Below, in pieces: positions 1 through 64,000 of a stretch of DNA of 64,000 nt. Position 1 is the first letter of the stretch, and each line of letters begins with the position of its first letter. The notes under the pieces are model-generated. The model saw only the letters and a list, made by a program, of their open reading frames with translations. It ran no database searches and was not told the DNA's origin. The translations under genes and the position numbers were made by a program. The DNA comes from Cenococcum geophilum (Eukaryota), in assembly GCA_050273025.1 (NCBI GenBank), contig CP158635.1, forward strand, positions 18,414,001-18,478,000, read 5' to 3'.

Positions 1-83
1 GAGCGCATCGAGTGTTGTTGTAAAACCAATCTCCCAACACATAACTTAAAACCAACTTACTTTCGACCGGCTACCTCTATCCC

Positions 84-1249
84 ATGAAAATGGCTTCAGA
101 GCCCCCCGCAGCGGCAGCAGAAGCCCTGATACCACAATTCCAACTCGAACGGCTGCTCAACCAAGGTAGTCCCTTCTCCCCATGCCTTCCCGCACATCAG
201 TGTCATTTACCAGCCACAAACAGACCAAGCCGGGCGCCGCATTGTGCTCCTAGGTACCATCGCTTCTAAACCTGCCATCCTCCTTGCCGAGCGCGCCGCC
301 TTTGCCACCGACACCGCACACCTCTCCTCGTTCGCTAGCTCGCTCGAAAATATCAAGAACCTGGGCGCCAACGATATCTACAACTGGTTCCTAGCGTCCT
401 CGACTTCGACCCCGGATCCTGCATCGCAACCACCAGATCTCAAGCTCAATCTAATCTATCCGTGTGGCGAGCAGCATGTCAAGAAGTACTCGCAGCAGGG
501 CATGCGCATGGTCACAGAAACACCTGAGATCTACCGCGATTATGTAAGGCCGTTTATACAGAAGAAGAGGGAGGAAGGACGGCTAAACTGGGTCTTTAAT
601 ATTATTGAAGGCAGGACGGAGCAGGAGGATGTCATTTATCGCGAGCATGGGGAAGAGGGTTTTTTGCTACTTCCAGACCTGTCAGTACTAGAATGGAGTT
701 TCGCTTAGACCCACGGAGAAATCGAGCTAACGAGAACTACCATATAGCAACTGGGACCGCAAAACGATGACGAGCCTTCATTTGCTTGGCATTGTTGAGA
801 GGCGGGACGTTTGGTCCGTGAGAGACTTGCAGAGGAAGCATATCACATGGGTAAAGCATATGCGCCAGAAACTGCTAGATGCGACTGTCAAACTGTACCC
901 TGAGCTTGAAAAAGACCAGTTGAAGCTCTACGTGCACTGTGAGTGTACCTCCTCCCCTGTATCTAGCAAGACGCTAAAGGTGGCTTTAGATCAACCCACA
1001 TACTACCATTTTCACATCCACATTGTGCACGTGGCTTTGGAGGCTAGCGGTACGCAGGCTACTGGCAAGGCTCTGGGACTGGAGAATATCATCGGCCAGC
1101 TGGAAATGCTACAAGCAAAGCCAGCGGAGGTGGGTGATGAGGCAGGTATGGCGGATGTGAGCTTGACGTATCATTTGGGAGAGGCAAGTGAGCTTTGGAC
1201 GGATGTCTTTCAACCTCTTAAAACAGGACGCAACAGAGAGATGAAATAA
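84..1249 (+). CDS. DCS1: m7GpppX diphosphatase (scavenger mRNA decapping enzyme), 4 exons: ~84-165, 224-680, 748-938, 990-1249
   Basis: GT..AG introns join three ORF pieces. DcpS motifs are present: NDIYNW, KLNLIYP, LNWVFNIIEG, LLPDLNWD, and the HIT motif YQPTYYHFHIH. Confidence 0.93.
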
Positions 1250-1653
1250 GTTTTCGGCTAGAAGTTAGTGATAGATTGGACAAGAGCTAAGCGCTTATCA
1301 GCGTTATGGTAAAGATTCCAGCTCACTACTTGGTGCCTTTTATATTCAAGAAAAATCTTCTATTGGGTTGGCTATCGAAATCGAAGATGAAAATTAAGTA
1401 GCAAGCATTCAGCACAGAGACTGCGCTATCTCATACTTCACACAAACTGGCTGAGAAACATTGACGTTGAGTGTCCCTTCGAGCAATATTCATAATTGAA
1501 TATGCTCCAATCTCTCCTTCAATGCCCTCGAGTATTTTCAGATACCCAGAACACCCAATGCGCAGGTCGCATTCGCAAGACATCTTCTCAGTTTAGTAAC
1601 AATTGTGAAAAGCTCCTCACATGAGTCATCAATATCACGACGCCTGCCTCTCA

Positions 1654-2360
1654 CTAATATCTTCCCTTCTTGTAGCAATTCTCTTCCCCCTTTGCGTGTT
1701 CGTGGTACTCGCAGGATTCCCTTGCGGGGCATGTGAAGTCTCTTTTAGTTTTCTTCGCATTCATGAAGGCTAAAGCCACATCTTGGAGGCACTCTGCATT
1801 CCCAGCAGCCATTTGTATGAATGCTTCACTATCATAATATAAACAAACCTCTACAAACAATCGTCGAGCTGGTGAGTTTTGCGGAGTGTTCTGATATACT
1901 TGTTGGACCTCATGCGGAAATGTGCGTATCGTGTTCATTTTATTGATGATTGCGTCCATAAGGGCATCTCTGAAGTGCGAATCCTGTATTTTCTTCCCAA
2001 ATATGTAGGAATCGAAAAGCAACCCCCACTCGGCTGTCGAGGACGTGCTTGAAGCGTTTTCCTCTTCATCTTCTGATCTAGTGAAGATATATCCAAAGTA
2101 GAGCCACATGTGGTAAATCGTGAAGATCTTCACCTTGTCGTCAGGGAGATGGATCACTCGTTCTTTTGCCTTCCGCCGCCCCCTTTTCATGATATTTCTG
2201 AAGAAGGGGGAATGCTCGCATAGGAGTTGTTCATGGATGTGAAAGTCCGTCGTAGGATTGCTGACTCGAACTGTAACGATACTACTAGTGATTCTTGATG
2301 CTAATTAGCTAATTGAATACCTGTGATGATAGTATTTCCTTACTTTACAGATTTTGGCAT
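1654..2360 (-). CDS. BTB/POZ domain protein (fungal type)
   Basis: Extending the frame upstream of the listed ORF gives IVTVRVSNPTTDFHIHEQLLCEHSPFF...IHLPDD...FTIYHMWLY, followed by SYIFGKKIQDSHFRDALMDAI and a C-terminal CEYHEH. A short first exon (ATG 2360) is followed by a GTAAGG intron. Confidence 0.8.
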
Positions 2361-2443
2361 GAGTTTCCTAACAGAGGTAGTTGCGTCCGGTTTTCTGCCG
2401 TGAGTTAGCGCAGGTTGAAGTGGCTTGGTGGATTGCGAGAAAC

Positions 2444-3352
2444 TTACCGCCGAGACTTTTTCTTGTGGGCTTTCGGTTTCTTAACTGCTTTGACTGCCTG
2501 GCACTGGATGGTCCTGGTAGAGGCTTTGTAGCATGGCTCTCCTTTAGAAGTGTGCTCGTGATATAGACAAGAATCGCGCACGAAAGGTGCCACACCAGTG
2601 TAGTCTTCGGGTGATTCGATTTTCTTATACAGAGCTCGTCCAAGTTCTACCAAAAAATCTTGATTAAGATCAGGCACAACATCATCTTCCAGCCATGCTT
2701 CGCCTCCTACCCAGACATATGCGTCCACCATAAGGCGTCTGATCAAAGCTCCTGGCGGTGTGTATTCCCATATTTCGCGGGAGTTTATAGAGTAGCTGTC
2801 GTCTTCCTCGCTTCCTTCAATAATAGCATCGATAATGGCATCCTTGAAATCGGAATCTTGGATCTTATCCCCGAATACATAAGCGCCAAAGAGTCCGTCG
2901 TATTCTACAGTCGATGTTTTGTCTACTTCACCTTCAGGCTTAGTGAAGATACGATTGGAGTAGAGCCACGCCACATAAACCTTGATATTTTCAGGCTTGT
3001 CATCGGGAAGTTTAAGAATACGGTCGTTATCTCCTGTCCATTTCTTCTTCATAGCGTTGGTGAAGAAAGGCGAACGGTCGCAGAGAAGCTCTCTGTGAAC
3101 AAGGAAGTCGGTGGGGTCATCGGGGCCTACACGAAGCGTAATAATGGCACCGTAGATCCTGATTGAATTTAGAATTACTCTGAGCCGGTGAATTCAATCG
3201 GCTTACTTCGGAGCATTGCTTGAAAGGCTTCGTACGTTTTGCAATAAGTCAGGGTTCCTAGCTAGAGGTTAGAGAAATTTTGAGCGATTGCTGGGAACCT
3301 TCGATGTAAAATACTTGGGTGTTACAACCGACGGGGGAGTTATCACCGGCAT
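2444..3352 (-). CDS. BTB/POZ domain protein, tandem paralog of the neighbouring gene (5' exons approximate)
   Basis: IITLRVGPDDPTDFLVHRELLCDRSPFFTNAMKKKW...LKLPDD...YVAWLY, AYVFGDKIQDSDFKDAIIDAI and CLYHEH. The motif layout matches 1654-2360. Confidence 0.8.
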
Positions 3353-4679
3353 TGCTTGTCGTCTAAAAGCTTTGATAGAGGCTTCCTTAATCGTTCGTGG
3401 TGTTCCTAGGACAATCCTTAAGCCTATAAAGATCGGTGGGTAGATTCAGTATACCATAGTCGTCAAAATCGTCAGTTTAAAAAGGTGTGCGGTCACGGCT
3501 CTAGTGGTAGGTTTTTCGCGACCCGATTTGGCTAAACTTTATATTAAGTCGGCTAACAAGATCTATATCACTAGAAGTACGATTGGAAGGCATGCTTGAT
3601 AGTATTGTAGATTAAATCTATATAGGCTATACGCATACTTCTGATTCTGGTGTTCCGTATGTATGGATCACATACTCGATGGGCACCAGCGGGTTAAGGG
3701 ATAAAGCTTGACGAAGGAGTACGTTGAGAGCTCTCATGGAGTCTTCCGACCCGTACTTCTCACCTTCTAAAAACAGAGAGCTCTTTACGCCATGTCTTTC
3801 ACCTTCATTCACCATATGTTTTACCCATAAACTCTATGTGAATTTTTTCTCGTGTCGGTTCCGTTTTAGCCTTTGGGCGTGAGCAATGGCCGCTTTTACC
3901 TGAGCTGAGGGTGAGTGACCCTGAGCAGAGCCTGAGCATCCTGATCATGCCCTGAGTCATCATACTTCGGGTCCCATTTTGGCTTTACCTCAGCGGGCTC
4001 AGACGTGATTTTTTAGCTAGCGTCGGAATAACCTACGCCGTCTTCCGAATTGCGAAATCACGTCTAAGAGCCTTTGGCGAGTTTTGTTGGAAGCGTAAGC
4101 AAAAATCTTAGTTTTAGCGATTTTATAAAGGGATTTCCTCTACAACGTGGTAAAATAAAGTCTTTAAAAGTTCATAGATATATCTTAGGGGGCTATTTTA
4201 TATACTAACAGCTTTAGAATTATACTGTCCCCTCCCGAATTTAAGATTAATTTCGTTAAAGTTAAAATTCCCGTTGTTAAAAGCGTAAGTACCTTTACGT
4301 ACCCTTATATACAGGCCCACGTAAGATATAAAAAGCCTAAAATCTCATAATCTATAGAGCTAGATCTCCTAAGTAATTTAACATAATTTTTACCTTAAAA
4401 TACGTTGTGGGGAGATTAATTAATTTTGTTGGGGTTTATAAGTTTTCCTTACAAAAAAAGCTTATGCTTCCACACAAATCTCGCCAAAGTCCAAGAAATC
4501 GATCAAATATCCAAAGGAGATTAGCGCGCCAGCGCAATCGATTTCTTGGTCTGAGCTTCTGAGGTAATCTGCTTGGATGCCTGCAGCATGTTCCAACACC
4601 CGCCAAGCCCCTCAAACACCAACCACGCCTTCAGCCGAAGCTAGCCCACCACCCCTCCACGCACACCCCCGAACCCGTC

Positions 4680-6220
4680 ATGACCACACTCCCCGGCCTC
4701 TCCCTCTCTGCGCCGCAAGAAAGCTTCCCCCAAACCTCTGTCTTACGCACTCAGGACCTGCCCGCCGGCTCCGAATACCGTTTCGAAGTCTCCTTCTCGC
4801 GCAGCTTGGGCGTTAAGCTGCTCAGCGGCACCGCCGAGCTCTTTGGCACCGAGCTCGCACCCAACACTAAGGACCCGTACACCTTCTCCGGCACGAAAGG
4901 CGCGATATACACCTGGCATGGCTGCAAGCTGGAGCTGTCGGGCGAGGCGGAGAGCGAGTACACGGCCGAGGAGACGCAGATGATGAGCTATGCGAACGCG
5001 CACTTTGCGCTAGAGAACGTCCGCGAGAGAGCGAAAGCGGTCGGGCAGATGGGCCCGCGCGTGCTGGTGGTCGGGCCGGAGAATGCGGGCAAGACCAGCG
5101 TCGTGAGGATCCTGACGGCGTATGTGGTTAAGGCTGGTCGCCAGCCTGTTGTGGTGAATCTGGATCCGCGCCAGGGGATGCTGAGCGTGCCGGGCTCGTT
5201 GACGGCAGCGACGTTTGCGTCAATTTTGGATGTCGAGGAGGGCTGGGGGAGTAGTCCTATCTCGGGGCCGAGTCCGGTGCCTGTCAAGATGCCGCTGGTG
5301 TACCATTATGGGCTTGCTAGTCCAGAGGAGGGGAAGACATTCAGGCCATTGGTGACGCGGATGGCACTCGCTATGACGAGTAGGCTGGAGGAGGATGCGG
5401 AGGCAAAGACTGCAGGCTGTATCATAGATACACCAGGTGCTATCAGCCATGGGAAGGGAGGAGTATACGAGAATATTCAGCATATAATATCTGAGTTTTC
5501 GGGTGCGTACATTCGTGATGTTTGCCCTCTATTCTTGACATCCCTCGTCCAAAAATATGACCCCAAGCAAGCCCGTGCTGACTAGCCACTATAGTAAACG
5601 TACTCCTTGTCCTGGGCTCTGAACGGCTTTACAGCGACATGTCACGGAAATTTTCTAACCGCCCTTCTGAAGAGCCAGTCTCGGTCATCAAACTTGACAA
5701 GTCAGGAGGTTGTGTAGATCGAGATGAATTTTACATGAAGCAACTCCGGCAATCACAGATACGAGCATACTTCTTCGGGCATGGAGTTAACACGCTCAGC
5801 CCTCATACCCATTGGGAAGACTACAGTTCTGTGCACATCTTTAAAGTTGTGGAAGGTATGTTCTTAGTTGAATTACGAGACAAAATGTTTTCATAGCCCT
5901 AACTCATCTTAGAAGCTAAAAATACCAATCGTTCTTTCTTACCTGGCGACGATGATGATGAAAATGCCTCCACTACAATTTACGAAAAGGTTCAACCATC
6001 TCCAATGATCCAGAACTCACTCCTAGCTGTCACAAATGCAGATCCAAATGATAGGCAAGAGGCGATTCGAGATTCTAGTATTATGGGCTACGTATATGTG
6101 GCAGACGTGGAGGAGGCAAAGCACAAGATTAGATTATTAGCACCTCTGAGTGGGCGAGTCCCACCACACGCGATGGTTTTGGGGAGTTTTCCAGAAGACG
6201 TTGCTGATCTTGTTGGTTAA
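4680..6220 (+). CDS. CLP1: mRNA cleavage/polyadenylation factor Clp1 (polynucleotide 5'-kinase fold), exons ~4680-5502, 5595-5855, ~5913-6220
   Basis: GTAELFGTEL, IYTWHGCKLE, P-loop GPENAGKTS, VNLDPRQG, IIDTPG, KLDKSGGCVDRD and GYVYVADV. Introns are GT..AG. Confidence 0.93.
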
Positions 6221-6348
6221 CTTTTGTCATTGTATCCCACAGTCCGACTTAGAGCGGATCAAGTCTTTGGAGGGTATCCGATTATGTACTCTAAAACTAT
6301 AGCTACAGAAATCTCAAATACAATATTCAAACATCCTTCCAATGGGGT

Positions 6349-7521
6349 TTAGCTGCCATGCATATCGTCATTGACCCTTGTTATGAGATCCGTTAATATC
6401 TTGACTGTGCTTCGCACACCCTGTAATACGTTCTCGTCTGGGCCTTGTCCAGGCGTCCATTTTGCGTGTGCGAAGTCGATGAGTTTGACTGTAGCAAGCT
6501 TAGGGAGCTCATCCTCTTCATCTTCGTCATCCTCTTCGTCATTGTCGTTATCATCCCTATCCTCAACATCATTGCTGTTCGGCGGAGTGTTCTCCAGGAT
6601 CTTCTTCGCCGCATCAAATGTCTCGACATCACCTTCATACACCAATAACAAGCTCGCTGAATACATCCGACTCTCCTTCCGCTCAAAGATCTCCTGAATA
6701 TTTTGCACATCGATGATAAACCGCTTCAAGCACTCCGAAGCCCTCTCAAAATCAGCTCTTGTGCGCTTTGCCCCAAACTTGGGCGGCAAGATGTAATCCG
6801 TGAAGCCTTGCATGACGTTTTGCACACTTAACTTCCTCCCATACATTTTATTGTAGACCCAGTATTCCGTCTCTTTCTCTAGATCCACTAATCCTCTTAG
6901 CTTCTCATCCTGTGCCGTCGGATCCTTAGCTCCTTGACCCTGCCAAGTCCTCATACCAGCAATCCGGAGGCCCAGAGGGCTGCTAGTGCTCTCTGCAGCC
7001 ACCTTATCCAGGCGTGCCCGCTTCTCGGGCCGGGCATTCTCGTCCCATAAGCGTGCGCCGAGCTTGATGTCGAGGATGTTGGGCTTCTTGAAGCCGGCGG
7101 CGATGTTCTCGAGCACGATGGACTGGTCCGTCTGCAGCTTCTTGCCGTGTATGCGTTTAGTCTCATCTTCTCCTATAGCGACCACAGGAACGACGGGAAT
7201 GGGCGAGTCTGCCCCGTTGACGGATGACGCGGCGGTCGAGGGTTGCTGGGATGAGCTCAGCTGCAAGGTACCCATAAAGGTCGGCATGTAAGCGGCGAGG
7301 TCGGGGTGCGAGAGTCTCGTGGACTCGTAGAAGGCGATTTCGGTAGCCGTGCAGGGCTTTATGATGAGTTCGCCCGACGGGTCGGAGAGTACACCGTCAC
7401 TGGGGCCAATCGGTGAGCATATGTAGCATGTGAAAGCAGGCACGAGCACAGGTACTTACTGGCCGGCAGCAGCATTGGAGAAGGCGCTGAGGGTTGAAGG
7501 GTCTAGATTGGGTATGGCCAT
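6349..7521 (-). CDS. IPK2: Inositol polyphosphate multikinase (Ipk2/Arg82), 2 exons
   Basis: Splicing the GTAAGT..CAG intron gives AAAGH|DGVLSDPSG. IPK motifs KPNILDIKLG, SASLLLVYEGD and LIDFAH are present, plus an Asp/Glu-rich insert as in Arg82. Confidence 0.9.
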
Positions 7522-8306
7522 GAGTGTAGAGTGCCTAGGATTGCGATTGAAGATGCATTATATATGTCTGTGAAAAGGTGGCTGCAGTAGTGATGATGAC
7601 GGATGCTGGGGGCCGTTTTGTACACGCCTCGGTAGGGCTGAGCTCCCCGCTCCCCTGTACCACGACTCATGTACTGCAGATATGTAATACATGCAGGTCC
7701 GCCTGACTCGCCTCAACACAAAATCAACGTCAAGAGATTTTGTGTGCTTTGGGGCTGGCCGAGTAGCAATGCAAAAATAGGCGGAGCCTTCTAACGACGT
7801 AGTCTTTCACCAGCCATCTATGTTGTCTAATTTGGCACACCTTCACCTACTACGTGTACTTACCCGGAGCTCTACTTGCCTCGTATTGTGCATGCCGCCT
7901 GCCGCGAGTTGCACAACACGCGCCGCTTGCGACTTCATCACTTCATCTGTTTTCCTCTCTGTCTCTCGGACTTGAGCTTCTTCAAGTTGAATTACCATTT
8001 CTTGCCACTAGCCAGTTCTTTTCATCTGAATTCAAACGCAGCATCTCTTCATCCACACCTCATCTTTATTCAGCCTCGCTGACCAGGACACTAACACCTA
8101 CGCGGGGCAACGCGGGGCAACGCAGAGAGACAAACGGGCGCGGGGCGTATACAGTTTTGGGGCACTCAATACCACTACGCCAAAACCACGATCTTGAACA
8201 GATACACAACACTGAAACTTCATCTGCAGGGCGCTAACAGATTACTTTAGCCTAGCTGAACCACGTAGTTTGAAAGACAGCCCTATATATCCTCAAGACT
8301 ATCAAT

Positions 8307-10500
8307 ATGCCTTCTGAAGAGACCACATCACTAACCGACGTGCACGAAAGCAACGAGGCCGGCCTTGGACAACAGCCTCGCTCTACGACTGGTAACCCAC
8401 TCGAGCACTCTCCGTCACAAGGCCTAGGAGAATCGAACGCCCGACCTGACGATAAGGCAGAGAGCTCTGCTTCAGGTACGCCTGAAGTAGAAGACCATCC
8501 CGATGGTGATGAGATTCGGAGACAAGTACGTAAGATACAACATCTCTTGAAACATCTGGAGCACTTCGGCAGAATTAAGGCTCATATATCTCGTGTTATA
8601 TAGGTCGAGTACTATTTCTCAGATGAAAACCTCCCCACTGACAAGTACCTTCTCGAGTTCTGTCGTGGTAAAGAGAACCTCCCCGTCTCCATAGGTCGAA
8701 TATGCGGCTTCAAAAAGATGCGGCACTACAAGCCGCGCAAGCAAGTTGTCGCAGCTCTCCGAAAGAGCGCTTTTCTCGACGTGTCTGAAGATGGCAAGAC
8801 TATCAAGCGGAAGATTCCTCTGAAAGGCCTAACAATTCTGGATGACAATAATAGCGATTCTGATGGTGCTCTAAGGCCTGAATCCACACTCGCAGCAAAG
8901 CTAAAGGAGGCGAAGAAGGCGAAGAAGGCAAAGAAACTTGTGATTCCGCAGCCGAACAAAGATATTCCTGCTGGGATGACAAAAAATATGGTAAGGACGT
9001 TTCTGGCCATATTTCACCCCTGCGTGCTTACACGCACACTCAGATTAAACCCCATGGTTTCGAAGAGTATTATGTCGACGGCCCCATTACGCCTGCTGAA
9101 TTCAAAGAAGAGGAGAGTATGTACGACCCGAGCGTCTCTTTCATTGAGCGCATTGAAATCGCCATTCAGCGCTTCAAGCAAAAGCGACGCATGCACGAAA
9201 TTTACTCCCAAGTCTTCAACAAATGGATGAAATTTGGCGGCGTTGATTCTGCTCCTCGCCAATTTACTGGCCGGCTGACGCAAGAAGAGATGGAGGGGAA
9301 GGATGCAGGAGAGATCGCGCGTATGATGGCAACACACCAGGTGGACTGGGATCGGGAGGATGAGGAGCAATGGGCTGTCGACTTCGAAGGCGTTGCTAAA
9401 GCATTCCTGTACGTCCCTACATCCACACCTTATCCTTTAGAAGCTAACCAACCCATCCAACCCACCATAGCTCATCCTACTACCCCGCCTACTTCAGCTA
9501 CTCCACCGCAGAAGTCAAACGCACGACCCAAGTCCTCCGCTCCTTCTACAACTACCTCCTCCACCATAACGTGTGCCCAGAGCATGAATCCTCCATCCTC
9601 GCCGCCCGCCGCATCTGCGACCTCGCCGACCACGAACTCCCCGCCATCCGCGCCGCCGGCACCTCCCTCCCCGGCTCCTTCAACGTCGCCTGCTCCAGCC
9701 TCTTCGGCGGCTTCCACTCCACGCTCTACACGGGCGACAAAGGCTGGGCCGACACCACCCCCCCGCCTACAGCCTCAGACTGGGACAACATCGGCATGTC
9801 GTCGACCGTCGGCATGCGAGGCGAGGAAGCCGCCGTGGTCTTCAAAACCGGCATCGTGGCCTACGGCACCGAGGCGCAGTACGACTTCGTAACGGAGCGC
9901 GGCATCACCGCGATGGCGGTGCTGCGCGACGAGCTCGTCGGGCTCGAAATCGCGTCCCTCGTCCCCGCCCCGCCCGATATCTGCGAGCTCTACACAGCCC
10001 AGAACGACATGTGGGCATACAAGCTGTCGCTGACGCCGCTCGGCAAGATGCGGTGCGCGCCCTGGGCGGTGCCCAGCTTTGACGAGTGGGACCTGCCGGC
10101 GACGAAGCGGGCCACGCTACGGGATAGAGAGTACGAGTTCTGGGTCGAGGATAAGGTGCTGGATCAGTGCTTTGTGGGCATGAAGATGGAGGCGCGGGTT
10201 ATGGAGTTGAGCTGTGGCATCTGGGTCCTCGACAGTGTCTGTGAGGTGCACTGCTCGTTCTTCACATGGCTGCCGAATGAGCTGCTCATGGAGAAGAGAC
10301 CGAAGGAGGTGGTGTGGCTTAAGTCGCGCGAGGCACAGGAGGCTGAGAGGGCGGAGGCAGGGGAGGAGGGAGAAGGGGGTTCAGGAGGGTTGGAATCTGG
10401 GACGGGAGATGAGTCTGCTGGACTGGGTGGCGGTGTGGAGGTCATGTCGGGGAATCGCGGGGGCGAGGACGGCGTGTTGGAGTTTGCGGAGGAGGCGTAG
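8307..10500 (+). CDS. ARB1: Argonaute siRNA chaperone complex subunit Arb1-like protein with an N-terminal La-type HTH domain; exons 8307-8525, 8604-8990, 9044-9408, 9471-10500
   Basis: The La motif reads IRRQ|VEYYFSDENLPTDKYLL...GFKKMR...ALRKSAFLDVSEDG. The Arb1-like segments are GFEEYYVDGPITPAEF, RIEIAIQRFKQKRR, SFYNYLLHHNVCPE, PGSFNVACSSLF and CFVGMKMEA. Confidence 0.82.
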
Positions 10501-11515
10501 AGCGACTTCGTGGTGTAGTATCGTACCCCCGCCTTTGAGCTTCTCACTTTCTCAGGTGCCTGATGGGCATGCAGGGTGTTATTATTCAAGGCCTCTCCAG
10601 CCCGTTCACGGCTGACAGAATTTTATATTTGTAATCTTGTTGACGGGAAATCCCCCTCAGGTTTAGTGGGCCCCTTGGGGCGTGGTCGCCTCGCTTGGCC
10701 ACCCCCTCCCATCCTCGACCGCCTCCTTCCTTCCTTCCTCTCCCTCCCTCCCTTTCTATTTGCTCTCACCTTCCCGTGCTCAATATAAGCGCATAGCACC
10801 TCTAACAGCCAACTTTTTTTTTCGTTCTTACTTCGCTACCTCCTTAATTTCCCTTATCTTATTCTACCCCCTCTAAGTATTATCAAAGTAGCCCTGTACC
10901 CTTCCTCTCTACTTTACCGCGCTTATAGCGCGCTTCGTTATCGCCCTACCGCGAACTCACAGCTCCCTGCGTTTACCTATTCACATCCCATCTTTTAGCT
11001 CTCTTCCGTTCTATAACCTTGCGATATCCCCTCTTTAGCCTCTTTTTAGAGGTTACTTGCTAGAAAATCGGCCTTTTCGTTCTATTACGGACTTAGCTTT
11101 CTTTACCGCCGTTGACCTCTCTACTCTAATCTCCCTTACCCTCTTTCCCCTTGGTCCCCTAATCTAAATTAGGCTTAAGCTTTAGCTCTAATTCCTAGCC
11201 CTACTCCTAGCCACGAACTCCGCGCTACATCTCCCACTTAAATAACTTAAATCCTTGGCGTAATAGTTACTTTAATAACACTAGATAGATACACACGGTT
11301 CGGACTAGGGGTGGCGGTTCCGGTGCGACGCAATCCAGCCGGCGCGGCGGATTATCCGGACTTAGGCGCGATAGGGATATATAGGGATCGCCCGCCGCAC
11401 CGATACGACGCGACAATATAACAGCGGAGCCGTCACATGTACGAGTAATAATAAATACTATGAGGCTATATTACGACTTACTACAATATGTCCAATTAGT
11501 AAAATGCCTTACCTT

Positions 11516-12300
11516 CAGCGTGGTTTTTATTTTCAATATTGGCCAATCAGATTGATCAATATTGGCACTAATTAATATTGGCGAGTATTGGCGAGTATTG
11601 GCGAGTATTGGCGATATTTGTAATATTTGCAGATCCTCTTGGCGCCCCTTTAAAAATATTAACTTGAACACCGTACGGGCGTTTATATAAACGTTTGTAT
11701 AGGTGTTTGTGTAGGCAATTAATTAATAAATAAATTAATTATAGAGCCGTTTATATAGACGATTATAGAGTCTTCCTAGTATATTAGTGCTACGTATTAG
11801 TAGAGCTTAGAGTAGAGTAGAGTGTAGAGCTTTAAGTAGAGCTTTGGTAGGGCTTTAAGTAAAGCCTTATATAGAGCTTTAATAGAGCTTTAAGTAGAGC
11901 TTTAAGTAGAGCTTTAAGTAGAGCTTTGAGTAGAGCTTGGTGCAGAGCTTTGAGTAGAGCTTTAAGTAGAGCTTCGTGCAGAGCTTTGAGTAGAGCTTTG
12001 AGTAGAGCTTTGAGTAGAGCTTTGTGCAGAGCTTTTGTAGAGCTTGGTAGAGCTTCGTGCAGAGCTTTTGCAGAGCTTTGGTAGAGCTCCGCGCAAAGCT
12101 TCGCGCACAGCTCCGTGCATAGCTTACCCCTACGAGCTTAATTATCTTATAAAACTATTAATCTGTGTTAATAATTTATATAATCTTTATTTTAGAGTAA
12201 GTATATTTCTATTATAATAATTTTATCTAAATTGTTGCTAATATTTAAATATTGACACTGCAAATATTGGCTGGAATTTCGCTTATTGAAAACCACGCTG
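11516..12300. mobile_element. Non-autonomous hAT element (MITE-like)
   Basis: 12-bp TIRs CAGCGTGGTTTT / AAAACCACGCTG. The 8-bp TSD is CTTACCTT (11508-11515) vs CTTACTTT (12301-12308). Subterminal TATTGGCGAG repeats are present. Confidence 0.82.
11800..12140 (+). repeat. ~12-bp tandem array (AGAGCTTTGAGT / AGAGCTTCGTGC type)
   Basis: More than 20 visible GAGCTT-centred units. Confidence 0.9.
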
Positions 12301-12900
12301 CTTACTTTCGCAGCTACCGTTTCTACCTCGCTGCGCCCTAACGGGATCTCTATTTCGCAGGCCACCCTATTAGTCTGTAAGTCTGTGCAGTCGATGCGGT
12401 ACGGACGGTACGGCGCAGCAGCAGCATTAACCTTTATTAGCTGCGCCGGATCTAGCGAGCTCCGCTCTCGTATATAAGGACTGCGAAAGAGATCTACGTA
12501 CTAAAGGGCGTCTTAATACCGTTTACTTCTTCACGGCTACGTTATAATAACCTTGCTTATGCGCAGTAAATGGCTGGATTTACCCCGCTTTACTACCTAC
12601 GGCTAACTATTCCGTCTTTTTAGGCGTTTCGGCGGTAAGGGAAAGCTACTAGGTCTTCCCCCGATAACTATCACATATTGGGGGGGCTGATTTGGCGCGG
12701 TTACGACCTAGGTTAATACAAGGTTAGGGCTACCCCTGCTGATAACGCGCCCGAACCCCGCACGAGGTCGCGCAGCAACCGCCCCCGAGTACTTTTACAC
12801 GCGATTTTGGGCGAAAAGGTACATAATTTATGTTAAATCGGTACTTCTGGACGGTCGCGTAATGTTATTCTGAATTTACAATACCTAAACGGGCTCTATT

Positions 12901-13150
12901 CCTACATTAAGGCGTCTTAGTTACTATAGTGCAGTCCTATATTAAGACGTCTTAGTTACTAGAGTATTAGTCCTACATTAAGGCGTCTTAGTCGCTGCGG
13001 TGCAGCCCTATATTAAGACGTCTCGGTTACTAGAGTATATAGTCCTACATTGAGGCGTCTTAGTTACTACAGTGTAGTTTTATATCGAGACGTCTTGGTC
13101 ACTAGTAGAGTCCTATATTAAGGCGTCTTAGTTACTGCAGTAGTCCTATA
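12901..13150 (+). repeat. Seven ~33-37-bp tandem units with a palindromic core, downstream of the Crypton ORF
   Basis: Consensus CCTAYATTAAGRCGTCTTAGTTACT plus a variable 8-12-bp tail. Confidence 0.9.
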
Positions 13151-14806
13151 GTAAAATAGTATTATATATATATATATACTACTTAATATAGAGCCTTTCC
13201 CTCCATTTCCCTCCCCTATCTAGTAGTTAGATATTCTTATAAAGCCAATCTAAAAAACGCTGGCCTCGTAGCTGTTCTAGCTAGTTAATAGCCTATCTCT
13301 TATCTCTTGCCGTACCGTCTTCTACGCGCCATCTTATATTCTTAATTATCTTACGGCGACGGCTATAGAATATAGCCTCGCCGTTAACCCGCTAGTGTGC
13401 CCCCTAGCAGCAATTAAGAGCTTTAATTAATGGCCTACCTGCTAGCCCTAAAGTCCACTTAGCCTAGAGCTAAAACACTAAATTACCGCCCTAAAGTATC
13501 TTATATTTCCTTAGCGGCGCCTATAGGTTAAGGATAAATGGGAGAGGTTAAGTGTTAGCTTACGGTAGCTGCGGTAGGGGTATAGTAGAAGCTTACGGTA
13601 GCTGCTGCGGGGGTATAGTAGATGTTATAGTAGACGTTATAGTAGACGGCTAAGCAGGCTCTACGGTAGTAGATAGTTAAGGACCTCTTAGTATCTTTTT
13701 AGGGGTTAGATATACGGGAGAGGGTTTATCTAAAGATAGAATTTAGCCGTTAATATATTTAGGAACGGACGCGGGTATAGGTATAGGTATAGGTATGGAC
13801 ATAGGTATAGGTATAGGGCTGTTTAAAGATGGATGTATGGACTCTGTAGGCCCTATCTAAATACCTGTCTTCCCTTACTAGATTTATATAGGTGTAAATA
13901 ATGCTAATAACCTTTCTATCTCGCTAAGGCGTTCTAAGATCGTCTATATGCGTAATTAAACCCCCTTTATCTCTAAGATTGCGGCCTTATATCTTAGCTT
14001 AGCTACGGCCTTATAGGCGGGCTAGTATTTCCGCATTATTATTTTGTTTAGCGTAACTATACTGGCCAGTAAGCTTTTTACCTGCGCGGTAAACCTCTAG
14101 TACTCCTTATAGCTAAAGAGGGAGTCTTTTTATAGGGGGTAAAGCGGGAACTGCTTACGTAGGATTACTAAGTCCTATAATAGGATTACCCTAAGCGCGT
14201 AGAGAAGGCGTAGAAATCCTAAGCCTGTAAGATTAAGCCATATAACCTTATTATCGGCCTTCTCTAAGTAGTAGGTCTCTATGCGTTTTAGCTAAATATT
14301 AGTCTTAGGCTATATCTTTAAGTAGAGGGCCTCCTCTAGCACCTCTTGCGCGTGGGGGAGAAAGTAGCCCTTTCCTTCCTTTAGGAAGCCGGTAATCGAC
14401 TATATAAACGCGCAAGGTAGATAGCTAAGGTAGGCTCCTATTATTACGTCCATATTCTAGCGTCCGGCCTATCTAATTTAGATCTCCTTAATACTGCTAA
14501 GCTTAATATGCCGGACGCTCTACTTATAGGCGCTATAGGTCTTCTCCTTTAAGTAAATTCCTACCCCCTAGAATATCTTCTTATTTTATTTAAATTATAT
14601 ATAATAGCTTAACGGCTATTGCGGTACTTTAATGCTACTAGGGAAGACGTATAGGTTATAGTAGTTCTCTAGCTGCTAAAAGGATGGGAAGCTCTTAGCG
14701 CCGTTCTTACCCTAGCGGTTAAAGAAGTAGAAGGCTATTATAGAGAGAGGGTAGAGGATAGGGTTAGTATTACGCATATAGCCTATATACTTAACCTTAC
14801 TATATT

Positions 14807-17800
14807 TGTTAGGAATAGGGCAAATTGCCGCCATGTAAGGCAAATTGCCGTCACGTAAGGCAAGTTGCTGTTACGTGTCGCCGCGGCACTACCGTAGCGA
14901 GGAACCTTAAGTTCCTTGACCCTTACCCCTATTTATAAAAATAAGAATAATAACCATTATACTATTTACGAACCGTAGCTATATAATATCCCCTTGTAAG
15001 TCCAACACTAATTAGTGGTTAACTTTATAGTTATGCTATAGAACAGCTAGGTATTTACTAAGAAGAGACAAGCCACTGTACTAGTGCTACTCGTGCTAAA
15101 GGAAGCTATCTTTTGAGGTTAGAACTGGTCCTAAACCTTAAATAGAACTCTTCTATAAATCTAAGGATTTAAAGGCTAGAACTGGTCCTAAGCCTTCCCT
15201 AGATTATAGATTCTTGTGTCTATTATATAGAATAACACGCTTTACAAGTCTTCGCGATTTAAGGCTAGAATTGGTCCTAAGCCCTGTAATTGCAAATATA
15301 CATTACAAACGCGTACTAAATGACAATCCCTATACTACTAATATTCCCTTCCTCTGAAGATATAACTATGGCCACTCTAAACAACTAGAGAGACTCCTTA
15401 TTACTAGGGGTAGCTATATACGCGAAACTTATTAATAAAGATTGGGACGTATTTACCTTTAATATAACAACCTATACCGCAAAATAAGTTAACAGCTTTC
15501 TTCTACACCATATTCTATTCTACTAAGATAGCTATTACGCCGATTTATAGTTATGGGAATACTTTAGGGAGGATTTTGTAGGATGGACCGCCGACACCTA
15601 GGCACTTAGCAATGTTAATATTATTTAGGATTTTTGAGACTCCCTTTAAAGGAATAGGGTGTATATTGCTAAGGACAGTAACCTAATTGCCAGTAATATT
15701 TACGCCGTTCTTATTAGTATAGAAAAACCAGTATAGACGGAAGCTAAGATTATACGTTAACTACGGAAACCTAAAACCAACCTATATTCTTTAGAAGGCA
15801 ACTTTAATTCGGAACGAAACCCCTAGAACGCTATTCTCCTACCTAAAGGTGCTCTACTACTTAGAGGTACTCTTCCTCTACCTTTATTATCTCTAACTCC
15901 TCTATCCTAGCTAACCAATAAGTCTTTATTTTAAGAAGTCACGAATTTAATAAAGGTATATTTAGATAAAGAGAAAAAGTTTAAAGGAGAATTATATAAT
16001 ATGCTTGGAGCAAAACTATAGGTCTTTTATAACTGCTGTAATAAGGTTAGAATTTAACGCTATTAGTTCCATTATACTTTCTCTATTATATTAAAGGGAC
16101 GGGCGGTGATATTCTATTACGACTATATCACAGGTAAAAACTATAGCTTTAATGTAATGCTTTAGCTTATTAGAGCCCACTTTAAAACTAATAAAAACCG
16201 CTAACTTTATATATCTAAATAGCGGGAGACTATATTTTAGAGAGTTATCGCTTTTAACCCAATAATAACTCGCCTAGAGTGCCTTTAACTACTCTTTAAT
16301 AAACTCTAGAAAATCTAACGCGGATTTATTAAAACTTACTAAAACAAGAATAGCCTAAGGGACTAGGTTATCTTAGCATGCTATAGCGTTCCTAAGTATA
16401 ACTTAACGCTATATAAACCTATAGATACGTTTAAAGGAGTATATGCTAAGCTACGCTCCGCTATAGGTACTGCAATATAAACATAAGAATCTTAATAGCT
16501 TTATACTAAAAGCCCTACCTAACTAAGCGTTCCTAACCAATATAATTATAACTAGACTAATTAAATATATGGCGGCCGTGGTAGGGAATATAGTAAAGGG
16601 TATAATTAATATTAACTATAAGGTAATTATAGAGGTCCTTGTGGAGGTTTATTTCAAAATAATTGCTAGAAGAAGTGCTACGTTTATAAGAAGCTAAATT
16701 GCTAGTTAATTAGACACTCCCTTAATAAGTAAAAAGAGGTATATAACAAGTTCCGTTAAAGTGTAAGAAATGTTAGAAATTGTAAGGTTACTGCGGCCTA
16801 CTTTTAAAGCTTCCTGGTTTAATATAAAGGCGTAGAAGACCTTAAGGGTAAGGTTAATAAGACCGAATAGCTCCTTATGGATATAGAAATTGAGGACTAC
16901 TTACCTAATTAATACTTTACTGAGTATGGTAAGGTAAATGGTATATAAACCGTTGCTATTCTTAATGACCAATTTACGCTCCATTTTATTACGAAGTTAG
17001 ATATCTTTAACGAGCTAAAGGAGAGCTCCGCGTTTTCCTTCGACGATAGATACTTGGCGAACGTCTTCTATAGTATTATGCCGGATACTAGAGCCGCAGA
17101 AGTATCTATAGTAGGAAAACCTTAAGTTCGAGCCCTTTAGCAGCTTAATAGCTCTATTTAGATTAATTATTCAACGGCAGGCCAACACACGATTCGTTTT
17201 GGCAAAGGTACTATAATCTCTCTCGGCATAATTAGGGTTTAAACCCCCTTAGGGTATATCACTTTTTACGTTGTTCCTACGAACACTCCGTTTCTATTTT
17301 GCATTAGAGATATAGACAAACTAGGCGTTAAGCTTAATAATCTTAAGAATATACTTATATAGGGAGATAATTGGGTGCCTATTATACGTAAGTGGGGTTA
17401 CCCTTAGCTGCTCCTTTAATAACTAAAAAAGAGTGTTGCTTAAAGCTATTTAACTAAGTTAGAGTTACGCCAACTACACCGTTGTTTTAGTTACTTATTA
17501 GTTTACTAATTACTTAGGGTTCTTTAGTAAGCAGGCCATAAAGTTAAGGTTAAGGCAATTAAGCATTTTATAAAATACTACTACTACTGCTAAATAAACT
17601 AGAGGTCCCCTGGCCGATTTAAGTTCACCCTTAAAGATAACTACGACTTTAACTTCTATATTATTGTTAATGTTATATACCTTAGCGGCAAGCTAGTACT
17701 CTAAGTTGTTAACTTCTTAACCTTTTTTTAAGCCGCATAATTTTTAAAGGATATGTTAGCTAGGAACGTATAGGATACCCTTTAGTTATACTGGATTAAT

Positions 17801-20800
17801 GTCTACCTAGGACCCCCTAATTAAATCGTCTATAATATAGGAAAGAACTTTTTATCTATAGAGTTCCGATAATAAATAAAGGCAATAGTAATTAAGGTTA
17901 AGGAAGTCCCTATTAAGGTATATAATAGTATTAGAAAAGTGGAGCGATATTATACGCTATTACGCCGCGTATATAAGATTATCTCTTTAGAACTAAAGAA
18001 TGCTAGTAAAGAACTTACCTTATAAATGGCTATTAAAGCTATTAATAATTCCGCTAGCCCAGATAGACTTATACCTACATTACTAGTCTTTAGCGCCTAC
18101 CCATAAATGACTAATAATTCTCTACTATCTCCCTCCGTTATATAATAAGCTAAGGCAATTTATAAGGCAATAAAGGAGGTATAACGCCTCTATGCTATAC
18201 GCTAGGTTAATAACGTACTAGGAATAAGAAATGGCCTAAATACCTTAACTACGCTTAATCTGCCACTCTAGTCTAAAGTACATATATGGCGTGAAAGGGG
18301 AGAATAGTTAGGCCTATATTAACTTATTATAATTAATAGTTAAACTTATACTATTTAGATGCCTTACGGACCCACCTAATTCCGTTTAACTGTTATTAAG
18401 CCTTACTATAAAGATAACAATTCTAAGCCTTTATAGGATGCCCTAGAAGATGCCCTAGAAGAGAACTATAATTAATATACTCTAGAAGGCAACTATAATC
18501 CCAATATAATTGTAGTAAATGCGCTATAACTATAACGCGGTAGAGGTCGCCCGAAGGGATTATAAAATCGCTAACACCTTATTAATTTTAAAGAATAATT
18601 TGTTGCCGCCATTAAGAATGAAGTTAAGTTATTAATGGCCTTTATAATAGCTAAAGAGAAGGCTAACTTTAAGCTTATAAAACAGCTCTAAAAGGAAGGT
18701 CGTATTATAACCCTAAGAGCTCCTTTCTAAGTATCTAATAAGCAGGAGATCGACAGTCTTATTATAAGAGGAGTCTTTAAATTTAAGAAGTATGACCCTA
18801 CTAAGTTTAATAGAATTTGCATCTTTAAGTTAAGAATAGTTAATGAGATTAAGGGTAAAGCTATTAACGCCCTATTTAAGAAATTAAGGCTTATTATCTA
18901 AGGTTATAACAATAATAGTAAGGAGGTAATTCTTACGTAATTTCCTACGATATAACGAGCTAGTTAGTAAGTCATTATTGCACTAGCTCCCTCCTTAATA
19001 AAGAACGGAATGGTAGTTTATTTATAAGATATTACTTAGGCCTATACCCAATTAGAGACGCGCCTTTAGCGCTTAATACTAGTATACCTTTTAGAGTAAA
19101 TTTGCCACTAATATCCCAAAGATACGATTATGGTTATACTTAAGCCACTATATAAAATTGCAGAAGTAGGAACTTATTAGTAGGCTACCTATAGTAAGCA
19201 CCATAAAGAGAAGCTTTTAATAACTACTTCTATATTTAATCCCTGCTTTCTCATTATAACTATAGGTGTATAATTACAGCACCTAGTATACGAACGCGTA
19301 AATACGCGTTTATGCACCAACCACCTACGTGCTGACTAATTAGGGGGGAGGCGCATTAGTATATAGACCACGTAGTCTGCTTTATATAATTAACAGTCAC
19401 CATCCAAACAAGCATACGATACTACATGTATTTTATACCCATGGATATAACTTACTTATGCTATTAAGTTAGTACGAACACTGATCAGTAAGCGCGCACA
19501 GATCAGTAATTACTTAATACCTCCCCCCGAGCGATATATACGACAGTAACCACCCGTTTAGACTCCTAGTACAACCTACTAAAAGGTTAGAAGTTGGGGA
19601 TTACGGACTTATCTCCAACTTTATATACTTATTTAAGTCTTAGTACGGTTTACCGGAAGTTATAAACGTAAATATAGACCTATACGGAACCCCTATCCTT
19701 AACCCCCTTAAACCTTAAACCTCTTTGGACCTTTTACGGAAACCTTTTACCCTCCTACAAACCATTACGGACCTATTAATCGATTTTACGGACCATTACA
19801 AGACCTCCCCTACCCGTTACAAGCTGCTACTACTTGCTACGCACTATACTACACTATAGTATGGCAGACATTAGCAAGTAAGTTAGCGAAGGTTAAAAGA
19901 AGTAGAGATAAGGCGTCAACGTTACGTCTACAAACAACGTTAACGACTATATTAGCTTTAAAATCCTTAAATATAGATACTTTAAGCTTATAAATAACGA
20001 CCTATAGGAGCAATATAAGGAAGACTTTGCGAACTTTACGGAAGCTATTTTTAAGGCTTATAACCCTACTGCCATCTATAACCTACAAACCCTTTTACAT
20101 TACTAAGGTGTATAGGTTAAAAGGGACAAACAAGTTACTATTGCACGGTCTCTATACAACACACTATATAAGGAGGACTAAACGGAATAGACTAAAGAAT
20201 AGATCTTAGATTATATTAAAACCAGTAACCTCTTCGCCTCCTTTAAACTTAATAGAATCTCTAGCCTTATAGCTAACCCATTTAACCAAATTTATTCCAC
20301 AAACCTAAGTAGCATTAGAATTAATCTTACTGGCTAAAGTATACCTAATACTTAAGTTACGGACCACAATACCCCCATAACCTAAATTATAGACTATAAT
20401 ACCCCTATAAACCAAAATACGGACTAAATTACCCCTATTATTTAAGTCACAGATCCGTAAGCTATATATCCGTAAGCTACAAATCCGTAAGTTATAGATC
20501 CGCAACCTATTTAAGTAAAGACCTATAGTAAGGAGCTAGCTAACCTAGCTAAGCTCTATACCAACAAATCTAAGTATAGCGGTGAAAACGATAACTTTAA
20601 CTTTAAACTTACTATCTTTACAGACCTCTATTAGAAGGCTGATATTCCTAAATAAAAATTCAGCCAAGCCTACTCCACTATACTACGCAGCCTAGCACTT
20701 AACTACTACTACACTAACCTTAAGAGCAACCCCCTTGGTGTTCCCTTTAATAAGCTATATAAAGCTACGCGCAACTACTTTAAAGGACTAAAATATAAGT

Positions 20801-23800
20801 GTAATATTCTTACCTAATGGAATACAACTAAGCTACGGACCGTAATCGATAAAAACACTAAAAAATCGACTATAAAGTGCCTACAAATTCTTATTAAAGA
20901 CCTTCGGCACCTATAGTACGGCCTTAACACTAAGCTTTAAACAGACGACTTCCTGTATAATAAACTTATTACAGCCTACCAGGAAGTAGAGCCCTATAAG
21001 TACGCCTACTACAAGCCTACAGATACCTTAGCTGGCCTTATTAATAACCTACGCTCCTCTATTATAACGTATAAAGTCTTAAACCCACTAAGCAGCACTT
21101 AAGCCTTTATTGCGGATATTTAATATCCGTAAATAGACTTAGACGTCTACTTTACAGACCGCCGCTACCGCTAGCAGCACCTATACCGACCAAGTCCCAC
21201 CTATAACCCCTATAGCAACCCCCGTACAAAAATATACCCCCGCAGACAAACCAGCTAAAAGTGCTTCGTGTGCGGTAAGGAAGGATATTAGTCTATAAGG
21301 TATACCCGGGAAGAACATAATAAATCTAGGAAGAGACTTAATAGCCGTATTAACTAGTTTATTTTGGAATACGAAGAAAAGGAAGTAAAAGAGCCCCCTA
21401 ATAAGTTAATAGAAGCCCTTATAATTAACTTTAACTTAGACGCTTAGGAATAAGAGACCTTAGAAACATTCCTAACTACTTTCAGACCTTTTACGGACAG
21501 CTAAGCCTTTAATATTACGACCGTATTAGCCGACCGTTCCTTTATACACTCAGTTACGCCCAAAAACCATTCCGTAAGTACCCCTATTACGGACGTTATA
21601 GATTATAAGTAGGACCTATTTATATATATTACTATAGAACGCTATACCCCCAAAGAATTCTACGGTGTTATAATCGACATAGGTGCCTCTAAGAAGTCTA
21701 CCGTAGGCTACGGACAATACCTTATATATAGGACCACCACAAATGACAATACAGACATTAATATTACGCAAACTAGGGCCGTAAACGTCTAATTCGGCAT
21801 CGGCTTAACCGCATTAATTAGATTAGTTAAAGTTAAGACTCTAATTAGCCTAGTTAACTTCCACGTGGTAAAAGCGGATACCCCCTTCCTACTCTATCTT
21901 ATAGATATGGACAGGTTATAGGTGTACTATAATAATGTTACGGACACCCTAATTAGCCCCGCAACTGCCCTAAAAAGCAAGTATATTACCCTACTAATTA
22001 CACAATAATTTGGACACCCGTTCCTTATATAGGGAGAGACTTTACGGACCTATATTTAGGAATCTTTTAACTATAACCTATGCTACCTTACCAGTACGGA
22101 GATCCACCGCCTACACCGCCGTTTTGGCCACCCGTTAGCCAAAAAGCTGTATAGAGTCCTTAAACGCTCTGGATATAACAACGTTAATAAGAAGGTAATT
22201 AACCACCTAACTAAATACTGCTCCTTCTGCCAGAAATACAGACGTTCCCTAGGCCAATTTAAGTTCACCCTTTATAAGGACCTTAACTTTAACCACTTAG
22301 TATACGTAAATATTATATACATTAACGGCAGTCTAGTATTACATATAATCGACAAGGCAACCCGCTATTAAGCCGCCCGTTAGTTGCAAAATATATCTAT
22401 AAAATATACTTGGGATATTTTACGGACCTGTTAAATTAACACATACGTCAGACCTCCGCAGTATATTACCCACAACACTAGTAGGAACTTTATTAGTAAG
22501 GAATTCTAGTAGTATACTACGGCCATGGCTATATTAATAAAAGCTATTTTAGTTAAGGCGTATTAGTCTATTAGGCTTATTAAATAAGCTCACCTAGCCT
22601 TATAGAGAGCTTACTAGATTATTACGGACGAATATAAGGATATTTAAAAGGAACTAGCTCTATAGATGGCCGTAAAAGCCGTTAATAACACTGCTAGCCC
22701 GGACGGACTAGTACCTACCCTCTTAGTTTATGGAGCTTACCTAAGGATAAGCAACCTAGGCCCTTCTGCCCCGTCTATTACGGAATAAGCAGCTATAATA
22801 CGGAAGGCAATAACTAAAATAGTTAAGCTATAGGCTAAGCAAGCTATTAATAACGCCCTATATTACCGCAACGGACCTAATACAACCCTAGTATACGACC
22901 TCCTACTTAACTCTAAAGTCCTTATATAGCATAAAAGCGGCAGTTAGAATGGACCTTATTATCTACTAGCCATAGAAAATAAGACGTGCTACGTATAGCT
23001 TCCTAGTAGGCTAACTAGCTTTAGAAGCACGTCCATAAAACCCTACTTTTGGCCTGAAAACACCTATGACGTCAAACTAGACGAACTAGAAGTACCCATT
23101 AAACTAGACGAACTAAAAGCACCTACTAAATTAAATAAACTAGAAGCACCTTTACCTACCCCAAAAGTCCCCCAGAAACCCACTAAACCTACTAAACCTA
23201 CCGTAAAGCGTGGTTAAGGACACCCCTAAAAGCACCCCGTAACTAAGAACACTATAATAGAAAATTACCTAACCTCCGCAGGAATATCCGCAAGGCAATC
23301 TCCGCCTATAGATATATCAGTTCTAGTACAGGAAACCCCGTTTACGGACTTATAACGTAAAGAGATTAACGGACTACTTAAAAAGGGTGTCTTTGCGGTT
23401 ATAATAGAGAAAGACGTCCCATAAGGCGTCCGTATATTTAACTTACGCTTTATTAACAAGATTAAGCACTCTAGTACTAACAAAGCCTTTAAAAAATTAA
23501 GGCTTGTTATATAAGCTTATAACGATAAGGGAAAGGACTTAGTCCTTACGCAATCGCCTACAATTTAATAAGTTAGCTAATAAATTATACTTGCACTTAC
23601 GCCGGGACTATAGTAAATTAAACCTGTAGCCCTATACTTACGGGATATCTCGCAAGCCTATATGTAGTCCAACACCTACCTAAGTAGGGATATCTTTATA
23701 CGACTACCCCGTAAGCTTAACCTATAACTAGGAACAATTTTATAGGTTATAAAACCTCTTTATGGAGTACCAGAAGCTGGGAACCACTGGTTTAAGACGT

Positions 23801-26800
23801 ACCACTAGTATTACGTCAGTAAGCTTAAAATGGAACAGTCGACCTATGACCCCTACCTCCTATATAGCCCATTAAACGGCCTTAGTATTATTAGACTTTA
23901 AATAGACGATACCCTATTCCTAGCAGACTAGACCTTTACGGATACTAAAGAAACTAAACTATAAAAGGCTAAGTTCTTAGTAAAGCCGTAAGAGTAGTTA
24001 ACTAAGCAGAATCCGATTAAGTTTAATAGAGGCCTAATTATACAAAAGGGCAACCTAATTAAGCTAACTTAGGAACGCCAAGCTTAAAACCTAAAGCTTA
24101 TTATAGCAAAGCCTACGGACCTTACTAGTTCCCGCGGAGAGACCTATAAGACCGTAAATATAAAGGACTAATACGCTGCATAGCGTGCAAGAGGCGCCTA
24201 TATTGCCATAGTCTGCCAACCCGAATCTGCCTATAACTTATCCTTTGCGGCCTAGGTAGTAGATCCGCAAGAAGAAAATATTAAGCAGCTTAATAAGCGC
24301 ATTCAGTGGCAAATTAACAATGCAGCAAGGGGACTTACTTTTATACCACTAGACCTAAATTCCCTTAGCCTACTAGCATTTACGGACGCCTCCTTTGCTA
24401 ATAACAAAGACCTATTATTATAAATTGGCTTTATAATTATACTTACGGACCATAATTAGGACGTAAATATACTATACTAGTCTTTAATTAAGTGCAAACG
24501 AGTAACCCGTAGTGTACTAGCTTTTAAACTATATACACTAGCTTATAGATTTGATATAGCAGCTGCAATTAAATCAACGGTCTAGAAGATTCTATAACTA
24601 GAGCAGTTACCCCTGGTTTTATACACTAATTTAAAGTCCCTTTACAACTACCTAGTTAAACTAGGTATGATACAAAAGAAGAGGCTTATGGTCGACCTAA
24701 TGTGCTTACATTAGGCCTACGAACGACGTGAGATTATGGAGGTTAAATAGATCAGTAGCGGAGACAACTTAGCGGACGCCATAACTAAGGCAAAGCCGTA
24801 TTAAGCCCTTAAAACCCTAATTAATACAAATAAGCTCAACCTAAAAGTTATAGAATGGGTAGAACGGGACTAACGGAGTACCTATGGTATGTCTACGGCC
24901 CGTTGGAAGGCCGTACGACTCGTTATATAGTATAGGTGGAAAATGGTAGAAAGCTACGGTGGAACTTAGTAGACTTACGTAACCTGCCGAATTTTATAGG
25001 GTGGTTAAATTAACCAATTACGATTTTCCATCCCCGGGATAGAAAATCGCCATTGGTTCGCTTAGTACTAGCGCCTTAGTAGCCCTTAAAATCTAACTTA
25101 CGGCTCATCTACTGCCCGTTAAAAGGCCGTATGGTTTATTTTACGGACCGTAAGCAGAACTTACGGCCAGCTTGGGGCACCGTTTGGAAGGTAGCCTAAA
25201 CGGCACCTTAGGGAGATTTCCTATGTATTTTCTTATATGTTTTATGGTTCTATTAAGGCAATTACGGAGGCTGTATATAAGTGGTTTCATTTTCCAAGTA
25301 CCGCTAGTATATAATTATAGCACCTGGTGTACGAACGCGTAAATACGCGTTCGTGCACTAACTACCTACATGCTAACTAATTAGGGGGGAGGCGCATTAG
25401 TATATAGACCACGTAGTCTGCTTTATACAATCGACAGTCACTATCCAAATAAGCATATAATACTATATATATTTCGTGCCCGTAAATACGACTCACTCGT
25501 GCTATTAAGTTAGTATGAACAATAGGAACTCTATTTAGAATTATCGGCATATAAACTAATAATATAATTATCTTAGGAGACGACTAATTCTTAGCTCTTA
25601 AAGAAGATAAGCTAGTAAAGGTAAATCTTATAGTAAAGCTAAAGGAAAAGCTTAGTTTAATAATACTATTACTCTTTAATGGATGCATTCTCTCCCTAAA
25701 TAAGGATTCTATTGCTCTACGCCAGAAGGGTTAAGGCAAGAAGATTAACGTTATTAATGCTAATTCTCTAAAGTAAGGATATGTGGAGTAACGCGCTTAT
25801 AGAGCTTATGTTGTTTCTATCTGTTAACCTAAGGCTTTATTTAATCTCTCTATTGCCGCCTAATACTAGGAACTAACTAAGGATAATATCCTTGCCCTAA
25901 ATAAGCGTCTTTTCTAGCAAATAAACCATCTTAATTGGGGACTACTTTATATGCTTATTAATCTTCCTACCGCTAAGCTCTTTATATTTATTAATGGATT
26001 GTTTATAAATAATAAAGATTTTAGCTCCTAGTTAGGATATAAGATTATTATTATAAACGAATTTACTAGAGAGAATGACTTTATAATTTATAGTAATTTT
26101 ATCTATTAGAGCTTAACTAAGAGTAAGCGCGTTACCTAAAGTGTTTTGGCGTTAGAGATATATAAAATAGTTAGCGGAGTTAATATAGTAATTGTAATTG
26201 GAACTACCCTAAAGATGATTATAGATTAACTTAAACTTTCTGTTATTCCTATGATTGTGTGCACCAACTTATATTCCCTCTATGAGTATTTAGTTAAGCT
26301 CGGTATTATAAAAGAGAAGCGCCTTATAATTGATATTATGGCACTTTGGTAATTCTATAAGCGTTAAGAACTCTTTAAGATTTAATGGATTAATAGCTAA
26401 GATAACCCGGTAGATGCGATAACGAAGGCGAACCTAAATAAGGCACTAAAGACGTTTATTGATACGAATACTCTACGTGTATGAGTTAAAGGTTAGGTTA
26501 AAAGGGAGTCCCCAGAAATTTCTTAATTACGTGAGGTCTTGAGATGTCCAGGAACTTCGACCGGCGGTTAAAGTTGTCTAATTGGTTAGATTCTCTTGCC
26601 AAGACTTTTTAGAGCATAATATTCTGCAGACCCTGACTTAATCTAGCCAATTAGGATTTTCCATCCCTGGGATGGAAAAAAAATCGCCATTGGCTCGCTT
26701 ACTGCTAGCGCCTTAGCGGCCTACCCGTCTTTGCTAACTGCTGTATTGTCGCATAGTGTTTGGTCTTATTGTACACTATCTGGTATTGTTGTATCCTGTC

Positions 26801-27047
26801 TGTTTATATATATATAAATGGCAACCACAAAAAGAAGAGTTGCTAGTGTTGGGAATAGGGCAAATTGCCGCCATGTAAGGCAAATTGCCGTCACGTGAGG
26901 CAAGTTGCTGTCATGTGTTGCCGCGGCACTACCGTAGCGAGGAACCTTAAGTTCCTCGACCCTTACCCCTATTTATGAAAATAAGAATAACAACCATCAT
27001 ACTATCTACAAACCGTAGCTACGTGATATCCCCTTGTGAGTCCAACA
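14807..27047 (+). mobile_element. Ty1/Copia LTR retrotransposon (outer), RIP-mutated
   Basis: 201-bp LTRs at 14807-15007 and 26847-27047 (TG..CA) with a 5-bp TSD ATATT. Remnants occur in the order gag knuckle, protease (IMPDTRAA), integrase (LRQLHRCFSY), RT (LKPLYKIAE), RNase H. Confidence 0.93.
19267..25521 (+). mobile_element. Ty1/Copia LTR retrotransposon (inner, different family), inserted in the RT of the outer Copia
   Basis: 214-bp LTRs at 19267-19480 and 25308-25521 with TSD ATAGG. Motifs: KCFVCGKEG, IIDIGAS, IHRLHRRFGHP, KPLYGVPEAGNHWF, LAFTDASFANN. Confidence 0.93.
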
Positions 27048-29599
27048 ATATTAATTCTGCTTCCCCTATATTATTAATATAATTATATATAGCGCTAGCT
27101 TGTCTAGTTTAGGCCCTTTATTCTCTAGTTTAATAAGGATAAAGTTAGTAAGCTAAATATCCCATCTACTCTCGCCTTAGGTAATAGTAGTATAGCCTAA
27201 GGAACGGGTTAAAAAACGGTAGCCGTAAATACTCTATATAGACCGTAATATATAAACCTAATAAATACTTAGCCGTAGTTTAAAGGTAAGACTTAACTAA
27301 ACCTAGTATTTTAGAGCCCGTCTCCTAGTACTAAGTAATTGCCTTTTTAAGCCCTTTAACGTTATAGCCGCTAGTAATTATAAATAGGCCTTAATTAATA
27401 AAGTTAACGTATTAAATCTGGTCCTTGTCGCGGCGGACACTGTCTAGTACTGCTAAGAGCTTCGCCCCCTATAGCGGCTGCGAGGTCTTGCCTTTTAACT
27501 GCTATACGTAGAGCTTAGTAATAGCGGAGATATAGCTATTTATAACTAAGTATTGGACGGTCTCGTTAAATAGGGCGTTTAGGGCCTCCTTATCCTATAT
27601 CTCTTCCTCCTTTATAGCTTCCTTCCCTGCGGCTGCGGCTACCCCTATAGCTGCCTTTCCCCTTAGCGGCCCTCCTGCGGTTGTTTTCTACCTCTTCTTC
27701 GCCCGCTCGCCATCTTTTTACATCTCTTTCCGTTTTAACTTCCGTTTTTAATAGCCAGCGGCCCGTAATTCTTAATTAATAACTTACTACTCTAAAAATA
27801 AGTAAAGCTTATCTTCTGTTACCTAGGCGCCGTTTATATTGCCTTCTAGTCTTATATACCAGTCTTCCCACTCTTTCTACTTTAGCTCGTACGCCCTTAT
27901 AGTATTCTTTAAGCGCTAGGCCTTATAAATATCCTATAGCCATACTGTTTAGGCCTTAAATTCGTTCTGGAGGCTATAGGGGGAGGAGGCTAGGGGGGCT
28001 TCTATAGTAGACTATAGGGTAAGAAGATTCCTAAAAGACTCTATATCCGTAAGAGGTAAGGGGGTAGACATGTAAGCGCGGCATGGGTAAATAAAGCTAC
28101 CGAACGCGTAAATATTAATAGAGAAGGAGAAGAAGAGGGCTCTATATTATAGAATTAGAATTACAGTAGGCCTTTCTATATAAAATTAGAAGCCCCGCGC
28201 GAGCCAGGAGCTAGCGCGGGCATAAGAATAGCAGAGGGTTGGAAAATAGGTTTATCGAGGCGACGATGAGGTCGAAGGCGCGCGATAAGGACCTCTATAC
28301 TAACCCAGTACTAACCTAGGCCTCAAAAACGCGTCCGAAAAGTAGGGGCCACTACCAAAGGGGGGGGTGATATTTGGACGATATGTCGCGGACCTTAGGG
28401 GGTTGTGCGTAACCCGAGGTTATACCAAGCCTAACCCCGACCTCTGATACCTCAGGATGCCCCCAGGGCAAACCCCCGGACACCCCTCGGATGGCCGTCG
28501 GGACGTGCCGGAGGCACGTGCCCGTAGTATATAGTCTCTCCGATCCCAGAGGCCTTACTTCGTCTCCTCCACAACCTATCCTGTTCCTACAATCGTGCCT
28601 TATAGCCCCCTGTCTACAAAGTCCCCTCACACACATAATAAATAGGTCATCAGAAATATTGCAAGAGCGTTTAATTTCCCTATGGTTAGAATCCAACCAT
28701 AAACGAAATATGCTTTGAAACAAGTAAAGGGCATGATTATTAGCTTTCCTTTTAGCTGTACATAGCAGAGCGCACCTTCCGATATCACTTATTATTTTAT
28801 TTCCTACCACTAACGGAAGCATATAAAAATATCCCCCTTGAAACTTTGGGACTACTTTAACTTCTAATAGATTAAATACTCTTGCTTATCCGGAAGTTGA
28901 CTTGGAAAATGCGCCCTAACTTTTGACTGTGATTATGCCAACTTAGCTGGCAAAAGAATTTAAGACATGCCAATTAGAAATTTAGTGTCACGAAGCAGAA
29001 GTCGGATTTTGTGGTAGTTACGGCGAAGAAAGTCTTTTCAGAGGCGGACACTTCTCAAGATCTGAGATGAACTAAATCCAATACATAATACTAAACCAAT
29101 GGCTAAACAACTCGCGCCTCCATCGAAAGATAGCTATATCATTCCTTAAGGAAGAGAGGTAGTATATGCAAGCTGGACTAACAGTATAGATGCATTTTCT
29201 AGGTTTGATACAAAGAGGGACTGATGCTGATTGTAATATCTTCCCTTTTATTAACACTGCGATGACTAAGCGAGTACAATATTTCTGAAGAAGAATCAAG
29301 ACTTACCGACCACGTGACGAACTTCCGGCCTGTTACCCACCACCCTCTTTATCGCCTGCACCTACCTCATATATATATAGTCTCTGTTTCTTTATGGATC
29401 AATCGACACACGAGTTCCTGACCTTGTATTCTCCAGTTAACACAAACGCTGGAAATCTGCTGCTCTTTATATGGTAATAATTTTTCCACTGCAGATATCG
29501 CTAATTCCTTGCACACTTTTGTAGAGGACTGTACGTGTATGCGATGCATCTGCTTTATAGGGAGTTGCAGGCAGGGCCCTGATACAGTTGCAAGTTCTA

Positions 29600-30019
29600 C
29601 GCCTGCGTGAAGGTAGAGCTTCGTGAGGAGCTTCGCGAGAGCTTCGCGAACTAGCTCAGGGGTAAGCCGTGCACGGAGCTCTGCACGGAGCTCCTGACGA
29701 AGCTCTGTGCGAAGCTCTGCAAAAGTTCTACCAAAAGCTCTACAAGAGCTCTACCCACGCTATAAATAGGTGAATAGAGCGCGCAGTGCACAGAGGGGGG
29801 TTCCAAGAGGGTCCCCCCCTTGAAGCTCTGCTCGAAGCTCGTACGATAGTTTGCACAAACGTCTGCACGAACATCTAGACGAACGCTTGCACGAACGCCT
29901 ACATAAAGCTCTGCTCAAAGCTTTATACGAACACGGCCTTCAAAAACAAGCCTAAACCCAAGCTCTATGTAGAGAAGCTCTGCTCAAGGCTCTACGCGAA
30001 GCTCTACATAGAGCTCTAT
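29600..30019 (+). repeat. AGCT-core repeat array, inverted homolog of 11680-12140
   Basis: Units such as GAAGCTCTGCAC / AAAGCTCTAC. It shares the non-repeat junction GGGGTAAGC and the trailing ACGAACGC-type units with the reverse complement of 11680-12140. Confidence 0.75.
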
Positions 30020-32242
30020 CCCTTCGGCTGGTAAAATGGGTCCTACGGTTATCGATAAGAGCCAGCCAATAGAATCAATAAGATCAAGCCTCCGTGATGA
30101 GAAATATGAGGTCGTAGAAACTGTCGATATCTATATACAATTGCTATATACACTCAATCTTTAGAGCGGAGTCGCTCCAAATGAGGAAGCCAACACTTGT
30201 CCTTCCTACAGAACGGTATGTGGCAAACAGAGCAGCCATATAGAGTTTTTGGAGCTCTATGGCGCCTCCTCCAACTCTTACTATCGCGAGCTTTGCGAGT
30301 TGTATTTTGTGAGAGCTCTGAGAGAGGCTTTCTACGCCCTCTATGTTATACTTGAGTCTTCCTGCCGGTCTCTATATAAGCAGAGCAGAACTTCTGATCG
30401 CGTTGTATAAACAGCTTCACAAGCTTATAATCCTCTACCGGGTACCACAAAATATCACTTGTAGAGTAGCGCGTTGGCTTCTCCCGAATATACACTCGCG
30501 AGCGAGTTGATTGCTTAAAGAGAGCCTGCCGAAGATCCTTCCGAAACTGCTTATGTGTATCGCGAGTATTATTGGAGGAGGTGTAGGAGGAGAGTAAAAA
30601 GCAATTAATAAGAATAACGTTAAGTAGGAAGTGCTATAAAGGCTTCTAAGTCTTTATATGTGTCCGCTAAGTATTGTAATAAAATCGTCTTTGGTCTACT
30701 AGATCTACGCCTAGCATATAGTGATTATAGTTGTTTATGAAGGTAGGAATTGGCAGATTTTTAACGACGTTGTTACCGAATACCTTACGGGTTTGTTTAG
30801 TAGAGCTAGTAGTAAGAGCAGGACGCCGGCGAGAGGTAATAACTGATTTCTTCCCTATGGTGATATATGACGTCAGCGGGAAGTGTAAGAGAGAAGCAAG
30901 GTGGATTTCTTACCGTTGTCAATTGTACTCATAAAAAGGACGATTTAAGCGTCTTTCCAAGCAAACTCTATTACTTGTGAGTTCTTTGAGGTAGCTCCGT
31001 AGAGCGTGCCCCACGGTATCTAGGCTATATGGTAGAGCTTAAGATGAGAGAGTCTTTTATCGATTTGCTTAGCGGGGGTCTTCCTTCTGCTTCCTCCAGC
31101 GTTAATTAAGATATCGCCTTCGGAGTCACCTAGCTCCTCGCGCTTTGTTTTGGTTGTTCATACGGTGCCTGCACCTCTAATTCCTAATTGGCGAAGCCTT
31201 GTAAGAAGTTTAACACTTGTAAATAGATTGTCGAGCTAAATGACGTGACGCCCTAGAGAATAGAGAGGCTTATTCGTTTCTGAATCGCGCTGAGTGAGCA
31301 GATTAAGTATAACTGCCTGCGTCTTTGAAAAGCCTTCCTCCTTAGTAAATGTAGTATTAAGATCTACCGGGCCCTTTTTATCGCCTTTAGCGTGCCACAA
31401 CCAATTAAGGACGTAGCCCTCGTTAGCCAGCACCCAAATCTTAAAGCCTTCGGGCGTTAGTTTCAATGGAATATTAACAATTTCGGAAGCGCGTCCTATA
31501 AAGCGTTGGATCGTCTCGTTAACTACAAGGTAAGTTCCGGGGGTATAAAGCTTGCGACAGCTTAATCGGAGGTGTTCAGAAAGGTCGTTAACTCTATTAA
31601 ATGTAGTACATAATGTAGAATCGTCCTTTGGCCAAGGATCTATACACCTAAAATAGCGATTAAGCTGCTGAAATCTCACAAGGCCAATATAGTTTTTAAC
31701 TACATGGCCTGCGCCAGCTGGCTCTATATCGCCCCAGTAATCCTTAATGGCAGATTCTACGGTAATTCCCATATAAATCAGTACTCTAAAGTAGGCATAC
31801 AGTTCCTGCCTGTTTGTCGGTTTCCACTTACGCGTAAACTTAGCTTCCTCTGCAGGATAAAGCTCTATATATTTATTTATCCACTCTGCAAGCTTATCCA
31901 TAATATCATTAATAAAGAAGAGCTTAAATATAGCTAAGGGGTCGTGTAGATTAAGGTCGGGAGGAAGATTTGGGGTGCCATGGTCGTTAAAATTCGCGAT
32001 ATGCAAGGGCTCGAAGTAGGGTAACGGCCACGGCTGCGGGGGGGGTTCTTTTGCTTTCCGAGTCGGTGGAACTGAATATTGAGTCGGTCGAACAAAGTCT
32101 ATATCATTAGAAGTACGATTCGAAGGCATGGTTGAGAGAAATATATCATTGAATCTATGTAGGTCATACGCGTACTTTTGATTCTAGTGTTTTGGTGTTC
32201 TGCGCACGGTCCAATTCTCGTAGGACCCTACCAGCCGAAGGG
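30020..32242 (-). mobile_element. piggyBac DNA transposon, RIP-damaged
   Basis: TIRs CCCTTCGGCTGGTA(aaat)GGGTCCTACG / CGTAGGACCCTACCAGCCGAAGGG enclose the transposase remnant. Confidence 0.88.
30640..32129 (-). pseudogene. piggyBac transposase (DDE_Tnp_1_7-like), inactivated; 3' end approximate
   Basis: VVNETIQRFIGR (first catalytic D changed to N), PEGFKIWVLA, HVI*LDNLFTS (TGG to TAG at 31236-31238) and YNHYMLGVDLVDQRR near 30690-30730. Confidence 0.85.
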
Positions 32243-32434
32243 ATAAGACTCCGTCTAGAGATCTGCTAAATCCTGCGCAAAGCCTCGCTGAGGAACTCAA
32301 TGGGTAGATTCTAGTCATATCTAAGATTGAATGCCAATTTTATTTCCTTTTAGGAAGTCACTGCTACCTAAAAAGCGGAAATATTGTTTTAAAGATGTTT
32401 CTCCGCATGGCAAATTACACTGTCTAATATAAAA

Positions 32435-34339
32435 TTACCATACAGCATCTTCACTACCATCCCCAGACTCCCCTTTAACTAGCTCATCCTTGTACACCGG
32501 TTCAATTTCCATTTCCAATAAAAGCGACTGCTCTGACGCCTTTGACAGACATAATGTAATCTGTCGTGTAAAGAAAGTTTTCATAACTCCAAATCTGCTC
32601 TCCTCGTTCCGCTCGATCGTATCTTTAATACGCATGCCGGGTCCGCACAACGTAAATATCAAGGCCGTCACATCCGTGCTAGAATTAGTCTTCGGTATTT
32701 CTTGCACCACTTCTTCTAGGCTCTTCTCCTGAAACCGGCCGCCTTTGGGGTTCCAGATTTCGCAGTCGAAAAAAGGCTCACGCGACTTGACTACCCGATA
32801 GATGAGGTTAAGACGGGGCTTTGGCCGTGAAGCTTGCTTTGGCGCCTCTTTTGGCTCAGGTGACTGGTTTACGGGGGGGTCCGCAGCTGCTTTGGCTGTT
32901 GTAGCTGTAGCTGTGGTCGTGTTTGTTGGTATTGTCTGCGGTCCAGATTGTCGTAATAGTTCCGTTACACCACTGGCCTGTGGCGCGGATTGTTGCGGTA
33001 AATTTTGGGGCGTTGGACTCCGTGGTGGATCTGTAACACCCGGGTTGTCTGGTGAAGGATTTGATTTCTCTAGGGATGCATTTGCCTTCTTCGGGGAAGT
33101 CTTGGCATGTGGCATTTTGGGGCGGTGAGTTGGGGCCTTCGGTGGGGGACCATATTCACTTAGTGCCTCATCTATCCCGTCGGCCAATACGTAACCGGGT
33201 TTCTTCCATTGTATCCTCTCCCGCGCGGACTTGCGTTTACCTGAACTGGAAGGAGGAGATGGCTCATTAGGTTCTGCTATGCCGTGCTTAGGTTCAACTT
33301 CGTGTACTTTCTGCCGCTTTGCTGGGTGTCTCTCCTCAGGATGCCCGTTAGACTCGGCGAGACTACGCTTGAATGCCTCGATAGGATCCGCAGCCCAGAT
33401 CCGATGGTGAACTGTGCAGTTCCGAGGTGGTGTTGGGGTAGATTTTCCACCGTAATCTATACGATCTTCTCTCTAGACAAATTTAGCATATACATGACCA
33501 GGGCTATGTTCAGCAGAAAGACTTACTTCGGGGCTAGATGGGACATTGTACATGTCATCATCCGTAGCTTCAAACCTACCGCCGGGGTTCATGCGCCCAA
33601 TTCGAGGTGTACGTGGTGGACTAGGACGTCTGGCAAATCCCCTGGGTTCCTCTTTCACTCTTTCTCGCTGTCCAAATCTTGCGTCCCCCAATAATGTCTC
33701 CGTTGATGGACGAGGGCTGAAGATACGGTTAACTGGCTTTCCAGCATGCAACACCATGGACTGACTTACTATGAAGGTGTATGAGACCTGCTGCCATTCT
33801 CTAGTTCTGAATCCCCATCATCTACCTGAATGGGATCGGTCACACTCTGCCCGCGTGTATTTAGACTGGTGGAGCCATCGCGATCCCTTTTCTTGTACTT
33901 TTTATTACGGAATTGTTGTTGATTAAGGCGGAAAAAAAGTTGTTTCATAGTTGACGTAATACTGAACATTGTTAGCGACACAACCAAAATAATTGTGGAT
34001 TTGGCAGCTGCACAATTTCTGATTTTTAGAGTACTCTAATTTTATAGAATTGCCCGCATCGCCCTCAATGTCAGGCCAAAAGACTCTGCCATAATTTTGC
34101 TCGTCGAGAAATTTGCGGGCCATTTTCGTAAGTTCCGATTGATGCTCTGGAGACTTCCAGTCGTGCAAGTCAACGCCAGGGACACCAGTGCTCGTCCGGT
34201 AAGTCCTTCTAAAGGCTCGAACAATATCATTAAAGCCTTGTGCCCGACTGGATGAAGCGTCGCCAAAATTAAGCAGCTTACGCAAGTCGGTGATTTTTGG
34301 TAGGCTGGAGGCTGTTGCTTTACTGCTTGGGGAAGACAT
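32435..34339 (-). pseudogene. Three-exon gene of unknown function with one in-frame TAG at 33473-33475
   Basis: ATG 34339 (MSSPSSK...), an intron ending GCTAAC..TTCAG, an exon reading ITSTMKQLFFRLNQQQFRNKKYKK, then a GTAAGT..CAG intron. The frame continues through a single stop (AKFV*REDRID) into the 32435-33187 ORF. Confidence 0.6.
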
Positions 34340-34748
34340 TGTGGTTGTAAGGCAGAGATGTGCTAGGAGGAGAGAAAGTGTGGGTAAGAAGGAAGTTGGC
34401 GGGGACGGGAAGAACACCCCATTTTCGCTGCGCAAAAGTCGTCTTCTCAGCACTGCCACTGCATGAACTTAATCTGAGACGTTGGGGGCTTCGGGGAACA
34501 CGGGACAATCACCTCACGGCCAATGAACTACCATGTCTCTAACGCATGCGCCCACCTTACGTGCCCACCGTTTGCCACTTTTGATCCCAGCAAGGCTGGC
34601 TTGGTTATGATGCTGCCTAAGTGATTATGCACTTGGTACCTAAAAATGAGTATAAAAGCCCAATGTTGTCCTGTAAGATCTTAGCTCCTTGTCCCTCCCT
34701 TCTCGCTCAGTCCGTCACCCTTGTTGCCCTCATCCACAACCTCCCACA

Positions 34749-35187
34749 ATGTCCGATTCTCTGGTACAATATACACCCTACTCCCTCGGTTCTGACTGCA
34801 ATTGGATCAACATGAAGTGTGTGGCCTTACTCCTCGTAATATATATTTTATACAGTTGGACAAAGAGTCGAAGGGATAGTAAGCAACCCACTGTCCAGAT
34901 CCTGTTGATTTACTGCGGAACTAAATCTTATTTCTCTAGGCTCCTCGCCACAACAGAACAATATAGCAGCAGAGGACTGCACTGCAGAAGAGATCAATAC
35001 CCCAGCGCAGACCAATACATTAGCGCAGATCATTACACCACCACAGATCATTACACCACCGCAGATCGATACACCAGCACAAATCAATTCAACAAATTTC
35101 GCAGAATATCACGATAATATGGGCAGGGTTTACGCTTTATGCCGCCCTACCAGCTCAAAGTCACCAGCAAGGTTGGAGTCCCAATAA
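34749..35187 (+). CDS. Small putative single-pass membrane protein with xQIxTP repeats (intron 34879-34939)
   Basis: TATAAAA lies about 100 bp upstream. A hydrophobic stretch CVALLLVIYILYSW precedes a GTAAGC..TAG intron. The spliced frame contains 18-bp repeats (NTPAQTNTLAQIITPPQIITPPQIDTPAQ). Confidence 0.4.
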
Positions 35188-37066
35188 CCGTCCGCGATTG
35201 TAGCTGATAAACCTGCATGCAGACGGCAGATTTCTATATCTCCAAATAGTGCAAAACACTCTTTGGTTTGTAGGATTGGGGTTAGCTATGCTAAAAGACC
35301 CAGGTTTGCGATTCTAGAGTCCTGATGCAATTGGGATGCGTTCTATGATTTTATTAGTTTGGGATGCAGTTGGTATCTTGTCATGCTTTATCGTCCTTCC
35401 TGCGAATACGCTTCGCGCTTTTTCCTTCACAGCTCTTTCTCGCGTCCTTCATGCTGCTATTCCCGCAACAGAAATCCTTTTATTACCATAGACGATGGAG
35501 TTATTGTCAATTATATAACAACTTACTAAAATCCGCCATGAACCCATACTTCCGCAAACCATCGCATTCCTTCAATTGCAGGTTTAGAATCTGTTCATAT
35601 TTTAAAATAATCCTTCGATCGCTGCGCTAAAATATTTTTTCATTGTAGTTACGCGGGATTGAAATCTGGCGTATGCGCAAGCACGGGTGCGCATTTATTG
35701 GCCCGCTGAGACACCAGCACCTTTGTCGTCCCCACGGAAGAACTATTCTAAGAGTTTCCAATGCAAATCCAAGCCAACAGGAATATTCTTTCAATACGGT
35801 TTCCTTAAATCTCCCTACAGTAGCTCTGAAGTTGTGGTAGAGCTCCGAACTTAGACCTGAACAAAAGGGTTAGCAGGCAGCTCGTTGCAAGGCGTAGTCC
35901 GTTCATTGTTGTCATAACATACGTGTTTATAATAAGTTATTAAAGCACTTTAAAGTAGAATATCCAGACAAGCTTTTATCTACCGAGGAAGTTTTTGATT
36001 ATTTAAAGTCTATATTATTACTCCCCGAGCTAGGCTGAACTGTTTTACGGGATGTGGCTAAGGCCAGAAGGCAACTACTCAGGCAACGATCTAGCTAGTA
36101 CGACGACTCCTGTTCTCTAACTTTCGTATTGCTTCAGCCGTTTCCGGATATTCAAGTACTATTCGACAGAATTTCTAACGCTGGTCGGAATGCTAATTAA
36201 CCTTTGCGGTTGCTTTATATAATTTTTCGAACTAATACATCAGTATAGAAAAGGCATCCACCGTATATTGGCACACTAATTCTACAGTTCTTGTAGATGC
36301 GAGTAGGAATTAGAGGCTTCGTTAGCATATCTTCAAGTAAGATATTGCCAAGAATTGTTGCTACACGAAAATCATCACACACGAAATTTTGGTAAACAAT
36401 TATCTCGCAGCAACAGACGACAGTTTTCAGCTCGTTATCGATAATGAAAAATGGCAGATAACAGGGCATGACAGCCATCATTGGATTATTAGTCTAGGAG
36501 AAATTCGAGCACGACAGTCGTGCGACAGTTGGCAGGCAGTCTCGTGTCTGGGCAGCGTCAATCAACCTAGCTCGACATACCCGCTTTGAACTATGATTCT
36601 TGGGGAGGCCATTACTGCCACGAACGATCCTTATTATAAAGGTGGGGCCTTGGCTTTACGCGAGCTTTGGACAAGGGAACGCCGAGTTATTCCTTTGGGT
36701 GGTGCGCATAGCTAGTTATTTCTTTTTTTAGAAATTCTTAGTTGAAGATAAGCCAATCTTTCAGCCTCGCGAGTAATCTCGCCTGATAAAGCTCAAGAAG
36801 TGAGCCTTGTCAAGTCATCCCTTCGTGTGGCAAGTTTTCTTGGACTTTTCGTATATGCACGCCTCATAAGCCAATCTAGAGGCTCTATACCGTATAGAGC
36901 TTGGTGTTAAAGCCTCCGGTCAGTGCGGTTGCTCAGTGAAGGTGCAGGCGCCTCATTGACGCTTTTGACGCTTAGATATTGCGGTAAACAGTAGCAACGT
37001 GGCCAGGAAGCCCATAATATTTAGTGTAGTTGATCAAAAAGCTTTAATATCAATTTTTCAGTCCTT

Positions 37067-40000
37067 ATGCCGCCCAAAAAAAGTCATGCGTCTTCGGCTC
37101 CGAAGCCTCCAAGGTTGGTTAATAAAGGGCAGAAACTTATAGTCATGATGTCATACATCACAACTTTTTGCCCAGCTTCTTCAAAAAATATACATATGGG
37201 TATTTATAGTGGTGGCCTTCTGCAGTATTTCATCAGCATCGCAATATTGACGCGTTTTGGTAAGGCTTGCTAATAAAATCACGCTAGCTAGGGTGCCTGC
37301 AGCATGTTAACCCAGGCAGGAGCGCCCAAAGCGCCCAATACGAAAAGTCTCTTTTGCTACACAAAGGGATTTAGGCTGGCTTGCGATTGTTTCTCTAAGG
37401 GACCAGCAACCAGGACTTCCACGCCATACCGCCATCACCCGGCCAAGTCGAGAATATCATCTTTGGCGGAAAGAGGGACAAGAGGAAACAGAAGAATGAA
37501 GTACAGACTCAATCATCCGATGCAGGCATCCAGCAAAGAAGGCTGGTCCCGTACCTTCACCGAGCAGTTCACAGCAAAACGCTACCGAACTCGCAGAAGG
37601 TCATGGCGCAACCTATGCTAGCAACGCGAACACAGATGCGACGATACCTCCCCTCATAAACGATAATGCTACTGTGACGGGCCACTCCCAACAACCTGCA
37701 AGACCGTTATCTTAAAGAGAGCAGACAGAGCAGAAAAAGCACAAATTATTCCCAGGCAAAGCTTTGGTTGGCAAACACAAATACAAGCTTGGGATAAAGG
37801 TTCTGAAAGAGCCAGGAAATGCATCGCGGGCAGTGGACATTACTTTTGTCCACGGTCTCACTGGGGGCGCCTTTAATGCACGGCTTGAGGATAAGTTTGG
37901 AATATGTTGGCCACTTGACCTTTTGGGAAATGACCTACCAAAGGCTCGTATGATGACCTTCGGGTACGATGCGGATGTCATGCACGTAAAAGGCCCGATT
38001 TCTTAGAATAATCTCGAAGACAGTGCGGAAACGCTTCCAAATGATTTGGCGAGTTGGACTGGTAAGGTGTTTTCATCTCTTGACACTATTTGCCCCTAGG
38101 ACTGGACCTATCAGTCTTTGTAATTCCGATCTAGTGAGCTGAAGTGTCGACGCCCAATTGACCCAAAAAGACCGGTCCTTTTGGCGAAGCCAAAGAGGAC
38201 GTATTTTACCGGTTGACATGAAGCCAGTTAAGAAGGATAGGAAGATCGTCTGGATCGTGCACAGTCTTGGTGGTCTCATGACTAAGAAGGCTTTGTGTAT
38301 GTCTGGGACGAGCCCCGAAAAGCATCTTAAGCAGCTACACAATTCGACGATTGCAATCGCGTTTCTCGGCACACCTCATAGGGGATTATGGATGGCAGCG
38401 TATGCAGAAGCGGTTGTAAGGTTCTTGAAGCACGTCCGAAAACAAATGAGCCAGGACATTGTAGAGACTTTGAAGCAGACTTCTAGTATTCTGGATGATG
38501 TCGAGAACGCTCTCGACAGATGGGTTCGGAGTAGGGCCGCCGACATCGACATTACATGTTTCTATGAGGAGTTAGAGTTACCGATCGTGGGTGTGGTGAG
38601 TATTGAATCCTTCCCGTCTATGGAACATATGAGTTCAGATAGGTCGTAGACACCGGTTCTAATATCTCTAAGCATTGACGCCTTTTATAGATTTACCTAG
38701 AGTTCTAATTGATCTCTAGGTTGTGGACAAAAATTCTGCCAAGCTCGGTGGTTCTAGCAGGATCGGCATCCACGCAAATCACATGGTACGTAGTCCTAAC
38801 TAAGAGTTCGAATTTGGAGTCCAAAGGACATGATCAAATACGCCAGCCCTGACGACGTCGGCTACAAGCGAGTAAGGCAAGAAATTGTAAGATGGCTAGG
38901 TTAGAACCGTTCGCCTGCTACGCAACGTACTCGACTGATGGGATGACTATGTAGCTGGATTGCAGCCAGAGCTTAATGACTACCAAAAAGTTTCGCAAGG
39001 ACCTTAATAACTTATTGAAACATTTCTAATAACTGAGAATAATGACTAGAGTGCTTGGAGTCTCTATGGTTCCCAGGAATGCTAGATAGGCTACGTGATT
39101 TAACCCCCCAATAGACGAGACATGCAATTGGAATTTTCAACACCCCAACTACCTTAACTAGCTTGATCAAGCTCCCGTATTGTTATGGATTAAAGGAAAC
39201 GCTGGGTCAGGCAAATCAACACTGATAAAGCATTTGTTGCAAGGGCTTTCTACCAAAAAAAGCTCCATCGTCGTATTATTCTTCTTCAAGAAAGAAGATG
39301 CAAAGAACAACGCTTGGATTCTTTCAGTCAATTCATTATTAACTCCTCAAGAGGATGCCTAACGCTGTGTCCAGTTTGACGAAAGCGTTCCTTGAAAATA
39401 AGAACGGAAAGCATCGATCAGGGGCATATGAAGACTTCCATGAGCAGGCGCCTAACGACATGCCTGAACTGACAACTTACCGAATCCAGACAGAGCCTGA
39501 TTGGTTAGAAACGGAGCTCCGAGTGTTAGAACTCGTGAGGATTAAATTGAAGAGAATCTAGCTACTTCTGTAGGGGGGAGGGATCCCCCCTGAAGCACCC
39601 CTGAACTAGGCCCTATTTGGCGTCTGACACCGAGACATTCTGTCGATATCACTTCGGGAATGTGTTAAACGCCATTCAATACGAATCTTAGTTGATGCAT
39701 TGGATGGGTGCTTCAACGAAGAGGAGGTTATCAGCCTAATTAATTAGGCCCAAGATTTAGCCACGAAACTGCGTCGATCCTGTCACTCCTTTGGAATATG
39801 CTTCTCACGTCGAGAATACCCGATCCTGTCTTTAGATGAGGGCCTTCGAATTTCTGTCGACTCAGGAAATAAGGACGGTATCGGTACCTTCGTCTGCCAC
39901 GGACTTCAACGTGAGGAGTTGAGCGAGCATGCAACGGCTTTGCAAAAAGACTTTGAGAGCAGGGCTTCTGGGAACTTTCAATGAGCTGTATTGGTACTTA

Positions 40001-41885
40001 AAAATGTGCGTGGTTTGTCACGACGAGGCTTTCGTCTTCAGGACATCCAGTCCGAAGTCAGACGAATTCCAAAAGATATCTCGGACCTCTACTATAAACT
40101 TTTAAAAAGCATCAAAGAAGGACCACCCGAGGAACGGAGACGCTCTGTAAGGCTGTTGCAGTGGGTGTGCTTTGGATTCGAATCTCTGACTTTAATACAA
40201 CTCAGGGACGCATTAGCGATCGACCTGAGGGTTTATTACGATTCGCTGGCGGAGTCACTCAGACTGCGATGTTACAGATACTGTAGGTCGGATGCAACGT
40301 TGGCTGATTGACCTCTCGCGAGGCCTCGCTGAGCTGCGGGAACATGCTGGCCAGATGGTGGTACAATTCAATCACCAAACGGTCTACGGTTTTCTTAGGG
40401 ACAAAGGATTCCAAATCATAGAAGAGCCTTCCCGATTAGACATGAGCAGTTTGAGTCGAGTCTACCATGAGTTGGCCCGATGCTGCATCTTGTACTTTGC
40501 TACGAAAGAAATCCTATGGGCTACAGGACGGGATATTCCCAGTCTTAATAATTTCTTCAAAGGAAGGACAGATCTAGTTGACGATGCGAGCGAAGATATG
40601 CAAGTCGAGTTTGACGAAATTGAAATCAAAAGCGGAACGGAACACTCCGTAAGCACCGCATTGTCCTTGGCTCCGACTCTAGCGGGTTCCATAAGTGAAT
40701 CTGCACTGTCGGGGGATCCGAATGACGTAGAAATAATGATTAAGAGTTACCCTTTCATATCATACTCAACCGAATATTGGTTAGATTATGCTGAACTAGC
40801 GGAAAGGAACGGCATCTCGCAGGAGAATCTGCTAAAATACTTTCGTTGGCCTTCGGATCAGATTCTGCGCCACTGGATAAGAATGCGGCAGCACGTCTTC
40901 TCTGATCGTTCAGAAGCCGGACTAACGCTAATGCATATTGCGGCTAAACGTGGGCTTTTAAGTCTTTGTCGAGCAATAGCGGAGAAAGCAGAAACCAAAA
41001 AAGATGTGGACAAGCCCGATGACAATGGATGGACACTGCTGATGCATGCTGCCGCCTGCCAAAGCAGAGAGGCCATTGTGGAGTTCTTACTCAACCAGGG
41101 TGCGGATCCCAACACCAAAGATGGAGAGTGGGAAACGCCTCTTTTTAAGGTAACATCGCGAGGAGGTGAAGCCACTACAAGGTTGCTACTTGAACATGAT
41201 GCCGATCCGAATTTGGCGACATGGTCCAATGACACCGCTGTCAATAGCTGTCTTTTGGGAGCATGATGGCGTGCCGGTACTCCTCCTTAAGCAAGGTGCA
41301 GATCCCAATATCCTAGACGATGATGGCGAAACACCGCTGCTGCACGCAGCGCGAGGCAGGTCCTTCACGATTGCTCGCCAGCTCTTAAAATTCATAACAG
41401 ATCCGAACGGCGACCCACCTGCTTCTGAGACCCCACTTATCGTTGCGGTGAAACGGAAAGATCAACCTTTGATTGCCCTGCTCTTGAAGAAAGGCGCAGA
41501 TCCGGATCGAAGGGACGCCCAAGGCAGAACACCATTAGATTATGCTGTTCGACATGATTTCAGGGGTGCTGTGCAGATGCTGCTCGGGTACGGGGCGAAC
41601 CCAGGTTGTACCGACAAGTTGGGCCAAACCCCTCTTTTTCATGCAGCATCGTTTGGGCGTGTAGAGATAGCGCAGATCCTGCTTGCTGCAAAGGCTTCCC
41701 CAACTTTGGGTAGCTCTGATGGTAAGACACCATTGGAGCGGGCAGAGACTGCTGCAGAGGGCCTGAAGAAGGTGATAAGTGCGGACGAAAGCGCCCAGAG
41801 AGCAAGAATTCGCAAAACAATTTCGGTTTTAAAGGATCCTTCCAGAAAAACATATCAAGAAGACGACTTAGAACAGCTAAACTAG
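37067..41885 (+). pseudogene. Fungal NLR: SesB-like alpha/beta hydrolase - NACHT - ankyrin repeats, disrupted (5' end uncertain)
   Basis: Hydrolase motifs VDITFVHGLTG, MTFGYDADV, VHSLGGL and FLGTPHRG. Walker A LWIKGNAGSGKSTL and Walker B LVDALDGC. Many GxTPL..GADPN repeats. In-frame stops at ~38004, ~39158 and ~39982, and a frameshift near 41235. Confidence 0.85.
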
Positions 41886-43253
41886 CTGTCCCAGGCGATC
41901 GAGACAGTTTACCAATCTTTGGAAAAGTGGAAATGGATCAGATCACCTTGCTTGGCCTAGCACAGGGTCAGCCAGAATCAGCCGAGCAAAGGGCACATCT
42001 TGAAGCTACGTGGGAGATGAACATTGAAGATTTGCATCTCACTATTTCGCATGAAAATAGCCCAAAGGAAGAGTGAATTTCACAGTTTATAGGTCTCCAT
42101 CCACGCCAGCCATACTTTCTACAGGTCTTAAGTAAGTTACCAGGCCAGGATTTCCTTCAAAAGGTGTTTGAGCCTTGCTGGCCTTCCCGGTTGCTTGAAT
42201 GGTCATGGTCAAGCAATGGGGAACGGACTGAGTGTATTCTCAAATGTGGCTTATGAGTTCAGAAAAAGGTCAAATGTGTGAAACTTATTGTAGCTGCAGC
42301 GCGCATGCATGCTCAAAAGGATGACTCACGATAATATTTCCCATTCGTGGAAACCATCCTGGCGCTTAAAGAATTACGCAACCAAGACGAAGTGTTGAAC
42401 GCCAATTGGCGCCAAAAGGACCGGTCCTATTGGCAGCGCCAATTAGGACAATATATAGCCTCAAATTCCGGTCGACATGACCTAACTTTGATATAGTAGT
42501 AACCGACGCCAGGCCGACAGTAGCCGACAGTAACCGCCACTTGGTCGACACTAGCGGCTGAATTCGCTTTGAATGAGTGCCGATCCCAATCGTTAGAGGT
42601 TTATTGGCGACTTTGTATATATAGTCATCCTTCATAGTTCAATCTACCCACGAGGTCGTTGTTTCTGATTGGGTAATTCCGTCCAACAGGCAGTGAGAAG
42701 ATACGGTTGCACTTGCAAATGGTAAAAATGCGAAAAATGCGGAATCTCTAACAGCTATCGAAGTACTAACGGACAGCGATACCTCATAGAAAGTAAGGCG
42801 GTGGATCAAAGATACGGTGGTGAAGATAATGCCCATTGCTACGCTAGATGCCTTTAGCGTGCTCAGAGGTACCACGGCACTTTTATAAACGCTCCAGCAT
42901 TTGCCGCTGGAAAAGCTGCTAGTGCATACGCGGTTGACGTTGGCTGTTTAGCCTATTGGACAGTTACGACCCAATCACGCACTTGACTTAAATCTAAGGA
43001 ACCGTTAGCCTGGTGTCATATAAAGATTCCGAAGACTACTAAAAACAATGTTAGATAGGAAACTAATCGATTAATAGATTGTTTTAAGAAAAGTGGCTAG
43101 GACTGCCTTCAAGATATCTGTCGTAATTCGTTCTAAAGATGCCTTTTCAAAAGCTTAAAAGCAGATGCCAATACAAGTTTTAAGTCTCTAAAACTGCAAA
43201 AAAATCTCTCTGGCAGGTCAGGGCAGATTAAGAGAAAAGATTTACATCTACTC

Positions 43254-43258
43254 AAAAA
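43254..43258 (-). terminator. Pol III terminator (T5) of the tRNA-Pro gene
   Basis: TTTTT on the minus strand, 5 nt past the discriminator base. Confidence 0.7.
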
Positions 43259-43263
43259 TTAAG

Positions 43264-43454
43264 GGGTCTTGCCGCGATTCGAACGCGGGGCCTCTGTCGA
43301 GCATGTAAGTGTGACGTTCAGTTTGTAAGTCGGTACCAAACTTACCTCGCATTTAACTCAGGTTCACCCTAAGCTGTGAAATTTATTAATGGTACTGTCA
43401 TTTACAGTAATAATGATTAACCTACCGAGAATCATACCACTAGACCACAAGACC
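43264..43454 (-). tRNA. tRNA-Pro(AGG) interrupted by two spliceosomal-type introns (43374-43425, 43294-43345) and one canonical tRNA intron (43352-43366)
   Basis: The spliced product is GGTCTTG TG GTCT AGTGGTA TGAT T CTCG|C TT AGG G|T GCGAG|AGGCC CCGCG TTCGAAT CGCGG CAAGACC C. The acceptor, anticodon and T stems pair perfectly, and the A and B boxes are intact. Confidence 0.93.
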
Positions 43455-45642
43455 GTTTTATGCTGATTGGACAGCGGAAATTATAATTATTTAATATATC
43501 AACACGAAAGCTTCCGAGATGTGTGTCTCGCTTGTGCCCCAAGAACAACAAGCCACCACTGCCAGCTGCCTAACGTTGCTCTATTCCTCCACCTTACTCT
43601 TTATAATTCATTTCAATCCCATTTAACCCCACTCAGTAATTTATAGCTATAGTTAGTTATAGATATTTAGTAAAGTCTAGCAATGCTAACTCTAAAAAGT
43701 CTTGCTTAATGAAAATTAAACACTTATAGCTAGCTCCCTTGCTAACGATCTACTCTCCCTTATTTTATTATTAACTACCTTTATAGGAGATAGACTATAA
43801 TTATAACATTTATATTCTAATTAATCTATTAAATACTATATAGAACTATATATAATGGGGTTATAGACAGGCGTGGCACTAAGTTTATTAAAGTAATATA
43901 ATTATAACAAAGCCTTATAGCAGGAACTATAGTAAACTTATTAATGGGCTAGGTATATAGGTAAATAAGAAGTTAATAATGTAATAATAACTAGTGGAGT
44001 GGTTGCCTAATAGATTAACTCTAATTATATTCTAAGATTTACTACAAAAAGAAGAACTATCTAGGTAGGGATTATAGTCCTTTAAATACATAACCGATTA
44101 TTCTTAACGGGAAGAGCACTTAAGTAGTTTAAACCTTACCTTACGGAAATGCAAGAATATAGTATAATAACCACTAACTAGGAGGTCCGGTATATATTCT
44201 TAAGTTAAAATAGGTTCGTGGAATAATTAACGCAAATATTTAGAGACCTAGAGGCAATTATAATAGTAAAAAGAAAGCTTTAAAACCTAGTATAAAGGAC
44301 TTTAGCAATTAAGTATATAACGCAGTTTTAAATATTAGTAATATAGGTTAAATAGAACAATAAGGCGCTTATAGTATAGTATAAATAGGGACTTAAGGCA
44401 AAAGTCTAAAATATAATTATTCTAATAGAAGATACGGATACTCTTAGGAATTTAATTAATTAAGTAATTAAGATCGATAATAGGATCTACTAAAGAGAGC
44501 AGACTAAGAAGGGTTAGGATAGAGTTCCATAGTTATATAAGGCGCAAAATACGCAATAATAAAGTTAAAGTTAAAAACTATAGTATAGCGCAGAGCTAAT
44601 AGACCTAAGTAGTACTAAAGAATTTAAAAAATAGAATAAATAATTATAGAAACCTAGAGGACAAGGATTAAGTAATTAAAGGTCTAAAAAGTAAAGGCTA
44701 AACTAGGGATCTTAATAGTAGAAGACATTTAGGCGGACTCTATAGTAAGAAAAATAGTTTAAAAAAGGAGCTTATATAAATTACGGAAAATAGGGTTATT
44801 ACGTTAAAGACTATAAGAGTAGTTAGAATTATTATATAGTAAAAGAAATAAGACTAGTAGAAGATATATATATATAGAGGAATAATAGTATACTATAAGG
44901 AACAAAAGAATATTTAATTAACAGTTTTGCGTTTTGTTATAATAACGTATACTAAATTTATAAAGATGCTAAGTACGGCGTAAGCTATTGGCCATAAGAG
45001 CTAAAATTATTAGAGTTTAGAGGAACTAACAAACTAGTTTATAGATCGGATATTAAGGACAATAAGTTTAATATAGGCGAAACATTTAATAATAATAAGG
45101 TAATAAAGGCAGCTTACTAAGAGTATATAAACCTCGGAGATATTATATAAGAGGTAGAGGATAATTCTACTATAGAATAGGGAATATTAGTAGGGATTAA
45201 GACCCCACTAGATATAATATCTATCGCTTTATAAGATATAAGAGAAGTAGGATAATAGACTACTTTAGTACTTAATAAAGGCAAAAGGCTATAAGCTTAA
45301 GACTCTTAAGACGAGATATAAGATGACTAAGATTCTTAAAATAAGATAAGGTAAGCTTAAGGACCTATAATAGACAATAACCGATAGAGCAAAGTAATAG
45401 CTTAGTTTAGTAATATATAAATAAGCTTAGGACAAAGTTTCCTAAAAACATAAGACTCTTAAGACGAGATAAAAACTCTAAGTAAGCCTAGTAGGACTAA
45501 GACTAGAGCAAAGCTTAAGATAAAAGTAAGCTTAGGATTAAGAATCTTATAGGACTAAGATTTTAGCAATAGAATAAGAACTATTAAAGAAATTACGAGT
45601 AAGGCTTAGTAATAGGATTAAAGTATTAACACCAAGATTAAG

Positions 45643-48020
45643 CAGGGTGGTTTTGGATAATGCGAATAAGCGAGCATAAAATATCCTTTATCCAATAGAA
45701 TATGTATAAATATCGCAATTAATAAGGATAAAAGTGCCCTGTGCGGAGCTTTTCTACCCCAACCAAGTAGAATAGGACTCGATTCTAGCAGAATTTAGCA
45801 GATACTGCAGATATTGCGGATATTATAGATATTGCGGATATTGCAGATATTATAGATATTGCGGATATCGCAGATATTGCGGGTACTGCGGATATTGCGG
45901 ATATTATAGATAGGCGTAAGGTATTATAGGGTCCCTATCTACCTTTCCCCCTAACTATATAATAGCTATATACTTAGAGAAAAATTACCTATTTCTCTTA
46001 TAGTTCTTCTTTAATGCCAATTCTTTAAACACTTTATTTTCTTAAGAGTTTTAGGAACTATCTACATTCTCTCCCATAATACTATATAACGTCCTCCTAA
46101 AAAGACTCTTTCTAGCTTATCACTTATTGCTGGAATTAAGAGAATTTTGATTGCTATAAGTGAGAGCTATGGCCAGCGTTTTCGTTACTGTTCTTAAGAC
46201 CACCACTGAAGTGCAGTTATTAAAATCTTATATAGCGTCTTAGAGATAAAGTCCTTATACTCGTCCTGACTTTTTAGTCGAAACATTATACTATTAAGAT
46301 CCTTGGCAATCTTATTAAACTTATTAAGGTCTTAAGCTAGAGCTAGCTTTTTGTATAATGATATACTTCTAGGCGTAGAACTCCTATTCCGATATCTTTC
46401 CTAAAGCTCTTTAACGTTGTTAAGTGCAGGCTTACGCCACTCCTTCTTCTAAACCTGCTTAATATATCTCATATAACGGGCTAGATAAAGAATAAGTGCA
46501 GCGGCGTAAAGGGGTGAGTTATCTGTTTTATGGTAATACCTATTAAAGGTATTCTAAGCATTTTTAATGCGTTTAGAGAACTCCTTATTAGATATATACT
46601 CCTTCTATTATATATTAGCTAGGAAATAAAAAGGGGAGATAGACTAACCTGGAATTTATTAAGGTGCTTAATTATAACGTCTATTATAAAAAGCATATTC
46701 TTAAGCGTTGCTTCGTGTCTTTGGCATTTTAGGGTTGCCTAGTAGAATATCTAAAGAAAGCTTTTTATTATACGAAGCGCCTCCTAGTCCTTTGGACTAA
46801 GATAGTCCTTTTTAAGCGTATTAAGGTTATACTTAGTATACGTATTAAGGGCAGACTCTTTCTAAATTACTATGCTAAGTATAAAATACTAGCTATTCTA
46901 TCTTATACGATTATTAAGCGGAATTATTCTCCCTATAAGACTTTTAAACTCCCTTATACGACCAGCTAAGCTGTGGGTGTGTATGGTAATATTATAAAGC
47001 TTTCTAAGTGCGCTAAGTTTCCAAAATAAATTACTTTTCTTTTTCTCCTCTTTTAGATCTAGCTCTTTTCCTTCTTTATATAACTTAATATTATTAAGAC
47101 TAATTAAGTTTTTAAAGAGGAAAGCCTATATAGCAAGGTTAAGAATATAACCCTAACAGCGGATCCGTTAGTAGACGGGATTCCATTTAATTCCTTCTTC
47201 CTAAAGAAGCCAGTCGCTTATCGTATAACAGAGCTTATTATTTATAGTATGGTTATTAAATATAACGGCACCTAGCTTTCGCGTAATCCCGTAGTCCTTA
47301 AGTACTAAAAGAAGAGTATTTTATTGCTCGTCCCTATTATAAGAGGCTACCATACAAAGGCCAAGAAGAGCGTTTGTAAGCTTTTCCTGGCTATTAATAA
47401 AATGGCCGCAAATTACAAGGAGAAGGTAATTATTTAGAGAGGTCCAGATATTAACGGAGAGATAAATACTTGTTAGTGTAGACTGCAGCCTCTTTTATAT
47501 AATATTCTTTTGCGATAGCTATAAGTTATAGATCTTTTTACTAACTGTTAAATGGGCTATAGTTATATAGCCGTCTACTTTAGGATTAATTAACTATAGA
47601 AGAACATGGAACTCTGGCCACTTAACTATCCAAAATAGTAAGTTTTGTATAATAATTAATATAATAAGGGCCTTATTAATAACTTCTTTATTTAGGACCG
47701 TTTGGAGTACTTTTAAATCTAGCTCTTCTGTCTCATTTTAAGATGACGCTTTAAGGTAAAGGTCTTTTAATTAATCCCGTATTACTTCTTTCGTATAACT
47801 AGTTTTAGGCTTAACTATAATGCCATGCTTTAACGCCAAGTAATTTTAGAAGTTAGAAGTTGACTATGCAGCGTATGACTTTGTGCAGTGTTTACAATAG
47901 AATAAAAGACGGGCTTTTTTATTTCGTACGGGCTTATTACTACCTAGTGGACGGGTATGCTCCTATGTCAAAAGAGCTGAGCGACCTCTTATATTTTTTG
48001 ATTTAGAGGTATTAATAGAG
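45643..48020 (-). mobile_element. hAT transposon fragment (3' end plus transposase remnant)
   Basis: Terminus CAGGGTGGTTTT resembles the TIR at 11516. 9-bp GATATTGCG subterminal repeats lie at 45800-45912. The minus strand reads LSVNIWTSLNNYLLLVICGHF and the dimerisation motif WP*LSLIAIKILLIPAISDKLERVF. Confidence 0.82.
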
Positions 48021-49375
48021 TTAAGAGCTTCTGATTCCACTTCTAAAGCCATATTTTATACGATAATAAAGAAGAAAAAGGCGACGAAAATTTATTTGGG
48101 GTATGCCAAGACTTATCGCGATAAGATTTATCCAAAACCACCCTAAGATTAAGAAGTAAGATAACTTTAAGAATTTATCTACGAGATGCAAACCAAAAGA
48201 AACTATAAAAGAATTTAGATAGAGAATTATTATATAGCAAGAATAGAAACTAGATAAGAGATTTAATATACTAGGTTGTATAAGGGATAGAGTATTAGTA
48301 TAAAGAATTACTAATAGGCCTAGGATAGGCATACTAAGAGCTAAGTAGCTTACTAAACTAAAAAACGAAGAGGATTTAGGAATCCTTACTAGATTTAAAG
48401 AACAATATATAAAGGATTATTATAATATAGTAATAAGAAGATACTTCCTTACGGATAAGCTGTATATACTTTAGTAGCTATACTAAAAGTAGTATAGACA
48501 ACGACACAATAATAAGTAGGAAGATTTCTATATATAGCTAGATAAGTAAGTTATCTAAGACTACCCGATTATAGAGAAGGCCATAACTTATATTAAAGAA
48601 GCCTTAATTATAACGTTAAAGGATTTAAAGAAATAATTAGAGGACTGGAGAAGCGAAAGACGTATCTTAGTACCTACAAATAAAGTCATAACGTTTAGAT
48701 TAATACGGTAAATATTTAAACTTAAAAATAAAGACGAGTTAAGAGTTAACCTAAAGCACCTAGTATACTATACGCTATTATAGATTATATATATAGATAA
48801 TATATATAAAATGCATAAAAACCTAAAGGAAAAGAATCGGAAATACCCTATAAGGATATATTAGGCGCTAGATAAGCAATAGTATAGAAATACTAAGTAT
48901 ATATATAGCTGACATTTAATAGAAGTTTAAGAGTTAGGAAACTTAATACTTTAACTAAAAAGATTCTTTATAGAAGAATACTTAAATAGATAATAGTGGT
49001 AGGAATACCTAAAGAATACGTATCTATAGTATATTAAAGACAAAAAGCGAACTAGGTATTAGCTAAAGAGTAAGCTAAGTATAATAGGATTAAGCAGCTA
49101 ATAGTTAGGAAAAGTAGAGGCCTATAGAACTAGAGGGAGCCAGTAGTAAAGCCTTAAACCCTTAAAGGAATTTAAGAACAACACCTAGATTTATAAGTTA
49201 ATTAGCAAGATTAGCAGTTTAAAGCACTAATAGATAGTAAAGTAACGCGAAACTATATCTTACTAGCAGTAGTTAAGAGAATAGGATTACCTTATAGATA
49301 AAAGGAGTAACTTTACCTACTAGTTATAAATTTAGGAGATCTAATAGCCTATAAAGGAGGTATTATTAATCTTAA

Positions 49376-52300
49376 TAGATACATTAATTTAGAGCTCTTG
49401 CTGCACCCGGCCCAAAAAGACTAAAACCAACCAAAAGAACCCTAAAAAACACCTAGAGAATCCCCCTAAGATGTATGCATCGCAGGGGAGGCACACGTTA
49501 AATGACGGTGGTTTGTACTTGCGCGCGTCCACCAGATCCACGCCTAGCAATGGCCCTCTATAACAAGAATGGGCGAATACTACACCATAAAGCGGAAAGA
49601 CCTCTATTAAGAAGGCATCTAATAAAATATAAAGCCTATTAGACGCGTCTAGTATCCGCAGTTATGGGGGAGTAACCGTTAGCTATAATAAACTAATACA
49701 GCTAGTAGAATAGCTCCGCTAGCCTAGCGAACCTTAGGCGCCCCTCTAGCAAACCCTTAATTAAATCCTCTAACAGCTAAGCAAAATTAAAAATAAATAA
49801 AACCCCTTTTTACCGGCGAACCGCACCTAGGCCACCGTAGCTGTGTATTTATAGTATAGGAAACTTACCCCCCTAAAAACAATATCTAGGTATATAATTA
49901 CAATATAACTAAACATAGAAAAAGTAGAGGGGCTTAGGGGATAATTAGAAACAGAAGTCCTTACGGAGATTCGTAAAGAGGTCTATAACGCTATTATAGT
50001 TTATAGTCCGATACCTTAGAAGCGAAGACATTAGAGTTACCCTAAGGGACCAATAGGTAAAGGAATGAGCCGTTAGGGCAGGGGATAGGCTAGGAGAACG
50101 TATTAGCATAAAAGTACTCCGCGAAGATTACCCAGTTAAAGTCCTAGTGGTTCCCCTAAGCCTTAGGGTAGAAAAGGGACACTAGGCGGATAATACAGTA
50201 ACTATATATAAGATAGTAAAACAAACGGAACGCCTTATACTAGGACTTAAAATTACCTAAATCTAATAGCTTTAATAGGAAAATACAAACTAAGTATATA
50301 ATAAGAATAATAAAAAAATATAAGGGTCGCTAGAGACTCGCTAGAGAAACGCTAGTTAAACGTATAGCTCCCTTATTATTAGCACACATATACTAGGAAT
50401 GTAAAAACTCCTTATTTAAAAAGGTATTATTATAAATGGCCTTATATATAACGCAAGGCTCTATAACCACAGACTACGCCTAAAATAATACTATCGCTAT
50501 ATATAATAGGGGCATACCCAATTCATATACGCGGTGTAGGTATGCTGCGGCTACTATACAGGCCCCTATAATACAAGACACTGCTTAGATTAAGACTAAA
50601 TAAAATGCGTAAACTGCCACTAAAGCATACATAAGGCGTGGGAGAGAGAAAACTGTATTAAATACAGGAGACGGAAGGTAAGGGCTTAACAGCTACAGGA
50701 ATAACTGCACGCTAGGTTATATAAATAGAAATAACAGGCAATAAGCTAAGGGGGCGTAGGTGCCTTTCTAGCGTTTCCTACCTTTAATACTAGGGGGCTA
50801 GGCTAGCTATTCCAAGCCTTAACAGGCCAGAAGTAACGCCGCGTGATATTACTAGACCGTATAGGGATATAAGGGAGAGAACGCCCTATAGGAAGACCCT
50901 TATAGACAGCTATAGCAAGCTTAAGACCGGGACAATTAAGAATTAGACTTAACGCGGCAAATATAATATTCGCAGCCAACTCCTAAAGGGTATATAGCTA
51001 ACTAGTAAGAATAGGGGAAGAACTAAAGATAATAATAGATTTAGATATAGAAGCGCTAGTAGAAACACAAGATATAGGAATAAAAAGCTCTATATAAAAT
51101 AAGTAGTAACCAGGGTGTAGATATAAAAGACAGAAGTTTTAAATATCTTAGAGAAAGTGGAAATAAAAGAAGTAAGGAATAATAGAGAGGCGAAGGACCC
51201 TCATTGGGGGTCCGCTACCTATCCATTATATAGTATAACTGTAGTAACACAAACCACCGTCTTATAAGGCCCTTACTAGACAGTTTAGACCTAGAGAAAT
51301 ACTATATCCTTACTATATAAGAGCCGTACTATAATACCTACATATAATTAATATACTGCCCCTAAGGATTCCAGCTCCTATATAATCCAAAAGCAGCTAT
51401 ACGCATATACTTTATAATTAGTAAGACTATTAGCTTGTCCTTATAGTTATAACAGGCAGTTAATTTAGATATTATAGTTATAACAATCTAGATATATAGA
51501 GGACCGGTATAAATCATTAATATATATAACCCTAGGGTTAAAGGGGTCCCATAAATAGAGAATATTATATTAGTAATAAGCTTACTTAAAACCAAAGGCA
51601 CAGAGTCTATCCTATTAGGAGACATAAACCTCTACTACCCGCAGTAGGGGGGTATCTATATTACTGCTAAATAACAGGTAGAGTGCCTACTAAAAGCTAT
51701 AAATACCTAGGGGCTTAAGCTGGTCACCCCCCCTAAAGCAATTATATAGCAATAAGGATCCGCTAAAAGTATAATTAACCTTATATTTATGGACGAAGGC
51801 CTATACTAAAGACTTAAAAGGTGCAACCCTAAAGAAGAATAGGCACTTACTTTAGACTATATCCCCATCTAGATACAGCTAGATTTGGACATTAAGGCGT
51901 AACTAAATAGCAAAAGATACGCAATAAGAATGCTTAAGGCAGATAGTTTCCTTAATATAGTTAAATAACAACTTTAAGACCTAGAAGAAATCCACCTAAT
52001 ACTAAATAAGCAAGGCTTATTAGCTACCTCTAAGGAAATCAACTAAAGACTAGAAAGGATTTAGGCAGCAATTAAAAATGGGCTAGAAGAGTACTGCCCG
52101 GTCTTAAGACTAGACCCCTATACGTAATACGTATAGTCTGTATAATACGCGGTTCTTATAGCTAGCTAATAATAAGTAAGAAGGAAATACTTAAGTAGCT
52201 ATAACCCTAAAGATAAGAGACGATATAAAGACACAAGAAACCAGTTAAAGAATACCCTAAAAAAAGAAGCAAGAAATAACTAGAAACAATTTATAAATAA

Positions 52301-54917
52301 GTATACTTTTAACCCGAGCCTCCCCTATAATAAGGGCCTGTAGGCTATAGTAAAATAGGTAAAGAAAAAGGCAGGGCGATTAGTAGAAGACTTATACTTA
52401 CTACCCCTATAAAGAGCAGGGGAATTATAGGCCACTAATAATAACAATAAGAAGGTAAAGATCCTTATAGAAAGGTTCTTCCCTTAACCGGCTCTAGTAG
52501 ACCTTAGTAATATTACGGGTAAAGCACCGGTAACCTACCTATAGGTTAACAGCGATATAACAATAGAGGAAATAGCCAGAACTATTAGCCGCCTTTTAAA
52601 TAATATAGTACTGGGCCTAGATAGGATTCTAAATAAGGCCTTAAAGACCTATAGACCACTTATAGCACCCTAGCTTACAGATATAGCCAAAGTATACTTT
52701 ACTATAGGCTACTACCCACGACTCGGAAGATCTATAACGACGGTTATCCTATAAAAAAAAGGTAAAGCAGATTACTTAATCCCAGGAAGCTACCGCCCTA
52801 TTACTTTAAAAAACACCCTTAGCAAAATCTTAAAAAAGGTAATAGCGGACCGCATAGTAAACACGGCTAAGGAACACGCCCTACTACTACAGAGCTAAAT
52901 AGGGGCAAGAAAGAACCGCTTAATACTATTAGCACTTACGCTACTCGCTACCACCATTAAATCTACATAGGCGATGCGAAGGGACTTTGTAGTATTAATG
53001 CTTAGCCTAGATATTAGTAGCACCTACAACAATATACCCCACAAGCGTCTTCTATATATCCTTAGGGCAAAAGGCTTCCTAGAATAGATTATATAATTTA
53101 TCTAAGGATTTATAGATTAGAAAGAAATATTACTAGTTTTTAGCGGATACTAAAGCCCCCCTATTGCAGTTATAACAGGAATACTATAAGGATTACCCCT
53201 CTCGCCTATACTCTTCCTTTTCTTTATAAGCAACCTACTTAACTCCTTTAAGGAAGGGGCAACCTAGGGGATAGGCTTTATTAACGACACAAACCTAATT
53301 ATATACGGGCCATCAGCCGTAAAGAACTGTAGAATGCTAGAGAAAGCTTATAACACCTATATAGAATAGGCAAGACGATATAGAGTCCAATTCTTATTAG
53401 AGAAATACCAGCTAATCCATTTTATAAGAAAACGCAACCAATCTATAGATCTTTAGCATATAATCCGCATCTAAGGCTTTAGGGGTTAACCAGTTTAGGG
53501 CCTAAGGATATTAGGAGTATAGGTAGATAGTAAGCTCTAGTGGAGCGTATATATAGCGTAAGCGGCCTATAAGGGCTAAGTATAGTATATTGTATTATTT
53601 AGGATCGTCAATTCTATATAGGGCCTATGCTTCTAGAGGTTACGCCTACTATATACAGCAGTTGTCCGGCCAACTATAATATATAGGTCTAGTATTTGGG
53701 CCATTAGAGAATCTAAGAAAGGCCCCCCTAAGTCGCTCCTTAAACCACTCTAAAAGGTCTAAATAGCTTACCTTTAGAGTATAATAGGCGGATATAAGCG
53801 AACGGCCACAGCACTGCTTAAGAAGGAAGCCAATATTCCCCCCCTATAACTATATATTAAAGCCGCTGTAATATAAAGGGCCCAAAATAAACGCAACTCT
53901 AATATTATAAAGTATATTAAGACGCGCCTAAATAAACTATAGAGGGACCCTAGGGTGCCCTATAGGAGAATAAACTAATAACCCTAAAGTAGGGAAGATA
54001 TATTAGAGAAATAGGTAAAGAAAGCAGAAGAAAAATAGTGCTACTTTAGGGCCCAGGCCCACATAGAGGAGGAAGAAAGACGCGTAAGAGGCTAGTAAAG
54101 ATAATAGTAAGAGAGAAAAAGGAGCTAAAGTAGAGTATAAAAGAACGCTAGGAAACTATCTACTATAATATAATACTAGTTAGACCAACGCTAGAGAGGT
54201 ATATAGAAGTTAAAGGTATAGAGGCTAACTAAAATAAGAGAAACCTAAGCCGTAGCATAGTTAACGCTATAAGGGGTAAACACTCTAAGGCTCTAAGAAG
54301 GCCTAATAAAGGTAGAAAATATAATGGCGATACTCTTAAAAATAGAAATAATAGGATTAAAAGACTAGCTCTACCGGGTGGGCGTCCTAGTAGGTAGCCT
54401 AAGATATAAATATGGCTGGCTAAGATAGACACCAAAACACGTAATACTGTTATGCCCCTTACACACTAACTAAAAAGTAATACTTTTAGTAGCTAGTATA
54501 GAGAACTATAATACACTACTCTTAATATAAAAAGGCCTTAAGGCGGTTACCTAGTAGCTTATTAGCTAAAATATATTAAACCAGTTCTAAGTTATAAGGG
54601 AAATAGTAATAAAGGGTAAGGGGGCGAGCAACAGGCGCCCCCTAATGACTCTATAGTAGTAGAGTAAAGTTTACAACACTAGCGCGTCTATAGGCTTATT
54701 ACGGTAGCAGTAGTTCCTAAAGAGGTTAAAAAGTAAGGTAGTAGAAGCACTATAAGTGACTTATAGGCGCCTTATAGGCGCCTTATAGGCGAGTCCTAAA
54801 AGGCGGGGAGATAGATTACGGGGTTTTCTCAAATAGAGTTTTCTCCCCATATGTATATAAGGAGTAGTCCGCGTAGGCCCAATAGGGATCCGAATCAGAC
54901 GTTAAGCAATAAATTAT
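49376..54917 (+). mobile_element. Near full-length Tad1-like LINE inserted in the Gypsy protease region
   Basis: 15-bp TSD TATTATTAATCTTAA (49361-49375 and 54918-54932). ORF1 has cysteine-knuckle remnants (~50480-50680). APE motifs I*YNCSNTN and LLGDINLYYPQ*GG; RT motifs YRPITLKNTLSKIL, GLPLSPILFLFF and GFINDTNL. Confidence 0.9.
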
Positions 54918-57900
54918 TATTATTAATCTTAAAACAGGACCTATTTAGATAACTATTAAAAGAAGACAAATTAAAATATCTTTTAATATCCTACCATTAG
55001 GACAGGATAAGGCAGTATTAAAAATGCCTTAGTTATAGGAATATAACCTAAAAATTAATTAAATTATAGGATAGGTTAATATTAGAAATACTTAACGCTA
55101 TAAGATATAATAGTAAACTAAGTTAGTATAGTACTAAGTTAGAGTAATATATAAAGAGATTAAGCGAAGCTTAAGTTATATACTAAAGAAATACCATAAG
55201 TATAGCAAAAAGCTATAGTTACTAAAAAGTAAAAAGCTGGCAGATTATATAGTATAGGATTATAAGATAGAGTTAGAACTAGGAATAAGTCTAAGGTTCT
55301 TTCCAACCTATAAGCTTACTTAAGAAGAGGTAAGTATACTTAAAGAGTTTATCTAGGAAAACTTATAAAAAAGATATATTAAACCATTGTAGTTATTAGC
55401 AGGTTATCTAGTACTATTCATACTAAAGAAAAATAAAAAGCTTAGGTTATACATTAACTATAAATAGTTAAACAGTATTACTTAAAAGGATAGGTATCCT
55501 TTACCCTTAATTAGCGAAATCCAAGATCGGATAGGTAATGCGCAAATCTCTATAAGGATAGATTTAAAATAGGCGTACCATTAAATTAGAATTAAGGAAG
55601 GCGATAAATAGGAGGCAGCCTTTAGGTTAAGAGAAGGACTATATAAGCTATTAGTTATACAATTCAGATTAACAAATACATTAGTAACGTTTTATAAATA
55701 AATTAATAGTATATTAGGAGAACACCTTAATAAGTTTATTATAGCATACCTTAACAATATTATTATCTACTTAATAACTAAGAAAGAATATAGGAAATAT
55801 ATTAAATAGGTCTTAAGAAGACTATAAGAAGAATAAATGTTAGTAGCAATTAAGAAATGCGAGTTCTTTACTAGGAAGACCAATTTTGTCGGATTTATTA
55901 TTAAACTAGGTCATATTAGTATAGACCTAAAGAAAATTAAAGCTATAGTGAGCTGGCAAGAATTAGAGAATATAATATAGTTAAGGTTATTTTTAGGGGT
56001 TTATAACTACTATAGAAGGTTTATAGTATAATAGTTAAAGAATATTAAACTATTTACTAGGCTTATAAAGAAAGAGAAACTATAGGTATAGGGAAATAAA
56101 CAAAGAAAGTTATTTAAAGAACTTAAGGAGTTATTTACCTAGGAGCCAATTCTTAAAATCTATTAACTAGAACTAGATATAGTTATAGAGATAAATATAT
56201 TAGACTACGTACTAGAAGTATATTTATTATAGAAACATAAAGACGTATAGTATCCAGTAGCATACTATAGTAGGAAGATAATACTACTAAAGTTAAACTA
56301 TAACGTTTATAATAAGGAGTTATTAGATATAATTATAGTACTTAAAGAATAAAGAGTATTCTTATAAGGCGTAGAAAAACTATTTATAGCTAAAATAGAT
56401 TATAAGAACCTAATGGGGTTCCTAATAATAAAAAAACTTAATTAAAGATAAGTTAAATAGGTAAAGATGCTTACAGAATACCATTTTAAGATTTAGTATA
56501 CTAAAGGAACTAAGAATATAAGAGCAGGTGCACTTAGTAGAAAGGCTAAACTATAAAATAATAAGAAACTATTTAGAGTAATACTACGCAGAAACTAAGA
56601 TGGATTAATTAAATATAATTACCCTAAGCTAGTAATAACTTAAGAGGATAATAAACTAGAAAGAGTCTATAAAACACTAGAAAGCTTTTAGGTATAAAGG
56701 ATTTTTAAGGTATAGCTAAAAGAACAGTTAGAGCACCTAGAGGAAGAAATATTATATAAGTATAGAGAGGCAAAGTATATCCCAAGAAGCATAGCGGAGT
56801 ACTTTATAAAGGATTTCTATAAGGGGATAACTTAAGGATATAATAGAGCTATAGGCTTAGTGTTAAGGCTTTAAGAGGAGTACATTATTAACGGAATCTA
56901 GGGCTTAGCGCGAAAAGTTATAAAGGAATGTTTAAATTATTAAAGAAATAAACTAATGAGGTATAAGCCATATAAAGGGCTATAACCTATTAAAATACCA
57001 GAGAGACTATAGGAGGTCATATTATAGGACTTTATTATTAAGTTACTAAAGTTAAGAGGTTCTATTACCGGATAAGATTATAACGTAATCTTAGTAATAG
57101 TAGATAAGTTAACTAAATAGGGCTACTTTATAGCATATACAGAAGAAATCTTAGTAGAAGATATTACTAAAATCTATATTAAAGAAGTGTTTATAAGACA
57201 TAGAGCACTAAGTAAGATTATATTAGATAGAGATTTAAGATTTATAGCAGCATTTTAGGAAGTATTCTTAGCAAAGTAAAGAGTTAGAGTAGTAACTTCT
57301 ACCGTATATTACCTGCAGACAGACGGTTAAATAGAAAGATTAAATTAGACACTAGAGCAGTATCTAAGATATTATATTAATCACGCATAAAATAATTAGG
57401 TATTACTATTACTAGTTATATAGTTTATATACAATATAACACTATAGGAAGAAATAGGCATATTACCATTTAAGGTAAATTATGGATATAAACTAAGAAT
57501 ATCGTTGTTACTATAATAAGTAAAGAAAATAAGTAGCATAGCTAAAGAAAGAATAAAGACGTTAATAAATCTTTATATAGACCTTATAGAATTAGTAAAG
57601 AAAGTATAAAAAAAAATAAAAAGGTACTATAATACTAAGAGATCTAAGGGACTAAATCTTAAGGAGGGAGATAAAGTATAGCTACTATATAAAAATTTTA
57701 AGAGTTAACAACTAAGTAAGAAGTTAGACTACGTTAGACTAGGACCTTTTATAATTATATAAAGAATTTTACTAGTTATATTTAAGTTAAACTTACTAGC
57801 TAAGATAAAGATCTACCCTATACAGCATATTATAATGCTAAAGCTAGTATATAGGAATATTAAGCTACTAGTTTATAAAGCAGACACGTATAGAGGATAA

Positions 57901-59019
57901 GAAGAAGATAAATAGTAAGTTTTAAAGATTGTTAGTTATAAGGATATTAACAATAAAATATAGTATAAGGTTAAGTAGATAGGCTATAATAAGACTACCT
58001 AGGAACTACTAGAGAATCTAAAAATCGTTATAAAAAAGGTACAGGAGTATTAGAAGAAATTAGGTTAGGCAGTATTAATAAAGAAGGATCGCTAAAAAAT
58101 AAATCACCTAAGGGGGACCTAAAAAGAGCAGTTGCCGAACTACTTAGATCTATTTCCTTCTTAGTTAAAAGAAAATCTATTCTTTCGTCGCCGAGTTCCT
58201 ACAAACCTTATTCTATAAGTTTTCACTCCTTAAAAAAAACCTTCTTAAGACAGATTAGTTAAGCGGACGCCGCAAGACAAGACTTTAGGGCCCGTTGCTA
58301 AGCATCGGCAGCCTCTTGTTTAGCGTTATAAGAACAATGTAATTCCACTAGAGTAATAGATAGTTTATTATCTAGCTATGCAGCAGCAGATTAAACATAA
58401 GACCCTAAAATAGATTAGTTAAGGAACTAGACAACTATTAAGAGTAATAGGTCGCGTATATTTAGTATTAGAGATAAAGCAAACGTTATAAGATAAACAA
58501 ATATTCGCTTTAGTATACTTTAAGTAAAAGGACGGTTATTATAAGGATGGACTTACTAACATAATATAAACTAACCCCTTTTTTAAACAATAAAAATACG
58601 GAGACGGTATAATCTTACTAAGAGATAATATCGCAGCGATAGTGCGAGTATAATAAACAGTTAAAGAAAGAAAAGAAGCTTTAGGTATAATAAGCAACAA
58701 TATTAACTAAATTAATTAGACGGATATTATACCTCTAGTAAATAACTTAAAGATGTTTTAAATCTTTAAGGATAAAGATAGAAAGGAGGGAGATAGTATT
58801 ATAGACGCTTTAAGTATAATATTATAACTACTTAGAGAAGAGTTAGAAGAAGCTAGTTAATTAATTTAAACACAGTCTAAAATAGAACTAGTAGAACTAT
58901 ATAACAAGAAATAGTAGTTAAGGTTATATAATGTAATCTATATAATTTATAAAATTTATAAAATTTATAATAAAGTAAATAAAGTATACATACCTTATAT
59001 ATAAAGGGGATTTCTTAGA

Positions 59020-62000
59020 AGTATAGTTGTGTATTTAAAGGACTACAGTCCCTGCCTAAATAGTTCTCTCCTTTATAGTAAATCTTAGAATATAATTAAA
59101 GTTAATCTATTAGGCAACCACTCTACTAGTTATTATTACGTTATTAACTTCTTATTTACCTATATACCTAGCCCATTAATAAGTCTACCATAGTTTCTAC
59201 TATAAGGCTTCGTTATATATATAACCTTAACTACTATTCCTTATTATATAGTTCTACCGGTTTTATTCTAGATTATACTTTAATTAACTAACTAGCTACT
59301 TTTAACTCCTTTCCTAGTAGTTATAATATTATACTTAAAGCGTCTATAATACTATCTCCCTTCCTTTTATCTTCGTCCTTAAAGACTTTCAATATCTTTA
59401 AGTTATTTACTAAAGGCATAATATCCGTCTAATTAATTTAGTTAATATTATTACTTATTATACCTAAAGCTTCTTCTTCTTTATACACCTAACGTTATAC
59501 CCACACTATTACTGCAATATTATTACTTAGTAAAATTATACTATCTTTATGCTCTTATTATGTAAAAGAGGGGTTAGTTTATATTATATTAGCAAGTCTA
59601 TCTTTGCAATAACTATCCTTTTATTTAAAGTGTACTAAAGCGAATATTTATTTACCCTATAATGTTTAATTTACTTCTAATACTAAATATACGCGATTTA
59701 TTACTCTTAATAATTATCTAATTCCCTAGTTAATTTATTTTAGGGTCTTATATTTAATCTACTGCTACTTATCTTAATAGTAAGTTATCTTAAGCCCTTA
59801 CTAAGTTAGAATGTTCTTAGGATATAGAATAGAAGGCCCTAGATACTTATATCACGGTATCCGCTTAATTACTCCATCTTAAAAAGGTTTATAAAAAGGT
59901 CTATTTTAAAAAATAGAAACTTAGTAATAAAAAAATTAGATTTTCTTTTAATTAAAAAGGAAATAGATCTAAGTAGTTCGGCAACTACTCTTCTTAAGTT
60001 CCCTTTAGGTAATTAATTTTTTTATAATATTTTTTTATTAATACTACCTAACCTAATCTCTTTTAATACTCTTATACCTTTTCTATAATCTTTTTTAAAT
60101 TCTCTAGTAGCTCCTAGGTAGTCTTATTATAGCCTATCTACTTAACCTTATACTATATTTTATTATTAATATCCTTATAACTAATAATCTTTAAAACTTA
60201 CTATTTATCTTCCTCTTATCCTCTATATATGTCTGCTTTATAAACTAGTAGCTTAATATTCCTATATACTAGCTCTAGTATTATAATATACTATATAAAG
60301 TAGATCTTTATCTTAGCTAGTAGGTTTAACTTAAATATAACTAGTAAAATTCTTTAAATAATTTTAAAAGGTCCTAGTCTAACATAGTCTAACTTCTTAC
60401 TTAGTTATTAACTTTTAAAATTTTTGTATAGTAGCTATACTTTATCCCCCTCCTTAAGATCTAGTTCCTTAGATCTCTTAGCGTTATAGTACTTTTTTAT
60501 CCTTTCTTATACCTTTTTTGCTAATTCTATAAGGTCTATATAAAGATTAATTAATATCTTTATCCTTTCTTTAGCTATACTACTCGTTTTCTTTACTTAC
60601 TGTAGTAATAATAATAATATTCTTAGCTTATATCTATAATTTGACTTAAATAGTAATATACTTATTCCTTCTTATAGTATTATATTATATATAAACTATA
60701 TAATTAATAATAGCGATACCTAATTATTCTATACATAATTAATATAATATCTTAGATACTATTCTAGCGTCTAATTTAATTTTTCTATTTATTTGTCCAT
60801 CTGCGAATAATATATAGTAAAAGTTACTGCTTTAACTCCTTATTCTACTAAAAATACTTCTTAAAATACTACTATAAATCTTAAATCCCTATCTAATATA
60901 ATCTTACTTAGTGCTCTATATCTTATAAACACTTCTTTAATATAGATTTTAGTAATATCTTTTACTAAAATTTCTTCTATACATGCTATAAAGTAGCCCT
61001 ATTTAGTTAACTTGTCCACTATTACTAAAATTATATTATACTCTTATCCGGTAATAGAATCTCTTAACTTTAGTAACTTAATAATAAAGTCCTATAATAT
61101 AACCTCCTATAGTCTCTCTAGTATTTTAATAGGTTATAGCCCTCTATATAGCTTATGCCTTATTAGTTTATTTCTTTAGTAATCTAAATACTCTTTTATT
61201 ACTTTTCTAGCTATACCCTAGATTCTATTAATAATATATTCTTATTAAAGTCTTAACACTAAGCCTATTACTCTATTATATCCTTAAGTTATTCCCTTAT
61301 AGAAATCTTCTATAAAATGCTCTACTATACTTTTTAGGATATACTTTACTTCTTAATTTTTGTATATATTCATTCTTAGATCTTCTAGCTATGCTTTTAA
61401 AATTCTTTATACCTAAAAGCTCTTTAGTGTCTTATAGACTCTTTCTAGTTTATTATTCTCTTAAGTTGCTACTAGTTTAGGGTAATTATATCTAATTAAT
61501 CCATCCTTATCTCTGCGTAGTATTGCTCTTAATAGTTTCTTATTATTTTATAGTTTAGCCTTTTTACTAAGTATATCTGCTTTTATATTTTTAGTGCCTT
61601 TAATATACTAAATCTTAAAATAGTATTCTATAAGCATTTCTACCTATTTAACCTGTCTATAATTAAGTTTTTTTACTATTAAAAACCCCATTAGGTTCTT
61701 ATAATCTATTTTAACTATAAATAGTTTATCTGCTCCTTATAAGAATGCTCTTTATTCCTTTAGTACTATAACTATACCTAATAACTCCTTATTATAGACG
61801 TTATAGTTTAACTTTAATAGTATTATCTTTCTACTATAATATATTACTAGATGCTATATATCCTTATACTTCTATAGTAAGTATACTCCTAGTATATAGT
61901 CTAATATATTTATTTCCACAACCGTATCTAGTCTTAGTTAGTAAATTTTAAGGATTAGCTCTTAGGTAAATAACTCCTTAAGTTCCTTAAATAACTTCCT

Positions 62001-62280
62001 TTATTTATCTCCCTATACCTATAATTCCTCTTTCTTTATAAGCCTGGTAAATAGTTTAATATTCTTTAACTATTATGTTATAAACTTTTTATAGTAGTTA
62101 TAAAACCCTAAAAATAACCTTAACTATATTATATTCCCTAGCTCCTACTAACTTACTATAGCTTTAATTTTCTTTAGGTCTATACTAATATAACTTAGTT
62201 TAATAATAAATCTAATAAAATCGGTCTTCCTTATAAAGAACTTTTATTTCTTAATTACTACTAGCATCTATTCTTCCTTA
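59020..62280 (-). mobile_element. Ty3/Gypsy copy B (same family as copy A, inverted): RT end, RNase H, IN, chromodomain, partial LTR (59217-59351) and a gag fragment (59020-59216)
   Basis: Reverse complement of ~55825-58930. The segment 59020-59216 is the reverse complement of ~43903-44095. Confidence 0.87.
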
Positions 62281-62295
62281 GTTATTAAGTAAATA

Positions 62296-64000
62296 GGTAA
62301 CTCGCCTACGGGTCGATAGCGATATAATAACAGAGGAAATGGCTAGAACTATTAGCCGCCTTAAATAACATAGTACTAGGACTAGATGGGATTTTAAATA
62401 AGGCCTTAAAGACCTATGGACCACTTATAGCACCCTAGCTTACAGATATAGCTAGAGCATGCTTTGCTATAGGCTACTACCCGCAACTTAGAAGATCTAT
62501 AACGACGGTTATTCTACGAAAAGAAGGTAAAGCAGATTACTTAATCCCAGGAAGCTACCGCCCTATTGCCCTAGAAAACACCCTTAGTAAGATCTTAAAA
62601 AAGGTAATAGCGGACTACATAGTAGACATAGCTAAGGAACACGCCCTACTACTATAGAGCTAAATAGGGGTAAGAAAGAACCGCTTAACACTATTAGCAC
62701 TTACGCTACTCGCTACCACTATTAAATCTGTATAGGCGATGCGAAGGGACTTTATAGTATTAATGCTTAGCCTAGATATTAGTGGCGCCTATAACAACGT
62801 ACCCCACAAGCGTCTCCTATATATTTTTAGGGCAAAAGGCTTTCTAGAATGGATTATATAATTTATTTAAGGGCTTATAGGTTAGAAAGAAATATTACTA
62901 GTCTTTAGCGGATACTAGAGCCCCCCTATTATAGTTGCAACAGGAATACCATAAGGATCACCCCTCTTACTTATACTCTTCCTTTTCTTTATAAGCAACC
63001 TGCTTAACTCCTTTAAGGAAGGGGCAACCTAGGGGATAGGCTTTGTTAATAATATAAACCTAATTATATACGGGCCAACAGCTATAAAGAATTGTAGAAT
63101 ACTAGAGAAAGCTTATAATACCTATATAGAATAGGCAAGACAATATAAAGTCCAATTCTTACTAGAGAAATACCAGCTAATCTATTTTATAAGAAAACGC
63201 AACTAATTTATAGATCTTTAGTATATAATTCGCATCTAAGGCTTTAGGGGTTAACTAGTTTAGGGCCTAAGGGTATTAGGAGTATAGGTAGATAGTAAGC
63301 TTTAGTAGAGCGTATATGCGGCGTAAGCGGCCTATAAGGGCTAAGTATAGTATATTACATTATTTAGGATCGTTAATTCTATATAGGGTCTATACTTCTA
63401 AAGGTCACACCTACTATATATAGCAGTTGTCTGGCTAACTATAACGTATAGGTCCAGTATTTAGGCCATTAGAGAATCTAAGAAAGGCCCCCCTAAGTCG
63501 CTCCTTAAACCACTCTAAAAGGTCTAAATAGCCTGCCTCTAAAGTATAACAGGCGGATATAAGCGAACGGCTATAGTACTGCTTAAGAAGGAAGCTAATA
63601 TTCCCCCCCTATAACTATATATTAAAGCCGCTATAATATAAAGGGTGCAAAATAAACGCAACTCTAATATTATAAAGTATATTAAGACACGCCTAAATAA
63701 ACTATAGAGGGACCCTAGGGCGCCCTATAGGAGAATAAACTAATAACCCTAAAGTAGGGAAGATATATTAGAGAAACAGGTAAAGAAAGTAGAAGAAGAA
63801 TAGTACTGCTTTAGGGCCTAGGCCAATATAAAGGAGAAAGGGAGACGCGTAAGAGGCCAGTAAAGATAATAGTAAGAGAGAGAAAGGAGTTAAAGTAAAG
63901 TATAAAAGAACGCTAGGAAACCATCTACCGTAATATAATACTAGTTAGACTAACGCTAGAGAGGTATATAGGAGTTAAAGGTATAGAGGCTAACTAAAGT
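62296..64000 (+). mobile_element. 5'-truncated copy of the same Tad1-like LINE, running off the window
   Basis: Colinear with ~52529-54238, differing mostly by transitions. Confidence 0.9.

What the first reader, a model, noticed from the sequence alone, without database searches (positions are those of the whole stretch)
43264..43454. tRNA-Pro(AGG) gene split by two spliceosomal (GT..AG) introns in addition to a normal tRNA intron
Seen on the minus strand: exon 1 GGTCTTGTGGTCTAGTGGTATGATTCTCG; intron 1 GTAGGT...CATTAAT...TTTCACAG (43425-43374); middle exon CTTAGGG[tgaacctgagttaaa]TGCGAG; intron 2 GTAAGT...ACTTAC..CTCGACAG (43345-43294); last exon AGGCCCCGCGTTCGAATCGCGGCAAGACCC; then T5. Cutting exactly at GT and AG restores a flawless eukaryotic tRNA-Pro. 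One intron sits in the 5' strand of the anticodon stem and the other at the anticodon stem/variable loop junction. Established: nuclear tRNA introns are removed by the TSEN endonuclease at position 37/38. Fungal spliceosomal introns are known in snRNA genes (e.g. S. pombe U6) and ascomycete rDNA, but I know of no established case in tRNA genes. Inference: this tRNA matures through both the spliceosome and TSEN, and standard tRNA finders would probably miss it. The perfectly paired exons argue for function rather than decay.
Basis: partly seen in the sequence, partly recalled or inferred. Interest (0 to 1): 0.96.

Follow-up and report, generated by a model that had tools for sequence, protein, structure and literature searches.

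The report
Proline tRNA gene with mRNA-type introns
A fungal proline tRNA gene is cut up by two short introns of the kind found in protein-coding genes plus one ordinary tRNA intron, and public RNA data show both mRNA-type introns removed exactly as predicted, which I found described for no tRNA in the papers I could search.

Summary
On the minus strand, 43454-43264, three exon blocks are separated by two 52-nt GT..AG inserts. Removing them in silico gives a flawless 72-nt tRNA-Pro(AGG) with a 15-nt intron at the canonical 37/38 site.

One metatranscriptome contig, identical to the window, joins 43293 to 43346. It then runs from 43374 into the last 11 letters of exon 1. So both GT-AG introns are gone, while the canonical intron and 168 nt of 3' trailer remain.

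A diverged copy (L009) keeps exons and canonical intron 87/87, while the two introns are only 84-85% identical, with changes in their interiors. Two copies from another fungus (L016, L032) carry an intron at the same 30/31 site, with GTAAGT and TACTAAC. They carry a further intron inside the A box, placed 1 nt apart yet giving the same product.

There is no bulge-helix-bulge motif. ARAGORN and Rfam miss or mislabel the gene.

Best reading: a spliceosome-dependent tRNA gene. Mature tRNA, the polymerase used and the absence of intact copies are not shown. This scan noted similar genes for other tRNAs in other fungal genomes. Eight literature searches found no report.

The parts
43455..43520 (-). 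5' leader of 66 nt with a TATA-like run (about -47 to -30). It is the conserved part of the upstream flank.
   Evidence: 61 of 66 positions are identical to L009, and homology stops abruptly at -66. The sequence was read.
43426..43454 (-). Exon 1: tRNA positions 1-30 (acceptor 5' strand, D arm with an intact A-box-like TGGTCTAGTGG, and the first 4 nt of the anticodon stem).
   Evidence: 29/29 identical in L007 and L009. Its last 11 letters are the loose end of the spliced RNA contig.
43374..43425 (-). Intron 1: 52 nt, GTAGGT...ATTAAT...CACAG, at tRNA position 30/31.
   Evidence: It is absent from RNA contig record 2 of run X9, which runs from 43374 straight into exon 1 letters. L009 has 55 nt here with the same first 13 and last 10 nt and CTAAT in place of TTAAT.
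43367..43373 (-). Exon 2a: positions 31-37 (CTTAGGG, anticodon AGG).
   Evidence: ARAGORN. 7/7 identical in L009.
43352..43366 (-). Canonical tRNA-type intron: 15 nt at 37/38. It holds CCT, complementary to the anticodon.
   Evidence: ARAGORN places it at 37/38. It is retained in the spliced RNA contig. 15/15 identical in L009.
43346..43351 (-). Exon 2b: positions 38-43 (3' strand of the anticodon stem).
   Evidence: 6/6 identical.
43294..43345 (-). Intron 2: 52 nt, GAG|GTAAGT...ACTTAC...GACAG, at tRNA position 43/44.
   Evidence: One search lists the joint 43293>43346, 'skips 52, CT..AC' on the + strand, in one RNA contig at depth 4.3 with 29 letters on the shorter side. L009 has 49 nt here with the 5' end and a 16-nt block around ACTTAC unchanged.
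43264..43293 (-). Exon 3: positions 44-73 (variable loop, T arm with a B-box-like GTTCGAATC, acceptor 3' strand, discriminator C).
   Evidence: 30/30 identical in L009.
43254..43258 (-). T5 run, 5 nt after the discriminator (Pol III terminator-like). A T7 run follows at 43198-43204.
   Evidence: T5 is kept in L007 and L009. The RNA contig runs through both T runs.
42934..43263 (-). 3' trailer of 330 nt, conserved with L009. Its first 168 nt (43263-43096) are present in the spliced RNA contig.
   Evidence: Identity to L009 is 158/167 and 153/159, and similarity is lost beyond 42934. It has no ORF, no repeat in the window and no fold signal (z +0.61).

Best explanation
This is a working nuclear tRNA-Pro(AGG) gene of a Dothideomycete fungus. 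Its precursor must be spliced twice by the ordinary U2-type spliceosome before it can fold into a tRNA.

Proposed steps:
1. The gene is transcribed into a precursor carrying a leader, three intervening sequences and a trailer.
2. The spliceosome removes the two about 52-nt GT-AG introns at positions 30/31 and 43/44. Both interrupt or abut the anticodon stem, so that stem cannot form before they are removed.
3. The re-formed anticodon stem presents the 15-nt intron at 37/38 to the tRNA splicing endonuclease and ligase.
4. RNase P and RNase Z trim the ends and CCA is added.

Shown here: the gene anatomy; precise removal of both GT-AG introns in RNA, with the canonical intron and trailer still attached; and conservation of exons and splice signals in relatives.

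Inferred: TSEN action, end trimming, a functional mature tRNA, and the polymerase. On the polymerase I am undecided, about 50:50. One option is Pol III transcripts spliced as in fission-yeast U6. The other is a longer Pol II transcript from which the tRNA is cut out.
For: 1. In-silico removal gives a perfect cloverleaf tRNA-Pro(AGG) with a 37/38 intron. It is the only tRNA-like acceptor/T-arm pair in the window (1 candidate).

2. RNA evidence. 4 runs were laid: 2 RNA-contig runs, 1 RNA raw-read run and 1 DNA run. RNA run X9 gave a 238-nt contig with 0 differences and depth 4.3. It covers 43096-43293, skips exactly 43294-43345, covers 43346-43374, and ends in 11 letters that equal + strand 43427-43437. 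That string is unique in the window. X9 shows no depth over either intron interior.

3. Copy L009, from another metagenome: exons plus the canonical intron are 87/87 identical. Intron 1 is 44/52 identical with 3 gap columns, and intron 2 is 41/49 with 3 gap columns. The differences lie in the interiors, and the 5' splice sites, branch blocks and AG ends are kept.

4. Of the 120 loci fetched with the exon-1/GT junction pattern, 4 are tRNA-Pro genes. L016 and L032, from a more GC-rich fungus, have an intron at the same 30/31 site with GTAAGT, TACTAAC and CAG. They have a further intron in the D stem at 10/11 (L016, GTAAGT) or 9/10 (L032, GTGAGT). This 1-nt shift at both ends restores the same exon join only if the cuts are made at GT and AG.

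5. The lengths, 49-57 nt, and the signals resemble this window's own protein-gene introns. These are Clp1 5503-5594 and Arb1 9409-9470, plus two heuristic ones of 53 and 54 nt.

6. There is no bulge-helix-bulge: 0-2 of 4 central-helix pairs at either placement of either intron.

7. The order seen in the RNA (GT-AG introns removed first, 37/38 intron still present) is what the anatomy demands.
Against: - Splicing rests on one low-depth contig in one library. The second RNA-contig run (X10) laid nothing.
- The intron-1 junction is supported by only 11-12 letters.
- No mature tRNA was seen. The read tool drops human-like reads, so spliced tRNA reads could not appear.
- The 4 raw RNA reads of X23 (2 start places, 90-95% alike) carry intron 2 unspliced. 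They come from a diverged copy.
- The spliced RNA carries at least 168 nt of trailer through T5 and T7. A second contig covers -20 to -209 upstream. So the RNA observed may be a passing long transcript and not the productive precursor.
- No genome is held, so I could not check whether intact Pro(AGG) genes exist.
- The window's branch sites (TTAAT, CTTAC) are off the CTRAY consensus.
- The trailer (95-96% identical to L009) is better conserved than the introns, which is unexplained. It might mean that selection acts on something other than the tRNA.
- My sample of this genome's own introns is very small: 2 backed by homology and 2 heuristic.
Confidence: 0.72

Rival explanations
1. This is a retired tRNA gene copy whose pieces now serve only as exons of a long non-coding Pol II transcript. 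The spliceosome removes the inserts from that transcript as a by-product. No tRNA is made from it, and intact Pro(AGG) genes elsewhere supply the cell.
For: - The only spliced RNA seen has at least 168 nt of trailer running through T5 and T7, and there is RNA coverage from -20 to -209 upstream.
- Leader and trailer are conserved with L009 (92-96%), more than the introns.
- The existence of intact copies could not be tested.
Against: - 87/87 exon plus canonical-intron positions are kept against L009, while the introns differ at 16 positions plus 6 gap columns.
- A distant fungus keeps the same exons (28/29 in exon 1) and the same 30/31 site, with a compensating 1-nt intron slide between its two copies.
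- Every stem is still perfect, and the A box, B box and T5 are kept.
- The trailer has no ORF, no structure signal and no repeat.
Confidence: 0.16
2. The 'spliced' contig is not RNA splicing. It comes from DNA of a strain or allele that lacks both inserts, or it is an assembly artefact in the metatranscriptome.
For: The read-laying output itself warns that DNA can be present in an RNA library. The table of the joined form in other runs was not given. There is only one contig, at depth 4.3.
Against: - The contig is letter-identical to the window over 227 + 11 letters.
- It lacks exactly the two GT..AG segments yet keeps the 15-nt canonical intron.
- X9 shows no depth on the intron interiors, as contaminating DNA would give.
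- The DNA run X1 and metagenome loci L007 and L009 all carry both inserts.
Confidence: 0.04
3. The two inserts are non-canonical tRNA introns cut by the tRNA splicing endonuclease at bulge-helix-bulge motifs, as in Archaea and the red alga Cyanidioschyzon.
For: Multiple introns at non-37/38 sites in tRNA genes are known in those organisms (abstract of PMC3978253 as shown in the listing).
Against: - The central 4-bp helix has 0-2 of 4 pairs for both inserts at both placements.
- The boundaries follow GTRNGT...YAG, with branch-like motifs 9-12 nt from the end, in 5 gene copies.
- The 1-nt slide in L016/L032 tracks GT and AG.
- The RNA intermediate has these two inserts removed but the true endonuclease intron retained.
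Confidence: 0.02

Closest known systems
mRNA-type (spliceosomal) introns in fungal snRNA genes: U6 of Schizosaccharomyces pombe (Tani and Ohshima 1989, 1991), and U2, U1 and U5 of Rhodotorula hasegawae (Takahashi et al. 1993, 1996). I saw these only as entries in the reference list of PMC5855946; their content is recalled.
   Same: A GT-AG intron sits inside a short, highly structured non-coding RNA gene. For U6 that gene is a Pol III gene, and the intron must be removed by the spliceosome before the RNA can work.
   Different: snRNAs sit in the spliceosome, so intron gain by reverse splicing at the catalytic centre is the usual explanation (recalled). A tRNA has no such link. Here there are two such introns plus an endonuclease-type intron in one gene, so two unrelated splicing systems act on one RNA.
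Canonical eukaryotic nuclear tRNA introns (TSEN endonuclease plus ligase, at position 37/38). PMC12530127, passages read.
   Same: The 15-nt insert at 43352-43366 fits this class: it lies at 37/38 and holds a stretch complementary to the anticodon.
   Different: The two 52-nt inserts lie at 30/31 and 43/44, have GT..AG ends and no bulge-helix-bulge. That paper treats spliceosomal and tRNA introns as unrelated classes and assigns the former to mRNAs and other Pol II transcripts.
Non-canonical and multiple bulge-helix-bulge introns, split and permuted tRNA genes of Archaea, Cyanidioschyzon merolae and nucleomorphs. PMC3978253, abstract start only (listing); my passage look-up failed.
   Same: tRNA genes are broken at several non-37/38 positions and missed by standard finders.
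   Different: Those are cut by the tRNA endonuclease at BHB motifs. Here BHB was tested and not met, and the ends are spliceosomal.
tRNA or tRNA-like units cut out of Pol II transcripts by RNase P and RNase Z (MALAT1 mascRNA; engineered tRNA-guide RNA arrays). Recalled; no call.
   Same: If the long spliced RNA is productive, the tRNA would be released from a longer transcript in this way.
   Different: Those units carry no spliceosomal introns inside the tRNA body, and mascRNA is not a decoding tRNA.
Self-splicing group I introns in bacterial tRNA genes (Reinhold-Hurek and Shub 1992). Seen only as a reference-list entry of PMC13149111.
   Same: A non-endonuclease intron class lies inside a tRNA gene.
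   Different: Those are ribozymes of hundreds of nt in the anticodon loop. The 52-nt inserts here are far too short (recalled size limits) and have GT..AG ends.

Membership tests
U2-type spliceosomal (GT-AG) intron | 5' splice site GT within an extended GTRNGT-type consensus | tested here: met
   The 5' ends are GTAGGT and GAG|GTAAGT in the window, identical in L007 and L009, and GTAAGT, GTGAGT and GTAAGT in L016 and L032.
U2-type spliceosomal (GT-AG) intron | 3' splice site YAG | tested here: met
   The 3' end is CAG in all 10 intron copies of the 5 gene copies examined.
U2-type spliceosomal (GT-AG) intron | Branch site CTRAY about 10-40 nt before the 3' end | tested here: inconclusive
   The window has TTAAT and CTTAC, each with 12 nt after the A; both are off consensus. 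L009 intron 1 has CTAAT at the same place. L016 and L032 have CTAAC and TACTAAC. The branch point itself was not mapped.
U2-type spliceosomal (GT-AG) intron | Precise excision at GT/AG in RNA | tested here: met
   One RNA contig, in 1 of 3 RNA runs laid, has the joint 43293>43346. It also continues from 43374 into exon 1 letters.
U2-type spliceosomal (GT-AG) intron | Lariat intermediate; dependence on snRNPs | not testable with these tools
   This needs lariat RT-PCR, or inhibition or mutation of the spliceosome.
U2-type spliceosomal (GT-AG) intron | Length and signals like the host genome's own introns | tested here: met
   The tRNA introns are 49-57 nt. The window's own introns are Clp1 92 nt and Arb1 62 nt, plus heuristic ones of 53 and 54 nt, all GTRNGT...YAG. 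The sample is small.
Endonuclease-type (TSEN/BHB) tRNA intron | Position 37/38, or a bulge-helix-bulge motif at the exon-intron boundaries | tested here: not met
   The two 52-nt inserts lie at 30/31 and 43/44, with 0-2 of 4 central-helix pairs. The 15-nt insert does sit at 37/38.
Eukaryotic nuclear tRNA gene (Pol III type 2) | Cloverleaf with conserved positions after removal of intervening sequences | tested here: met
   ARAGORN calls tRNA-Pro(AGG), 72 nt, with all stems paired.
Eukaryotic nuclear tRNA gene (Pol III type 2) | Intact internal A and B boxes at workable spacing, and a T-run terminator | tested here: inconclusive
   In the window the A-box-like and B-box-like motifs are intact but about 150 nt apart, and T5 follows. 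In L016 and L032 the A box is split by an intron. The box consensus is recalled.
Eukaryotic nuclear tRNA gene (Pol III type 2) | Pol III occupancy; a mature, aminoacylated tRNA | not testable with these tools
   No genome, ChIP or tRNA-seq data are available. Human-like reads are filtered in read laying.
Group I / group II self-splicing intron | Ribozyme core of hundreds of nt | tested here: not met
   The inserts are 52 nt. There was no Rfam intron hit in the window at E<=10.

The most novel reading that the evidence does not exclude
In this fungal lineage the tRNA-Pro(AGG) genes have left the classical Pol III regime. They are made as longer Pol II-type transcripts with conserved leader and trailer, and in relatives the A box is physically split by an intron. 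They are spliced by the spliceosome, and only then trimmed by RNase P/Z and TSEN. The supply of a major decoding tRNA would then depend on Pol II and on mRNA-type splicing. Together with this scan's notes on many other isoacceptors, this would mean that a sizeable part of the tRNA gene set of Pezizomycotina is invisible to current annotation.
Probability: 0.35. Interest if true: 0.97.

Novelty: new variant of a known kind. Interest (0 to 1): 0.88.

Why it matters
Textbooks and current reviews keep spliceosomal introns (mRNAs and other Pol II transcripts) and tRNA introns (endonuclease, position 37/38) apart as unrelated systems (PMC12530127, passages). A tRNA that needs both breaks that separation.

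It would tie translation capacity for proline codons to the spliceosome. It also raises a concrete question: are Pol III transcripts spliced here, or has a tRNA gene moved to Pol II?

It offers a natural system for studying intron gain in very short, highly constrained genes.

In practice, ARAGORN and Rfam miss or mislabel the gene. tRNA gene counts and codon-usage and tRNA-supply models for such fungi would therefore be wrong wherever this occurs.

Tried and rejected
- **Whole-genome checks.** I wanted to look for intact Pro(AGG) copies and other split tRNAs, but no genome is held. The records behind the metagenome loci are not held either.
- **Standard finders.** ARAGORN by default found 0 genes. 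Rfam found 0 at gathering and no tRNA among 6 weak hits at E<=10. ARAGORN with introns gave a wrong Cys(ACA) call.
- **BHB/TSEN reading.** Rejected. The positive control, the 15-nt intron, itself pairs only 2-3 of 4, so the test is weak for eukaryotes. Position and GT-AG ends carry the argument.
- **T-run depletion in the introns as a sign of Pol III.** Not significant: shuffles have T4+ in only 8-43% of cases.
- **Function of the conserved trailer.** It has no ORF, no copy elsewhere in the window, and a fold z of +0.61. It stays unexplained.
- **Introner-like repeat origin.** No second copy of either intron lies in the window.
- **Run X10.** Nothing was laid, which is no evidence either way.
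- **Ankyrin gene intron.** I looked for one as a further reference intron and found no convincing GT-AG candidate. One heuristic intron (5856-5912) was contradicted by the Clp1 protein alignment.
- **Scan notebook by place and by sequence.** Nothing was found.
- **Literature.** Eight full-text searches found no paper describing spliceosomal introns in tRNA genes. The library lacks most subscription journals, so this is not proof of absence.

Full report
**What is there**

| Part | Coordinates | Length | Notes |
|---|---|---|---|
| Exon 1 | 43454-43426 | 29 nt | |
| Intron 1 | 43425-43374 | 52 nt | GTAGGT...CACAG |
| Exon 2 | 43373-43346 | 28 nt | includes a 15-nt insert after G37 |
| Intron 2 | 43345-43294 | 52 nt | GTAAGT...GACAG |
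| Exon 3 | 43293-43264 | 30 nt | |
| T5 run | 43258-43254 | 5 nt | |
| T7 run | 43204-43198 | 7 nt | |

ARAGORN on the coordinate-joined exons calls a 72-nt tRNA-Pro(AGG) with a 15-nt intron at 37/38 and fully paired acceptor, anticodon and T stems. In standard numbering the two long inserts lie at 30/31, inside the 5' strand of the anticodon stem, and at 43/44, right after its 3' strand.

My own structural scan of both strands of the window looked for a T arm plus a complementary acceptor within 600 nt. It returned 1 candidate, this one.

Standard tools fail. ARAGORN by default finds 0 genes. With introns allowed it calls a false tRNA-Cys(ACA) with a 115-nt intron. Rfam finds nothing at the gathering score and no tRNA among 6 weak hits at E<=10.

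**Host**

No genome is held for the window. The window holds intron-bearing genes for Clp1, an inositol polyphosphate kinase, Arb1 and an ankyrin-repeat protein. The Clp1 piece is 84% identical to that of Lepidopterella palustris. The next named hits are Zopfia, Lophium and many Pleosporales, all Dothideomycetes (for the first). The runs that hold the stretch are labelled fungus or root metagenomes, or coded organisms.

**RNA evidence**

I laid four runs on 43000-43700.

- *DNA run X1.* It holds the whole stretch unspliced in one contig (0 differences, depth 89). It may be the source of the assembly.
- *Metatranscriptome run X9.* It gave two contigs with 0 differences.
  - Record 2 (238 nt, depth 4.3) covers 43096-43293 and skips exactly 52 nt. 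The tool lists this joint as 43293>43346, ends CT..AC on the + strand, which is GT..AG on the gene strand. It then covers 43346-43374 and ends in 11 loose letters.
  - Those letters equal + strand 43427-43437, the 3' end of exon 1, and occur once in the window.
  - So this RNA-library contig lacks both GT-AG introns. It still carries the 15-nt canonical intron and 168 nt of trailer, through T5 and T7.
  - X9 has no depth over either intron interior. That argues against contaminating DNA as the source.
  - Record 3 covers 43474-43663, upstream of the gene, at similar depth (4.5). Whether it belongs to the same molecule cannot be said. The tool warns that holes prove nothing and that human-like records are dropped, and exon 1 is a highly conserved tRNA sequence.
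- *Run X10.* Nothing was laid.
- *Raw-read RNA run X23.* It gave only 4 reads (2 start places, 90-95% alike).
  - They carry intron 2 unspliced, with two small insertions and two G>A changes. They diverge inside intron 1.
  - They therefore come from a third, diverged copy of the gene.
  - All four begin within 2 nt of the tRNA 3' end, with the first mate on the + strand. That would fit a 3'-trimmed but unspliced precursor, but four reads are weak evidence.

**Comparative evidence**

One metagenome scan used the exon-1/GT junction pattern. 116 are unrelated chance matches and 4 are tRNA-Pro genes.

- *L007.* Almost the window itself: 1 change in intron 1, and T8 in place of T7.
- *L009.* A diverged copy. 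Region by region:

| Region | Identity to the window |
|---|---|
| Leader, -66 to -1 | 61/66 |
| Exons plus canonical intron | 87/87 |
| Intron 1 | 44/52, plus 3 gap columns |
| Intron 2 | 41/49, plus 3 gap columns |
| Trailer, 1-168 | 158/167 |
| Trailer, 169-330 | 153/159 |
| Beyond -66 and beyond +330 | about 41-42%, i.e. unrelated |

  - Intron changes sit in the interiors. The first 13 nt of intron 1 and the first 7 nt of intron 2 are unchanged. So are the last 10 nt of intron 1 and a 16-nt block around the 3'-proximal ACTTAC of intron 2.
  - Where the window has TTAAT, L009 has the consensus-like CTAAT.
- *L016 and L032.* They come from a more GC-rich organism (0.47-0.48 against 0.38-0.40). 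They have the same exon 1 apart from one acceptor-stem letter.
  - They carry an intron at the same 30/31 site with textbook fungal signals (GTAAGT, TACTAAC, CAG; 51 nt).
  - They carry a further intron inside the D stem and A box. It is 51 nt at 10/11 in L016 (GTAAGT) and 57 nt at 9/10 in L032 (GTGAGT), both with CTAAC...CAG.
  - The two copies give the same joined exon only if each is cut at its own GT and AG. This compensating 1-nt slide is hard to explain by anything but selection for spliceosomal splicing to a correct tRNA.
  - After CTTAGGG both continue with a non-GT insert at 37/38, and there the contigs end. Their 3' halves were therefore not seen.

**Is it like this genome's own introns, and not an endonuclease intron?**

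- The Clp1 intron (5503-5594, 92 nt, GTGCGT...GCTGAC...ATAG) is placed by a tblastn alignment with P0003.
- The Arb1 intron (9409-9470, 62 nt, GTACGT...GCTAAC...ATAG) is placed by frame and Pfam continuity.
- Two ORF-bridging candidates of 53 and 54 nt start with GTAAGT.
- The tRNA introns (49-57 nt) fit this class. The sample is small, and one heuristic candidate was contradicted by the protein alignment.
- A formal bulge-helix-bulge check gives 0-2 of 4 central-helix pairs for both inserts at both possible placements. At 30/31 and 43/44 the eukaryotic endonuclease's measuring mechanism (recalled) would not apply either.

**How it most likely works**

Both long inserts break the anticodon stem, so the precursor cannot present the 37/38 intron to the endonuclease until the spliceosome has acted. 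The X9 intermediate shows exactly that order: GT-AG introns out, canonical intron in.

I therefore read this as a tRNA gene that needs two splicing systems in series. Ordinary end trimming would follow, but that is inferred.

The polymerase is open.

- *For Pol III in the window's copy.* The A-box-like and B-box-like motifs are intact, a TATA-like run lies at about -47 to -30, and T5 follows right after the gene and is kept in three copies. Fission-yeast U6 is the precedent for a spliced Pol III transcript (recalled; references seen).
- *For Pol II.* The spliced RNA runs through T5 and T7 for at least 168 nt, and there is coverage upstream to -209. Leader and trailer are better conserved than the introns. 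In L016 and L032 the A box is split and a 38-nt leader is identical between copies whose first intron has diverged.
- Library size selection would in any case favour long, rare forms, so the RNA seen need not be the main precursor.
- Absence of T4+ runs inside the introns is not significant.

**Rivals**

1. *A retired tRNA copy spliced only as part of a passing non-coding transcript (0.16).* It fits the long RNA. It does not fit the 87/87 exon conservation, the perfect stems, the same site in a distant fungus or the compensating slide.
2. *An intron-less DNA allele or an artefact behind the contig (0.04).* It is unlikely given letter identity to the window, retention of the canonical intron and no depth on the intron interiors.
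3. *Endonuclease-type non-canonical introns (0.02).* This fails the motif test and the order of removal.

**Known or new**

Eight full-text searches found no description of spliceosomal introns in tRNA genes. A 2025 paper that I read in passages treats spliceosomal and tRNA introns as unrelated classes. The library lacks most subscription journals, so absence in print is not proven.

The closest known case is the mRNA-type intron of fungal snRNA genes.

This scan's own notebook already holds similar readings for other tRNAs in other fungal genomes: Leu, His, Ser, Gln, Glu, Lys, Ile, Cys and Met. 20 notes in at least 10 genomes matched my words, and 14 distinct ones were shown. None is for tRNA-Pro and none for this genome. 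These are unchecked AI notes, and I did not test them.

What this case adds:
- an RNA intermediate with both introns removed and the canonical intron and trailer retained;
- the A-box-splitting intron with a 1-nt compensating slide in relatives;
- the leader and trailer conservation that puts the polymerase question on the table.

**Verdict**

I rate it a new variant of a known kind: spliceosomal introns in small structured RNA genes, here for the first time, as far as I could find, in a tRNA. Interest is high. The open points are the mature tRNA, intact paralogues, the branch points and the polymerase.

Noticed in passing
window 42934-43263 and 43455-43520 (minus strand) versus L009: The 66-nt leader (92% identical) and the 330-nt trailer (95-96%) are better conserved between the window and L009 than the two GT-AG introns (84-85%). 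Similarity stops abruptly at both ends of this unit of about 590 nt. The trailer has no ORF, no fold signal and no repeat in the window.
   Followed up: partly
L009 (reverse complement), gene region: Intron lengths changed to 55 and 49 nt, yet the gene is again exactly 191 nt, as in the window (52 + 52). This is possibly coincidence.
   Followed up: no
window 43263-43388, reads of run X23: Four RNA reads come from a third, diverged gene copy with small insertions in intron 2. All begin within 2 nt of the tRNA 3' end and still carry intron 2. This hints at 3'-trimmed but unspliced precursors, and at a multi-copy family that keeps this intron.
   Followed up: partly
L016 486-525 and L032 (reverse complement) same region: The two gene copies of the second fungus share an identical 38-nt C/A-rich leader directly upstream of the tRNA. 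Their first intron has diverged and the DNA further upstream is unrelated.
   Followed up: partly
window 14000-28000 and 44000-64000: These are long AT-rich, ORF-poor blocks (GC 0.24-0.38, against 0.45-0.54 in the gene-bearing parts). They look like decayed repeat DNA. The tRNA gene sits at the edge of one.
   Followed up: no
window 40229-41885 (+): An ankyrin-repeat gene is read in two overlapping frames (switch near 41154-41266). No convincing GT-AG intron restores the frame, so it may carry a frameshift or be a pseudogene.
   Followed up: partly
window 31236-32129 (-): An ORF matches the DDE_Tnp_1_7 transposase family (E 6e-29), probably a DNA transposon remnant.
   Followed up: no
window 4680-6217 (+): A Clp1 (polynucleotide 5'-hydroxyl-kinase family) gene with one 92-nt intron lies in the same window. 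There is no sign of a functional link to the tRNA gene.
   Followed up: partly
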